Shown: piece by piece, positions 1 to 64,000 of the stretch
How positions within the stretch are numbered: the first letter of the stretch is position 1
Layout of the letters: every line of letters starts with the position of its first letter
From: Glycera tridactyla
Taxonomy: Eukaryota
Direction: 5' to 3'
NCBI GenBank assembly: GCA_965644265.1
Contig: OZ286465.1
Coordinates: forward strand, 93,186,001-93,250,000
DNA: 64,000 nt
The notes under the pieces: generated by a model
Databases searched by the model: none
The model's input: the letters and a program-made list of their open reading frames with translations, nothing else
Told to the model about the DNA's origin: nothing
Position numbers and translations under genes: made by a program

Positions 1-515
1 CAGTTGATCCTCAACCGCTTTCCTGAATGGACTAACAAATGGCTGACAGAGCCTGCCATTATGCATCAACTGCAGCTTCTAGAGGCTAATGCTGGACTAC
101 ATGATGTTGGACTTGAGTCATACATGCCTGTAACTATTCACTGAATGATGGCGACAACAGCCTGCCATACGGGACTGAAATGACTGATGCTCCCTCAGAA
201 ACCGAAACGGCCTGCCATATTATCGGCTGCTCTACCAGGGCCAAGTCCAGCTGCTCTACCAGGGCCACGTTCGGCTACTGATAATCTGTTGTAGAGGCAT
301 TGGCTGAACGTATTCGTGAGAAATTGTTGACAAATGTCAAGTACTTTCACTGGCTGAAGTGATCGGGGTGACGTCATCAGCAGGAGAAGACGAAATCAGG
401 GGTATGCCCATAAATTATCAACAATATGTCAACAAGGTCATCAATCGAACCTCATATTGCTAATTGTTAACAGCTATCGAACAGTCGAACTTCCCCAACG
501 CCCTGGATGATGTAA

Positions 516-1459
516 CCAGGTCGCGGACAACGTCTCCATTGGGCTACGTAGCTCATTTGGAGGGCGTTAGTAATTTGACGGACGGGGGTTTTCCGATGAC
601 GTCATCACGATTTCGAAAAATCGCGACTATTCGCAATATAGGGCTATAAGTACACCAACTTCCATCATTAACCTCTGTTTCTTGGCAGTAAACGATTGTA
701 TTGACTGATTTCAAGATGAAAAAGCTGCAAATGGCGGCGTTCTGAGCGGGAATCCATGACCGGGCGATCGCCGAGGATCCCCGCCAGGTGTCACCAACAC
801 GGGAGGCGGGAACGCATGATTCATAATGGCGAAAGTTTGCCGTAAAATCGTAACTTTGCACTAGTATTTGAAGGGGATAAACAGCTTGAAAAATTATGAA
901 ACTTCAATCGGGAATTCACCCACTCTTGTTCTTTATGCTCTCATTTTTGCCTTTGCTCTATATCAAGCAGTTGCTGAAATATCTAGCATCAAAGTTGGGG
1001 AGTCGGCGAGTGAAAAACCAAGATGGCGGCCATTGTTTACATCCAAATCCGCCGACTTTCGGCCGCGATTTAAAAAAAGTAATACATAGGATTTGAAATG
1101 TAATACATACAATCGATGGGGAATTTTGTTTTCTTCATACATACGAAAAATCTCGTTGCGGCGGCTTTCTCAATTTTGCGCGTGGGGAAAATGCTGGAGG
1201 AAGGTTGAGTTTCGGGATCGTTGTCGCTCAGAAAATTCGTCACCAATGCTCAGAAACGGGACAGATAGCTCTCTAAGTTCTCATGTTTATTCGTTATCAT
1301 GCCTTTCATCAGTTTGTGTGGGGTTTTCCATGAAAATCCATGTATAATGGCGATAATCTGCAGTTTCTTGAGCGTCCGTCAATTGCGAGGCGTCCGTTAA
1401 TTGACTAACGCCCTCCAAATAAGCTACGTAGCCCAATGGAGACGTTGTCCGCGACCTGG
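516..1459. mobile_element. Non-autonomous TIR DNA transposon (944 bp) with long terminal inverted repeats and a TAA target-site duplication (PIF/Harbinger-like)
   Basis: CCAGGTCGCGGACAACGTCTCCATTGGGCTACGTAGCT... at 516 is mirrored at 1459; TAA at 513-515 and 1460-1462; no transposase ORF. Confidence 0.85.
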
Positions 1460-3057
1460 TAACATGGGATGTTGGTCTCAAGTCTTGCTTCCCGTAACTG
1501 TCCACTGAATAATAATGACAATGGCCTGCCATACTGAACCAAGAAATGAGTGACACAGCCTGCCATAGTACATCAGGTGTAGCTCTAGGCTAATGCATCA
1601 TTTCATGATGACAATCTCTCTCCCTATTATGCACGCACCTGCAACTCTCCACTCAGTCATTGCTCTAATGACCTGCGAGTATATTCAAGACACCCTCGAT
1701 TCAAGAAGACGAGACTCCGCTGGGCACGCCCCACATTCATAAGCTGTGATGGTGCTAGAGGAATTTGTTTCTTTGGGGGTGACGGGCAATGACGCATTGC
1801 TCTGCCTATGAGCCACACTATTTTCTACCACGCGGAGAAGAGTTTGAACACATCTTACATGACATATGAATGCTTGTGATGACACGGAGTCTTTCTCTGC
1901 TCATATCATAATTTATTATATTTCTCAAAACGATATGGTAAGCCATGCCTTCACGCAAATCTCTGATTTGAATAAGTTGTTGCGATAAGTATGGCGTTGA
2001 GCAATACATAATCCTACACGATTCGATTGTTTTAACGATAAAACCCACAAACTGTGAGCAGCACCTGGAGGTAAGCAAGAGAACTACTCATGTAGCACTG
2101 ACATCTGTTGGCTAGTTGGGTGGGTGAATTATGGTTTCTGTACATTAACTTCGAAAATTTCAGGGCTAGCCTTCTCAAACATAGGGGGTTCTTAATATTG
2201 TCTCATTAACATATGGCGGGAAGCCAGAACGAGGCTACACTCGCAAGCTCCCGGCATCCCAGCAGTCATGGCCATAGGTTTTGCCTGTCTCACCCCAAGT
2301 ATGTCACCAGCTGATATGATATTTTCACATTCCCTTTAGTTCAATGTACACCACATGATAGAATATGCACAACAGGGGTATAATTTCTATATCACCTTCA
2401 TAGAAAACCATATTGGAGCTTTCTGTGTTCGTTCCAGTGTACACTCTGACAGGCAGTCAAACATAGTCAAACAAGGCAGTCAAACAGATTGTCACCTGGT
2501 TATTCACACTTAGAATTGCTCTGGAAATGTTGTTTTCTAAGTTCAAATAGGAATTTCCAATATTTTCTTTATATTTTGAATGTTCATGTAACAGGTGTCT
2601 GGGCCTGCTGATGCTGTTGAAAATTCCCACGTTTTTCCAATTCACCCCGATTCTTTACTGAAAGTGCACACATTTCTGATCTTGCTCATTTTTCAACCAC
2701 GATTGTGAAGATTGAATATTCAAGTGAAATTGAACTTCTTGAATTTATGAGCCTATAGCCAGTGTAGACATCACTGCTCAATTCATGATTTATCCCAGTT
2801 TAAAAAATGATTTCCACATCAGTATTATTGCATTTCAGACATCAGAATTGTGTGTGTGAAGGAAAATTTGGGGGCTCAAAATTGCACAAATCTAGCCTTC
2901 AATGTTGATTTTCGATGGTCAGGTCTGTCAGAGCAGCTCAGTACATCGACCTTGAAGATCCTCTGAATATTTTAGCGAAATAATGAAATCCTTAGCATAT
3001 GGTTAATTGGCTGTGCTTCATACAATGAGACTCATGCCTTGGCAGTGTTCGACAGCG

Positions 3058-3664
3058 CAGTGAAACCCAGAGAGACCACCTCTGAGAAGAGACCATTCTT
3101 GCAGCATGGCAGTGAAACCAAAGACCACCTCCGAGAAGAGACCATCCCTTTTTGATGTATGGTCAAATATACCTCCAATAAAAGACCACCTCTTACGAGA
3201 CACCTTATTTTGGTGACATTCCTGTGGTCTCATTGCAGGATCCACTGTATGAAAAAATGAGGGAACACAGTGACATTTGTGACAGGAGACTGTTCAAAAT
3301 ATCACTAAAATTGGTCTCATGAAACAGGTATGTTTGACTATGTGAAATAGAGTAGGGCTCCTAAAAAGTAGTTCCTAAAAGCAGGAGGTCTCTCACCAAG
3401 AAGCTCTTGTCACAGGTTTCAGAGTACACAGTGAAACCTGCAATGGGAGACACATAATGAGTGACCACCTTCGACAGGAGACCACTTTTTCGGGGAAGCT
3501 TCTCTGATAAGCATATATGAATATACCTCCGATGAGACTGTTTTGAGACACCACTTTTGTACATATCTACCCCCTTCATTCCAAGCATGAGCTAAAACTT
3601 ACAAGTTAGGGACACAGCCATTTTTGGTGACATTTAGAGTGGTCTCTCATCGCAGGTCTCACTA
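3058..3664. mobile_element. Cluster of CAGTGAAACC-type MITE copies (about 3058-3247 and 3429-3664)
   Basis: CAGTGAAACC termini and repeated AGACCACC/GGTGGTCT subterminal motifs shared with copies elsewhere in the window. Confidence 0.7.
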
Positions 3665-3749
3665 TAGTGACTTTGAGGGGCTACTTTTCGAGTACAACTC
3701 CTCAGCGTAGACTACCAATGGTTTCATTCAAGTTATTAGTGCATAGACA

Positions 3750-3879
3750 NNNNNNNNNNNNNNNNNNNNNNNNNNNNNNNNNNNNNNNNNNNNNNNNNNN
3801 NNNNNNNNNNNNNNNNNNNNNNNNNNNNNNNNNNNNNNNNNNNNNNNNNNNNNNNNNNNNNNNNNNNNNNNNNNNNNNN
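3750..3879. other. Assembly gap (130 N)
   Basis: N-run. TTCATTCCAAGCATG...CTTACAAGTTAGGGA occurs both before (about 3576) and after (3880) the gap. Confidence 1.
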
Positions 3880-4139
3880 TTCATTCCAAGCATGTGCTAA
3901 ATCTTACAAGTTAGGGAAGCAGCCCCTCCTACTCTCTGTTGAGATGATATCACATATAGCAGATGCCATTCTAATCAGAACCATTCTAAGCCCCTGAATG
4001 AAGTTACCACTTTGAACAACAAACATCTGTATGCTACACAGCATGCACTTCCTTCCCTGTTGTTATTTTCTCTGATGGCCATTTTACATGTAATGTAATC
4101 AAAGTTTTATCAAGGTCCAGCATCATACAAATACTACAG

Positions 4140-4600
4140 AACTGATGGGCCATATGGTATGTGCGCGGGTGGCTTGCGGGTGTAGCCTCGCTTTCATACC
4201 GATAGGCGGAGCTTGCATATTGGGTGAGAACAGCCTATGGTGTACAGACTTACCTAGACCATGACAAGACACCCATCAATTTGGGGCAGCCATCTTGAAT
4301 TTCAAGGTCACCGAGTGCAAAAAGGTTGAAATGCTTTCCGGACAATAATTCCAAAAGTTTCAAGGCTAGCCTTTTCAAAATCCGTATGCATACTCTCCTA
4401 GGCCATGGCAAGGCACCTATCGATTTTTTGGCAGCCATCATGAATTTCAAGGTCACTAAGTGCAAAAAGGTCAAAATAGTTTCCGGACAGTAACTCCAAA
4501 AGTTTCAGGGCCAGCCTTCTCAAACTTGGTGTACATACTCTGCTAGGCTATGGGAAGGTGCCTACTGATTTTGAGGTAGCAATTTTGAATTTCAAGACAT
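4140..4600 (+). repeat. HINE-like element fragment with about 140-bp tandem units (TTGAATTTCAAGGTCAC core); related 3' fragment at 2150-2290
   Basis: Repeated units around 4260-4600. GGCTTGCGGGTGTAGCCTC at about 4170 is the inverse of GAGGCTACACTCGCAAGC at about 2231. Confidence 0.55.
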
Positions 4601-6600
4601 GTATTCTACTTCAGTGATGCCGTGAACTGGATGCTTATATCCATATGATGTTATTGTATGTGGAAATCAAAGGGTCATTTTTTCCAACCTCAAATAATGA
4701 AAAGAAAATTGAGGGAGCAAATACAGAACTTTTTATTATAGAAAATGATCATTTTCAGTGTATATTTGTCTGGAATGACTTAGGACTATGGATGATGAAT
4801 TTGTTTTTTTACCGAATCCAGACGTTAAAGGGTGAATTTCACAAAGAAAGTCCACGGTGACCTATGATGATTTTTTCACACATAACTACACTTTATATGA
4901 TCTACCTCCTGGGATAGTTTGAAGCAGTGTCCATGGTTCAATTTTTTTTTTAATTGTGAAAATTTCAATTTTTTCTGCCTTTTTCCATGAGATTATCGAC
5001 ATTTGTGTACATATTGGCGCAGGTTTTGGTTATAGAAGAGAATGGTTGTATGCTGTATGATTTTTTGCTTTGTTTTCTGTCCATATTAAGTGAAATATCA
5101 ACATAAAAGTGGTCTCAATCACAATTACAATGCTATTTGTTGGTGCTGGCATATCCAAGACAGCTTGAAAAAATGGCCACCAGATGGTGTACCAATACTC
5201 TGAATTATCCACGGTGACCCACGAATATTTTGATGGAAAATTGATCTGGTGATCCAAATGAGCTACCATACCAAATTTCATTGAGGTTCCATGGGATTTC
5301 TAAATAGTGTGTATTATCCTTAATATCTCGTAAGCACCAGCTGTGTTATATTGAGACACACTTGCAATGGGGATGGGTTAGCACTCTGAAGTCTTTGTAC
5401 CACTATCCCATGGACAATAGTTAATATGGCCTGCCATAAATATCCGAGAAGCCCGCCGTACAGTATAAGATACATATGTATATGTATATGACAGGCTCCC
5501 TTGCTTCTTGGTTGTCTCGATTCTCATTTACCCGTAAATCAGTCTTTTATTTGACATCAGAACTGTTACCTTGAGAATTTGTATATTGCGATCATAGCGC
5601 TGACGGAGCGACCCCAGTGCTGAGTTTGTCGGTTTTCTTGTTATTGCCAAATAAGGAGTCAAAATGAAGTGGTCATTGTGAGGATTGAAATTGTGTTTCT
5701 ACGTTTGTTTGAAGAGCTCAATACAAAGACCTACTCTTGAAAAATGCTATGTATTCGATTGACAAGCCAACAATTAACCCAGCACAACATACAAATGTAT
5801 TGACCAATGTTTGAATATCTATATGGTCACATAGTTTGATGAACTGGATTGATTTATGTGTTAACAGTGTCTTTCATAACCTTTAATATGCTTAATCACG
5901 TGTACATATTCCCATGAAAAAATGGATGTGGTATTATCAAAATAAAATTGACAAATCTTATTGACTGGGAGATTTATTTGTTCGTCTCATCATACGATGA
6001 CCATAGATTGAAATATTATCATTGTTTATAACTAGTATAGCATTCTCTTTCCGCGTGTTCCAGACTGGGCTATGACTGACTGTTATTTCATTCATTGCAA
6101 GTAACTAACTATGGACGAAAACAACCTCGTCATAGTATCTAGACTGTGACTGGTGCATCGGCAAGTTTCCACTGTTTTTTACAATGGTTCGGAGATTCAG
6201 TAGCGTTTCGCACAGAGCCATATCAACATTCTACAACAATAGTTTGACTCTTCAACAGACAGGCAACATGAGTTACTCCATTCGATGCAAATACACAGAA
6301 CACCGATATTCCAACAATTAGATGATTGAGTAAATGTGTGTGATATCGGCGAAATGCCTCCTGACATCTCAGTTGACATGGCTTGCCCCATGAGCACTGA
6401 CTGAACCATATCAACATTCCCATGCATGCATTCGGCATGGGTGAGATAATTTAACAGACTTGAGAATGATTCAAGGATTAATGGCTTCACACCATATATC
6501 ATCACGCTTCATTCTCGATACAAATAATCCCGAATTCAATCACACTGGCATTGCATTTCAAAAAATGGCACCAAAGTGCGCATTGAAGAGATCAATATTC

Positions 6601-7137
6601 AGGGGGAGCTGCGTGGTGTAGTGGTAGCGTCTTCACACTTGACCCAAATGTAGAACAGCTGTGGCTGCAGCTAGTCATGGGATGGGTGACCACGGCTGGG
6701 AGTGTGAGGATGCAGTACTGGTATGGGTGGACCATACACTACACCAATAGTCACAGACTACGCAAGTGGTCTGGGCCCCCCCAGTGTTGAGCTCAAAACA
6801 CGGAAAGAGGCATGAGCTACACACCACCAGGGCTGGATGATGGTGTGAGCGCCTATCTGGGATCTGAAAACAATGGTCCTAGGTTAGCAGTGGTGCTATA
6901 ATGGATAACAACAAAGACCAGCTACACTGAGACCCCTCCTCAGCATACACACACATCCAAGCACAAGAGAGGAGGTTCAAAATTCGGTCACAGGCAGAGG
7001 GTTGTGCCTTGCCAAGATTAGACCAATCACCCATAAATAGCTAACAGCAGCACTGGGAGGATCAGAATCTTCAGGCTCTGACAGTGGTGCTGGACTGAGA
7101 TCAGTCAAAACAGTCAACCAACCAACCAACCAACCAA
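6601..7137 (+). mobile_element. Degenerate SINE region with a tRNA-like box A head, a 5S-rRNA-like segment and a (CAAC)n tail
   Basis: TGGTGTAGTGG at about 6615; CTAGTCATGGGATGGGTGACCACGGCTGGGAG resembles 5S rRNA TTAGTACTTGGATGGGAGACCGCCTGGGAA; AACC repeat tail at 7116-7137. Confidence 0.5.
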
Positions 7138-7729
7138 TATGTTAGCTTTACCTAACCATTGTGACACGGCACCCAGTAGAGATAGAGAACTGAAATTTGG
7201 CCGATTGATTGGGGTCCTCACGCTCACTTGGATGGTTCAGGTTTTATATGGCTGGAATATTGCGTTTTGTAACTGTAGTCAAAGTAAAACAAAGCTTTTT
7301 TCAACTCCGAATTTTTCATGATTAGTTTAGGGAAATCGAACAGTCACATATCCCAGGTTGAAGAAATGTTCAGTGTGAACGTCTTGATGTATGATATGTG
7401 TTTGTGAATCACCAGATTCGGTCTCGAAATTTGTGTTTTTAAGAGCATCTAAAGGAGTGATATCGGCCCAGGTCAACCCAGTGCAACCTGGGTTGACCGT
7501 GTGCAGCCCGGGATAACCCGGGCCGATGATATCGGCCCGGCTCAACCTGGGCCGGTGATGCAGTGGCCCTGGTTAACCCGGGTTGATGATTGAGACGGGG
7601 CACAACAGTGATACTATTTGAAGGAGCCTTGTTCGGTTTGCAGGAAAAAAAGATAGAAGTTGTGGTCCTGATTGCCCAATCAATTTCCCAGAGATGTAAA
7701 ATTGTTATCAACGTCTAACTTGATGCAAG

Positions 7730-10330
7730 TATAACAAAGATCATTCAAGAAAGTTGATGACCATGTTCACATAGCAGTAAATGAGCATAAATTAGGTCGT
7801 GGCATGAGAGAATTCGAAGCGATTCATCCAAAAAGGAAACATTAACATATAGCTACACAAGACCTGATGAACAGGCCTTCTTCTTTTGGGTGGAGATGAA
7901 ACGATATGGAATCACATTTCATGACCATGGTCAGAGGAAAATAGGCAGAAGTACAGTGTATCATAAAATACAAAGAGAGGTGGAAGTGAATGTCATTGTC
8001 CACACCCAGGTGATGTAACAAGGGCGCCAATGCCCACATTAGAGAACTTGCTCAGCCAGCGCTCACTCGAATGGGATGAAAATTCTATATTTGAAAGAGA
8101 GAGGTGATTGTTTCACATCTCATTAGCACCATCTTTGCTATATGTAGATGCCAATGAAACTGCATGAAATTCGCAGACACTCAAGGTGTCATTTCTGAAG
8201 GGGAAGCCAATTGCCAGGCAGATGCTATGTTTGATGACCGGCTCTGCATTATGGCCTAGGAAGAAGTATATTCCATATGGATATATTCTCAGTATAGGTT
8301 GGCCTCCTTTCTGGAGGTTCCCGCCCATCCACCTTCTCGACCAATAATAGCACTCCATTTTGTTGAAGGTATACAGAGGTAGGCAACATCCTTATTGTAT
8401 CCATATACACATCACTTGCTATATTAATTTCCACCTCCATCAGTCAAAACAGGCTAAAAAATGCTGTTCCCACATGAGTTGTCTGTGATAGAGCAAGGTG
8501 AATGCACGGGGATTGAGTGGAATAATGCATATTTCACTTGGTGCATTTCTCATGAGACCTGACAATGAGAGGACTATCTTATATGAGCATGGGCAATATC
8601 TGTAAGAGCTGCATCGTTTGGTTTTCGACACAAAAAATAGCTGATCCGTGGGTTGAATTGCATTATTGCCCATCCACTCAAATTCCACATGGGATAGTAT
8701 TGTTTTGACACTTCACTCAGATCGGTGGTGTTAGTTGTCCCAGCGTCTTCATTGAGGGTGATGGTATCCTATAAATGATGTTCTGAAGATGTGAAAGTTT
8801 TTCACATTAAATGTAAGAAGTCCTTAAGTTTTTCTTCAAACAATTCACTTTCACAAGGCTCAAAACTACTGTGATCCGAGACATATTTGTTCCATGTTTT
8901 GGCCCCTCTATATTGGAATGTGCCTTCCGCCTGCTTTGACCTCGGTATAGGACATTCTATTTTTGCCCTGTTCCTGGTTGAATATACATCCTCTCGTTAC
9001 TTATAAGCACATAAACACATAACTCGCTCAACAAATCTCCAATAATCTCAGGGCTGACTGGTATTAACGTCAACTGATTTATATGGAAACTGTTGTAGAG
9101 GATCCATTTATGCTTGCACTCAATTTCACGCCAGCACTGCTGAAATGAATATTCAATTTCTCTACAATCTCTTCTGGTGATGTTGAATCGCCAATTTTCA
9201 GAATTTCAGTGCTCCCTTTGGAGTTGCCCAAAAGTTATTTTATCGTGTCCAACAACTTTTGTGGGTTGTCTTTATGTTGAATAAAAGAGTTTCCAACGTA
9301 TTGTCACCGTAGTTGTCGTTGTAATTGGTCACATTCACATTCTGGTTCTTTTTTGGCCACTTTGTTTTCTTCAATATTCAATAGTCTAAAATTCCGGCTT
9401 TTTCTTTTTCTTTCACCAAATCCAAAATTTCACGATTACCCTGTGTCTTTTAAGAAACTCTGTGTCATTTAAGAGGGACATGGGTATCTGGTCCAGCTTT
9501 TGATGTAACATTTTGGCACACTCATTCGCATCACCACATGAACACATGAATAAAATCCCGACCAGTCCTGCTCAGGGATATCAGCGTTAAGCTTTTCAAA
9601 ATCAGTACCACTGTAGTCTTTACAAATTCGTTTTTTTTTTCTAGACACTGGAATTCTCTTTCGTGCATTAACGATTCTTGATTCCCATTGTTTTCGGTTT
9701 GAAAAAATTTCGATGAATCAATATATCAATTTCACTATTGAATAAAAGGATGCGGATGTCACACAGCTTTCTGATAAGGCTTCACATTCAAATATGCACT
9801 TTTGATACCTTTCAAGTTTCTCATATCTTTAGATGGATTAAGTTGGAGTGTAGTTGGGTTCTTGTTCGATGCAGTATTTGGAGTGTTCATTAATATAGAT
9901 GTAGGGGTTAAATGATTGATGAATGATAGTTAAGCCCGTTTTGAACACGATAGGCTTGAGTTGTCTTTGCTGGTCGCCTTTGCTGTATCCTTCCATGGAT
10001 GAATTCCGACATGGCTAGTGAGGAAGCTGGTAACTCTGGGTGCCTGAGGCAGTGACCTCCCACCTCGACCCTTCTTGCTGGTATTACATTTTCTGACACT
10101 CCAGATGAAAAAAAGACACAAAGCACGTTCCAGATCGATGGAGTGTTCATGACATTGCTCATATGGTGGCAATTTTGCAATGATCAGATTCAACGATGCT
10201 GTCATGAGAGAATTGTGGCGCATTGCTGCAAAGATGTAGAGCAGCCGACAGAAGTGAGCTTTGTCTCTTCCAGGGGATATTTCACATAATTCATCAATCA
10301 GGGTCCCTTGTAGAGAACTTCAGGGGCTAC
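7730..10330 (-). pseudogene. Heavily decayed CR1/L2-clade LINE ORF2 (endonuclease-RT) fossil
   Basis: Interrupted frames give, in the correct order, PRVTS (TRVT), GLNYHSSII (GxSDH), DFEKLNADIPEQDW, KDNPQKLLDTIK and ALAPLLHHLGVDND (GPLLF..IND-like). Many stops and frameshifts. Confidence 0.5.
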
Positions 10331-10507
10331 ACCCCCCCCCCCCCTCCAAAAAAAAATGAATAAATGGGAAGGTTGCATTTTAGCCCAATTGAGGGAATAG
10401 ACTTGGCGATTTTTTGTGGAGGAGTGATCTCATATTTGAAAAACCTGGATGCAATGCCATGATTGTGAGTCCTCCAACTCAAGAAAGGGACTCCTAGCTC
10501 ACTTATA

Positions 10508-10685
10508 CAGTCGAACCTCCTCTAAAGACCACCTCTCTATAAAGACCACCTCCCTATAAAGACCGCCCTGAACTGCGACCGTGGAAGTATTTTCTTCAGT
10601 AAATGACCTCTCTATAAAGACCACCTCCCTATAAAGGCCAGTTTTTGGTGCGACCGAGGGCGGTCTTTATAGGGAGGTTCGACTG
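10508..10685 (+). mobile_element. 178-bp MITE, CAGTCGAACC termini, TA TSD (Tc1/mariner/pogo-like)
   Basis: ta-CAGTCGAACC...GGTTCGACTG-ta; internal repeats of TATAAAGACCACCT. Confidence 0.9.
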
Positions 10686-12185
10686 TACTTACTCTCTGTT
10701 CTTATGATGTGAGCAGTTATTGCATACACGCACTTGGATTGCAGATATCAGTATTTTGTATTAACCATCCTGTGATTAGTGCAGCTCATTGAGATATAAT
10801 TATGTGGCAGTTTGGTTAGTTGGTTTGTTTTGGCTTGATTTCACGCCGGCCACCAGTATGTCATACTGAGATGTCCATGTGTTGGTCATCGACATGAATC
10901 GCTTCATAATTCCCCGCGTCCCTAAGGGGTGATTGGTTGGTTGGTTGGTTGAGGTTTGATGGTACGTATCACCCCAAAAGATTTCATACGTGTGTGATAT
11001 ATGAAAGCAGGATGATGTGTCCCCTATTGACGTCTTGCCACTGGGGATGACAAGGCCTAGATGTAGCCTCGTCCCTTTTCTTCTCAGTAACTTCCGGTGT
11101 GGAACATACCTACGAAAATCTCTACCATCTGTCTTTTGGCTTTCTCTGCCAACATTTAACTATCATCAGGTGTATTTTTCTTTACATCTATTCCATGCCT
11201 CGGGACTCTTTCTGAAATCTTCAGTGAAGTGGTCACAGGTGTAGGTGGCAGACGGTTGGTTCGCCTGTAGCAGTTATTGTCATTATGCGAAAAGCAGGTA
11301 CTAGGCACTCTACTTCTAGGTTACTAGGATGACAACTAGGCTCACTAGAAACTGTGATGGCATTGTTCTGCGAGTATAGGTCAACCATAATTGTGAAGCT
11401 GGTCGAGTCGACAGTTCGTAATTGAACATGTTGCTTGATTATCCTGCGAACTTGATGTTTTTCCTTGTTTCAAGGGCTGCCCTTTGCTCAAAATGAAGCA
11501 TTGTCATCATCAGCATCCAGTCAGTTACACAGTTAGATGTGCCTTATCAAGGTTCACCATGTTCATTTCACATAGTAAGAAGTGTGTCTGAACTGTCAGC
11601 TACTTTCACTTGACAATATTCAGATTCCCGTCATCTTGTGTTCAGGGTTTGTGTAAGTGATGCCTGGGAAGGGCAAAACAACTAGCTTTCATTGACAGGG
11701 AATAATGTGGCATACATAATCATCTGGGTTGATACATGGCGCTAAACATCAACATCATTTCAAAACAAAATAAAAGTTTTACTAAAATGAGGCCTATCTA
11801 ACGATATACATGAATCCAAATGACTATTTATGATGTTGGTTCCTTATCTATGAAAACTGGTTGCTCTGCCCCTGTAGGCATCACTTTCACGTATCCTGAA
11901 CACAAGAAGGTTAAAACTCTATGAAATTCGGACATTTCATCAAGTGGGCGAAGATGTATCGATCTCGTCATACCTTGAATTTATTAATGGTTTCAAGATT
12001 CCTATTCAGAATGCAGTCCAATCGTTCGTTCAATTCTAGCAGGGGATCAATTGATTCCACAATAGATGCCCATAACTCAGTCGGTCGAGCTCAACACAAT
12101 CCAGTACTCGAACAACAGATACCGTCGCCATGGTGAACACCCACATCATTCAACTTTCTCACTCCCGTGGTATGATTCGCATTAA

Positions 12186-12818
12186 CAATCTGGCGAGGTG
12201 ATTAGATTGCGGTTGACTTCTGCGGTTGACTTCTGTGACAATTAACCTTGAAAGAATGACCTTGATCCTGTTCAGCTGTCATCAATTACAACTTGCCAGA
12301 GGACTGATATGATATACTGATATGCATAAGGCATTAGCAATTTCACCAAATGAGCTCCGAATGACTTTAGCGACCATAGTAGACTTATATCTTTTTTATT
12401 CAAAATCTCAGCGCGACAGATGAGGCTACATTTGTTCTGAAGGAGGTTGGGGTGCTGGCAATGATGTGAATGAACTATGTGAGCTCATGGGTAAATGCCA
12501 AGGTCATCGTGGCCCATTATTTCTCATTGCTGTGGTGTCAGAATGACTTTGAATTTTATAGCAATCAGCATTTATCTCTACTCTTGACAAGTCTCTGCTT
12601 CGGTTGAGAAGACGTTAAGCCCTACTCAAACTCAATCTGGCGAGCTGATTAGATTGCGGTTGACTCCTGTGACAATTAACTTTGAAAGAATGACCTTGAT
12701 CCTCTTCAGCTGTCATCAATTACAACTTGCCAGAGGACTGATATGATATATGATATACTGATATGCTTAAGGCATTAGCAATTTCATCAAATGACTTCCG
12801 AATGACTTTAGCGACCAT
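12186..12818 (+). repeat. Two near-identical direct repeats of about 190 bp (12186-12377 and 12633-12818)
   Basis: Both run CAATCTGGCGAG...GACTTTAGCGACCAT and differ by a few substitutions and small indels. Confidence 0.9.
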
Positions 12819-14194
12819 TGGTCAAAGTCATCAAGCTGATTAACCGCCATGAAGTTCAATCACCAGTCACAACCCTACCATTAAGATTCTTGCTGGCAAA
12901 TGTCATCCGTATGATGAGGCACTGCTGCCATCAACATATCAATATTTTCTTCATCTGAATCAAGTTCAAGGCCACATGGACCATCAAGATCATATTTTTC
13001 CTTGATGCGCTGATTCAAATAAGAATATTTGAATTGGGCTTAATGACATTGACTTCATGGATGCTACTTATTCTGCTCGATTGCTTGCCATTTCATAGGG
13101 CACGATTCTTTATGCTGGGCTTCTTGACGCTCACAAGAGGCCAGTCACCACAAGCCTAATGAATATCAGACTTGACAAAAGACTCGAGACCTAAAACCCA
13201 TCTGTTCAAGGACAATCTACTCCGGACGTATCTCAACAATGCACCTGACCTTCATTTCTTACTATGGCCTAACCTTGCCTCATTATTCACCATTTAGCGT
13301 TATCAAATATCAATCCATCGACTCATTTCCTTCACAAATCAATTGAAAACAATAGTTGTGGGTGTTCCATTGTTGGTTCACATGAAATGAATATGAGCTA
13401 ACTTCATAAATAATGTCACAAGTAAGCCCATGCCCTCGCTAGTTACAATTACCATTCACACCTAGATTCGGTGACCTTGCTCACTCGTGATCAACTTTCA
13501 AACCTTTTGTCCTCATCTCTCAGTACAGTGTCATATGGAATCGCTCACAAATATTGTTACCAATGTTTTCCTGAAAGAATTGTGTGGATTCGTTCATTCA
13601 CAATGAAGTTATGTGAAGAAGAATCAGACAAGGTTGAGCAGAATGTATGCCTCCATCTCGTTAATGTTGGGGCTTGCTGCTCATCGCTTGTTCCACTTTA
13701 GTACCCGTATGTAGCCGGCCGCGAAAGTGGTGGGAACGAGCAGGAGAAATCAAGCAATTCTACACGAACATGTTAATGGGTTTTCATCACCAAAAAGTGA
13801 ACTTTGTAGACATGTGGTTTTAATAGAGGTCATTTACTGGTGAAAAAAGTATCAAGGTCACAGCTCAGAGTGACATTAGCAGGTGGTCTTTATGGAGAGG
13901 TGGTCTCTCAAGCAGGTTTGACTATGTGAGTGCATCCATGTGTGTGCTTGTGTATTGAGGGTCTGTTATGTAATTTTGGAGAGAGCAAAGAAATGGACGC
14001 TTGCCATAGAGAAGTGCAGAAGCACGTCTATTACCAGAGAATCTTACATAACCATGAAAGGAAAGCCAAGGGGAGTGTGAGAGGCCTTATACCATACAGA
14101 CAATTAATGAGCCTTGTTGATTCACCTGTCTCAATGAATTCCAAACTTACAGATACAACCATAACACAGATACAAACAATTTTCGTTTTTCTTG

Positions 14195-14410
14195 AATAAC
14201 TCCGTAATTTGTTGACCAATATGCATGAAAATTGTGTCTTGCCCATCTACAATTTATGGTGATGACATATGCAAAGTCTCAATCCAATAGCTCAAGAAAT
14301 GTAGGAGTAGTTCGGGGGACAAACCGATCAACCAACCAACTGACCGACCGACCAGCAGAGTGACTCCAGTATACCCCCTTCCAAACTTCGTTTGGGCGGG
14401 GGTATAAAAA
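14195..14410 (+). mobile_element. 3' end of a HINE/Helentron-like element
   Basis: (CAAC/CGAC)n microsatellite followed by the hairpin TATACCCCC...AAACTTCGTTT...GGGGGTATA and an A-run. Confidence 0.6.
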
Positions 14411-14676
14411 GGTGAGGAATGAATATGTGACATAGCTATGTGGTTCTCAGCATATTAGGAATGGTTGATAAGGTTCCTTCATTTTGGTGACATGGAATAT
14501 CAGTTGGTCAGTTGCATTTCAATGGCATGTATTGGTTTATATGATTATGGATGTTATGTGTTCTTGCTATATGTGAGCTAGCTGTACTGTCCCCTGAATG
14601 CAGCAGTCACACAGACTCTGGACACAATACGATGATGAGACAAAGGCTTGAAAGTGGGAGAAGCTGTTGATCTATA

Positions 14677-14854
14677 CAGTCGAACCTGTCTATAAAGACC
14701 GCCTTCGGTCGCATTAAAAAGTGGTCTTTATAGGCAGGTGGTCTTTATAGAGAGGTCATTTACTGTTGAAAATACTATCACGGTCGCAGCTCAGGGTGGT
14801 CTTTATAGGGAGGTGGTCTCTATAGAGAGGTGGTCTTTAGAGCAGGTTCGACTG
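14677..14854 (-). mobile_element. 178-bp MITE, same family as 10508-10685, opposite orientation
   Basis: Same termini, TA flanks and length; the internal sequence is the reverse complement of the 10508 copy with a few substitutions. Confidence 0.9.
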
Positions 14855-14999
14855 TATATGGTCTATGCAAGACTCAAATGATACACATCCAACCTCATTA
14901 CAAATACAAGAAAACATTATATATACTCAACCAACAAGTTTATTCATAATATAATCACACATATACAGTATAGGTTCATTGTGTATACATTTGTCTTAT

Positions 15000-17900
15000 A
15001 CTTTCTTCAATGCTAAGAGTGAATCGCATCAAGTGAGCTGGACTCAGGCAAGGATAAAGAGAACAAGGTGTGGAGTCCTGAACTGGCAAATCGGCCAAGT
15101 CAGCGTGGGGGCGTGCTACTGCCCGCTACACTAACATGACTGATAGTGAGGTGCAAGTGACAGTGTTCCAGCAGGTGTGACTATCATGACTGTATTGATA
15201 CAGTCTCAACCGGTGGATAGAGAATGTAACAATAGTGCAATGATATCAGTCATGCTGGGTTGACTCCTTGTCAGCATGCAAACTGGATGACAGTGTGGAT
15301 CCTCCGAGATACAGCAAGTCATAGCATGGCATCAAGTGAGACCATGTCTCAATCACATACAACCATGGAATAAATTGAACTTCATTAACTCAAGTCTAGC
15401 TGGTGCAGGCAATATCTAAATCCCTAGATCTGTAGAGCCTAGACAACAGCATCTAGGGCACAGTCCTTAAAACCCAGTCAATTTCTGTAGAGCTACAAGG
15501 CAAGAAGTTAACAATGTTGAAAGTGAGAATTATCAATGGTGATACTCTCAAATAGTAAGGAATTTTAATGCCAATTATCATAATACACATAAAGAGAAGT
15601 GCTCAATGTGTATTTGCAGGGAAAGACTTTCATTTGTGCCAAATTTCAGCATCTGGGAAATAGTGGAAAAGACTGGTGAACGAAAGCAATGAATCTCAGT
15701 AGCACAGCTCAATAAGCAGCCAACTAGAGGAGATTCTGTCACCTAGAAATCAATAGCAGTAAACATATATATTTCTGCCTGTCAGGTAAGACTATGAACA
15801 TCCTTCATAAAATGTTCAGGATATATTTTCCACACAGTCGCATTGTCATTGCATTGTCAATTCTATCAGACCGCAATAAGAAACCAACAGAAACAATGTA
15901 TGAATGAGTCACGCTTGTTGGTGTTGCATGTGTACATGCATATGTATGTGTGTGGAGGACTGCGTATCTATTCATTTTTTGAGAGCGGGAGCAATAAATA
16001 TTTCCATAGAAAGAAGATACATCAAACTTGCACCAAGCAATGTCTGAAAGTCAAAGTATCACAGAAATAAAGTTTATATAGATGTATTGTGTGAAGATTT
16101 GACTGGATGATTGCTCAACAAATACATACGATGAGCTGCTTTCTGAAGAATCCAGGTGGATGCAAAATTTGAACAGACCTATGCCCATGTATGTTCACTC
16201 CAATTCTCCTGCTGTGCACACTGATCTTGAAAGCAATCCAGGAACTGGAATAATCATTTCAAATGTTTGCTAAGCTCCTTGAGTAAGCTGAACTACGGAT
16301 TCAACATTAAATATTCCAATCACTTGAGTCACCGATACTTATTAAAAAAACAACCGTCATCAATAGCAATCATTACAGAATTCACTGAGTCAACAAGTAC
16401 CATAGGGTTGCTTAGTACTCAGAAATACAGATTTGACAGGAAACATTATAGTAATATGATGGGAGAACCCACCACTACATTCTGAAGAAGACAAATGGCT
16501 GTACAGATGTGACATACCCAAATGATCCCAAGAGATTGAGCTTGCAGTCCATGCACCAGTTGTGTGTAAAGCAATGAAGTCTATGTACACTGCTGCTGGG
16601 GTTACACGGGAGATTCAGTAAGTCGGCATTTTGTGCCGAACCCATCATCCAAAGCACCGACGTCAGTGCATTACCCATAATGCCCTGCCTGGCATGTGTG
16701 ACTGCCCCCTACGCCAGTACTCTACAAGGCTATTCTGTAGATATAAATTGGTCTGCTAAGAGCTAAACATGAATAGGTGAGAAATATCTACACTGGTGCA
16801 ATACTACTCGTATTGTTTATTTATAATATGTATATATATTTATACTGTATGTACTCTGTGGTGTGTAGCCAGGGCATTACTGACCAGGGTGTGGGGACCA
16901 GGGAGCCTTCAACTGCTGCATCACTACCAGAAAACACTCATCATATCGCCAACGATGAGTTTCAGGGGTATTCAAGCACAAACTCAGTAAACTATCAATA
17001 TTTGGCCTAAATACACATAATGTATTTGAAACTCAAATGACTCCACTGAATGCGGGTTTTGAGAAGATTCTAGCACAAAACTGGGAAATATGTCTTCACA
17101 CCAGATTATGTGGGATGATATAGGGATACAAGCTGAGTACATGATCCCCAAACCCTATATATTTTCAACAAATTATTGGGTGATGATATAAACTTTCAAC
17201 TGTATGAGCATATCTCACCAGATCTGAAGTGGCTGGCGATTGATTAGTAGTTTGGAGTTCTCAATAAAATTCTAACGTGCGTGCTAGGTAAGGAATTGAT
17301 GAATTTTCGAATGTAATGAAATCTGTATTTATCTGGTAGTGAAGCAGCAGGAGGAGTGGTCCAAGAGTCAAACGATGCACCCTAACTGTGCCCCAAGGAA
17401 GTATGCTGCTACCATGAAATTCAAAAATGGCTGCTTCCTTTTATATTGGTCAGCAATGCCCTCTATCATGAAAAAAGTGACATCTAGACAATGACTAGTT
17501 GAATGTGCCTCTTCACAACTGGATTGACACAATACAGATCTCTACACTGCAAGCCAGCTCTGGCGAGACTCAAATAAGGAGTCTAATCTCCTATACCACC
17601 AGCAACTGATTCTAGGAATTGTGACGATAATGAATACACAGAGTGTTGATATTTAGCATTGACTGCGGCAAAGTTTGGCATGATATTTCTCAATCTTGAT
17701 GCATCCAGCTACTAATGTGCTATAGTCATTAGCACTAACAAAGCCAACAATTTGGTAAAATATTTGGTCCATGACTACTTCCTCAGATTCGACTAGTTTT
17801 GCCTAAAGCTACACTCGTAAATCAATACTTACTCAAGAGACTATTCTTCCTTTTGGAGCTTTATCATAGAATTGTGGTAGTCTTGATGGAGCTCACAGAA

Positions 17901-20100
17901 TTGAGCAATCGCCCAGCAAGTACTTATGACCCTATGAAATTATCATTGATAACTCGTATTATTACAAATTACACGCAGGTCATGAGAGTTGAAATGTCGA
18001 TGTACGGATGAAGATGCGATGACAAATCGTCAACTGAAAGATGTCACTTTCTCCACGTCAACTGTTCCCCTTGACACAATTGCATGTAACCGTATATTAC
18101 AATAAAATGCAATATTTTTTTTTCTCATTAGCTTTTGTAAAATAAAGTTAATGAAATGACACATCTCATAGTCATCAAAACACAACCAATAGGAGTTGTG
18201 ATTTACACAAAGCCAGCTTGGCGTTATTTTTTGTTTACTAAAAAAAACCCACTGAAATTATAATCACCAATACACATCTACATCCAATTTCTCAAGCCAA
18301 AACGTACATTCTTAAACCTCAAATTCATTATTTATTTACTACAATATGCACTGGTGCTCCTTATAGAAAGTGCAGTGGCTGATGGTCACCAGTGAATGCA
18401 CTCCTTTTAAGGGACACCAATAGGACTCACAATTATACATAAGATCGTCGTAATCTGTGAGAGGTTTAACAACGTACATCCCAGCCTTTTTTTTACAATG
18501 TGAGAGAAGTAGAGTGGAAAAGTCTGTGATTCAGAAGAGAGACAAAAACAGCTGCCTATGCGGCCATTTTTCTAACAATAGCATCTGGCAAAGCAAATGA
18601 CTAGATTCGAGACACTGATGACAGAACATTCTATGTATGCGCAAAAAATCCATCGATGAAATCACCCCTTCATGCTCCAGAGCGATACTTCGCTATGCGA
18701 CCATTGAATCACCATGCGACTAGCATGAGTGAGATGTAGAGAGACAGAACTACCAGGGCTATACCTCGTCTCATACTTCAACTACAGTCCATACATTCAT
18801 TCAGATCATTCAAAGAACTTCCCTACCTACTGAAAGACATAAAACTGGAAGAATGAGCCAGATTCGTGAGACAACTTTCAAGAAAGTTTCAAGGAACACC
18901 CAACATGATCGTAATCCACACTTGTGAATCATCTTTGAACAGGAACCATTCATCTCCTGCTGAAGCACTCACAGGAAATGTAAGACCTATATTTCTGTTG
19001 ATTTTCTTGACATAATCAAACGTATCTACAGTGAAACCTGCAATGAGAAGCCACTTTCTATAGGAGACTGTTTCTCCATGACAGCTTTTCTATTTGACAT
19101 AGTCAAATGTAGACCGACTAGAGACCATCTCTTTTGAGATTGCGTTTTGGTGACATTTTGGGCGGTCTCTCCTCACACGTCTTACTGTAGTACATAACAG
19201 ACCGCACTGTAGTACTCCTCAACTGAAAGCCCACTTTGCAACAAATTCCTTTTCAGTGCTATTCGGTCTCTTATGGCAAAATTTCATTTCATACAATGGA
19301 ACCCGTGATGAGCAAGTTCGAGTCGAGCAAGCAATTCTATTGAAGAGCTCTATTCAATTATCCCTCGGCAAATATGCCTGCAATCAGCAAGCACCTGACT
19401 GAAGGGACCAACTTTTGAGAAATTTAGTCTGCTTTCTCATTGCATGCTCTATACATAAATCAGATCAAATTTCATTCAATTGCAATGAAAATTGACATCC
19501 ACACAGACTGACCATGTGTCAAATCAACTTGGTAACATCTCACATAGTCAAGATGCAAACATTCTGGCCTCTGAACCAGCATTCTTTCATTGCCTCAATG
19601 AAGCAATCCGACAAGCCCCTAGTTACAAATTCTCCAATTCATACAATAACGATGGAGGTGAGCATAAAATGGCCAAAAGACCTGTGAGACTACTTAATTG
19701 TATTACTGCGATTCTATTCAGTATATGCATTACACATATCTAAAAGACCAGAGTGGACTCAGGATGAGCAAAGCAGGTGTCCTCAAACTTGAGATAATAT
19801 TGCTCCAAAAAACATTCCCTAGATGAAAACATTGTAATTCTCACCAAACTAGGCTCATCCGTGACAATCCATTTGTGCACATTGAACAGACTGGCCCCAA
19901 TTAAAGATTTCCTAAACATTAACAATGAGCAATGTCCAACCCTAATGACATCTCAATAGCAATGACTTCGATCAATTCCTCATTCCATCATGGCTGGTGA
20001 TTCTATCAATCAATCAACCGACCAATCACTGATGAATGTAACTATCTATTAGATGCAATAACTTTCAAGCTATTACAGTGTGTCTATTTCTTCCTACCAG
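15000..20100 (+). pseudogene. Probable ancient LINE remnant(s)
   Basis: Coding-like composition with broken frames and weak RT-like remnants such as LGSSVT; no intact ORF. Confidence 0.2.
19029..19187. mobile_element. CAGTGAAACC-type MITE copy
   Basis: ta-CAGTGAAACCTGC...TTACTG-ta; internal TTTTGGTGACATTT...GGTCTC shared with the 3429 and 39599 copies. Confidence 0.75.
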
Positions 20101-21109
20101 ACACCCAGTGTTCTGTGAAGCAGCCACTTATTTCTGTGATTCTTAACTTTCTCAACTACCGAAGCAGCTCCGATAGAGACTGAAGACAGATACTGCCAAT
20201 TAATATAAGCACTAGGTTAAATGTTTTTTGTATAATAGAGCATGCAATCTTCAATTCAGTGGCACCAAACTTGCACCAAAAGTCATGGTCAGAGACTGGC
20301 AATCACTTCTGTCATATTTTTAACATCGGATGTCAAATACACATCATACCTCAGATAAGAGTCTACTCCTATATAATGCACCTTTCAACGATGAATACTT
20401 TTTACATCTTGAAAGGATATATCACCACTTTCATTCAACTGTAATAAGAAGCTTATAATATGTTTGAGTACTACCGTATATTGCACACCGCACTTGACAA
20501 TGCCTTTGCGCACTGTGTGTATATTCGGGAATATACGGTATGCAAAACTGATAAATTGGGTGCTCACATAAATTCTTAACATTGAGATGGTCATGAAATA
20601 TCGGATTAGCCCCCATTCATATCAAATTGACCTGATGGATGGAAGCTCTTACTCCCACCAATATGGCCCTTTCTCTTGTTAGGATTCATCCCATAATCTT
20701 GCATGGGTGTGACCCTCCATGATTGAATTACCACCAATTGTTTCAGGTATGAAAATTCAATATGCCTCCAATTCCATGTATATGCACTCACTAGGATAAA
20801 ATATGGATTGGACATGCAAAATTTCCCATCTTCATGATCACATATTAAGTTGATATCTCAGGTGAAAATTTCGTCAAAATGTGAGGACAGCTTCTGATCT
20901 GCAAGTTGGGTATTGGTATTCCGGTTCAGTATGTTCATTATAGGCAGTGACTAACACAATGAGACAGCTGATGACGAAGTAGGTTCTGTAACCTAAAGAC
21001 AGGGAAACAGCTGCTGAACTTTAGTCAATACAGGCAGAAACAATAGAAGACTGTGAAGACAACAACAACTATTTCAACAAAGGATGCACAAACGACGACA
21101 ACAGCGATG

Positions 21110-21170
21110 ACTGATGACTGACGATGGCGATGATGACGACGATGACGATGATGATGATGGTGATGGCGGA
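21110..21170. repeat. Imperfect (GAT/GAC)n trinucleotide repeat in the CADPS 3' UTR region
   Basis: GATGATGACGACGATGACGATGATGATGATGGTGATGG. Confidence 0.9.
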
Positions 21171-21306
21171 GTGATGTTTGGTGATTGGCTCTGATATTCA
21201 CAGTGTGTATTCTTGAATTTTTTTACAACAGTTTGTGTTATTTGAGATGACGAGGTGGAGTACGATGACGACGCAAATCGAATTGAGACATTTTTAGCAC
21301 CAGCCA

Positions 21307-21399
21307 TTATTCGGAGTCGTCTCCTCGCGCTCCCCCGTTACTCAGGAAACGCGTACTTGAGCCACTGCCCATTGTCACGGATTGGGTGGCTTCCTCCAC
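21307..21399 (-). CDS. CADPS: CADPS canonical terminal coding exon VEEATQSVTMGSGSSTRFLSNGGARGDDSE*
   Basis: Strong acceptor ttttcttttttttgtttccag. Begins VEEAT like CAPS VEEATASV, has an acidic end and a TAA stop at 21309-21307. Confidence 0.93.
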   Translation of the reverse strand: MEEATQSVTMGSGSSTRFLSNGGARGDDSE

Positions 21400-24300
21400 C
21401 TGGAAACAAAAAAAGAAAAAAATCATGACTGATACCACATTTTTCTTCTCAAATTATCGCATCCACCTGCATTCACCATAATTCTAGATAAAAATATCAC
21501 ACATATCAATCAGCATTCGATTGAAAGATGTAAACATGGCGATACTACCCAACACTTCTATCCCACTGCAATCATTTCATATCATCACAACAGTACAAAC
21601 TACAAACCATGATATCGACTGGTTTATTTAGATTTTTCTACCAGTACAATATTGAGGCACAGTAGAATTTATGCCAACCTCAAAATTGCTTGACAAAATA
21701 GGTCACTTCGAGCTCATATGAGGAGGAACATTTCAAAATCAACCAGTTTTGGACTGCAAAAGCAGGACACATTTTCGTACATTCTACACTGAGCCTAGGC
21801 ATTTTTTTTGTTTTCCAAATTATTATTTAGTCATCGTTCTCGAGGAAAATATCAGTCATGCACGCACACACTCACGCATCCATGCACGCACACACACACC
21901 TTTGATATCATTTTCAAAACTGGTACATTCTTCATCCAACAACCAGGAAAACTTATCTGAGGAAGATGAGTGAATCATACATGGAAAGATGTTCCTGAAA
22001 TTATCCCTTGGGACTAATACAGATACTCCCATCGAATGGATGAATGACAGAAAGATGCACTGTCAAGTTGAAATTTGGTGAAGACCGGAATAAATCACGA
22101 GGGATGGGTTCATACAAGTGTATATTATCTGAGGGCTGTCTAATCAAAAGTGAGCAAATGCTCCAGATGATCAAAGAGAAATTGAATAGGGTGATCACAA
22201 AAAAGGGTGGTAATCATGGTGTTTGGAGGGCGGGGGGTGAGGGAGTTTATGGCCAATTCGGAAAAACCAGTATTGTGTATGACTTGTTGCTTGCTCAGTG
22301 AGGTGAACCATGTGATAAATTATGTGTTTACAGACACTTTGATTCAATTACAGTGATCTCAGTTCTATTTTATCATTAAATTTATGGCCTACACTGATTG
22401 CAGTAGTGATCTTTACCTGCAAGAAAACCTGGAAGAAACAAGCCACTGTGATATTTCAGACCAATCAAAAGTGGATATACCTTCCAGCTAAAAGGCACAA
22501 TTGATTGACTTCTTCCAGAAGGTAAAGACAAAAATGAACGCCAAACTGGAATATAGTAATGACTCCCAGCTCCAAAATGGATACACGTAACTCAAGAACT
22601 CGTCGGGGAAAACATACTGAAGGACTTCACCTGCCCTCATTCGACCAACTGGAGACAAAATGGCAATGCACGCATCAGCAATGCACCATGCACCTTACAA
22701 AATGGCTGCAATCGATCAAAATGGAAATTTCCAAAATGCTGGAAATCAAGCAGCAACTTCTATCAAAATGGACAAAAATCTGGTAGTCATATTATGATAT
22801 ATGAGCTTAAAATCAAAGAACTAAAAATCAATAAGTAAACCATCAAAAATGGAATAGTAGTCCTATGTGTGAATGACCAAATTTGGCTAGAATCTTTGAG
22901 CATTTCCTGAATCACTTCTGCTTGCTGATTCAAATATAACTAAAATATAACTAAAGCATGACAGTCTGATGATGTTCAATTTCCATGCTTCAGGGTTCAT
23001 TAAATTGACTGTTTAATGCTCAACATCTCATCAACTATAAGAGGATTACATGAGACTGAAGGGATGGTATAATTCTCAAAAATATTGCCCTGATTATACT
23101 TGATCTATAAGAATAATATATATATATATATATATCTGAGGTACTCCATCGCTACCAAGTTATTTTGGTGATGGGCCATTAAAGGATGCCATCGAAGGAT
23201 TTGAATGGAAACTGAAATCAGGAATTGACTCAAAGTATATTCAGATGATTTAAACATCTGCCATTATGATCTTCTTATGTCATTCCATCCTTTTGTTGGC
23301 GGTAATTTGGGTTTGCATGGACAGAAAACTCAGTGAAGATGGGTGCTATGAAGAATAGTTTTGTTCATTGTATCAACTCAAGATGCTTTGTTATTGAGTG
23401 CAAATTATCACATGAATGCTCAGTCCCTGATTTATGTATAAGATTCCAGAGATGCACAAATAGAATTTAGATACAATCAGATACTTTGAAAACCAATGGT
23501 ATGCAAGCTACACACCATCAACTCGAAATTGAGGGAAGAGAATCAGTTTTATTTTGGTTAGCAAGTTTACCTTTTCCATTTTGGTTAGCAAGTTTACCTT
23601 TTCCAGAAGTAGTCTGATTTTCATGATCTAAAACCAAAATGCTCAGCATACAATGGCCTTTTTAATCATGCCGTCAGGTTTCATTCACCCTCAATGACAT
23701 GGAAATCCCAAGACTTGCAAAACACTCCTGACAAAATCACTGATGTATTCTACTCCCTAGATGAACACAAGCACCAACCAACAGATGGAGCCTTCAAAAA
23801 CTGTGATGATGCAAAATACATGGCCACTCAAAATGCGGAAATAAACTGTAATATGTGAAAATTGTGGATCATCATGATACAAAAAAGCCACTTCTAGTCA
23901 TGTCATAGAAAAGAAACAAATCTTCATATAGATATCCATCAGAATATTCACATTTCTCAAATCAATCACCAGCTGTCCTACATGAGCTGTGAGATTGAGG
24001 ATAACTAATTACATAATTAAATTTTTGGGACATAACAATTTATTGAGAAATGGCAATTGAGGAGTGGGAAAATCAGTGTATTGTAACTTTTTGACAAGAT
24101 CAATCTATTATGATGGAGACAAATGAGTAATGTATACCTAAAGGAAAAAGTTCTGAATCATATTCCATGACAGGGACACTTTTGGAAGGTTTCTATTCTA
24201 GTTGAAGATATCGATCGAATACTATTCGGAATTCAGGAGTATTCAAAATGGGAGGGAGAGGGGAAAAATGTACCTGTATTCAAAATTCGGGGATAAAGGG

Positions 24301-24835
24301 ATGATGGTAAATCTTGAATTAATCGGTAGAGGCTTGCCAAATAATTCAGATTGGGGGTGGTGTGTGGGTTGTCAAAATATTATGAACTCCATCCTGTCCC
24401 AATTGTTGAATGGTTGAGCCCTCAGGAAGAAGCCCACAGTTAGATCGAGTAAACATCGGTATACTGCATATTGGCATTGGGAAATGGAGGTGGGGCACAG
24501 CATTTCATAGCATGATGGAATTTGATTTTCAACTTCATTATAGATCTAACTTGTAGGTAATCTGTCATGGGCATGAACTTGTATGCCTTTATTGACCACA
24601 GGCGATGTGCTAAGCAAAATCCATAATATGCAGGTCCTACATATCTGAATATGAGTTTTAGGGGAGAATCAAAACCTCTGGGAATGGATAAAAATAAAAT
24701 TAGAATAAGACTATCGGTAAGTCAGTTGAGCTGCACACAAGATGCACTGACCAAAAGTTGGCAATGAAAAAGTATATGTCCATCATCAGCAGGGAACTTC
24801 TAAAAGGAAAAGAAAATTTGAAAAAAGAAAACATT

Positions 24836-24988
24836 TTACGGCACTAACGCGGCCTCAAATGGTATGGACTCATTGACAAGGAGTTTGGCGCTTGTATTCA
24901 AATCTTTTTTCAATTTCTCGGTGAGACCTTGTTCGCCAGCTGCTTTGGCCTGTTCTACCATGGCAAGGGCATGCTTTTCCTCTTCCAC
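24836..24988 (-). CDS. CADPS: Candidate alternative CADPS terminal exon VEEEKHALAMVEQAKAAGEQGLTEKLKKDLNTSAKLLVNESIPFEAALVP*
   Basis: Phase-0 acceptor (ttaac...tgtctgttgtttatcaccag); starts VEE like the canonical last exon; 50 open codons; AATAAA on the minus strand at 24593-24588. Confidence 0.6.
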   Translation of the reverse strand: MEEEKHALAMVEQAKAAGEQGLTEKLKKDLNTSAKLLVNESIPFEAALVP

Positions 24989-26525
24989 CTGGTGATAAAC
25001 AACAGACATGTATGTTAATATACCTACCCTGAGAAAGGTCAACCTAACAAAGGGCATCATCGTTCACTAAGGATGATTCTTGAAGGAATAAGCATGGGAA
25101 ATCTCCCATCTCTGGGTACACCCCACCCAAGTCTGTGAACATTCCTACCCATACACAGGAGAAGTCCATGCCTCCAAGAATACTGTTACTTTCAACATTC
25201 TTATTGCTTCTTTCATTCATATGAAGGCGGCCTTGAAGCAACTAAAAGGTATTGTGGCAGTCTTTCACATTTAAGAATCCATTATAGTATTTTCAACTCG
25301 CTCAATCTGTTTTCTTCCATAAGACCCAATGATTTAGAATACTGCACTTCCAGGTCTTTGCTGGCATAATCAGGTCTCTCATTGATGTTTTTTTCCAGAG
25401 TAACTGAAGGTGCCAAAGGTGACCAGAGGCCCCCAAAAGGCGTTGCAGCTGCCTTCCACACCTTTAGGTCCATCAAGGTGTAGTGAGATGAATATCTCTT
25501 TGGAGGAGCACCGTCAGCTATCAAAGAATGCACTTGGGTCCCACAAGTTTTACTTGAGTGCAACTGCTTGTAGTTATTGTCTTTCCTACAATGCTATCTA
25601 TTGATGTCGTTTTCAGGAATGACGCAGCTGATAAGCAATACTTCTTGACAGGTGATGTCCTGTAATGAACCCATCTTGTGAGCTTATCAAATAATTTACC
25701 GAGTCTGAATTTCAACCTGGGCCATCCAGCTGGATTGAATGGCCAGTCAGGAAAAATAAAAGAAACGCATCCTTGGATAAATATATTTTGGGGTGTATAT
25801 GCATGCGATGCCTACACCAAGAGGCCCGGACTTGTATACCAGTGAAAGTATTGTCAATTGTTGATGGTCACCACAGCCATGACATTGAAGTACATGTATG
25901 GTCATTTCAACCATGGGAGTGAGTAAAGGCCTGGGCTTAGGATACCAACATAGTATTTTAATACAAATAGGATTAAGCATTAATTCTCCGGACAATTTTC
26001 CACAGAGCAGCACCGCATACAAACTCATCACCTCCCCTTCACAATAATCCCAGTCCATCTTGACTACATGTAAATGGTGATCTCCACAAAATCCTATCTT
26101 ATCTAGCCATATACTGCATCATAATTATTTATGCTAATATGTTCCAAAAAATAGTTTTTTGGAAAGAACTGCCATACTTGCTAATCTCCACACCTATGAC
26201 TACTTCATTATGGAGATGAAGATTGCTAGGATAACTATAGTGGTGCATTTTTTCAGGTGTTGGGAGGGGTTGGATCTCTAATTGGTGTATCTAGACAATT
26301 CTATTCCATGGAAGCAGGATATAATTTCCTTCGGGTGTTCAAGCATTCTGGGAAATCCATCAAGAAGTCATATACCATGAAGATCCGAGGCAACCCATGT
26401 ATGTTGTCCTGGTTACGATCATTCATGCATCCTACAGGTGATGGCACTCCCACTACACTACCGGAAATGCCATGCAAGAGCTTCCTCCCAACATCGGACG
26501 TTATATTGACCTCAATTTGGATAAG

Positions 26526-26550
26526 ATCTCTCTCTCTCTCTCTCTCTCTC
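26526..26550. repeat. (CT)n microsatellite
   Basis: Direct reading of the sequence. Confidence 0.95.
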
Positions 26551-29500
26551 ACACTCTCATTCTTGAAATTGGCTGGTAGTGCTGGATTCAACTATACCAT
26601 GCAGTGAGTGCAAAGGCATTTCCTGATACTGAATCAGTCCAAAATTTATGCAAAATGTGTGGCAACCTATCTATCTCGATACATTTTTTTTTCTGAGGAA
26701 TACGAAAACTGTTCCAAAGTCTCTGATATCACCTATTTCTAACCAACAAGCAATCCATACACTGCCTAAGAATATTTCTACATGGGTCCATCCATAAATG
26801 TACAGGAAGGGGGTCTAATACTAGAAAAAATTCTTTGCAGCAAAATTTCATCCACATATCAACAGCATCAGAGTATATGTTTCAATCTAGTGCATGTCAG
26901 GTCTTGATCGAGAGAGTTGTCTGGTATCTCTGGCGTTGGCATTGGTTATCTCTGGCGTTGGCTTCAGATAATACAAAAACAAAGTAGAAACCATGGAGCC
27001 AACCCATACACCAGGTCGAACTATATGTATATGCATGTACATACAGTAGTACTGCTAGCGATCTCCACACTGTTGGCCGAGATCACTAAAATCTAGGTTC
27101 CTCTCCAACACTGAAGTGTATGACAGTTTATTGAAAAAAAAAACCATAGCAGGTAAGACACCCAATGAAACACTTCAATTTGAAAGAAAATGTACCTAGG
27201 CTTTAGTGAGAAGGTTCTTTGGTGATGGAGTCTAGGAAGATAGGAGTTATCTGTTGGCTCAATACCGACTATCATGAAAACATATCTCAAAAAAAATTCA
27301 CTAAAGTCTGTCCAATTCCACGCTGATGGGTATATTTCTCACTCTCATATCGCCAGTCTAAATCAGGGGACAGGAAACATGACTATGGAGAATTTCACCT
27401 GCATAATTTCTACAAACGTGTCAAATAATCAAGTTCACACCATTTTCCAGCATGAGTAGCAGTCATGCTGTCACTATTATATGCAAAAGATCAAAACAAT
27501 ATGAATTAACTAAAATCAGGTTTGATTCAATTCATGCCATTCAGACTCATATCTGACAAAAAAACGGCAATTTGAGCGTGAGAAAAATACCCATCACGTT
27601 GGGATTTAATGGACCTTAGGTTTCTACCTAATCTACCAGCTTGACCTAATTCACCAGCCGGACAGGGACAATCAGCCGGAACATAATTGTTGGCATATTA
27701 ACTATGGTTCCAGCCATCCTGATAAGAACACAAACTACCAGGATCAAGTATAGAGTAAATTCTTGCCTACTGTGACAGTACATTTATATTTTATGTAATG
27801 CACAATTTTCAAGAGGTATTTCGCAAATGAAGAGCAATAGTACACATTTGTACCTGGTAATTATTTTACTAATATGCAGTTAAATGACTCCTTTCCAATC
27901 AATATCTGACAAATTAAAAACAAAAAGATACCCTGGACCATTCATTGCGGAATTAGGTGTGAAAGACCAATACATCAGATTCCATTACAACATGATCATA
28001 TTGATGTCATGTTATATTTTTGTTATGATAGTCTCTCAAGAAAAAGTTGTAAAACACTGCAAATACCAATCAAACAAGCCGCAGAGAGGAAATACCCAAT
28101 CATAACATTAATATCATCACCCAAATGAGATACTTCACTCACTGGAGATAGCAATACTGTAGATAGTAAATGTGGTATATTAGCATAGATATCTGAAGCA
28201 AACAGCCTCAAAATCAATGTTAGTAGCAACCACTAGACTTGGGTTAATATCAAAACCGTGTCAACAGAGTCCCTTTGTTAAGTCAAGCAGGTAGCAGCTC
28301 AGAATACTCTACATTATTTGGATGATTTTTTGTTCTTTCACAAGGAAATGAGGAAAACAAGTGCCTGGACTGAAAATGTCAAACCTACCTAATAAAGCTG
28401 AAATGTCAAGTAATCAACACAATTGTAATTTTCACTCAGACAGAAAACCATATCACTGTGAATTCTGCTACATTCTTCAGTGGAATTTCTACATGAAAGC
28501 AAAATTCCCCTGTATCGACTTTTTTGAGAATTGATATATCTGGACCAACGAATCCAGTTTTATAACCAATGTGGGCATAAGTTCATTCCCCTGAGACATA
28601 TTGCAATGAGGATTACCTCCCTCATGCCTATAGACTAATGCCAGACCACTGGGCCATACATGTATGTCATTCAGCCTTGAATTTCTAATTTTTGAATGGA
28701 GCTAGAGAATATCCCTCCATTTCTAACCGCACAATGTAGAAATTCAGGTCAGTAGGGAAGAGGGTCCCAGTACAATAGCTATAGAGATAAATGACCATTT
28801 GCTGAAGAAAGAAAAATAATTCCTACATAAATATATGATTAAAATCTCTCTGATAGTGGTATTCAAATGCAATAGAAGAAGCATTTCTTCTCCCAGAGAG
28901 ACTGCACACATCTGTAATTTCAGAAACTTTTCATCGGGGAACTACCTGATAGGGCACTTGAACAGGAGTAATCTATGATATTCTCCAAAAAAAATGCCTC
29001 AAATTCACCATGAAATGGCCCACCTCATTTTCATGCATAAATTGCAGGGTGACAATCTCAATGACTATCACTCACACTGGAAATATAATACAACCCTACA
29101 GAATCATGATTCACAGAGAAGACATGAATGAAACCATTCAGAAAGTAGATCAGCCCCACATTGGAAATCCCACATCATGAGACTCTACATACACCAATGA
29201 TACAGTAGGATCCTTCCAAGAAGACAATCCAGCAACCAGATACAATACCAGCACATCTTGATACTCCAGTTTCTGAATGAAGCAACCCTAAGGAAATCAA
29301 TCATACTGGCTATCCTTTCATTTTAAATGACCCCGAGGGACTGGTGGTTCACTTATGCCATATCTATATGATGGACATTAAAAACTGAAATACTGATGGC
29401 CCCGCCTGACCACTGAATTCCATACCAATCAGGCAAGAGCTGATGTGGGCCATCATCAGATATGTTAGCAGGACCACAGAATGGCCATACTAAGTTTGTC

Positions 29501-30157
29501 CACTAACTCCGTTACTTATGTTTGCCCAATCACCATTCACATTTCATCCAATTCTGAAAGAGAACTTAGCCATAAAACATAAATGTACTGTTACATTTTG
29601 TTTCTAGCAGAGATCTATTCGAGAATTCCATCACAATCCCATCTCAAGCAAGAGGGATGCCCAGCACCAAGGCAGGGGTTTCTAATTAGTCTCTAGCTCT
29701 ATCTATGCTTGGGTTAGACTTATGTTAAGCCAGGAGAGTTCTGCAGGGTGAGAAGATTGTTAGAGATCCCACACCTCCCGACACCAGGCTTAGCAACGAT
29801 TACATCGTAGGAAGCTAGTTTCAATGACCAACCATCGGCTCGAGGTTCTTGGCAATCGCTTCATGCTAGAAAAAAATGACATGTGCACTCAAAATAAACA
29901 TTCTTTTCTGAGATTTATATCAAGCCACCTAGACAAAGTATAACATTACATTTGGGAGTAAAATATTGTGTGTCCCATCACACATCACGCATAATAATGA
30001 TGATATCTTCAGCCACATGGGTGATGACACTGCTAACATTTTAGGAGGAGTTTACATCTGCTTCGTACTCCCACACATGTCAGCTCAAGCTGGTACAATA
30101 TGCGATGGAAGTTGAGCCCACCCACCCACACGCATGCACACACACATGCATGCACCC

Positions 30158-30188
<31 letters not shown>

Positions 30189-30189
<1 letters not shown>

Positions 30190-31495
30190 AAACAAGGCAT
30201 AAATGCACAAATGGCACGCATGTGCGCCGCTAATTCATCCAAGCAGCTGAATCTAGCAAGCATAATCTTTTGCTCCAAGCATTCTCAAGTAATTGCAGTA
30301 ACAAGGTCATGACCTGGGAGATGGAGATCAAGGTCACTCACCATTTTATGGGCTTCTTTTGCTTTCAATTGTGCATATGTGGTGTAAATCTGGTGAATGT
30401 TGCTCCAAGTGTTCTCATGTCATTGGAGTAACAAAGTATCTTCAATGTCAAGGTCATGACCTTGAAGGTGAAGGATGAGGTCAACCACATTTGATGGGAT
30501 TATCCCCATTCATTGGTACATATCTGGCAGAAATTTGATGGATGTAGCTTGAAGTTTTCAAAGTCAAGGTCATGACCTGAAAGATGAAGGTCAAGGTCAC
30601 TGACATTTGATAGGCTTCTTTTGCTTTCACTGGTGCATATATGGTGTAAATCTGGTGAATGTAGCTCCAAGCGTTCTCATGTTATTGGAGTAACAAATTA
30701 TTTTGAATGTCAAGGTCATGACCTTGAAGGTGAAAGTCGAGGTCAACCACATCCGATGGGATTGTCCCCCATTCATTGGTACATATCTGGCAGAAATTTG
30801 ATGGATGTAGCTTGAAGTTTTCAAAGTCAAGGTCATGACCTTGAAAATGAAGGTCAAGGTCACAGGCATCTGATAGGCTCCTTCCGCCCTTGCCATTGCC
30901 CCTCTCACTGTCCTAGCCCCCCCCCCCCCTCCAACCCAGGTGCAATCAATCCTGCTACAACTGCCACCGCCCCCCCCCCCCCACCCCATCCTGTGCCACT
31001 CGCTGCTGCCCCACCCCCTGCCCTTCCCACCACAGTTTAATCAAGAGATCAGACAGCTCTGCTGATATGTGAAAGACTCCACTTGGTGCAAAGACAGTTA
31101 TATAACCGAGGACGAAATGCGACAAGGCTCCATTCAGAGGACCGGCAGTGTCATTACATAACAGCCTCGGTAATAGACATCATATGGTCCACTCTTTCCT
31201 ATTCTGCTGGTAAAAAGTTGCTTTAAAATTCAGGATTCCAGCCTGAATAACTCATCTTCCATGAAAGTCATTGGAACAATATTGATACCCAGTATTCTGC
31301 CGCTCATGATCTTTATGATTGCGAAATTTCAGAAATATTGCTTGATCAGTTACAGAGTAGTAGCTCAAAGAAAAACTTTAACCAAAAACTTTAACCAGGA
31401 AGTTTACGCCACACGGCCAAACGGCCGGACGGCCGGACAGACGGAATCTGCGCCATTACATAGACACGCATTTTGCTCCGCATGCGTGCCAAAAA
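30189..31495 (+). mobile_element. Helentron-associated (HINE-like) non-autonomous element with an internal tandem array
   Basis: Subterminal inverted repeats GGCACGCATG (30213-30222) and CATGCGTGCC (31481-31490); 3' hairpin CACGCAT/ATGCGTG followed by an A-run; ACGG-type microsatellite near 31411-31445; about 263-bp CAAGGTCA-rich tandem units at 30300-30875. Confidence 0.7.
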
Positions 31496-32753
31496 CAGCT
31501 GTGGTCTTAATTGCCATTGTTTCTTGAAGAGTCCATGGCCACAGTGGCACGAACTGCTGCTCTGCTACATGATTCAGTATTGCCATAGCTAGTTTTCTGG
31601 CTGCAACGCTTTTAGCCAGCTTTTAGATATGGAGTTAGATCTCAATTTGGTTTGACTGTTCTTAAATTGTCCAAATGCTTATCTTTTTTTTTTTTTTTCC
31701 TTATGTGATGCATTTACATGATACACTTGTCTGCAATGTGAACCTGGAGTGATAATCAAGACGACTGAAAACAATTGTTAATAATGGGCCTCTCAAACTT
31801 GAGTCAATAGACAATGAATGATGCACATCACTTGTAGGCTAAATCCATCACCATGGAAACAAGTCTGTCATAAGTTCTGATGATAGAACACTATATTGTC
31901 AGATCCAAATGTGGCAGGTATGTTTCACACGATAAATTCACCTTTTCTCATCTGATCCGAATTTCAATGACACAAATGGATTGTGTAGGTCTTCCGGCCA
32001 TCATCAAACCTGGTTTTGGGTAGTCTGTATACTTTTGAAGAGGATACACTCATATTTCATTGTATTTTTACAGCAAATCTGCTGATAATGCCGGATGTAG
32101 AGCAATGAAGATATGGCCAACATACTCACTGTGGAACTGAAATGAAATCAACCTATTTGGTGCGCTAGGGTGAAATATACTAGAAAACTTTGCTGCGATT
32201 ACATTTCTAGTCACTGGTGTCTGGAAAATGTGGAGTGGCAATGAAATCTGCCTCAACAGGCCAAAAAGGCCAAGACACTTTGAATAGTCAGGAATTCCCT
32301 AACATATCTATTTCATCATCAGTAGTTATGACAGACAGGTTTCCTCAGCTATGCTGAAAATATCAAACATCCTGCATGGCACAAGGTCATAAAGCGAGGT
32401 ATTTTTGGCACCACTCTCATCCTCATCCTCTAAGCACTAAGTAGCACCCTGATCCCGAGGTCTTCCAGCTGGCTGCTCTAACACATACCCCTTCCCATCT
32501 ACACTCCTCATCAAATATAAAGCTATGATGCTCTACTCAATGACTTTTCATGGTAATACATGTCTACGTAACTGAGAAATGAAACTTATCAATCTGGACT
32601 AAGGAGCACTGTGAATCTTGTATGAAGGTAAACACTTGCAAATGATACCAATTCATTATGAACTCTATTCATATTTCTTATCACAGCAGAGTACTGGATA
32701 AATTAGTTAGCTGCAGTTGGATTATCAAATATGGAGAAAAAGTGAAATATTTT

Positions 32754-34092
32754 ATAAGGAAGAAGTTTCACGGTACTCACAGTGATTTTTGATGAAAGTC
32801 GAAGCTTTCAGAACCCATCCGGATTCTCTCCTCAGCGAGTCACTACTGAGCTGGCTTGGTGGTGGTGTCACGTGACCTGTAGATCGTAGCGAGGTCACGT
32901 GACTGGAGAAGCTCCCGATATATAGGCGGGAGAGTGTGCCGGCCCCGATCCCTGTTGAGTGGGGGGTCTGTTCTGGAGATGTACACTGCTTCGGCCACCC
33001 CTCTTCTGAACCAATCGGGTTCCTGATAGAGGATGGCAATGTTAGAGTCAGAAAATTGGTGCCCTAGTTGGGACATATGGTTGCCAACGGGTGAGGTGGT
33101 TCGGTGGTGTTCGGCAATTCTTCTCTTTAACGCCCTTTCCGTCTCACCCACATATGTGTCATCACAGTCATTACATTTGATGTGGTAAACTAGGCCCGCC
33201 TTGTCCCCTTTCATGACCTTGTCCTTGGGATGCACTAGTTTACTGCGTATGGTGTTGGTGGGTTTTATATGCACCGTAATCCCTGATTTACGCAGTATCC
33301 TAGCGATCGCATCAGTGGAGTGACCCACATAGGGCAGGGTCACACTGCCCTTAGGTTTGTCGGAGGCTGGGTCTCTATCGACTGAGGGTGGTTTAGGTCT
33401 GATGGCAGTCTCCCAGGCATGCTTGGAGTAACCTGAGATTGAGAGGACTTTCTGTAGATGTTGAATTTCGGCCAGTCTTATTTCATCACTGGAGCAAATG
33501 ACCTTCGCCCTGTGGTGGAGCGTGCGGATCACACCGAGTTTGTGTTGCAGAGGCTGGTTGCTTGAGTATTGCAAATACTGGTCGGTGTGGGTGCTTTTTC
33601 GATATACCGAGAACGATAAGTGACCAGTAGTGTCCTTATGGATGGTGGTGTCCAGCATGGCAATATGTCCCTCCTTCTCCTCTTCACTGGTAAATTTAAT
33701 CGCTGGATGGATTGAGTTGATATGAGCAGCAAAGTCGCTGAGTAAAGAGTCACTGAGGATGACCATGGTGTCATCAACGTATCTTCTCCAGAGGCGGATC
33801 TCATATGTGAAGGTGTTAAGCGCTGACTCCTCGAACCATTCCATGAACAAGTTTGCAACTATGGGACTGACAGGGGATCCCATAGCCGCACCTTCAACCT
33901 GTGAATATATTGTCCCGTCGAAGATGAAATATGTAGTCTTCAGGCAGATGGCTAAGAGTTCAACTACCTGTTTAGCTGACATTCTAGAGCGCTGTGATAA
34001 AGTGGCGTCCTGTGACAGACGATCGAGGATGATATCGAGACTTTGATCCACAGGAACACAGGTGAAGAGGGCTGTGACATCATAAGATATCA
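32754..34092 (-). mobile_element. Penelope-like retroelement (Penelope/Poseidon type), 5'-truncated
   Basis: Contains an uninterrupted RT + GIY-YIG reading frame. Flanked by the 11-bp direct repeat TGAAATATTTT (32743-32753 and 34093-34103). GC- and CpG-rich relative to the flanks. Confidence 0.95.
32790..32845 (-). ncRNA. Minimal type-I hammerhead ribozyme motif in the PLE 3' pseudo-LTR
   Basis: CUGAGGA core (32835-32829); stem II AGAAUCC/GGGUUCU with GGAU loop; GAAA (32809-32806); palindromic AGCU helix III; short helix I UCG/CGA. It lies right after the ORF stop, where PLE hammerheads are known to occur. Confidence 0.7.
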
Positions 34093-34093
34093 T
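32843..34093 (-). CDS. PLE polyprotein fragment: reverse transcriptase (from SYDVTALFT) plus GIY-YIG endonuclease, 416 aa
   Basis: RT motifs SYDVTALFT, GAAMGSPVSPIVANLFME, WRRYVDD and HPAIKFT; endonuclease GLVYHIKCNDCDDTYVGET..LKRRIAEH with the Cys/His pattern. The start ATG is created at the insertion junction. Confidence 0.95.
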   Translation of the reverse strand: MISYDVTALFTCVPVDQSLDIILDRLSQDATLSQRSRMSAKQVVELLAICLKTTYFIFDGTIYSQVEGAAMGSPVSPIVANLFMEWFEESALNTFTYEIRLWRRYVDDTMVILSDSLLSDFAAHINSIHPAIKFTSEEEKEGHIAMLDTTIHKDTTGHLSFSVYRKSTHTDQYLQYSSNQPLQHKLGVIRTLHHRAKVICSSDEIRLAEIQHLQKVLSISGYSKHAWETAIRPKPPSVDRDPASDKPKGSVTLPYVGHSTDAIARILRKSGITVHIKPTNTIRSKLVHPKDKVMKGDKAGLVYHIKCNDCDDTYVGETERALKRRIAEHHRTTSPVGNHMSQLGHQFSDSNIAILYQEPDWFRRGVAEAVYISRTDPPLNRDRGRHTLPPIYRELLQSRDLATIYRSRDTTTKPAQ

Positions 34094-34532
34094 GAAATAT
34101 TTTGAGTTGAATTGGCGATATTTCTATATGAACTGCTGATATTTGTGTGAATAATATAATTAAATGTCTGTTCCACACAATAAATTGGTACTCGACAAAA
34201 GACTCATCGTATCTCAGTAAATGATCAGTATGTACTCTTGGTGGACTTAAGTGAGCTACTCTGGTATTTGAGTCGAGATGCAGACGTCCAACATAATTCA
34301 AATTGGGCATTTGTGATCTGGCTCTCTAGTCTGCCAAAAAAAATTTCAAAGTTGAGAAAGTGTCTCATTCATTGCTGTTGCCTGTAAGGACTTTATCTAA
34401 TATATGCTGCAATAACTGGATGAACAAAGGTAATCTTATTGTGTCATGGAATGCGTGACATATGGATAGAAGTGTTACCATGAAAAGCTTCGTGACCTGC
34501 CCCCATGATATCTGAATAGAAGCAGACTACCT

Positions 34533-34787
34533 TCAGCAACATCCTCCAGACCAACTAAAATTAGCGTGAGGATGCTGTTCCTTGGGAGCCATCCCAATGG
34601 GTCGATGCAAATCTATGGTACTTTCCGTATCAGATATCTCACTCACGTCACTGGGACAACTCTTTGTTTCTCCCCAGATTCTGCCCATGAGAGATCTAGT
34701 CTCAACCTCCTCCTCCTCCTCCTCATCCTCATCTGTCTCTGTGTCAGATTCAGTCTCAGCAAGACTGAATCCTTCAGGTGCCTCATT
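34533..34787 (-). CDS. CADPS: Candidate alternative CADPS exon, acidic (NEAPEGFSLAETESDTETDEDEEEEEE...SWSGGCC*); terminal (84 aa) or cassette (47 aa, to 34647)
   Basis: Acceptor ggcaccag 670 nt after the penultimate exon, phase 0; open for 84 codons; internal in-frame donor GAC|gtgagt at 34647/34646. Confidence 0.5.
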   Translation of the reverse strand, partial: NEAPEGFSLAETESDTETDEDEEEEEEVETRSLMGRIWGETKSCPSDVSEISDTESTIDLHRPIGMAPKEQHPHANFSWSGGCC

Positions 34788-35456
34788 CTGGTGCCAACAT
34801 ATAAGAATAATTGATATCATACCCACCAGAAGAAAAGCGAGACAGAATAATGTAGGCCAATCAGATGGTGCCCTACATGATGTCCTCTGACTGATACAAG
34901 AATACTGTGCAATATATTCACAGATATTGCTGATGGTATGTGTTATTAGAAATATAATGTTTCACAATTGGTTCTCCTTGGTTTTCATCACATCTTCCAC
35001 TATATGACCAACTCATTCTTACAGTGCCACAAAGAAAATGTGGCTACAGAATAGGACCAAATCCATTGAAATTCGACCAACTTATGAATGGGACCTGACC
35101 TAAGACCATGTATACTTCTCTTATTTCCATTTTGCATCATTTCCATGAGACAGTATTAACAAATCTGGAAACTGTAGTGGTTCACACTGGTAGTTTCAAA
35201 CACAGGCCCAGGAGAATAATAGGTTGTAAAAAACAAGGACAATTCCCCCTAAAACAAGGAGTTTCTTCTGTTCTCAATTAACTGCTTTAAGACTGAATTC
35301 ACAACTTTCCTGTGAGAATATCCCTCCTTCACCCAAAATTCATTAGGCATGTAATCATATCGATTCAGAGAACTGAAATTTACAACATCAGCAGTTTCCT
35401 CACAATCCAGCAAATATACAACATGTAAAGGTCATTTCATTAGCAGTTGCCCTTAC

Positions 35457-35543
35457 CTGAAGTCGGCTGCATATTGTTTGGTACGTCTTGCTGTTCAGAT
35501 CATTTTCAGGAACTCCTTGTAACTCAAAGTCGGAATAACATTT
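35457..35543 (-). CDS. CADPS: CADPS penultimate exon KCYSDFELQGVPENDLNSKTYQTICSRLQ
   Basis: Matches CAPS [28 protein letters not shown]. Acceptor atttcag, donor CAG|gtaagg; 87 nt, phase 0. Confidence 0.96.
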
Positions 35544-35945
35544 CTGAAATAAGAATATTTCAGTGCTTAGCAGAGAAGTTCAATTAGGAGGGGTAATTCC
35601 TGGATATTTATAATGAAATGCCCTGATATCTTACCAAAATTTTACCTGACACCTCATGAAATCCCTTGACGGTTTCCCTTATTTTTGCCCTGTCTGGGAT
35701 CTCCCTGCCTTTCCTTGATGGGTGGACAACCTGACAGATTTTGATGCCGATGTGGAAGCAAAGATCTGTGATTACTGAATACAAGAAACAATAGCTTTGA
35801 AATGGGTACTGACAATAAATGATCGCCAGTAATAACAAAATGTTGAGCTATATCAGAGGAGAATGGATCATAGCCTACTTAATCACAACGACAGATTTTT
35901 CATGATATCATACTGGATTACTCAATAATAGTGAGGACTACTTAC

Positions 35946-36050
35946 GCGTGCCATGTTCATGAGACACGTGAGCTGATAGGGGTGTAGTGAGGCATCAAGT
36001 CTGTCCGTCAACCAATCACAGATCATCTTCAACTGGGCACTGTACCATGT
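35946..36050 (-). CDS. CADPS: CADPS exon TWYSAQLKMICDWLTDRLDASLHPYQLTCLMNMAR
   Basis: Matches CAPS WY...IC.WLTDR.D..LH.YQL. Acceptor ttgcag, donor CGC|gtaagt; 105 nt, phase 0. Confidence 0.96.
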
Positions 36051-36581
36051 CTGCAATTAAACAAAAATTGGGGAATGTCAAGTTTTTTGTTCTCCCTTTC
36101 AATTTCTTTTGTTCTTGCTTGAACAAACCTATGCCTAAAAACCAACCATACTAGAAACAAGAGAGACCATATGTTAACGCACATACAATAATATACAGTA
36201 AATAATTATACAGGGTCATGAAGAGTTACATGAGGTTGACATGTTTACGACAGACCAATGAGATTGTGAAATAAATAGTATATATACCAAAAAATATGCT
36301 GTCAAGTGACTAATATCAAGCGTTATAGGTATGTCGATGGATGTCTACTGAGTCTTCAAGTTCTTTCCTTTTCAGTGTATGTCAGATAATCATTATGTCT
36401 TTCCCATATTATTGATTATCTCAGAATGCATATATAGTCCAAATTAAATAGAAAACACTGTTTATTCAAATTATAAATGATATACTCCTCGGTGAAATGA
36501 GCCTCATCAAAGTACTTTAGTGAATGACAAAAGAATATGCATCTTCCTCCTCTAGAACTCTAGCATATACTACATACTCAC

Positions 36582-36689
36582 CTCATATATCGTCAGTATG
36601 TACAACTCATCAGCAATTTTCTGCCGGATTTGCTCGAGGCCACCCCGCATGAAATTCACATAGGCTCGTCCAAGTTCATCGGTTGGTTT
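36582..36689 (-). CDS. CADPS: CADPS exon KPTDELGRAYVNFMRGGLEQIRQKIADELYILTIYE
   Basis: Aligns to CAPS [36 protein letters not shown]. Acceptor tttctag, donor GAG|gtgagt; 108 nt, phase 0. Confidence 0.94.
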
Positions 36690-37521
36690 CTAGAAATGCA
36701 AACAAAGGATTCATCAATGTTCACATAATTGTTCAAAATAGCGCAACATAGAAGAGCTTTGGACAAATTTGAACCTATCTATGTTTTGGAACTCTCGTAA
36801 TAGTAATACCGAAATGTATTCATATCCACTAAATGTACAATTTCATGATTGCAGATGGATATTCACACAATCATTTTAACAGACACCACTGACTCGAATG
36901 GTAAACTTTTTACTATAAGCGATTTTGAGCATGTGCTACCTGAAATTCAGAGCTTCAGTTTCTAAATTTCATTGACCATGTTGAAATATCAATTCAATTG
37001 AATTCAGGAGAAGAAATTGCACCCATCATCAGAACAGCAGCCAACTTTTCAAGATGCGGAGCCAGCTCGGCCATATTTCTCAACAAATATGATATATGCT
37101 CTTGAAAAGGGGCCAATGACAACAGACCTATGGAGTCTGAATAGACAATATTGAGGATCTTGGCCACTGTGACTGGTGAAGTGAGGCCAAGATAGAACGG
37201 CCCCACTCCTCCAAAATCCATTTCTGCATCATCCATGGAAAAATGACCTGAGAATTCTCAACAAGGTTGTCTCTCGATAAGGACTAGCTTTGGTATCTAA
37301 CCATCAAATCAATGCAAAGACATACATAGTGGCAGAGGCCATCCATACATCCACACTCTCAAGAACATATATTGTGATCAGATCTAACAAGCCATTAGAG
37401 CCGAAGAAAGATGCTGGATAGCATCTGAAAGTCTCTCGCTGCTAAAACGACACTGTGAGTAATCGTTCTAATCTACATCCCTGACATTCCTAGTCACTGG
37501 GTGAAAGACTGACGCACTTAC

Positions 37522-37605
37522 AGTTAATGAAAGAATGGAAGAGAAGAGGGAGCCTTCATCATATCGTGCCATCTTAGACAAGGTATTCTCCAGTACGCTT
37601 GTCAA
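37522..37605 (-). CDS. CADPS: CADPS exon LTSVLENTLSKMARYDEGSLFSSILSLT
   Basis: Matches CAPS LSRYDEGTLFSSFLSFT. Acceptor ttttgttgacag, donor ACT|gtaagt; 84 nt, phase 0. Confidence 0.96.
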
Positions 37606-39598
37606 CTGTCAACAAAAAATAACACGTTAAAGTGCGCCAATCAAACAATCAATCAAGTCATTAAGTAATCACACCTGGACACTGTTCCACTGAAGTCGAG
37701 TGGCAACAATACCAAAGGTGAACTAGACTTCATGGCACCACTGAACTTCAATGGTACAAGTTCCACAAATGCACCAATTCAGTTAAAAAAAATATAGGAC
37801 TGAGGGGAATATTTCACAAATGGAAATCAGGCAAGCAAATTGAGTATTATATCTCGACACTTAATAAAATAAACAAGCCAATCGAAAACTGTAAACACGT
37901 ACCAGTCGAGTATGAAAAAAGTAAAAATAAACGAATGTTAATGTTGGGGGATTAGGGGTAAGGATTATCCAGAATATGCAAGAGAAAATTCAATGGATGT
38001 TATCGATCGAGGCATATGAACAAAGATATTGTGTACCGTATTTCCTCCAATATTTTTCCCGCAAAAAGTTTAGCAAAGGTATTGCACCAGTTCTTGAATG
38101 ATGAAACATATAACCATTATCATATTCCTCAATATCTAAATGAACCATTGTTGAACAAAAAATTCACGAATTCCATACATAGGTGCAATTGAAGTTGCCA
38201 TTTAATTGATGAAAGTATGATACAAAATCAACATAATTGTACAGTCAATCTTTGAGGCTCACAAACTTGATGAAAAAATATTCAGTATCTCATGGTGCAT
38301 AGAGTCACCATAGAAACAGTGATGTGGAAGATCTCAGGCTCATCTCTTCATAAATGATGGATTGGAGGAAATAAGGTGCAATGAAATACATGCTCACTAT
38401 ATGTCTATCTCCTTGGTCTCTGTTCAAAAAGAAAATAAGAAATTTTCATTTAAGCTAATAATCTGTTGCCAAGGTGAATAAACTAAAATGGAATTCCAAT
38501 CAAATTCAATTCTTGGGACTTGACTTTGAATCAAGAACTATTCAAAGAAGGAATGACTGCTTCTCAGCCTTCTGATAACAGCTATAATGGTCACTCAAGT
38601 TTGCCTGCTTTTAATCTGTAATACGGCAGATTGTGATTTTGAACACCTATCGGATCAACAAAAGAGACTGTTTTCAACAGAAAAGATTTGCAGCACTCTA
38701 AAGTGGAAATGGATGATTCACGTCAATAAATGTTAGGAATCTGTCAACTGATGATGATGGAATATGAAGGTACTGATGAAAGCCAAGGGACATGGTTCAC
38801 ATCTTCTCTTAAAAGCTGCTGGTATTTTGTTGCAATTAATTGGAGGGGTTATCTAGTAGGTGGTGCATGCATGTATGACTAACACATTATTACATCATAC
38901 AATACAGGATGATGACTGAAACAGAAAAACACATAATACATTTTTGTTGATAATACATGATGCAGATCAAAAGTGTTAAGGTTGCCATGATATCAAGTAC
39001 CTCACCTCCTTGTCTCACGTTCTTGACCTATTTTGTCAAGATAATCCACCAAAAATGTTCATTCCAACTCAGTTTATGATTGAAAGAGTCAGACTGCTTC
39101 TTGGACCCAATATCTACATTGAGATTTGAAAGCACACTATAAGGCATTTATCTTATAGTTTATATGAACATAATGACTCAATAGTACATGTGGAGCACAG
39201 ATACTGCTGAAGAATGGCTTCATCGGGGGCTCCTGTTACTGTTTTTTTTTTCCAAAAAGTCTGATTTGTTGGTTGGTTGAGTTTATTGACATATACCCCC
39301 CTTCAATCATTGAGACTGGGTATGCTGCGTGCTCTGGATCCCAGAGCTGAAAGCTTCCTCACCTTGAAGCATCTTTCTTGTGGCTCCTGAACATAGATGG
39401 GGAACTATAACAATTGTCAAGTGCAACCAACCACACCACTACATTCATCAGGAAATCCTCCAAATGGCTAGACTGGGGCTGTTATGCATAGAAAGCTAAA
39501 ACCGATGTTTTGTAATTCGTTATTGTGAAACCTGTGATGAAGCCCTTAACTAGGGACCACCCAAAGAGCAGCTTTTTCACTAAATAACATCAAATGTA

Positions 39599-39727
39599 CA
39601 GTGAAACCTGCGACGAGGCGGTATTCTTATTTGACATAGACAAATATACCTCAGACGGGAGCCCCCTTTTTTCAAGAGACCACTTTTTGGTGACATTTAG
39701 GGCAGTTTCTCGTCGCAGGTCTCACAG
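39599..39727. mobile_element. CAGTGAAACC-type MITE copy
   Basis: ta-CAGTGAAACCTGCG...CGCAGGTCTCACAG-ta. Confidence 0.75.
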
Positions 39728-40385
39728 TACCGTGAAGGAGAGACCACCTTTTTCAGAAGACCACTTTTAAGTGAAGTTTCAGGTGGTATCTTCTCACACC
39801 ATATAACAGCCGACCAACTCTTACATCTCTTTCTCTTGCTATTGACCTCATGGTTACAGCAGTGAAACCGATCAGAAGTAAACAATATGAATTCACTGTA
39901 TTGCATTGTGTTCAATATAACAGCATTGGATCGCCGAATTAAGTTCAGCATGAGATCAGGACCGTCTTCCACTGACTTAAGTGCGGCTGTATCGAGCACA
40001 CAGCCCAGACGAGCAGTTTCAAATTGGAAGTAAAGGGCACATCCTATTTCTTCCATGCAATATGCTGATTCACCTCTGGTTTCCAATGACATATAAACTG
40101 ATCAACTAGTTATTTGTGGCAATCAATTTCATAATTCATTCGAAACCCTGGCATCAAATTAGCTGGGTACATTACCTGCCAGTCGACTAAATATATCATG
40201 ATTAACAAATCTATCCTCCTAACTGGGCAAAAATAGCATTGCTGACATGAATATATCTAACATTCATGTATGCAGTTACGGTATCAAATTTGAATGATCT
40301 GCCTGAATGGATGCCACCAACACCTGAGAATACATCAACACATTTAACAGGCATACACTAATAGATATAATCAGATTATACCTAC

Positions 40386-40460
40386 CTTTTCAATGAGTGA
40401 TGTCATCATTTGCTTCTGTACTTTCTCTAAGAACTCATCACTTTTCGTATGGTACTGGTG
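40386..40460 (-). CDS. CADPS: CADPS exon HQYHTKSDEFLEKVQKQMMTSLIEK
   Basis: Matches CAPS HQYHSKIDELIEE. Acceptor ttttccag, donor AAG|gtagg; 75 nt, phase 0. Confidence 0.95.
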
Positions 40461-41053
40461 CTGGAAAAGACACATAAGCAGCATTCAAACCATGCTTCAG
40501 AGTTGTCACCAATCAAACCTGGATATTGAATCGTATTCCAATATGATGCTTGTCCGATTTGCTTACTGAATACCATGACAATTTTGTATACCACAAATAT
40601 ATATATCTTTTAGTTGCAATATATTCGCTTGGCAATTAGGTCACATGCCATTCCTCATCTGTGAATACAATCCCTGAAATGGATTCAATCAGTTTCTTTA
40701 TACGATCGGATAGCTTCAATAGAAGAGAAAGAAACCATCATTTAGACCCCAGAGTATTTCTTCTACTCCCAGAATTTTTTCCAACTTGATTTCAATAATC
40801 ATAATGTGAAAGAATTATACTGAAACTTCTTTTCAGGGCATGATACCTCCACATTGAGTTTCTCTATAGAATAAGAATAACTTGAGTAGAAAAAAAGTCC
40901 ATGTTTTGAACCCCAAACTATATCTTCTTTAAGAGTATTTTTAATACTGAGACGGTTGCACTATTCAAACTGCAGAAGAGTTACATGCAACTCTTGTGAG
41001 ATGAAATTTTGGATGGGAAATGCATCTGAAAAAAATGTGCTATTCATGCTTAC

Positions 41054-41213
41054 CCGGGATGCGACTGTATCGCCACTATCAAGGGCACATAGTTTGAGCG
41101 CCTGACCCTTGAAGTCAATGACTACATTCATCATCACCAGCATCTCTGACGGTAAAATGTAGTCTGTACCCCTGCTTCCTTTCTTCATATACATCTCAAA
41201 GCCCTTCAATGTC
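41054..41213 (-). CDS. CADPS: CADPS exon TLKGFEMYMKKGSRGTDYILPSEMLVMMNVVIDFKGQALKLCALDSGDTVASR
   Basis: Aligns to CAPS ...[27 protein letters not shown].... Acceptor cttgcag, donor CGG|gtaagc; 160 nt, phase 2 to 0. The 3' boundary could alternatively be 41066. Confidence 0.92.
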
Positions 41214-41773
41214 CTGCAAGACACACACACAAATACATCATACATTCTAAATATAGTGTAGAATACTTTTTTTGAATACAAAAAAATACATCATATACTT
41301 TCCAAATATAGTGTTTTCTACTTTATTCGGAAATGGTCTGATCAATTAGTTACAGTATTTAATGGAAAATCGTCACTTGCTTTGAATGGGTGGCCATTTA
41401 TCTCAAAGACATTATATGAAGTGATCATTTAAATCATTCAAATCAATTCTATATTATCGGCTGAAGCTACCTAAGTGGCCCGCTCGCAATATGATTGGTT
41501 TGTTTGTTGCTTACTTGATTGGTTGGGGATATAACTGCATAAATCCACCTGGAAGATTATCTATGCTGTTTGGTCCTGATCTATGAACTGTATGCCCTGT
41601 CCCCTGCAGGCTTCACTCTCACCATCCCTTGACACAATATGATGGGAATCAAAAAAGTTAACAAGTGAAAGTAGCTGACAATTCAGAAACACCTAAGAAT
41701 ACCTCAAGTATGGGCGGATCTAATCTGTGTCATACTATATCAAAATCAGGATTTTTTTTTTAAGATTACTTAC

Positions 41774-41929
41774 CTCTTGGCGGCTGCTTCAATCATATCA
41801 GCTGCCATGAGCTTCAGCCGATGATCCAAATGTTCGGCAAACACTTCTTCTGGCCAGTGAAGGTCACGGATGAATGACTGCAATGCATCCAGCTTCCATA
41901 ACATGTCGTCTGATGTAGCGCAACCATTC
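41774..41929 (-). CDS. CADPS: CADPS exon [51 protein letters not shown](R)
   Basis: Matches CAPS [18 protein letters not shown]. Acceptor ttttcag, donor AG|gtaagt; 156 nt, phase 2 to 2. Confidence 0.97.
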
Positions 41930-42772
41930 CTGAAAACAATTACTCAACAATGACTGATTGATCGAAGTTCAAAGGCACTGTCAATCCTAAGGATTATGCA
42001 TGTCTTGTATTCCTGGTCTATGGAAGCTGGATATTCTGTCCCCTGGGGGCATCACTCTCACAACCCCAGACAATTGCAGGGATGCCTCTGATGACTATAA
42101 TTAGCAATGATGTAAATTTTCAGGAGTAATGATGACAATATTCACAATGATTAAATGAGAGGAATGTGAGATTCATAGCAAATTGTACTCCAGAATCGCA
42201 ATGGTTGGCATTTCTGCAGATGTTGATTCAATACACATCTACACCATATACGTGTATCACATATTTTATAAAGTGAAATATCATGCCAGTGACATGGTGA
42301 TTTTATTCATTGAGTGAAGGTTCCTGCTTCTATACTAGAGCTAAAAGATTTGTGCCTGAGATTCAAATCCTCCGTGGTTGTGCCTGAAATATGTCCAAAG
42401 AAATGTGGGATATCATCCAAATCTACAACAGTGAAATGTGTGAAAAAAGATCATCCTGAACAGCACCAAAGAGTGGTCACACAGAAAATGGACCTCATCA
42501 TAGGTGCATTTGACGGCATCATGTAGAAAGCTGCCTCATGAAAGTGGTTTCCCTGGTATTCTCTTGCTCCCAATACACCTTTTCTAGTTCTAGTGATTGA
42601 TCGGCAGAACCGTCTAGTAAAGGATATAATGCGGATGAGTGAAGTACATAATGTGGCCGACTCTTCTTTGCCATGTTATCCTCCCAGTGATCTCAAACCA
42701 CCAGTAGTTGCGATGGTGAACAGGTATCTGTCAAAACTGTTCTGAGCATGGAATATACAAATGGATGCATAC

Positions 42773-42914
42773 CCATGAGGTTTCCAGTTCTCCTTCTCGA
42801 ATCCTTTGTGTATGGACTGAGCAATAGACGACTCCATCAGATCTACATAACGGACAACTTGCGGTGCAAACACATCACGTAGGTGATTGTGGAACTTTCC
42901 TCCGCACAGATTTT
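42773..42914 (-). CDS. CADPS: CADPS exon (E)[46 protein letters not shown](G)
   Basis: Matches the CAPS motif [17 protein letters not shown]. Pyrimidine tract then aatag acceptor, GG|gtatgc donor; 142 nt, phase 1 to 2, in frame with neighbours. Confidence 0.97.
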
Positions 42915-43158
42915 CTATTCAAGAGAGAAAAAAGGAAATACATCAATGAAGTTCAATTGATAGTCATCATCTGAATAATCTGGGTGAGATTTTCATGTTG
43001 TAGACTGGTCCGCCAGTTGTATGATTTAATTGAGGAAATTAAAATGCAGAACATTCATTCCTAATACAGAATTCATGGATAGTGAACAGAAACAGCCTCT
43101 TAACAACCATATGATCATGGCTACTGCAATATTTTCTTTTAAATGTGTATACTGGTAG

Positions 43159-43525
43159 CAGGGCTCTGAATTATAGTTTGTAAGAATTATACTGAAACTT
43201 CCTTCCAGGGAATAATACATTCGCATAGAGCTCCTCTTTGAAATGAGGTAACTTCAGTAGAAAGGAAAGAAATCCATGTTTTGAACCCCAAACTATATCT
43301 TCTTTCTGAGTATGTTCAATACTTTCTTCAGCTGTTCTTTTGACAGGGACTGTGAGATTTTTACCTACCCTACCAGCCATTTTCACGTGCCCCCATGCAT
43401 ATGATTATTGACTAAATAATGTTCAGGTGGACTGATATAATCACCTGCCTTCACAACAAATTTACCTGCCTTCAAAACAAATCTACCTGCCTGTGCCAGT
43501 AGGCAGCCCTCAGTATAGAGCCCTG
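43159..43525. mobile_element. Short non-autonomous TIR element (hAT-like CAGGGCTCT termini); partial second copy at about 40810-40945
   Basis: CAGGGCTCT...AGAGCCCTG; the internal segment AAGAATTATACTGAAACTT...CCATGTTTTGAACCCCAAACTATATCTTC is shared with 40810-40945. No TSD recognised. Confidence 0.55.
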
Positions 43526-46500
43526 CATGAAGAAGAATTGTTTGTTTGTGATTCAATGGCATGTATCAACCCAGGGGATTATGTATGCCCTGTGTTCCTC
43601 ATCAATAAAATCAAGATGATCTGTCCCTTGCAGGCATCACTTACACAATCCCTGAACACAAGATGATGGGCAACCTGAAAAGCTATCAAGTGGAAGTAGC
43701 TAATAGTTCAGACACACCTCTACCTACTCAACATAAACATAGTGAACCTATTGATGGAATATCTAACTATGTGACTGGCTAGAAGCTAACCCTCAAGCCT
43801 GTGCGGTAGAACACTGTAGCGAAAGTATTTTGGACCCTTGAACTCATACACCTGGAGAAACCCAGGATACTAAATCAAGCAGACATGCATGGTTTGTGTC
43901 AGAAGGACACTGATGTCATCGCTATCTACTGATGTGCTCATTCCATAATTTCAATAAGCATAGAGCCATCTCAAATGCAGCGATGTGATTAGCTCACAAC
44001 CAAAACCCCTGAAAATCTGACTGCAGACACTTTTCACCCAAATTTTGAGGACCACAAAACCTGAACAACTGCTAACTAATGACTACTCTAACTGCATATA
44101 TACTCTATCTCTACTAATTCTGGTCCGATTTTCATGATCTAAAATCCATCATGTGCATGGATTGCTGCATAAGCAGATCCACAGAACAACCACATTCCTG
44201 CAAGTGTTCTAGTGAGAAGCAGCTGATATATCAGTACAGCTGAAAAAGTCTGACCAAACCAAATTTGTTGGATATGTTCTCATGCAATTTTCACCATTTC
44301 TCAACTGATTGAAGTTGAAATGACACATGGAAGAATTGAAACGGTACCCATCAGATTTGAATTTGGCAGACATTGGTAAGCCATTACCATTACTTTAATC
44401 ATTACTGCCTGAAGACTATTGTGCCAGTCATTAACTGACTAAGACCTCATTCATGCTGTGCAAGGTATAGTAGCTTCATACTTGATACCTGAGTTGGGAG
44501 GGGGCAAAGCTTCAAACCAACCAGAAATGCAATTCATTACAAAGGCAATATTTCATAACAAATAGTCTCATTGAATGTGCAGCATTCATATCTCAGATAG
44601 TGAGATTCTACTCTGAGAGAATTGTCGCTCTGCTACCACATGCTCTACATTGATGTATATTTGCGTGATAATGTCCTATCAGCAATGCTATATAGTTCCT
44701 AGATAGCTATCGTGCCGTCCTTCAAAAATAGTTTGACCCCGTTCCGGAGTTTATGTGTTAGTATCTGTTAGAAACACCTGCGCAAAATACAGCTGGAATC
44801 ACACATGCTTCAGCACTTTGCAACTTGCATAAATATTGGGGTAAAATTCATGGGGTTCCGTCATGTTTCAAGGGTGAATGTGAAGAAAAATTGAAAATAT
44901 GCTGTGTATGACCTGGGGAATATTTGTATCAGGAGTTTATGTGATGTGGTATAAAGAGACATAGTCGATAAAAATAGGTGCAACTTCTAGAAAAACTGAA
45001 TATATATGAACAATTTGATGTGAATGAACGAATCTGGGATAAGAATGTATGACAATGGGGGAGAAGAGGGTAATGTAATAAGTGTGAGATGAAATTCATC
45101 GAACAAAATTCAAATATGAATTATGTTGTATAAGGGAAGTGGAGGCCTAAGAGATTGGGAGATCTTGCTTTTGTTGCTATGATTACTTGGAAAAACCACA
45201 GGAACAAGCATCTTGCCCAAATTAGGCTGCACCTCCAGTTTGGGGAAATAATACAGCATCTGTAAAATGACTCAAAAAATGCCCCAGACCAACTGAGGTA
45301 GTAAATTTGTAAAGAGGCTCAACAAAAAATGCCTCAACCAAGTGGCGTGGTATGCCATTTGTGGGAAACAAACTTCACTTATTTCTTCAAGAATAATTTG
45401 ATAGAAACAGGTGTGGTACGAATTCAAACTGTAACCATGACAACAGAATTGGAGACCTGCAAATGTTTTCAGCGATTTCATTTTGTCAATTGTATGGAAG
45501 CATGATTTGCATCATCCTAAAATATTTTCCATATACTAACTCCTGAGATGGTATGCAGGTTGTAATATCATACAGCAATCCGTACGTATATGAGGGAACT
45601 TAGTTGCAACAAAGGCATTATCGGAGCACTGTAGCCAGCAGCCCTAATGTAAGTATCTCAATCGATTTCTATGTGTAATCGAGTACCGCAGATTATTCAG
45701 CTTATCCAGTCGGCCCATGCTGAAAATGTGACTTGCTTGCTCATTTGTTCTAAGGAACTATAAGTAAAACAGCTGTCAATCATTCGATGAAGTTAGCACT
45801 CCACACTAAGCTGTGTGCATGATATAATCAAGATCAAGAAAAATGTTGGAATTCCCGACAAAAAACGTGTCTCAAGATCGGGATAACAGAAGAAAAACTC
45901 CTTCCTTAAACCTGAAGCTCACCTTGAGATGGGACATTCAAGTTTAAATGAAACAATGTTAATTCACACATCTAGATAAAACCACATGAATCCACAAAAT
46001 CTCTCAACTGCAAACCAGCACCTCTAGGATGAGACAAATCATAAACATAATACCACTCTTGTAATGTCTGGCCAAAATCTGACAAAGAAACCATTTTGGA
46101 CCTGGTTCAATTCAATAAACAGGTATTGAGCCTTTTCTTGGTGGACAGCAATCACCAGCTATCATCGTCCTAGATTGTACTGCATCAATCAATATTGAAA
46201 TTATGCAGTAAGGAACATGGAAGACTATATTGAGAAACCATAAAAGCGGAAGAAATAAGTTATATCCGATGAGGTGATATCCACATAGGATCTGATATGC
46301 TGAAGGCCAAGTATGATATTGTGCACACACAATGTGTGTCACGTTTTTCATTTATACCTGGGTACATAATATCAAATGCATACCCGTCCCTTGTCTTCCA
46401 CTGAAAATCATACATCTATAGTGAGATAAAAGAGTTGGCACCATGAGGTGGGATTCAAGTTGAATTTCACTAGAAAAGCTGGGGGGGGGGGGGGGAATTC

Positions 46501-48180
46501 TGCACATATCCCATCCTATGGTGTACTCACTATATCTTCCACACACACCATTCCTTACTATTGTTCCATGGAGGTACTCAGATCTCCAATTACATCAGGG
46601 TGTGGGAGATGAAGGCTATGTGCCACATGTTCATCTTCCCATAGAGACCACACATCTCACATATGAACACAGTGTCCATCTATGAAGACCACCCTTGGTC
46701 ACATCAAAAAGTGATCACTGCAAATAGGTGGCCTCCAACAAGATGTTCACTGTACAAAATACTATCATGGTGACCATTTTGGCCTTTATAGGCAGGTGGC
46801 CATTGTTGGAGATGGTCTCTCCCACAAGTTTGACCTGTGCCTATCGGACAGAATTAACACTTTCTCATTGGTTCCAAAGTCGCCCAATGTGGCCAGGAGT
46901 GCCCAGATAGTGGCTTCTGCTTCCTTTGGCAACTTTTGACTGGCAGCATGTGATCACAATTTCAATGTGGGATGAGCATGCAAGGTCTGCAGCCGACAGT
47001 TTGGAGAATACTCATTGGCCATGCTAACATGCAGTCAGCTATGCATTTGGATTTCTTATAGCAGCTTGTTATGGTTCTCACGGTACATGCGGAGTGAATA
47101 TTCATGTCTTTCTCATCGAATTCACATTCCCCATTACTGAAGAAGTTGAAAGAACCTGCCAGTCAGATTCATTTTGAAACAGCACCAATCAATGGTGGCT
47201 GAAGGAAACAGTAGTCTGCCCAATTTGTCACTTGACAGAATAGTTTAGATACTTGCTGTAATATAGGGGTCAAATTTCACTCAAACCAAATGTCTAATAA
47301 GGAAGGAGACATTACAAGGGCTCAAATGATTGTTGTAAATCAAACAACCTGCAGGCTGAGTAACATAATATTGTGCTGAATACAAAAAGAAATGTTCACC
47401 CATCCCTTAGTAAAATACAGAATATATATGGCTAATTGCGATGGCCAGTCGGAAAATGATTTGCCTACCTTCACGTTTTGGATATCTTTGACCTGAACCA
47501 GAATATTTGGAAAGAATATATGTATCACAGTGAAACATCAACAGGATTCAAACTTGGTGAGAAATCTTTGGGCTTGGTGTATCGTTATATTTTTTCACTG
47601 ACCGTTTCCTCATGCACTCCAGCTTGAAGAAACTGGCTCTGACCACCGTACATTGGAAGACAACACTCAGGTACAAAGAACTGCCATGCAGCCACCATAT
47701 ACCAAGTTACTCACATTTTCTCACACATCAACACCAACCTCAAATTGTAGGCTCACACTGTCAGCATTTACGCAAGTGAGCTCACATCCAACTCTCCGAT
47801 CCACACAAGTTTCACATTTTACCCACATCTGCTCACAATTTCAGATTCACTCGGATCATCTACATGTCCCACATTTCATTTTCATATGAGATCCTATCTA
47901 GACCTACTTTACTGTTGTAATCCACATCAGTCTCACATTTATTGTTCATATTGACTATCACATATCTTATTGGAGACTAGATTCGAATATGCTGACCTCA
48001 GGATTGACCTACAACATACCACAGGCCAGTCGTCCACAGTATCACACTCATCACTCGAGTGGGATTGAATGGCCCACGCTTGTACAAGTGACAAAGTTGA
48101 TATTGTCAATATCTGTGTCACTTGTGACTCGACTGGAATTGAGAAGTATTACAATGAAAGCTTCTTGAACTTTCAATATA

Positions 48181-48358
48181 CAGTCAAAGTTGTCCTAAGC
48201 ATGAAGCCACAGGACATGAAAAATGTGTGTGCTTAGAGCAAGTTCATGCTTAATACAGGTCAAATATAGTGAAAAATACTCTGCTGGGATGAACAGAATC
48301 CTGTTGCTTAAGACAAGTTCTTGCTTAGTACAAGTCTTGCTTCGGACAAGTTCGACTG
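48181..48358. mobile_element. MITE with CAGTC termini and TA TSD (related family)
   Basis: ta-CAGTCAAAGTTGTCC...GGACAAGTTCGACTG-ta. Confidence 0.75.
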
Positions 48359-48768
48359 TAACATCATGAGTACTTGAGTAACTTCTATTCCAAGAAGTAT
48401 CACCATGTTTACCTGGAAGATTCCCAGTGTACAAGCAACTCAACTTGAACCTGAACCCTGCACAAATGACTAATTTGACTAACAGTATTATGTATCAAGA
48501 ACCAACATATTTGCCACCAATAAGAAGGGAGATGGATTTCTGAAAGCCTCTTGTATCTTCACCCAATCAGGAGTATCCTTACTGAATTTTCCAACAAGTT
48601 GGACCAAGTGGTTGCTTCATGGTTGCGTTGAAATATGCAGTGCTGAAATAGAACTGCTCACTCACTCTCCACAATCATCACATCATAGTCCTCTGTGAGG
48701 ACTGCATACCATCCATTGTATTGATAATTCAAAGTGGCCCTTGGTTTCAAGTAGAATGCATTGCTCAC

Positions 48769-48925
48769 CATCAGTGCGGAGGTAGTCGTTGAGGAGTTGG
48801 AAGAGTGGGAAACTGTCCCATGTATCTGGCGGCTGCATCTCCAGCACGGCGTCCATATCGACGGCAAACAGTGACCAGAAGATTTCAGCATGCTCCACCA
48901 GCAGATCGCTGAACCAAGCAAACGC
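48769..48925 (-). CDS. CADPS: CAPS/CADPS internal exon ([52 protein letters not shown]), first recognisable exon in the window
   Basis: Translation is nearly identical to the recalled vertebrate CADPS segment [52 protein letters not shown]. Acceptor ctgcag, donor G|gtgagc; 157 nt, phase 0 to phase 1. Confidence 0.97.
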
Positions 48926-51900
48926 CTGCAGATCACAAACAAGTACAAGCATCAGTGTCACATCTATAGATTGCAGGAATTCATACACTCCTGCCTTGTC
49001 TTGTGACCATTGAACAACTTCCAAGTCCCTTTGCCTTCACATTCAAACCTATTTCTCCAGTTCACCAGAACAAACCCTGAGCTGAGATTTTTTGCCCCAA
49101 ACTGATTTTCCTCCAATCCAAAAGGATTATGTTCCGGATGGCCTTCAGCAGAATTCGTATATGTGGTTGCACCAATGAGATGGAGCAGTATTTTTGGAAA
49201 GTCAATTCTCTGGAAATACCCAGACATATTCTCAAAAGTATCTGTTCTGAAATTTTTGAGCTGGATTGAATGACTTCAAAACGTAGAATTTCATGCAGTT
49301 GAATATTGTTTATCCTATTTATTTGGAGCGCAAAAATTGATTTCCTCTTCTGCTAGGTTTTTCTATCAACAAAATCACAGCCATCCAGGAAATAAGGGTG
49401 CAAAGATGGGGGCATGACCTAAGACTCAAAAACCTCAACCATAATTGAAATATCAGCATTCTTATTTTCATCCAGCTGCCGCCATGGATGAGCTGATTTC
49501 ACTGAGGCAGCCCAGTTCTATTGGAATCTAATATACGGACAATGGACAATGAGGTTCACTCATCCATCACAGACCAATATTATCATGAAAATAATGAAGG
49601 CATCCTGACCCCGTGCTGAATTAAAGTGCCTACCAAAGCTCTCCTGCAATAGCTGCTGCTCAAATACAGTAATGATCATAGCTACTGAAAGCTGAACCCA
49701 GTCAAAATTCTCATTTGATAGGCAACAGGCTTAATCTTATATTTCGGATGAAGCAGAATTGGTGGAGTAACAGCTGATACTCAGTTGATAACCTACCAAT
49801 AAGGCAAAATCAGCAAGTAATACTACATGAACTACCATTCGAATGCGAGCAATATCTGGCTGCCAATGTGTTTGCTATCCTATCACTACTCATGCAGACT
49901 ACATGCCGTGAATTTTGAGGCAGAGCAGAGTGATCTCTGACACACGTGCGCTATGCTAACGTTCAATGGCTTGCAACTGGCACTAACCAGCAAAATTTAG
50001 AAGCAGGTTCTAAGGTTAGGAAAATCTATATTCAATGTGTTGCTTGTGTTCAGGAAAATCTGGACGAGTAACCAACTTTCCCTGGGGAATAAGATGTTGA
50101 TGAAGAGAAATATTTACAAATATTTTCCACAATAACATGGGCTATATCAACAATTATGAGAAGATCTTAAAGATCTGAGAGAGACAATCAAAGTTTTCCA
50201 AACAAAATGTTTCTGAACAAATTGTTCCTACTAGCCATACTGTCATGATTGTGTTGAATTCAATGTAAACAAAGTTGGACACATCCTTATGACATATAAC
50301 CTCCTAACTGACAGGTTGTGATTTTTTGAAAAGTTACTGACAGCTGAACCATTCAGGTCATTTCCAGAACAGCAAATTTGCTGAAAAATGAATATTCATA
50401 TGAAATCACCAAAACAACATAGTATATCGTGAAAAAGAGAATGATGTGCAATGCCTGATCAACTGTCTGACCAGACACATGCAGCACATGAGCAAGAGTA
50501 GAACAAATTTACAGAAATGTCACCCCCAATCAGGACAAGCAATGTGAAAAACATGATCTTTCTCAGACAAGCCCAGGCATGGGTAATCTCCCCTTCTAAA
50601 TTGAGAAATAACATTGAGCTACTTTTTGCATAAAATAATGTGGCTTTCAATCTCAATTTCTACCTTGCACCAAATTTTGAGTCCTGAGAGGAACAGAAAA
50701 GCAAGAATGTTCTTGAGGTGGGGTGGCAAAGATGGCTCAGCTTTGAGTGCAATAGAACAACAATATGCCTTTGTAATTTGTTGTCCATGCCTAAGATTCA
50801 ATCAACTTTTTACTTTTGAGGTTTAACGGCATGTATCCAATCCACCCGTCCTCTCGATTGTTCTTGCTACACAGAACAAGACTGCGTGACATCAATGCAG
50901 TACATTTCATAGGTAATTCTGGTATAAGAATCTCAGATCACAAAGTTCAAAAGATTTCCTACAACAAAATCACTGAAACAATACATACAGTGTTGTGTCA
51001 GATAAAATGATGCAAATACAATGGAAAATGACCGGTCAGACAAAACCTGGCAAGAGAATCACATGACCAGAGATTCCGTCATGTGATAGCCCAGGTGACC
51101 AGATCATGATCACATGACATGCCATGTGATCAAACAATATCAACAAGTGACCAATCAGAGAGGACAGTGCTGCGCCAGACGCTTGTTGCCTGCAATAGGT
51201 GAAAAAGACATTCAATCCCTATTCACAAACAGATGTCAAGTGCAGAAAAAGAACTTAAAAAGATGTTTGAAATAGAAAGACTTGGAATGCATGTCCACAC
51301 AGAAAGCAGTATATATAAAATATCATTCTCAAATTTACACCAAATATATAAACTCTAACAAACTTGCGAATCTAGTGATAACCAATCTATATACCACCAT
51401 AAATATATAAATATATATATGAAAATAAAACTGCCATCTACCAGACAAATGTGATGGTCATCATAGGGAATTTCAATAGCACCAGCAGAGAATCAAGCTC
51501 TTGATATTATATATATGGCACATGGCAGTAACAACGTCCAACAAGAAATGCATATATAATATACTGCAAATGATATACATATCAAGGACATGACATGTTC
51601 TTAACTGTTCCTAAACCAGATTTGACTATTTCTATTCACTGATTTCACCAAATATCACAGCAAATATTCAGTATAGGTTCAAATTAATTGGAGATTCATC
51701 AAATCAGAGCACAAGTCCCCTGTCACTTGCCCAAACCCGAAAAGTACCAACACGAACTCATGATTACTTGATTAATGATCAAACTTCCACCTCAATTATT
51801 TATCCGTAATTGTTTGAAAAAAAATTATAATTTTGAAATACTGGTGTATTTTTAACAGAAACTGAAGATACTGCTTTTTAGTCTTCCAAAGTGATTTATT

Positions 51901-52716
51901 TTCTTGAAGACAATTAGAATCACAATTGCGGGACAATTTCTATGATGCTGAAGATGGCATGGAGTGAAGTTTGGGTACTCGATATAGAAGTATTTGCATG
52001 CCACAATGGCTCCAGGAGGAGGAGACTGAAAATATAAAGGGTCACTTCATTATGATCAAGCATCATCTACACCATGGAGGCTGGGTATCCATGGTCACTA
52101 GCTTCTCTGAACCATAAAAAAATGACTCAACAGCACCTGCACTCACTTTCCCAGACGTTTGTATCCTACTGGCCGATAGACTGGTCATAAACAAATCTTT
52201 CATCATAGCACCATTGCAACAGAACCATTATATCTGAATATGACCTCGAATTTAGCTGATGTTACAAGCCTGAATTTGCCTTTCTGACCATCAAGAAAAC
52301 TTTTTGTGAAATGAGGATAAGATGGGGCAGTATTCAATGACTCCTACCATTCTGTAAGTACCAGTATGCAATAACCTTTGTAATCGGTACAGAATTGGAT
52401 GATTTGAGGAAGTACTTGATGAGTGCTTGAAGTATGCGTTGTCAACATAGAGGACAGCGATAGACAGTCTGGGAAGGTGAATCGGTCTGAAAATGGCTGG
52501 TTGCTCATGCATTTATATATTCCATAAAAATTGGTATGTGGATTTCAAGTAATACAAAGTAAATGTGAAAATATATATACAATCTAGACCCGAATCAGAT
52601 TAATACTCTGACTTTGGGACGGTGCTGATGTGGTAAGCTACTATGTCCATTCAACCCATCATCATATACAGGCTTCATCAGGGCAGGCGTGATACACATC
52701 CATCATGTTGCTCAGT

Positions 52717-52866
52717 NNNNNNNNNNNNNNNNNNNNNNNNNNNNNNNNNNNNNNNNNNNNNNNNNNNNNNNNNNNNNNNNNNNNNNNNNNNNNNNNNNNN
52801 NNNNNNNNNNNNNNNNNNNNNNNNNNNNNNNNNNNNNNNNNNNNNNNNNNNNNNNNNNNNNNNNNN
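52717..52866. other. Assembly gap (150 N)
   Basis: N-run next to a tandem repeat. Confidence 1.
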
Positions 52867-52944
52867 CTATGAGAGTTGTAAGTGGAAAGAGATGGTGGCT
52901 CAGATGTTGAGCAGGAGTGACACTAGTGGTTTTGTTTGGCATCA

Positions 52945-53545
52945 TAAAGTATGAGTGTCATTAGTGAAGATATGTCCTGTGTACCCGTTAGTGAGAGATA
53001 TTCCATGTGATGGTAATTAATACAGTATGGGTCCCATCAGAGAGATATGTCCTGTAGGGCTGTGTATCATATAGTGTAAGTCCAATTAGAGAGATCTTTA
53101 TACTTGTAGTCAATGGTCTCTGACTCCCTCCGTCCAGCATGTGTAAATAAAGTTTCAAATCAAATCTGTCCTATGTGGCTGTATACGATACAGCATGAGT
53201 CCCATTAGTGAGATATGTTCAGTATGTTAGTATAATACAGTATGGGTCCAACCAGTGGGGTATGAACTGCGTGTCAGTACATAGAAAGTATGAAGTCCCA
53301 TCAGTGCGATATAATGTTCTGTGTGGTAGTTTTGACAGGATGAATCCCATTGGTCATGTCATGTGTGTCAGTATATTACACAGTATGAGTCCCGTTAGTG
53401 AGGTATGTCCTATGTGATGGTATGATATACGATATGATCCCATTGGTGAGGTATGTCCTATGCAATCATATGATACAAGTCCCATTAGTGGGGTATGTCC
53501 TATGAGATGGTATATTATACAGGCTGAGTCCAATAAGTGAGGTAA
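52945..53545. repeat. Diverged minisatellite, about 48-49-bp unit
   Basis: GAGTCCCATTAGTGAGATATGTCCTATGTGATGGTATGATATACAGTAT-like units, adjacent to an N-gap. Confidence 0.85.
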
Positions 53546-55548
53546 ATGTTCGACATGTGTATAATATCAGCCATGAAAAATGTCTATATTGATCATCATC
53601 TGAAAACATCAAAATTGCTCGCAGTTTGAATGATTAGGATGCAAATTCAGAAATGGATTCAGATTCGGACAGGTGTGTTCTGGGTTGTTTCAAACATATG
53701 AGTGCGTTCTTTTATGGCCATATGAATTCAAACCAGAATTCTGGTGGCAAAAAACTGACAGTTGTGTTTGTGGCTTCGACCTGATGAAACCAGTGGAATG
53801 AACATGTCGTCCAAGTGAGTCCGATAGTCATAGAAATATATTGAGGTAGAGGCAGCAGCAGTCAGTAGCAGCTAAATTCAGTGCAGCGCTCTCACAGCGA
53901 GATGAATAAAACATCATGCATGAAGTATTGCAGCGAACAGCTGGTATCTATACTCTCACGTCTGTTTGGAGTGAATCTCCCATGAGGATAGTTTGTTCGT
54001 CAAAGTAACTCATCAATCATAGTCAAAATTGCTGTGTGATGTTAATGCAGTCAGATCAAGGATCCAAGCGATCTTGGCTGATACAAGATAACATTACCCA
54101 CATTTGGATAAATCAACTCTTGACACTGCTGGGGATAAATCAAATGATTTGTCATCTCATGATCACTGGAAGGTTTTGAATGTCATTCCATCTCAAATAA
54201 TACTTGCATTTCATTTCACAACGAAATTCCAAACACTGAGTAACATATTGAGTTATATATCGAGCAATGATGTCAAGAAACACATGTTTCATTTCACGGA
54301 ATGTCTTTGAAATGGAGCTCATAACCTTCAAATTGCCAAGAGATGATGTGCTATACTCCACCACCTAATTCTGGTGATCACCCTACAGACCTGGTGTCAA
54401 CACGGAAAAGCAGTGAAGTTCTGCAGTGAACCTTGTTCTCTCCTATCATAAGAAGCGCCGCGCTCTATGTTAAATCCAATACTCTCATTACAAAGCGTCC
54501 TAGCTCGACCTTCGACTTGTGACCTGCCAGGCATGTTTCAATCAGGGAAAGTGTTACTGGAAGCTTTCTTTTTCAATACGTACACAATTGAAGAGCAGTC
54601 TCTGTATCATTAATCACTCCATTCACAACTCACTGATTGAGTGTCAATAAGATGAAGCAGACAGCCATGCGTGGCGGCAATCAAGTTCATTCGCATCTTC
54701 ACCAAAAACTTGACATTTACAAGTTGGTGAATGAGCAGTGAAAGCCCACGATCTTGGTACAGTTTATGTACACCTGAGCATGACACGCAAACTTTGGATA
54801 TGGTCACACGACTTAGACATTCTCAGCATTTTCCAAAGCTGAATGCTGGCAGAACATCCCTGATTTCATGAACTATACAGGAATATACCAGGAGCATGTG
54901 ACTTTGATTTTGAATAGTGTGAAGACATCTTCAAGTCAGGGCTCAAGCAAACTTTTCAGCTCTTCATAAATATGAATGTGTTCTTCTTTTCACGCCATTT
55001 TGAATGGTGTGAAGGCATCTTCAAGCCAGGTTTCAGGCAAACTTTTCAGCTCTCCAGAAATGTGAATGTGTTCTTCATTTCATACCATAGCCATTTATTT
55101 TGAGTAAAATGTATGCTGTTTATCACAACCAAATTTCAGATTTTTTCATCCATTGTATAACCAAACATATGTAAACTTCGGAGAATTTTCTGGTCTCTGG
55201 CTGAATTGAAAAAACTCAAATCATGAAACAACCCTTGAAATATCTCCACAGTTGGCCTTATATAAGTATGCTCCTAATAGTTGTGAATTGCATGGGAGTA
55301 AACTCAATTCAATAGCAGCAAAATCTTTTGATTTTGACAGGAAATATACATCATTCTTTGAATAATTTGCGGACTGGTTCAACATTTATGCCAATGATAT
55401 ATCTTGAAATCACTTGTGAATACCCAACACCTGAAGCTATTTCTGCTGCTCCATGCACTGTAAGTGATTTCAAGAGTAATCAAATGACTGCGATTAGGCT
55501 GCCGGCAGGACACAAGCGATCATGCGCAGATGAGTTGGATTCTCTTAC

Positions 55549-55578
55549 CATGTTCGTATGGCCCTGTGTCTCCACATT
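55549..55578 (-). CDS. CADPS: Candidate 30-nt CADPS microexon (NVETQGHTNM if phase 0)
   Basis: Acceptor ccccgactttcag, donor ATG|gtaaga; 30 nt, no stop in phase 0. Confidence 0.4.
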
Positions 55579-58546
55579 CTGAAAGTCGGGGTGTACATCA
55601 GACTCATTATCATTCCGTACAAAGTTGGCAGCAAGTTAAGTAAAAATGTTCTGAACAGCAGCATAAATATGGGATGCTCATGGAAATTAAAACATGGCAA
55701 AAGTTGATTGTCCAACAAAATTATCGAGTCAGGATGATTGCCGTATAGGGGTCTACTTCTCAAAGAGAGACAGTGTTCAGTAACCATTTCACTTTGAATT
55801 ACACCCATCATTGATGATGAACTGGGCCTAGGGTCAACTCAAGCTTGTATGGATATAAGATGCATTGAAACATGAGATACGAGGCTTCCCGGTAAGAGAC
55901 CACTTCTATTCAAAATAGTGAAATGTATCGACAAAATAACAACACTGCTCTTTGAAGACAAATATGGTGGTCTTCTGTTGCAGCTTCCCAATGATACAAG
56001 ACCCAAGGTGACACTTTATATCCAAAGTTGACCATCTAATGTTGATAAGCATTTTTGATGCCAAATGTACTACTTGAGTGGAATCTACAATAGGCAAGCT
56101 TGAGGTGAGCAACCAGCAAGCACCTGCCTTGGCGGAAATTTGCGGTGTTAGCAGATCGTAGGTTCCACTGTAAAGCAATTTCGGTAGGAGACTAGATATG
56201 AGGGTGACCCATATTGTGCTACACAGGTAGCAATTACTGGCATGATACCCGCATCAAGTTTCAGTGACACCGGATACTCTAATCCAATCAGCTATTGTCC
56301 CACTCATGACTTTTTGACATAGCAGAAGCACATATTGGATTTTCCCATGCTCATCTTGGCCATATGCATCAATTGATATACTCTTGTTTATTCTTGATTA
56401 AAAGCCTTGATTGTCATGATATTTTCAAGGCACAATGTGGTTTTTGATAATACCAAATAGATTATACAAATTTGTGTTGAATATCTGACAAAATCGAAAG
56501 TAGGTTCTTTTTGACATAACCACACAATGACTTATGTTGTTGACTGTCATGACAGTTTCGACAGACATCTTCCTCATAACTACTGCTCACTAGGTGGCGG
56601 TGTGGCAGTATTGGCAAGGAAGATGGCTGACAGCTGTCGAAATAGTTGAAGACGTGAGTGATCGTTTGGTCATGTCAAGAAGAACCTACTGTCGATCTCC
56701 ATCAGACTAACCAGATGATCTTCTTCAACTATCTGACAAAATGTTCCAAGTTATCACCACTTTTGCCATGCGTTAAACAGTAGGGGAATGATCTGCGATC
56801 TTCGGACATTTAATTTCTTATGTATCATCCTAGATTATGTCATTCAGAAAGATGATGCTATTGACCTCCAAATGGCCATTCAGAACATTTTATGCAATCT
56901 ACTTTGAAAATCTTATTCAGAAAGACTGCCATTAAATCCTACTATGATGTCTAACCCTCCCTAGTGTTCAAAAATGACCGAGAACATGATTTCAATGGCT
57001 GAATATATCACCATGAATATCGGTTGAAACCAGGAGTCCAACCCCAGTACCCAACTAATAATAAAAAACATAATCATAATTGTGCTAGTGAATACTAGTC
57101 TTTTATCTCCTCATTCATACGGAGGATCAGTGAATTAGTTGGAGGAAAAAGTCTAATGAGATGTGTGAATAGAAAAATCAATCAAAATGCATACTGAGAG
57201 TCAATCTGGAGGAAACACTCTATGATTGATATAAAATATCTAACGATAGATTCCCTAAATATATAAAAAATGGGAAAAATATTTTTGAGTGCATCTAATG
57301 ATGCAAATGGTGGTATAAATCAATATTGGTCATTTCACATGGCAGTCATTTCAACAGAGTACAAGAGTAAGAGCTCATCTTTTAACAGGTCCATGATCAT
57401 TTTCCACATCAAAATCATTCTATGACACTGTGATTTCTCATTGGGGTAACCATTTTGCACTTTCATAAGCTGATATAGGTAAGAGATTCAAGGACAATTT
57501 CATTATCATTTCAAGTGCACTTAAATTCAGGAAGTATAGCCGTATAGCGATGATACTCTGACAAAAAAACTATCCAAATTGGTGGCACTTGTTGGCTGGA
57601 AGATGAGCATGTAAAGTTGGCTCATTCTGATGTCAGAAGGGATTCATGATCTTGATGAAGCAAAACTTTCAATCCTTTGGTTCAAAGATTCTCGGCATTC
57701 TAATCACCATTCAAAGGTGAATTCGCATTTTGAAATGGCCTCCATCATCAAAGAGGTGACCAGATGTCTACATCTTCCCTACAGATTTGTCCTAAAAGCT
57801 GTGCAAGTTAAAAAGAGGTGATTTCATATTTGAAATAACGAACTTTTGATAGTTGTTTGTCCAAGGTCAGAATATGACCAGAAAACTTCAATTCAGAATT
57901 GCTGTCAATAACACTTTCAGGATTTCCATCTAGCTCAATACATGAAACTTATTCATTGCCATCAAGAAAAACACATTATTTCCCAGTTGATTGAATCAAG
58001 TTTGGAAGTCAAACGACAGGGGGAGTTGTCAATGAGCGATTATGTAGTACAAAGTTGAGTGTGTATGTGAAATGACCGTGACCCCATTTTTATGGCATAA
58101 GCAAAACTATATCATTCCAATGGGAAGTGGTACATATGGGCATTTCAAGCCTGATAAAAACTACCTGGAGAGTATCACAGTCATTGAAATAAATTCACAT
58201 CATTTTCCAAATCTTATCAATATTATATATACATGTATACGGAAATATTCAAATGAGAAATGACTAAGCAGTTGCAGGAATTTGAATATAATCCCTGAAG
58301 GGCAAATACTTGTAGATTGGAAAATACATGTATCATTCCTTAAGAGCTAATGCATTCATATCGATGAAAAAATATATGGATGAAATGCAAGATTCATATT
58401 GATTAAATCCTATGAAGAAAGACCATTATTCACACATTTTCCCAACATACTAGACCTGACAAATTCACGGGTACTCGGTATTGGAACATCTAAGTCGATG
58501 AGTTAAGATTCCCCACTGAAGTCTTCATGGTCTCATCATTGTTAGT

Positions 58547-59060
58547 ATTGTTAATTGTACTTTCTGTGATATCAATATCACAGTAACGATTGTTAACTGA
58601 ACTTTCTGTGATATCAATATAATATTAACGATTGTTTACTGAACTTTTTGTGATATCAATATCATATCAATAATTGTCAACTGTACTTTTTGTGATATCA
58701 ATATCATAGTAATGATTGTTATCTGTAGAATTTGTGATATCAATATCATAGTAATGATTGTTACCTGTACTTTATGTGATATCAATATCATAGTAATGAT
58801 TGTTAACTGTTCTTTTGTGATATCAATATCATAGTAATGATGGTTCACTGAACTTTTTGTGATATCAATATCATAGTAATGATGGTTCACTGAACTTTTT
58901 GTGATATCGATATCATAGTAATGATTGTTAACTGTACTTTTTGTGATATCAATATCATAGTAATAATTGTTAACTGTACTTTTTGTGATATCAATTTCAT
59001 AGTAACGATGGTTCACTGAACTTTTTGTGATAGTGATGATTCCTCACTGAACTCTTCATG
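58547..59060. repeat. Minisatellite, 42-bp unit, about 12 copies
   Basis: TGTGATATCAATATCATAGTAATGATTGTTAACTGTACTTTT repeated head to tail without spacers. Confidence 0.95.
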
Positions 59061-59505
59061 ATATCAATAAGGAATAAGAACCAAGTAACTGATTACAATT
59101 TTTTTCCATTATAATACCTGAATCAAGACTGTGAGGAAAATGAAAGTATGCAGTTAACCAGCATGCAGAGGATGTGAACACTGTGCGTACATATACATGT
59201 ACCTAATGTGTGCATGTGCGCACAGACGGGAATGTGTACTGAATAACGGCAGTGTGGCATAGAAGAGAGACAACTCTTGCTCCTGTCTCATTTCTATATG
59301 GTACGATCAAAATATAGTCATCAAAATCTACATGAAATGGAATAAAACACCCGAGATGCAAGCAGGCAAGATGATGTATATAAACATGTATTCAACTGGA
59401 TGCAGTCTGAATGAGAGAAGGGTGGAGCAGCGAAGGTGATGTGCGCGAGGAGAGAGAGATGAGGAGAGAGTGTGTGAAACAGATGGAGGAGAAGACGAAA
59501 CTCAC

Positions 59506-59517
59506 CGATTTAAACGC
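59506..59517 (-). CDS. CADPS: Candidate 12-nt CADPS microexon (GCGTTTAAATCG; AFKS if phase 0)
   Basis: Long pyrimidine tract then tgccgggtag acceptor, G|gtgagt donor; length is a multiple of 3. Confidence 0.6.
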
Positions 59518-60261
59518 CTACCCGGCAAATAGGAGGGAAGAAAACAACACAGACAAGAACATTATTACGGTCATGCCACAAATACGCAAAACGTTACCAT
59601 GGTTACAGTGTCTTACAAGAGGCTGCACATTGTGACTCGAGGCATTCGGAATTCCTCGTGTATGGATATTCAGAATTTCTCGAAATTCGTAGACCGAATA
59701 CGGCAAGAATCAGCTGTTCACAGTTCATTACAATGGGTGGGGGTGCAGTTAACTGGGGAGGGGGAGCACAAGAAACTTACATATGCATGCGCAGGGCAGG
59801 GAAGACAGCACATAGGTTAATGGGGGAGCCAAGTACATGGATATTAGCTACAAGGCTGGCCTGCACTAACACATGGTGCATATGTCAATTCACAATAGTC
59901 CACGCCTGAGTGTATTTTCTCAGAGACCTCGAGCATCAAAGTTGGGGACAGTTCACCGAAATCCAGGAGCAGACCAAACTAAGGCACATTTCACTTAGGT
60001 TGAGGTGTCCTCAGAAATGGCATAGGTGCACTCTAACTGCAGAGTATATGGAGCACACCAGCAATACTAGTGAGGACACTTCCCTTATAATGAAATGGGC
60101 CTTTTGCTGTCATCAGCAATCAGGATTTGCGTGGTAAATGGACAATTGCAAAATTTGAGACATTGGCCAAAATTCATGGCAAAGTTTGTTTGGTGAGTCG
60201 TACATAGAAATGAGTTGTTGCAAAGGGGTCTGCATTTTTAACAAGAACATCTAATACAGTC

Positions 60262-63190
60262 CTAGATTACTTCACTGGAAGAGAGTGACTTTTGCTGAGT
60301 CATATCCAATATCAATACTTTCTGAAACCCTCGAGAAGCGGGAGGGAAGTCAGCCTCAGTTTTGATGAAATGGGTCTCAGTAACGGTAAAATACAATGAA
60401 TCATCACATGAACAAATGCCTCTGATGCTGACAATGGGTTGAATTCTGAAAATTCTTTGATGGATGATTGGAAAGAGTGGCATATACCCACATGATGAGG
60501 GGAACCTTCAAAGAAAATACACACAAGCCCCTTCTTCAACTACATCCGTCTAGAAAAGACGGCTGTAACCAGCCATCAAAGATCCTATTTATAAGATACT
60601 GAGATTTATTGAGGATTCAATCTACTACATTTGTTTTTCATTTTTGATTTCAAAGAAACTGTGATGAAATGAGCGGGGTGAAAATCATGATGTAAGGTTT
60701 GGATTACTGTATTGAAGTATAACAGTCAGAGCTGATTGCAATCCCGTGAACACCTCTGGGTGGACACCTCCATCTGGTCAGAAATACCAGAATGGACTAG
60801 ATACCAAAATTCAAGATACAATCACATAAGAGTGAACCCTTAAATGTGATGAACAGTGCAACATGTGCAACTCCAACCTGGCAAAGAGCGATCCGAAAAG
60901 TTAACAACACTGGTAACCCCCTTCCCAACCCCTTTGTAGGAATAGCTTTAAATCAGGTCATGATCACAGAAATTTACAGCTGGTCTACAAGAGCTATAAT
61001 CCATACTAGTCAAAAGGGAAATGCCCAACATCAAAACCTCAGATAATTTATATCAGGTTTCATTTAATGGGAACACCCGACAGAGAAATGATGCCCATAC
61101 TCATGAATCATGTGATCCCAAAGGCAACAATACTCATGGATACTTCAGATCAAGGGAGCAAAGTAATTCCATTAGTAGAAATATGAAAGAACTTGATAAA
61201 GGAACTTGATACCAATGAGAACCAGTGTGTTGAACAATCGGAAGTTTGAATTGAATATCCTGTTTCTGCAGGGCATTCCACAGTTCAGGTAAGTAGACCA
61301 TGACAAAATAGAAACACCAAAAGGTAATACACCAGACCTCATGCAATTCAAATTATCCCGATTCTATTACTTTTGAATGTGATGTTGTGTGTGCATTGGC
61401 TGCTCAGATTAACTGATTCAAAGAGCAATGTTCAATATCTCTTCAATGAAAGCAGAATAATATGAGTCTGATATATATTGCCCAAGTGTTACTCCAGACA
61501 AAACATGTACTTCAAGGGGAATGTGTGGCTAGCTTTTATATTCCCCTGCCCGGGAACTTCTCCTTAATAAAATTCATATAATTTCTCAAGTGTGAGACAT
61601 ATACTCTGAAAAGACTCTCTCAAGAGGGACTGAATGAAAATTGAAATCATACTCTTGACTGAATTCACAGTTTGGGTCTTACATGTCCATGCAGATTAGA
61701 TACTACCGATTATAGGTTAACAGCATGTATCAAATCAACAAATAATGTGTGCTGCTGATCAAGACTGTTGAGAATTGGATGCTCTGTCCCCTGTGATTAT
61801 CACTCCCACCAACCCTTTGCACAGAATGGTGGGTAACCAATGGCCTTTGGTAGATCAGAGGCAAACACATCAAGTGATGCCAGTGATTCACATCTTTGAG
61901 AATGCCATTCACTTGGATATATTGCAACCAATTCAATTATCTTTGCAACAGTATTATCTGGATTTTTCACTGGTGCTCAACACTAATTTATCTGATTCAA
62001 TCATGCAATATGAGTTCAATCATCTCAGTAAATGAGGAGTATCAAATATCAATGAGCCTCAAGATTTCATCTATCCTTGATTAAATCAAGTTTATTCAAA
62101 TTGAAGGCATCTGTGGATGAAGAATATCAATCAAAATACAAAATAAAGATATTCCATCTGATCTCATCAGATGAGAATCATTTTAAGCTAGAAGCTCTAG
62201 ATGTTTTTTTGCAGTCCCATGACTCATGAAGCTTCTCAAATATGCATAAACCTATCAGCTCCAATGTGAAAAGATAGAGTCAAAATCAGTCATAAGTTGA
62301 CATTTCTTTTGAGATTTCCGATCATCAGCTTCCTTGAGCAATAGTTGACATCACCGGCTTAAGCCATGCAAACCTCAATTGTACGTTTATAACATGTCAA
62401 AGATTTTTTTGAGGATAAAGTCCATCGTTCAGTGTCTTTATTGGATGTCAAAGATTCATTGTGTGAGAATTCAGGTGTGAGAAATTTTAATGCAGTCGAC
62501 CCCAGGATGAAACTCGACTAGTACTTATTGAACAAATACCCTTGCCGAAGAAAAGCTGTTTCTTTAGTATTCATTACTTTCGTGTGCTAGACCCTGGATA
62601 ATCACAACTACATAATTGTGAGTGCCGAGACGAGAGGGTACTTGATTTTGTAAATGTGGCTTGATTCAATGAGCTCTAGACAAAGAATAGATATGATTAA
62701 CTGCAACTCTGGAATAATGGTTTACTGATAGTGGAGACATGAATGATGCAAGCAATCGATGTACATTCAAACATGTCCTACGCATGTTGCCAATGGAATG
62801 TCGTGCATTCCTAGCAAAGGTCACACTCAGTAGAGGGACATTGAAGTGAAAACACTTTCGATGGGATTATTCCAGGGTTTTGCTTAATTCAAGGCATGCA
62901 CAAGTCAGGTTCAGCATGAACTATGCCTCTGAAGTCTGGCTAATAATCTTCAACCAAAAACCCAATTAATTGAAACTTTACTCAAACCTGAATGACCATC
63001 AATACCATGCAGAAACAAAAAAAATATGGAACTGTGCAAAATATATTTCAAACTTGGAACCTTGACCATAACGAGTTGAATGCAATTGTAAAACTCCCAA
63101 AACAAAAGAAGATGACACAGCAGCAAAAACCTTCCTGATAATATACCTAAGCTTCCCTGAAACAGAGAAAACATATTACTGTACTTCAAT
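60262..63190 (-). pseudogene. Decayed LINE fragments (endonuclease- and RT-like remnants)
   Basis: Remnant motifs TVTETHF, AGDVN and WLQYIQVNG in broken frames; not collinear, so probably more than one element. Confidence 0.3.
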
Positions 63191-64000
63191 CTTACCTAAT
63201 ACTCCACTAAATTGTTTTTGTGCACATATCAAGATAATGGGGTTCTGTAGGTTGGAAAGGTCCATGGCACAATTCCTGCCTCAGGTTAAAAATTCCGAAT
63301 GAAACTTCAACTTATGCTACTGATACAATGGAAAAACCCACTCAGGTGGGATATTCAACACACCACTACACCTCACAAATCTGGGAAGATATCAGAAACC
63401 ACTGAAGAAAGACAACATTGGAAACAGGTGGCTGTCATAAGGTATTAGTGGGATATGTTAGGTGGTTAGTATTTGTGGGTGTGAGGGCAGGGATAAGCAC
63501 GGGGATGGAAGAGTACAGACTGAACAGACTGAGGAGTCAACACCTGAAATTGGGATTAACCACAATATGTCTGGTACCATCATACCGGGAGGACATCTGC
63601 AAACAACTTTCACTACATTGTTGACTTACGTAGAATTGGGCTGCAGGACCTTCATCTATACCACAAATCCTGATATTGGGAAGCACTTCTTCCTATTACC
63701 ATGGGCTGATGCCATGACAAAACACTTAGCCAGCCTGAGAACTGACCGCAATCATTTCATGGATTACGGTTCAACCGCATGCGAGGATCACCGGTTCCAT
63801 GGCATGTGAGGTACTTGTAAGGATTGTGTTATATGCAATACATTATGCTCCCCAAATCAAGTGGCTCGGCCACTAGAAAATACTGGTGGCTGCAGATCCA
63901 AATAATCATGATACACATAAGGCCTTTGATGTTCTACATGCTGAATGATTTACCTGATTAAAGAAGGCTTAATTACCACTGCTTAGTACATGGTTTTTCA

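What the first reader, a model, noticed from the sequence alone, without database searches (positions are those of the whole stretch)
21307..34787. CAPS gene appears to have a switchable C-terminus: three phase-0 candidate last exons in one 14-kb intron
Seen: after the penultimate exon (ends 35457, phase 0), three YAG acceptors each open an in-frame ORF to a stop. They are 34787 (84 aa, acidic, ends GGCC), 24988 (50 aa, VEEEK...) and 21399 (30 aa, canonical VEEAT...). Known: the CAPS C-terminal region is implicated in dense-core-vesicle association. Inference: alternative last-exon choice could give isoforms with different vesicle or membrane targeting. I do not recall this arrangement from vertebrate CADPS.
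Basis: partly seen in the sequence, partly recalled or inferred. Interest (0 to 1): 0.75.

Follow-up and report, generated by a model that had tools for sequence, protein, structure and literature searches.

The report
CAPS gene with alternative last exons
An invertebrate gene for the vesicle-priming protein CAPS ends its message in at least two, probably three, different last exons, giving different short protein tails.

Summary
The three open reading frames exist exactly where stated, on the minus strand and in phase with the donor at 35457. That alone is not above chance: 105 YAG sites in this intron open in-frame ORFs of 30 aa or more.

- **21399 (VEEAT tail):** real. One RNA contig joins 35457 to it, and the tail is conserved across lophotrochozoan CAPS proteins.
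- **24988 (VEEEK tail):** very likely real. A related species keeps the exon, its acceptor and its stop, while the intron upstream cannot be aligned (dN/dS 0.12 at dS 0.50). Its splice junction was not observed.
- **34787 (acidic ORF):** unsupported. No RNA contig covers it, no relative was found, no AATAAA or ATTAAA follows it, and it lies next to a Penelope-like retroelement.
a fourth exon. RNA contigs from two runs, one per organism label, join 35457 to it. It reads HEAIAKNLEP, then stops after 14 codons.

The idea of a switchable C-terminus is therefore supported, but with the set 29865 / 24988 / 21399. Any effect on vesicle targeting is untested. Two more distant relatives have a last intron of only 0.85-1.4 kb with no extra exons, so the arrangement looks lineage-specific. 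This is an ordinary alternative-last-exon mechanism in a gene where a tail swap has not been described. The scan has not found it before on other DNA.

The parts
35946..36052 (-). Antepenultimate CAPS coding exon (107 nt)
   Evidence: Spliced joint 35543<->35946 (GT..AG on the minus strand) in the contigs of all four runs. Matches CAPS proteins by tblastn.
35457..35543 (-). Penultimate coding exon (29 aa, KCYSDFELQG..SRLQ), ending in phase 0. It carries the shared donor for all the alternative last exons.
   Evidence: 93% identical to the Biomphalaria CAPS fragment (P0155), 90% to the Magallana and Octopus fragments and 86% to the Ridgeia fragment.
34536..34787 (-). The alternative 47-codon cassette reading is 34647-34787, with GTGAGT at 34641-34646. 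Unsupported.
   Evidence: The ORF is confirmed. No RNA contig covers it in four runs, and three runs' contigs splice straight past it. No protein relative found. No AATAAA or ATTAAA within 735 nt. No homologue in loci L002-L005.
32846..34123 (-). 5'-truncated Penelope-like retroelement ORF (reverse transcriptase plus GIY-YIG) inside the intron
   Evidence: 426-aa ORF. Pfam RVT_1 and GIY-YIG hits in the expected order, both just under the curated cut-offs.
29559..29865 (-). Acceptor ..tttttttctag, coding part 29824-29865 (HEAIAKNLEPMVGH), stop TGA at 29821-29823.
   Evidence: The loose ends of X2 and X6 at donor 35457 equal window 29836-29865 exactly. Their contigs run 283 and 307 nt past the junction. 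The region is not repeated in the window.
24836..25011 (-). VEEEK exon: conserved acceptor region 24989-25011, 50 codons at 24839-24988, stop TAA at 24836-24838
   Evidence: Related-species contig L001: exon 87% nt identity with no indel and the same stop; 23 nt before the acceptor 87%; upstream intron 38-47%. NG86 dN 0.062, dS 0.505, ratio 0.12.
24588..24593 (-). AATAAA 245 nt after the VEEEK stop, a possible poly(A) signal for that exon
   Evidence: A pattern match only; use not shown.
21307..21399 (-). Canonical last coding exon (VEEAT.., 30 aa plus stop TAA)
   Evidence: The X1 contig joins 35457 to it. The tail is conserved in Ridgeia, Biomphalaria, Magallana and Octopus fragments and in unnamed transcripts, and in loci L002 and L003.
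16234..21306 (-). Long 3' UTR of the canonical isoform. Its extent is inferred.
   Evidence: The X1 contig runs 5166 nt past the 35457 junction. AATAAA at 18336 and 16821. The runs hold 26-41% of the words of 18500-25100, about the UTR's share of that stretch.

Best explanation
This is the 3' end of a lophotrochozoan (probably annelid) CAPS/CADPS gene on the minus strand. Its last intron has grown to 14 kb and now holds extra terminal coding exons. The single donor at 35457 is spliced either to the distal, ancestral exon at 21399 (tail VEEAT.., 30 aa, long 3' UTR) or to a proximal exon at 29865 (tail HEAIAKNLEP.., stop after 14 codons). Both of those junctions are shown by RNA. A third exon at 24988 (tail VEEEK.., 50 aa, poor in Ser/Gly/Thr so probably helical) is inferred from conservation to be used the same way. 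Choice among them would follow the usual alternative-last-exon logic: splicing to a proximal exon, coupled to cleavage and polyadenylation there, competes with splicing to the distal exon. This step is inferred. The outcome is CAPS proteins that share everything up to ..SRLQ, including the body of the vesicle-binding C-terminal domain, and differ only in the extreme tail. The acidic ORF at 34787 is most likely not an exon.
For: - **Gene identity:** Pfam MUN hits on three exons. tblastn to CAPS proteins. Named CAPS fragments match at 86-93% in the penultimate exon.
- **The runs are RNA:** the spliced joint 35543<->35946 appears in all four.
- **Junction 35457->21399:** the X1 loose end is the reverse complement of the start of the VEEAT exon (compared).
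- **Junction 35457->29865:** the X2 and X6 loose ends match 29836-29865 with 0 mismatches, a unique place in the window directly after a pyrimidine-rich TAG acceptor.
- **VEEEK exon:** one related-species contig shows identity rising from 38-47% in the intron to 87% at the acceptor and across the exon, with no indel, the same stop, and dN/dS 0.12 at dS 0.50. By my own estimate, only about 0.03 of the 436 YAG sites would be expected to open with the canonical VEE by chance.
- **Lineage specificity:** L002 and L003 have last introns of 0.85 and 1.4 kb, and none of the extra exons within 10 kb.
Against: - No RNA junction to 24988 was seen.
- Only the first 30 letters after the 29865 junction were shown. 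The last four residues, the stop and the 3' end of that exon are read from the genome.
- No canonical poly(A) signal was found in the 560 nt of sequence read downstream of the 29865 acceptor (29300-29865).
- Conservation of the 29865 exon could not be tested.
- Contigs cannot give isoform levels or show absence.
- All runs come from two studies, and both organism labels are near-identical to the window.
Confidence: 0.72

Rival explanations
1. The 29865 exon is an unproductive or cryptic exon, a poison or noise exon born in the expanded intron. Its transcripts would make no functional CAPS isoform.
For: The tail is only 14 aa. No conservation data exist for it. The intron is young and full of repeats and a retroelement. 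More distant relatives lack it. No canonical poly(A) signal in the 560 nt read downstream of its acceptor.
Against: It is the assembled path after the penultimate exon in two of four runs, one under each organism label. Minor variants tend to be dropped from contigs. The contigs continue 283-307 nt past the junction, longer than expected for a short cassette that rejoins the canonical exon.
Confidence: 0.15
2. The conserved block at 24988 is the last coding exon of a separate gene nested in the CAPS intron, not a CAPS exon.
For: No junction from 35457 to 24988 was observed. Conservation shows only that the frame is functional.
Against: It opens in the phase set by the CAPS donor, directly after a conserved acceptor. 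It starts with VEE, like the canonical tail exon, which is conserved across phyla. No ORF elsewhere in the intron has a protein-family match except the retroelement.
Confidence: 0.1
3. The acidic ORF at 34787 is a real exon used in tissues or stages not sampled, either as a 47-aa cassette (donor GTGAGT at 34646) or as an 84-aa terminal exon.
For: The consensus donor GTGAGT is in phase after 47 codons. A related transcript, P0162, carries a 13-aa acidic insert at exactly this exon boundary, so acidic cassettes do occur in this intron position.
Against: No contig covers it in four RNA runs, and in three of them the contigs splice past it. No protein relative. No similarity to the P0162 insert. 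No poly(A) signal within 735 nt. 18 YAG sites give ORFs of this length by chance. Its acidic run is a (GAG)n-like repeat. From general knowledge, a CC end on a protein without a Rab fold is not expected to be prenylated.
Confidence: 0.1

Closest known systems
Mouse CAPS2/CADPS2 splice variants CAPS2d, 2e and 2f (PMC1853102)
   Same: Same gene family. The isoforms end in an additional unique 3' exon, so the C-terminus depends on which last exon is used.
   Different: The mouse short forms break off after exons 4, 11 or 13 and lose the whole MHD and DCV-binding tail. Here every isoform keeps the full protein up to ..SRLQ, and only the last 14-50 residues are exchanged.
Generic alternative last exons coupled to alternative polyadenylation (for example the two last exons of Cdc42 that give different C-terminal lipid-modification motifs; recalled from general knowledge, not tested here)
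   Same: One upstream donor and several mutually exclusive terminal coding exons, each with its own stop. A short C-terminal tail is swapped.
   Different: No lipidation or targeting motif is demonstrated in any of the supported tails here. Regulation and poly(A) sites were not observed.
Canonical CAPS C-terminal tail exon of other animals (VEEAT/LEETN/TEEAT..)
   Same: The 21399 exon is its orthologue. The VEEATQSVT..FLSNG..DDS[DE] pattern is shared with Ridgeia, Biomphalaria, Magallana and Octopus fragments.
   Different: In relatives L002 and L003 it follows the penultimate exon after only 0.85-1.4 kb, with no competing exons detected in between.
Acidic 13-aa insert between ..SRLQ and VEEAT in a related lophotrochozoan transcript (P0162, JGI)
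   Same: An extra coding piece at the same exon boundary, showing that this intron hosts optional exons in other species too.
   Different: It is an in-frame cassette that keeps the canonical tail. It has no sequence similarity to any exon in this window.

Membership tests
[quoted passage not shown] | MUN/MHD1 domain | tested here: met
   PF06292 hits, E 2e-13 to 2e-19, on exons at 48686-49036, 42679-42918 and 41773-41943.
[quoted passage not shown] | C-terminal region collinear with named CAPS proteins, up to and including the tail exon | tested here: met
   tblastn of CAPS proteins maps exons in order from 48928 to 35457. Alignment A3. Named CAPS fragments of Biomphalaria, Magallana, Octopus and Ridgeia match the penultimate and VEEAT exons.
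[quoted passage not shown] | C2 and PH domains upstream of the MUN domain | not tested
   The 5' part of the gene lies at or beyond the upper end of the window and was not examined.
Alternative-last-exon (ALE) gene architecture | One donor joined in RNA to two or more different terminal coding exons | tested here: met
   35457->21399 (X1) and 35457->29865 (X2, X6) in RNA contigs.
Alternative-last-exon (ALE) gene architecture | Each alternative exon has its own stop codon and its own cleavage/poly(A) site | tested here: inconclusive
   All have in-frame stops. AATAAA lies 245 nt after the VEEEK stop and about 3.0 and 4.5 kb after the VEEAT stop. None was seen in the 560 nt read downstream of the 29865 acceptor. 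No 3' ends were observed, because contigs cannot show them.
Alternative-last-exon (ALE) gene architecture | Alternative exons maintained by selection | tested here: inconclusive
   Met for 24988 (dN/dS 0.12) and 21399. Not testable for 29865, and no relative was found for 34787.
   The ORF carrying GGCC has no RNA or conservation support. CAPS is not a Rab. That prenylation depends on the escort protein is general knowledge, not tested here.

The most novel reading that the evidence does not exclude
In this annelid-like lineage the CAPS tail has become a regulated three-way switch: HEAIAK, VEEEK or VEEAT. The Ser/Gly-poor VEEEK tail and the truncated HEAIAK tail would change how the adjacent vesicle-binding domain engages dense-core or synaptic vesicles, giving cell-type-specific priming factors from one gene. 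X1 and X2 are two samples of one study whose contigs follow different paths, which is compatible with sample-dependent choice but does not show it.
Probability: 0.15. Interest if true: 0.5.

Novelty: new member of a known kind. Interest (0 to 1): 0.3.

Why it matters
In mammals the C-terminal 135 residues of CAPS are the part tied to dense-core-vesicle association (PMC5589909, PMC1853102). No natural isoforms that vary only the extreme tail turned up in my limited literature search. A lineage that swaps this tail naturally would offer ready-made variants for asking what the tail does. It also shows how an expanded intron, 14 kb here against about 1 kb in relatives, can give rise to new terminal coding exons, one of which is already under purifying selection. 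For annotation, the gene needs at least one more last exon (29865) than sequence reading suggested, and one fewer (34787). Beyond that, the mechanism is commonplace.

Tried and rejected
- **Acidic ORF:** the word search with the 142-aa frame, region 59-142, gave nothing. It sees only proteins of 78-248 aa.
- **VEEEK exon:** the word search gave a single relative. JGI metagenome scans for VEEEK peptides and for a degenerate HEAIAK pattern found nothing.
- **First alignment, A2:** the short exons were misplaced, so it was discarded. A3 was used instead.
- **Relatives L004 and L005:** they align only over the penultimate exon, and their flanks are too short and too divergent to test the acidic ORF. 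The P0263 contig could not be fetched because the file was too large.
- **VEEEK as a cassette:** I considered a CC|GTAAAA donor overlapping its stop. It is a poor donor (C at positions -1 and -2, A at +5) in both species, so the conserved TAA is more simply a stop. This reading is not excluded.
- **Acidic ORF as part of the Penelope-like element:** no RT similarity and no frame continuity between 34124 and 34535. I treat them as separate.
- **Self-BLAST of the exon regions:** no repeats in the window.
- **Rfam at gathering score:** nothing in 20000-36500.
- a bacterial promoter/terminator scan, which was irrelevant.
Full report
**Observation**

The CAPS gene lies on the minus strand.
- The penultimate coding exon (35543-35457) ends ..SRLQ in phase 0, before gtaagg.
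- This pattern is not above chance. Of the 436 YAG sites between 35456 and 21300, 105 open phase-0 ORFs of at least 30 aa, 48 of at least 50 aa and 18 of at least 84 aa.
- Each candidate therefore needed independent evidence.

**Gene identity**

- Three upstream exons hit the Pfam MUN domain.
- CAPS proteins retrieved with the AFAW exon map collinearly onto exons from 48928 to 35457.
- A profile search with alignment A3 returned named CAPS fragments. In the penultimate exon they are 93% identical (Biomphalaria), 90% (Magallana and Octopus) and 86% (Ridgeia).
- The host is therefore a lophotrochozoan. Another agent of this scan guessed annelid for this genome (s1-347582), and our tail is closest to that of Ridgeia.

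**RNA evidence**

- The look-up of sequencing runs listed runs that hold 25-41% of the words of 18500-25100. That is roughly the share of the stretch that the 3' UTR would occupy.
- The one read-laying run allowed was placed on 34300-36100 with runs X1 and X2 (organism A) and X5 and X6 (organism B).
- All four runs show the spliced joint 35543<->35946, so these are transcript contigs.
- At the 35457 donor, the X1 contig continues with letters whose reverse complement is the start of the VEEAT exon. It runs 5166 nt further, which indicates a long 3' UTR.
They match window 29836-29865 exactly and uniquely.
- That site follows a pyrimidine-rich ..tttttttctag acceptor. In phase 0 it reads HEAIAKNLEP (shown by RNA), then MVGH and TGA (read from the genome).
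- These contigs run 283 and 307 nt past the junction. That is longer than expected for a short cassette rejoining the canonical exon, so I read it as a terminal exon. Its 3' end was not seen.
- No contig covers 34536-34787 in any run, and the contigs of three runs splice straight past it. Contigs show presence, not absence.

**The VEEEK exon**

- A word search found one relative, a 59-aa ORF on a 783-nt ENA metagenome contig (L001). This is genomic DNA of a related animal.
- In the alignment, identity is 38-47% in the upstream intron, which is effectively unalignable.
- Identity jumps to 87% in the 23 nt before the acceptor and 87% over the 150-nt exon, with no indel and the same TAA stop. It is 66% in the next 100 nt.
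- Ten codon differences are synonymous and six are not. NG86 gives dN 0.062, dS 0.505, ratio 0.12.
- The frame is therefore under purifying selection. It opens in the phase set by the CAPS donor.
- It also begins VEE, like the canonical tail. By my own estimate, about 0.03 such starts would be expected by chance among the YAG sites of the intron.
- An AATAAA lies 245 nt downstream.
- I conclude it is very likely a third alternative last exon. Its junction with 35457 was not observed.

**The acidic ORF**

- It has no RNA support and no protein relative (length filter 78-248 aa).
- No AATAAA or ATTAAA lies within 735 nt, and no homologue appears in any fetched locus.
- Its acidic run is a (GAG)n-like repeat.
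- It lies 410 nt upstream of a 5'-truncated Penelope-like element (reverse transcriptase plus GIY-YIG).
- In its favour, there is an in-phase GTGAGT after 47 codons. Also, a related transcript (P0162) carries an unrelated 13-aa acidic insert at the same exon boundary.
- I put it at about 10% real.

**Comparative context**

- In two more distant relatives the VEEAT exon follows the penultimate exon after only about 0.85 kb (L002) and 1.4 kb (L003).
- Neither shows a homologue of the extra exons within 10 kb.
- The 14-kb intron, with its retroelement, its tandem repeat and its extra terminal exons, is therefore a lineage-specific expansion.
- One of the new exons is old enough to be shared with the L001 species at dS 0.5.

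**Mechanism**

- Shown: one donor and two alternative partners in RNA. A third exon is under selection.
- Inferred: mutually exclusive use as alternative last exons, with proximal splicing and polyadenylation competing against the distal canonical exon.
- All products share everything up to ..SRLQ.
- The canonical tail is rich in Ser, Gly and Thr (47%) and ends in acidic residues.
- The VEEEK tail has only 12% Ser/Gly/Thr and its composition suggests a helix. The HEAIAK tail is a 14-residue stub.
- In mouse CAPS-1 the DCV domain spans residues 1220-1355 (PMC5589909), and the C-tail mediates DCV association (PMC1853102).
- Only the extreme end of that region is swapped here. Any consequence for targeting is speculation.

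**Known and new**

- Mouse CAPS2 has short isoforms with unique 3' exons, but these delete the MHD and the tail.
- I found no paper on a tail swap by alternative last exons in CAPS. The library is limited.
- The mechanism itself is commonplace, so this is a new member of a known kind, of modest interest.

**Limits and omissions**

- I did not touch the N runs at 3750-3879 and 52717-52866.

Noticed in passing
window 32846-34123 (-): A 5'-truncated Penelope-like retroelement ORF (426 aa; RVT_1 then GIY-YIG, both just below Pfam's cut-offs) sits in the sense orientation inside the CAPS last intron. Rfam at gathering score finds no hammerhead or any other family in 20000-36500, so the hammerhead noted at 32790-32845 (s1-349790) is not confirmed at that threshold.
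   Followed up: partly
window 30302-30883: A 262-bp tandem repeat, 2.2 copies at 90% match, lies about 440 nt upstream of the 29865 exon.
   Followed up: no
P0162 (JGI transcript-derived protein), C-terminus: A related lophotrochozoan CAPS carries a 13-aa acidic insert (EHGDWPESGSDSE) exactly between ..SRLQ and VEEAT. This is an optional micro-cassette in the same intron position. It has no homologue in this window.
   Followed up: partly
L002:10259-11109 and L003:386-1761: The last CAPS intron is only about 0.85 and 1.4 kb in two more distant relatives, against 14 kb here.
   Followed up: yes
window 16234-21306 (-): The canonical isoform seems to carry a 3' UTR of at least 5 kb, since the X1 contig runs 5166 nt past the last junction. 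A (GAT)n repeat at 21106-21165 lies just after the stop.
   Followed up: partly
P0018 (152 aa, transcript-derived, another species): This fragment joins the AFAW exon directly to the ..HDFAKHLEQRLKLM.. part. It skips the two exons in between, which suggests alternative splicing inside the MUN domain in a relative.
   Followed up: no
window 35211-35361: X1 holds a low-depth 151-nt contig with 3 differing letters inside the intron. It is probably pre-mRNA or contaminating DNA, with polymorphism relative to the window.
   Followed up: no
window 37609-41068 (-): The CAPS exon or exons that should encode the ..YHSKIDE..-type segment, between the exons at about 41069 and 37608, were not located by tblastn.
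   Followed up: no

What the first reader, a model, noticed from the sequence alone, without database searches (positions are those of the whole stretch)
59506..59517. 12-nt microexon with a neural (eMIC/SRRM-type) signature upstream of the AFAW exon
Seen: on the minus strand a long U/C tract, then UGC about 10 nt before the AG, the exon GCGTTTAAATCG, a consensus gtgagt donor, a CU-rich downstream intron and UGCAUG at about 59162-59167. Its first six bases equal the first six of the next constitutive exon (GCGTTT = AF). Known: SRRM3/4 eMIC-dependent microexons have a UGC close to the 3' splice site, and vertebrate CADPS/CADPS2 vary by short inserts between ..HHAE and AFAW (recalled, should be verified). 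Inference: an independently evolved neural microexon at the same hotspot.
Basis: partly seen in the sequence, partly recalled or inferred. Interest (0 to 1): 0.7.

Follow-up and report, generated by a model that had tools for sequence, protein, structure and literature searches.

The report
Conserved 12-base microexon in CAPS gene
The 12-base stretch is almost certainly a genuine tiny exon of the vesicle-priming gene CAPS/CADPS, but it is an old exon shared with molluscs, brachiopods, arthropods and probably nematodes, not a new invention of this animal.

Summary
On the minus strand, GCGTTTAAATCG (59517..59506) lies between TAG and GTGAGT. It follows a U/C tract with UGC at -10. It sits in the 16.2-kb intron between the ..EEHHAE exon (just outside the window, ends in phase 0) and the AFAW exon, and reads in frame as AFKS.

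It is not chance. In four related genomes the intron cannot be aligned, except for an island holding the same 12-nt exon with TAG and GTGAGT (AFKS, AFKS with a synonymous change, AFKA, EFQS).

Annotated isoforms carry a 12-nt A/E-F/Y-x-x insert at the same junction: chiton (AYQA), oyster (AFVT), Biomphalaria (AFAS), Lingula (EFRA), a spider and a porcelain crab (AFRS). Daphnia, other crustaceans, a scorpion and several insects carry longer inserts with the same start. Isoforms with and without an insert were seen for chiton, oysters, Daphnia and portunid crabs. Published RT-PCR primers for the C. elegans unc-31 microexon flank this junction.

The insert falls at the break between two long helices of the SNARE-binding MUN/DAMH region.

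The UGC at -10 is shared with Lingula, and the genome has an SRRM_C hit, so eMIC-type control is plausible but untested. No RNA evidence could be obtained for this genome. "Independently evolved" is not supported.

The parts
59506..59517 (-). 12-nt microexon GCGTTTAAATCG, phase 0 to phase 0, encoding AFKS
   Evidence: The same 12-nt exon is conserved in L015, L016, L017 and L018. Annotated orthologous inserts are found at the same junction.
59518..59560 (-). 3' splice-site region: U/C-rich tract, UGC at 59527-59525, a purine interruption (CGGG), then TAG
   Evidence: UGC lies at -10 or -12 in window, L015 and L017, at -20 in L018, and at -10 in Lingula. The live L016 copy has none.
59500..59505 (-). 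consensus 5' splice site GTGAGT
   Evidence: It is identical in all four related genomes and in Lingula.
59572..59576 (-). GCAUG 59 nt upstream of the exon (candidate Rbfox-type element or part of the branch-point region)
   Evidence: (U)GCAUG at -59, -55, -58 and -48 in window, L015, L017 and L018. It is absent in L016 and Lingula.
59406..59499 (-). CU-rich downstream intron (80% pyrimidine, CUCUCU/UCUU runs)
   Evidence: The same stretch is 67-72% pyrimidine in the four related genomes against a 52-55% background. It is not enriched in Lingula.
59162..59167 (-). UGCAUG 350 nt downstream of the exon start
   Evidence: TGCATG also lies at +361 in L015 and +341 in L016, although the flanks do not align. 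This is suggestive only.
48769..48925 (-). downstream constitutive exon starting AFAW (MUN domain profile positions 77-136)

Best explanation
This is an alternative 12-nt cassette microexon of the single CAPS/CADPS (unc-31) gene. It is spliced in between the exon ending ..LQQNEEHHAE (C17:93251155-93251261, just beyond the window's end) and the exon starting AFAWFSDLL. Inclusion adds four residues, AFKS, without changing the frame.

The insert falls at the short break between two long helices at the start of the MUN/DAMH region, the part of CAPS reported to bind SNAREs. It probably changes the geometry or register between those helices and so tunes vesicle priming.

It is the ortholog of a 12-nt A/E-F/Y-x-x cassette found at the same junction in molluscs, a brachiopod and arthropods. 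[quoted passage not shown]

Shown: position, frame, splice signals, conservation across genomes, annotated isoforms with and without the insert in other species, and the predicted structural location.

Inferred:
- that it is spliced in this animal;
- that it is alternative and specific to neurons or neuron types;
- that inclusion depends on the conserved UGC about 10 nt before the 3' splice site (SRRM eMIC-type activation), possibly with GCAUG (Rbfox-type) elements and the CU-rich downstream tract.
For: 1. Anatomy and frame.

2. It is the only AG-ORF-GTRAGT candidate in the 16.2-kb intron.

3. Conservation in related genomes.
- blastn of 17 kb of the window against a related genome, L015, whose AFAW exon is only 84% identical at DNA level, finds just two hits: the AFAW exon and this island.
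- L015 and L016 have GCCTTTAAATCG, which is AFKS with a synonymous GCG>GCC change.
- L017 has GCCTTTAAAGCG (AFKA) and L018 has GAATTTCAATCG (EFQS).
- All four keep TAG and GTGAGT.

4. Annotated proteins.
- Liolophura X1/X2 carry AYQA and X3/X4 carry none.
- Oysters carry AFVT, a second 27-nt cassette, both, or none.
- Biomphalaria carries AFAS and Lingula EFRA. Argiope and Petrolisthes carry AFRS.
- Portunid crabs carry AFRSDK, DK alone, or none. Daphnia carries AFKGDQ or none, and the Daphnia-type pair is also seen on transcript contigs P0240 versus P0241.

5. The Lingula genomic copy has TGC at -10, TAG and GTGAGT.

6. The unc-31 microexon primers in PMC12287369 translate to IRVTEF and LSDHSEI, which flank HHGE|AFAW in nematode UNC-31 (P0198). 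C. auriculariae has one 12-nt candidate in that 762-nt intron.

7. AlphaFold2 models. Without the insert: helix 43-71, a one-residue break, helix 73-99. With the insert: helix 39-68, a four-residue loop, helix 73-99. In PDB 6a68 (CAPS1) HHAE is directly followed by AFAW.

8. SRRM_C (PF15230) hit of 31.2 bits, above the 27-bit cut-off, at C18:30689972-30690073.

9. No Rfam family matches the island.
Against: - No RNA evidence for this genome. The only run found (X1, Logan contigs, guessed to be RNA) gave one contig. It covers the HHAE exon, is spliced to the upstream exon, runs 53 nt into the intron and stops. Nothing was laid on the microexon and no joints were reported.
- Tissue specificity and regulators are inferred from motifs only.
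- The UGC is missing at the live copy in L016 and in the nematode candidate.
- The upstream GCAUG is missing in L016 and Lingula.
- The flanks of the downstream UGCAUG do not align.
- The insert region has only moderate model confidence (pLDDT 62-68).
- The taxa of the four related ENA assemblies are not named.
Confidence: 0.85

Rival explanations
1. The exon is real, but inclusion is driven by Muscleblind plus ELAV-type factors recruiting PRP-40/U1, as reported for MUN-domain microexons in C. elegans, and not by an SRRM eMIC domain. The conserved UGCC/UGCU before the splice site would then be a YGCY Muscleblind site.
For: [quoted passage not shown]
- The unc-31 primers place that exon at this same junction.
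- The conserved UGC sits in a YGCY context in window, L015, L017, L018 and Lingula.
Against: - For unc-13, the tested microexon in that paper, the functional sites lie in the downstream intron.
- Here the downstream MBL-1 and EXC-7 type motifs are neither enriched nor conserved.
- A UGC within 15 nt of the AG, behind a U/C tract, is the eMIC-type arrangement. I know this from the SRRM3/4 literature; it was not tested here.
- The nematode candidate itself lacks the UGC.
Confidence: 0.3
2. The microexon is constitutive in this lineage: always included, not a regulated cassette.
For: - The GTGAGT donor is strong.
- The exon is conserved in all four related genomes.
- No transcript of this species is available to show skipping.
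Against: - The species with several isoforms on record that I checked here (chiton, oysters, Daphnia, portunid crabs) have forms with and without an insert.
- The acceptor is weak, because purines interrupt the tract just before TAG.
- The worm counterpart is switch-like between neuron types.
Confidence: 0.1
3. The conserved island is not an exon. It would be an intronic element, such as a decoy or intermediate splice site that helps remove the 16-kb intron, or a small RNA, or simply a chance match to splice signals.
For: - The intron is long (16.2 kb).
- No reads were obtained across the exon.
- In L016 12.8 donor-less copies of the unit sit upstream of the live exon, which shows that the unit can exist without being an exon.
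Against: - The open frame, the 12-nt length and both splice sites are kept while the peptide changes conservatively, including one synonymous change.
- The same insert is present in annotated proteins, and on a Daphnia-type transcript contig (P0240), of other phyla.
- No GTRAGT follows the AG directly, so it is not a ratchet site.
- No Rfam family matches.
- A chance match of the 21-nt block in a 10-kb intron is about 1e-7 by my arithmetic.
Confidence: 0.04

Closest known systems
   Same: It is in the same gene family and, judging by the published primers, at the same exon junction (..EEHHGE | AFAW). It is a frame-preserving microexon inside the MUN region. A 12-nt candidate sits at that place in C. 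auriculariae.
   Different: - The peptide differs (candidate QLRG against AFKS).
- There is no UGC before the nematode acceptor.
- The worm exon is reported to depend on EXC-7 and MBL-1. Nothing is known about regulation here.
- Homology between the two, as opposed to reuse of the same junction, is not shown.
Annotated 12-nt cassette in mollusc, brachiopod and arthropod CADPS isoforms (Liolophura AYQA, Crassostrea AFVT, Biomphalaria AFAS, Lingula EFRA, Argiope and Petrolisthes AFRS; Daphnia AFKG+DQ, crabs AFRS+DK)
   Same: - Same junction, same length, same phase.
- Same A/E-F/Y-x-small motif.
- In Lingula the same TGC-at-minus-10, TAG and GTGAGT signals.
- Isoforms with and without it were seen in chiton, oysters, Daphnia and portunid crabs.
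   Different: - Most are predicted-isoform (RefSeq XP) or other database records. I found no paper that describes this exon in any of these species.
- Arthropods add a further 6-nt microexon (DK or DQ).
- Oysters add a further 27-nt cassette. I found no counterpart of either here.
Vertebrate SRRM3/4 (eMIC)-dependent neural microexons, including the 9-nt CADPS2 exon 19 and the 9-nt GLK exon of mouse Cadps
   Same: - A tiny frame-preserving exon in the same gene family.
- UGC close to the 3' splice site behind a U/C tract.
- The CADPS2 exon is described as adding 3 residues between two alpha helices and as SRRM3-dependent (bioRxiv 10.1101/2024.06.13.598849).
   Different: - 12 nt here against 9 nt, with an unrelated peptide.
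- I could not place CADPS2 exon 19.
- In the one CAPS1 sequence seen, the only non-constitutive GLK lies about 273 residues upstream of AFAW. If it is the reported 9-nt exon, that is a different site.
- Four vertebrate sequences and PDB 6a68 have no insert at HHAE|AFAW.

Membership tests
CADPS/UNC-31 junction microexon (cassette between ..EEH[HY]xE and AFAW) | Lies in the intron between the orthologous ..EEHHAE and AFAW exons | tested here: met
   It lies 5,637 nt below the HHAE donor and 10,580 nt above the AFAW acceptor.
CADPS/UNC-31 junction microexon (cassette between ..EEH[HY]xE and AFAW) | 12 nt, phase 0 to phase 0, peptide A/E-F/Y-x-S/A/T | tested here: met
   AFKS here. AFKS, AFKA and EFQS in related genomes. 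AYQA, AFVT, AFAS, EFRA and AFRS in named species.
CADPS/UNC-31 junction microexon (cassette between ..EEH[HY]xE and AFAW) | Present in mature mRNA of this organism | tested here: inconclusive
   The single usable run gave one contig that stops 53 nt into the intron. It showed no joints and nothing on the microexon.
CADPS/UNC-31 junction microexon (cassette between ..EEH[HY]xE and AFAW) | Alternative: isoforms with and without it | not testable with these tools
   Shown only for other species (Liolophura, oysters, Daphnia, portunid crabs). No transcripts of this species were reachable.
SRRM3/4 eMIC-dependent neural microexons | Length 3-27 nt, with UGC within about 15 nt upstream of the 3' splice site, behind a U/C-rich tract | tested here: met
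   UGC at -10 and 74% pyrimidine over -45..-4. UGC is conserved at -12, -10 and -20 in L015, L017 and L018, and at -10 in Lingula. It is absent at the live L016 copy.
SRRM3/4 eMIC-dependent neural microexons | The genome encodes an SRRM protein with the C-terminal eMIC-bearing region | tested here: met
   PF15230 SRRM_C scores 31.2 bits (cut-off 27) at C18:30689972-30690073. This is a single-exon hit, and the full gene was not modelled.
SRRM3/4 eMIC-dependent neural microexons | Neural-enriched inclusion that is lost when SRRM is removed | not testable with these tools
   This needs tissue RNA-seq and a knock-down.
Rbfox-regulated exons | Conserved (U)GCAUG in the flanking introns | tested here: inconclusive
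   GCAUG at -48..-59 in 4 of 5 related genomes. UGCAUG at +341..+361 in 3 of 5, without alignable flanks. Neither is in Lingula at those places.
EXC-7/MBL-1/PRP-40 co-regulated MUN-domain microexons (C. elegans) | Conserved MBL-1 (GCUUGC/YGCY) and EXC-7 (UUAAGUU) type elements in the downstream intron | tested here: not met
   There is one GCTTGC at +143 in the window only. It is not conserved, YGCY is not consistently enriched, and there is no UUAAGUU.

The most novel reading that the evidence does not exclude
The 12-nt cassette at the HHAE|AFAW junction would be one ancestral protostome (possibly bilaterian) neural microexon. Its UGC-at-minus-10 signature would have been kept since the origin of the SRRM eMIC programme, and it would be homologous to the C. 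elegans unc-31 microexon and perhaps to the 9-nt CADPS2 exon 19 of vertebrates. That would make it one of the very few microexons traceable across phyla, and a handle on what the first neural microexons did: tuning the SNARE-binding MUN region of CAPS by neuron type.
Probability: 0.3. Interest if true: 0.6.

Novelty: new member of a known kind. Interest (0 to 1): 0.4.

Why it matters
CAPS primes dense-core and synaptic vesicles. Recent work in worms and mice shows that three- or four-residue microexons in MUN-domain proteins are switched between neuron types and change synaptic output.

This report shows that the exon is real here. It also shows that the same 12-nt cassette, with a UGC element at the same distance from the splice site, recurs in a brachiopod, and that the cassette itself recurs in molluscs and arthropods. 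That points to a deeply conserved control point at one helix break of the SNARE-binding region.

It corrects the idea of independent origin. It also gives a concrete, cheap RT-PCR target for testing neural microexon programmes in spiralians. For annotation, gene models of this species should carry both junction forms.

Tried and rejected
- **RNA evidence.** The look-up of sequencing runs returned a single run (X1, Logan contigs, 88 Mb). Read laying on L014 (HHAE exon to microexon, 5,981 nt) showed one contig over the HHAE exon that runs 53 nt into the intron. It showed no joints and nothing on the microexon.
- **Joined model.** Exons were searched one by one by reference.
- **First exon-level protein search.** It returned almost only genomic single-exon ORFs. 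They were useless for isoforms but gave handles to related genomic contigs.
- **Representative search.** It gave few full-length proteins, none with an insert. It became useful only through cluster listing.
- **Region search with an insert-less query.** It listed 120 insert-less proteins, because gap-free matches outrank the others. Repeating it with an insert-bearing query worked.
- **Genomic loci for named species.** Look-ups for Liolophura, C. virginica, Daphnia, Argiope and Petrolisthes found nothing on record, because only the longest product per gene is indexed.
- **Second cassette.** A counterpart of the arthropod 6-nt or oyster 27-nt cassette between the microexon and the AFAW exon was sought and not found.
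- **Small RNA.** The idea that the island is a small RNA was rejected, since no Rfam family matched.
- **Recursive splicing.** A ratchet site was rejected, because no GTRAGT follows the AG.
- **Vertebrate insert.** The insert at this junction could not be verified from four sequences, PDB 6a68 and three papers.

Full report
**Observation**

On the minus strand the window reads a U/C-rich tract, then TTTGCCGGGTAG, then GCGTTTAAATCG (59517..59506), then GTGAGT.
- The UGC is at 59527-59525, starting 10 nt before the exon.
- UGCAUG is at 59167-59162.
- The 94 nt after the donor are 80% pyrimidine, against a 54% local background.
- The first six bases equal those of the AFAW exon (48925..48769, 157 nt).

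**Gene context**

The window is G000:C17:93186001-93250000. The AFAW exon matches Pfam MUN positions 77-136. A six-frame scan of the genome with PF06292 placed the preceding MUN exon just outside the window. Reading it gives ..DDLIHLAELCIEVLQQNEEHHAE|gtgagc at C17:93251155-93251261, 107 nt, ending on a complete codon.

The candidate therefore lies in a 16,229-nt intron, 5,637 nt below that donor and 10,580 nt above the AFAW acceptor. It reads in frame as AFKS.

**Chance**

In the whole intron it is the only AG-(3 to 27 nt open frame)-GTRAGT candidate. First-order Markov shuffles give about 2.4 such candidates without a pyrimidine-tract filter, and about 0.01 with a filter of at least 80%. The real tract is 79%, just under that filter. 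The site is therefore unusual by itself but not decisive.

**RNA**

The one run offered (X1, Logan contigs, guessed to be RNA) was laid on L014, which spans the HHAE exon to the microexon. One 2,898-nt contig covers the HHAE exon. It is joined to other sequence exactly at the exon's 5' end, so it is spliced upstream. It then continues 53 nt into the intron and ends. Nothing lay on the microexon and no joints were reported. This says the gene is transcribed in that sample and nothing about the microexon.

**Conservation in related genomes**

A word search with the AFAW exon found about 200 single-exon ORFs on genomic contigs. Four of them gave 20-kb loci from different ENA assemblies: L015, L016, L017 and L018.

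blastn of window 47000-64000 against L015 gave only two hits: the AFAW exon (84% identity) and window 59544-59500.

| Locus | Acceptor context | Exon | Peptide |
|---|---|---|---|
| L015 | tttag | GCCTTTAAATCG | AFKS (synonymous GCG>GCC) |
| L016 | ttgtag | GCCTTTAAATCG | AFKS |
| L017 | cgttag | GCCTTTAAAGCG | AFKA |
| L018 | actag | GAATTTCAATCG | EFQS |

Each is followed by gtgagt. In L017 and L018 each lies between recognisable HHAE and AFAW exons. So the length, the frame, both splice sites and a conservative peptide are kept while the rest of the intron is unalignable. That is the signature of a coding exon. No Rfam family matches the island.

**Annotated isoforms elsewhere**

Cluster listing of a representative from the large search turned up Daphnia-type transcript contigs with (P0240, AFKGDQ) and without (P0241, P0153) an insert between HYAE and AFAW. 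A region search with an insert-bearing Daphnia isoform, plus two more cluster listings, gave inserts at exactly this junction:
- chiton Liolophura: AYQA in X1/X2, none in X3/X4;
- oysters: AFVT, a second 27-nt cassette, both, or none;
- Biomphalaria: AFAS;
- Lingula: EFRA;
- spider Argiope and crab Petrolisthes: AFRS;
- portunid crabs: AFRSDK, DK alone, or none (lobster: AFRSDK);
- Hemiptera and Orthoptera: AYRSDK;
- scorpion: AFQSDR;
- barnacles: AFRTDK;
- Hymenoptera: VVPQ;
- Lepidoptera: a 13-residue insert;
- sea urchin: RDKPKESK or none.

The common unit is a 12-nt A/E-F/Y-x-x exon. Arthropods often add a separate 6-nt exon. The window's AFKS is a member of this series, so it is an ortholog and not an independent invention.

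**Lingula and nematodes**

The Lingula gene (L021) shows cttgtgcttggtag|GAGTTTCGAGCG|gtgagtg, with TGC at -10. The block TGC-Y-N-GG-TAG is thus shared between a brachiopod and the window's relatives.

For C. elegans, PMC12287369 lists primers for the 'unc-31 microexon'. By hand translation the forward primer reads IRVTEF, and the reverse complement of the other reads LSDHSEI. These flank ..EEHHGE|AFAW in nematode UNC-31 (P0198). In C. auriculariae the 762-nt intron at that junction holds one candidate, ttttag|CAACTCCGCGGC|gtaagt: 12 nt, QLRG, with no UGC. [quoted passage not shown]

**Structure**

In PDB 6a68 (CAPS1) HHAE is directly followed by AFAW.

AlphaFold2 on natural sequences with a 29- or 30-row alignment gives:
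- without the insert (Liolophura X4, mean pLDDT 86.6): helix 43-71, one non-helical residue, helix 73-99;
- with the insert (Lingula, mean pLDDT 76.7): helix 39-68, a four-residue loop, helix 73-99.

The exon therefore lengthens the connection at a break between two long helices. This is in the DAMH/MUN region, which the literature describes as the SNARE-binding part of CAPS (PMC12702071). The effect on priming is inferred.

**Regulation**

For eMIC-type control:
- exon size;
- UGC at -10 behind a U/C tract, conserved in L015, L017, L018 and Lingula;
- a purine-interrupted, hence weak, acceptor;
- a Pfam SRRM_C hit above the cut-off in this genome.

Against, or open:
- the live L016 copy and the nematode candidate lack the UGC;
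- the UGC is also a YGCY (Muscleblind-type) site;
- the downstream MBL-1 and EXC-7 type motifs are not conserved.

GCAUG lies 48-59 nt upstream in four of five related genomes. UGCAUG lies at +341 to +361 in three of them, with unalignable flanks. These are candidate Rbfox sites, no more.

**Vertebrates**

Four vertebrate sequences and 6a68 have no insert at the junction. One of the two GLK tripeptides in a CAPS1 sequence lies about 273 residues upstream, after the PH domain; the other lies in a segment shared with two other vertebrate sequences. If that upstream GLK is the mouse 9-nt exon, that exon is at another site. A preprint describes a 9-nt, SRRM3-dependent CADPS2 exon 19 that adds three residues between two helices. 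I could not place it.

**Verdict**

This is a genuine, conserved, probably alternative microexon. It is a new member of a known kind. The eMIC label is plausible but untested. Independent origin is not supported. Earlier scan notes call this genome annelid; I did not test that.

Noticed in passing
L016:5402-6448 (related genome, ENA ERZ21939214): An 82-nt unit is repeated 12.8 times at 98% identity directly upstream of the live microexon. Each unit carries the pyrimidine tract, TGCTGGGTAG and GCCTTTAAATCT, but CT instead of the GT donor. These are donor-less copies of the microexon with its 3' splice site. The live copy alone lacks the UGC. They could be decoy acceptors or just a satellite expansion.
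   Followed up: partly
L014:5753-5914 (C17:93251102-93251263), run X1: A 2,898-nt contig is spliced at the 5' end of the HHAE exon but reads 53 nt into the 16-kb intron and then ends. It has one mismatch in the exon and one in the intron. It is either unspliced pre-mRNA or an assembly branch point at the donor.
   Followed up: no
Proteins P0513, P0446, P0508, P0512 (oysters); P0538, P0444 (crab and an unnamed transcript contig): The same intron holds a second cassette in some lineages: a 27-nt exon in oysters (RVKANIVNQ, KSKTKNIHQ, KNMANNFNQ) and a 6-nt exon in arthropods (DK or DQ). These are used with or without the 12-nt exon. No counterpart was found in the window.
   Followed up: partly
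L022:12419-12430 (Caenorhabditis auriculariae unc-31): A 12-nt candidate microexon (QLRG) with TAG and GTAAGT lies 66 nt after the HHGE donor. It is not part of the annotated product CAD6191936.1.
   Followed up: partly
G000:C18:30689972-30690073 (L019): A single-exon match to Pfam SRRM_C (31.2 bits, cut-off 27) is the likely C-terminal region of an SRRM2/3/4-type gene. A second, sub-threshold match lies at C17:108020236-108020352.
   Followed up: no
Proteins P0418 (Rhynocoris, VSSHFS) and P0501 (Orussus, V): These inserts at the junction begin with V, or with VS, as if the model read on into a GTGAGT-type donor. They are probably annotation artefacts and not exons.
   Followed up: no
window 52717-52866 and 3750-3879: Two runs of N (150 and 130 nt). 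The first lies inside the intron between the microexon and the AFAW exon.
   Followed up: no
G000:C26:35440687-35467238: A second MUN-domain gene, with exons covering Pfam MUN positions 1-473 on the plus strand. It is presumably an unc-13 family member.
   Followed up: no
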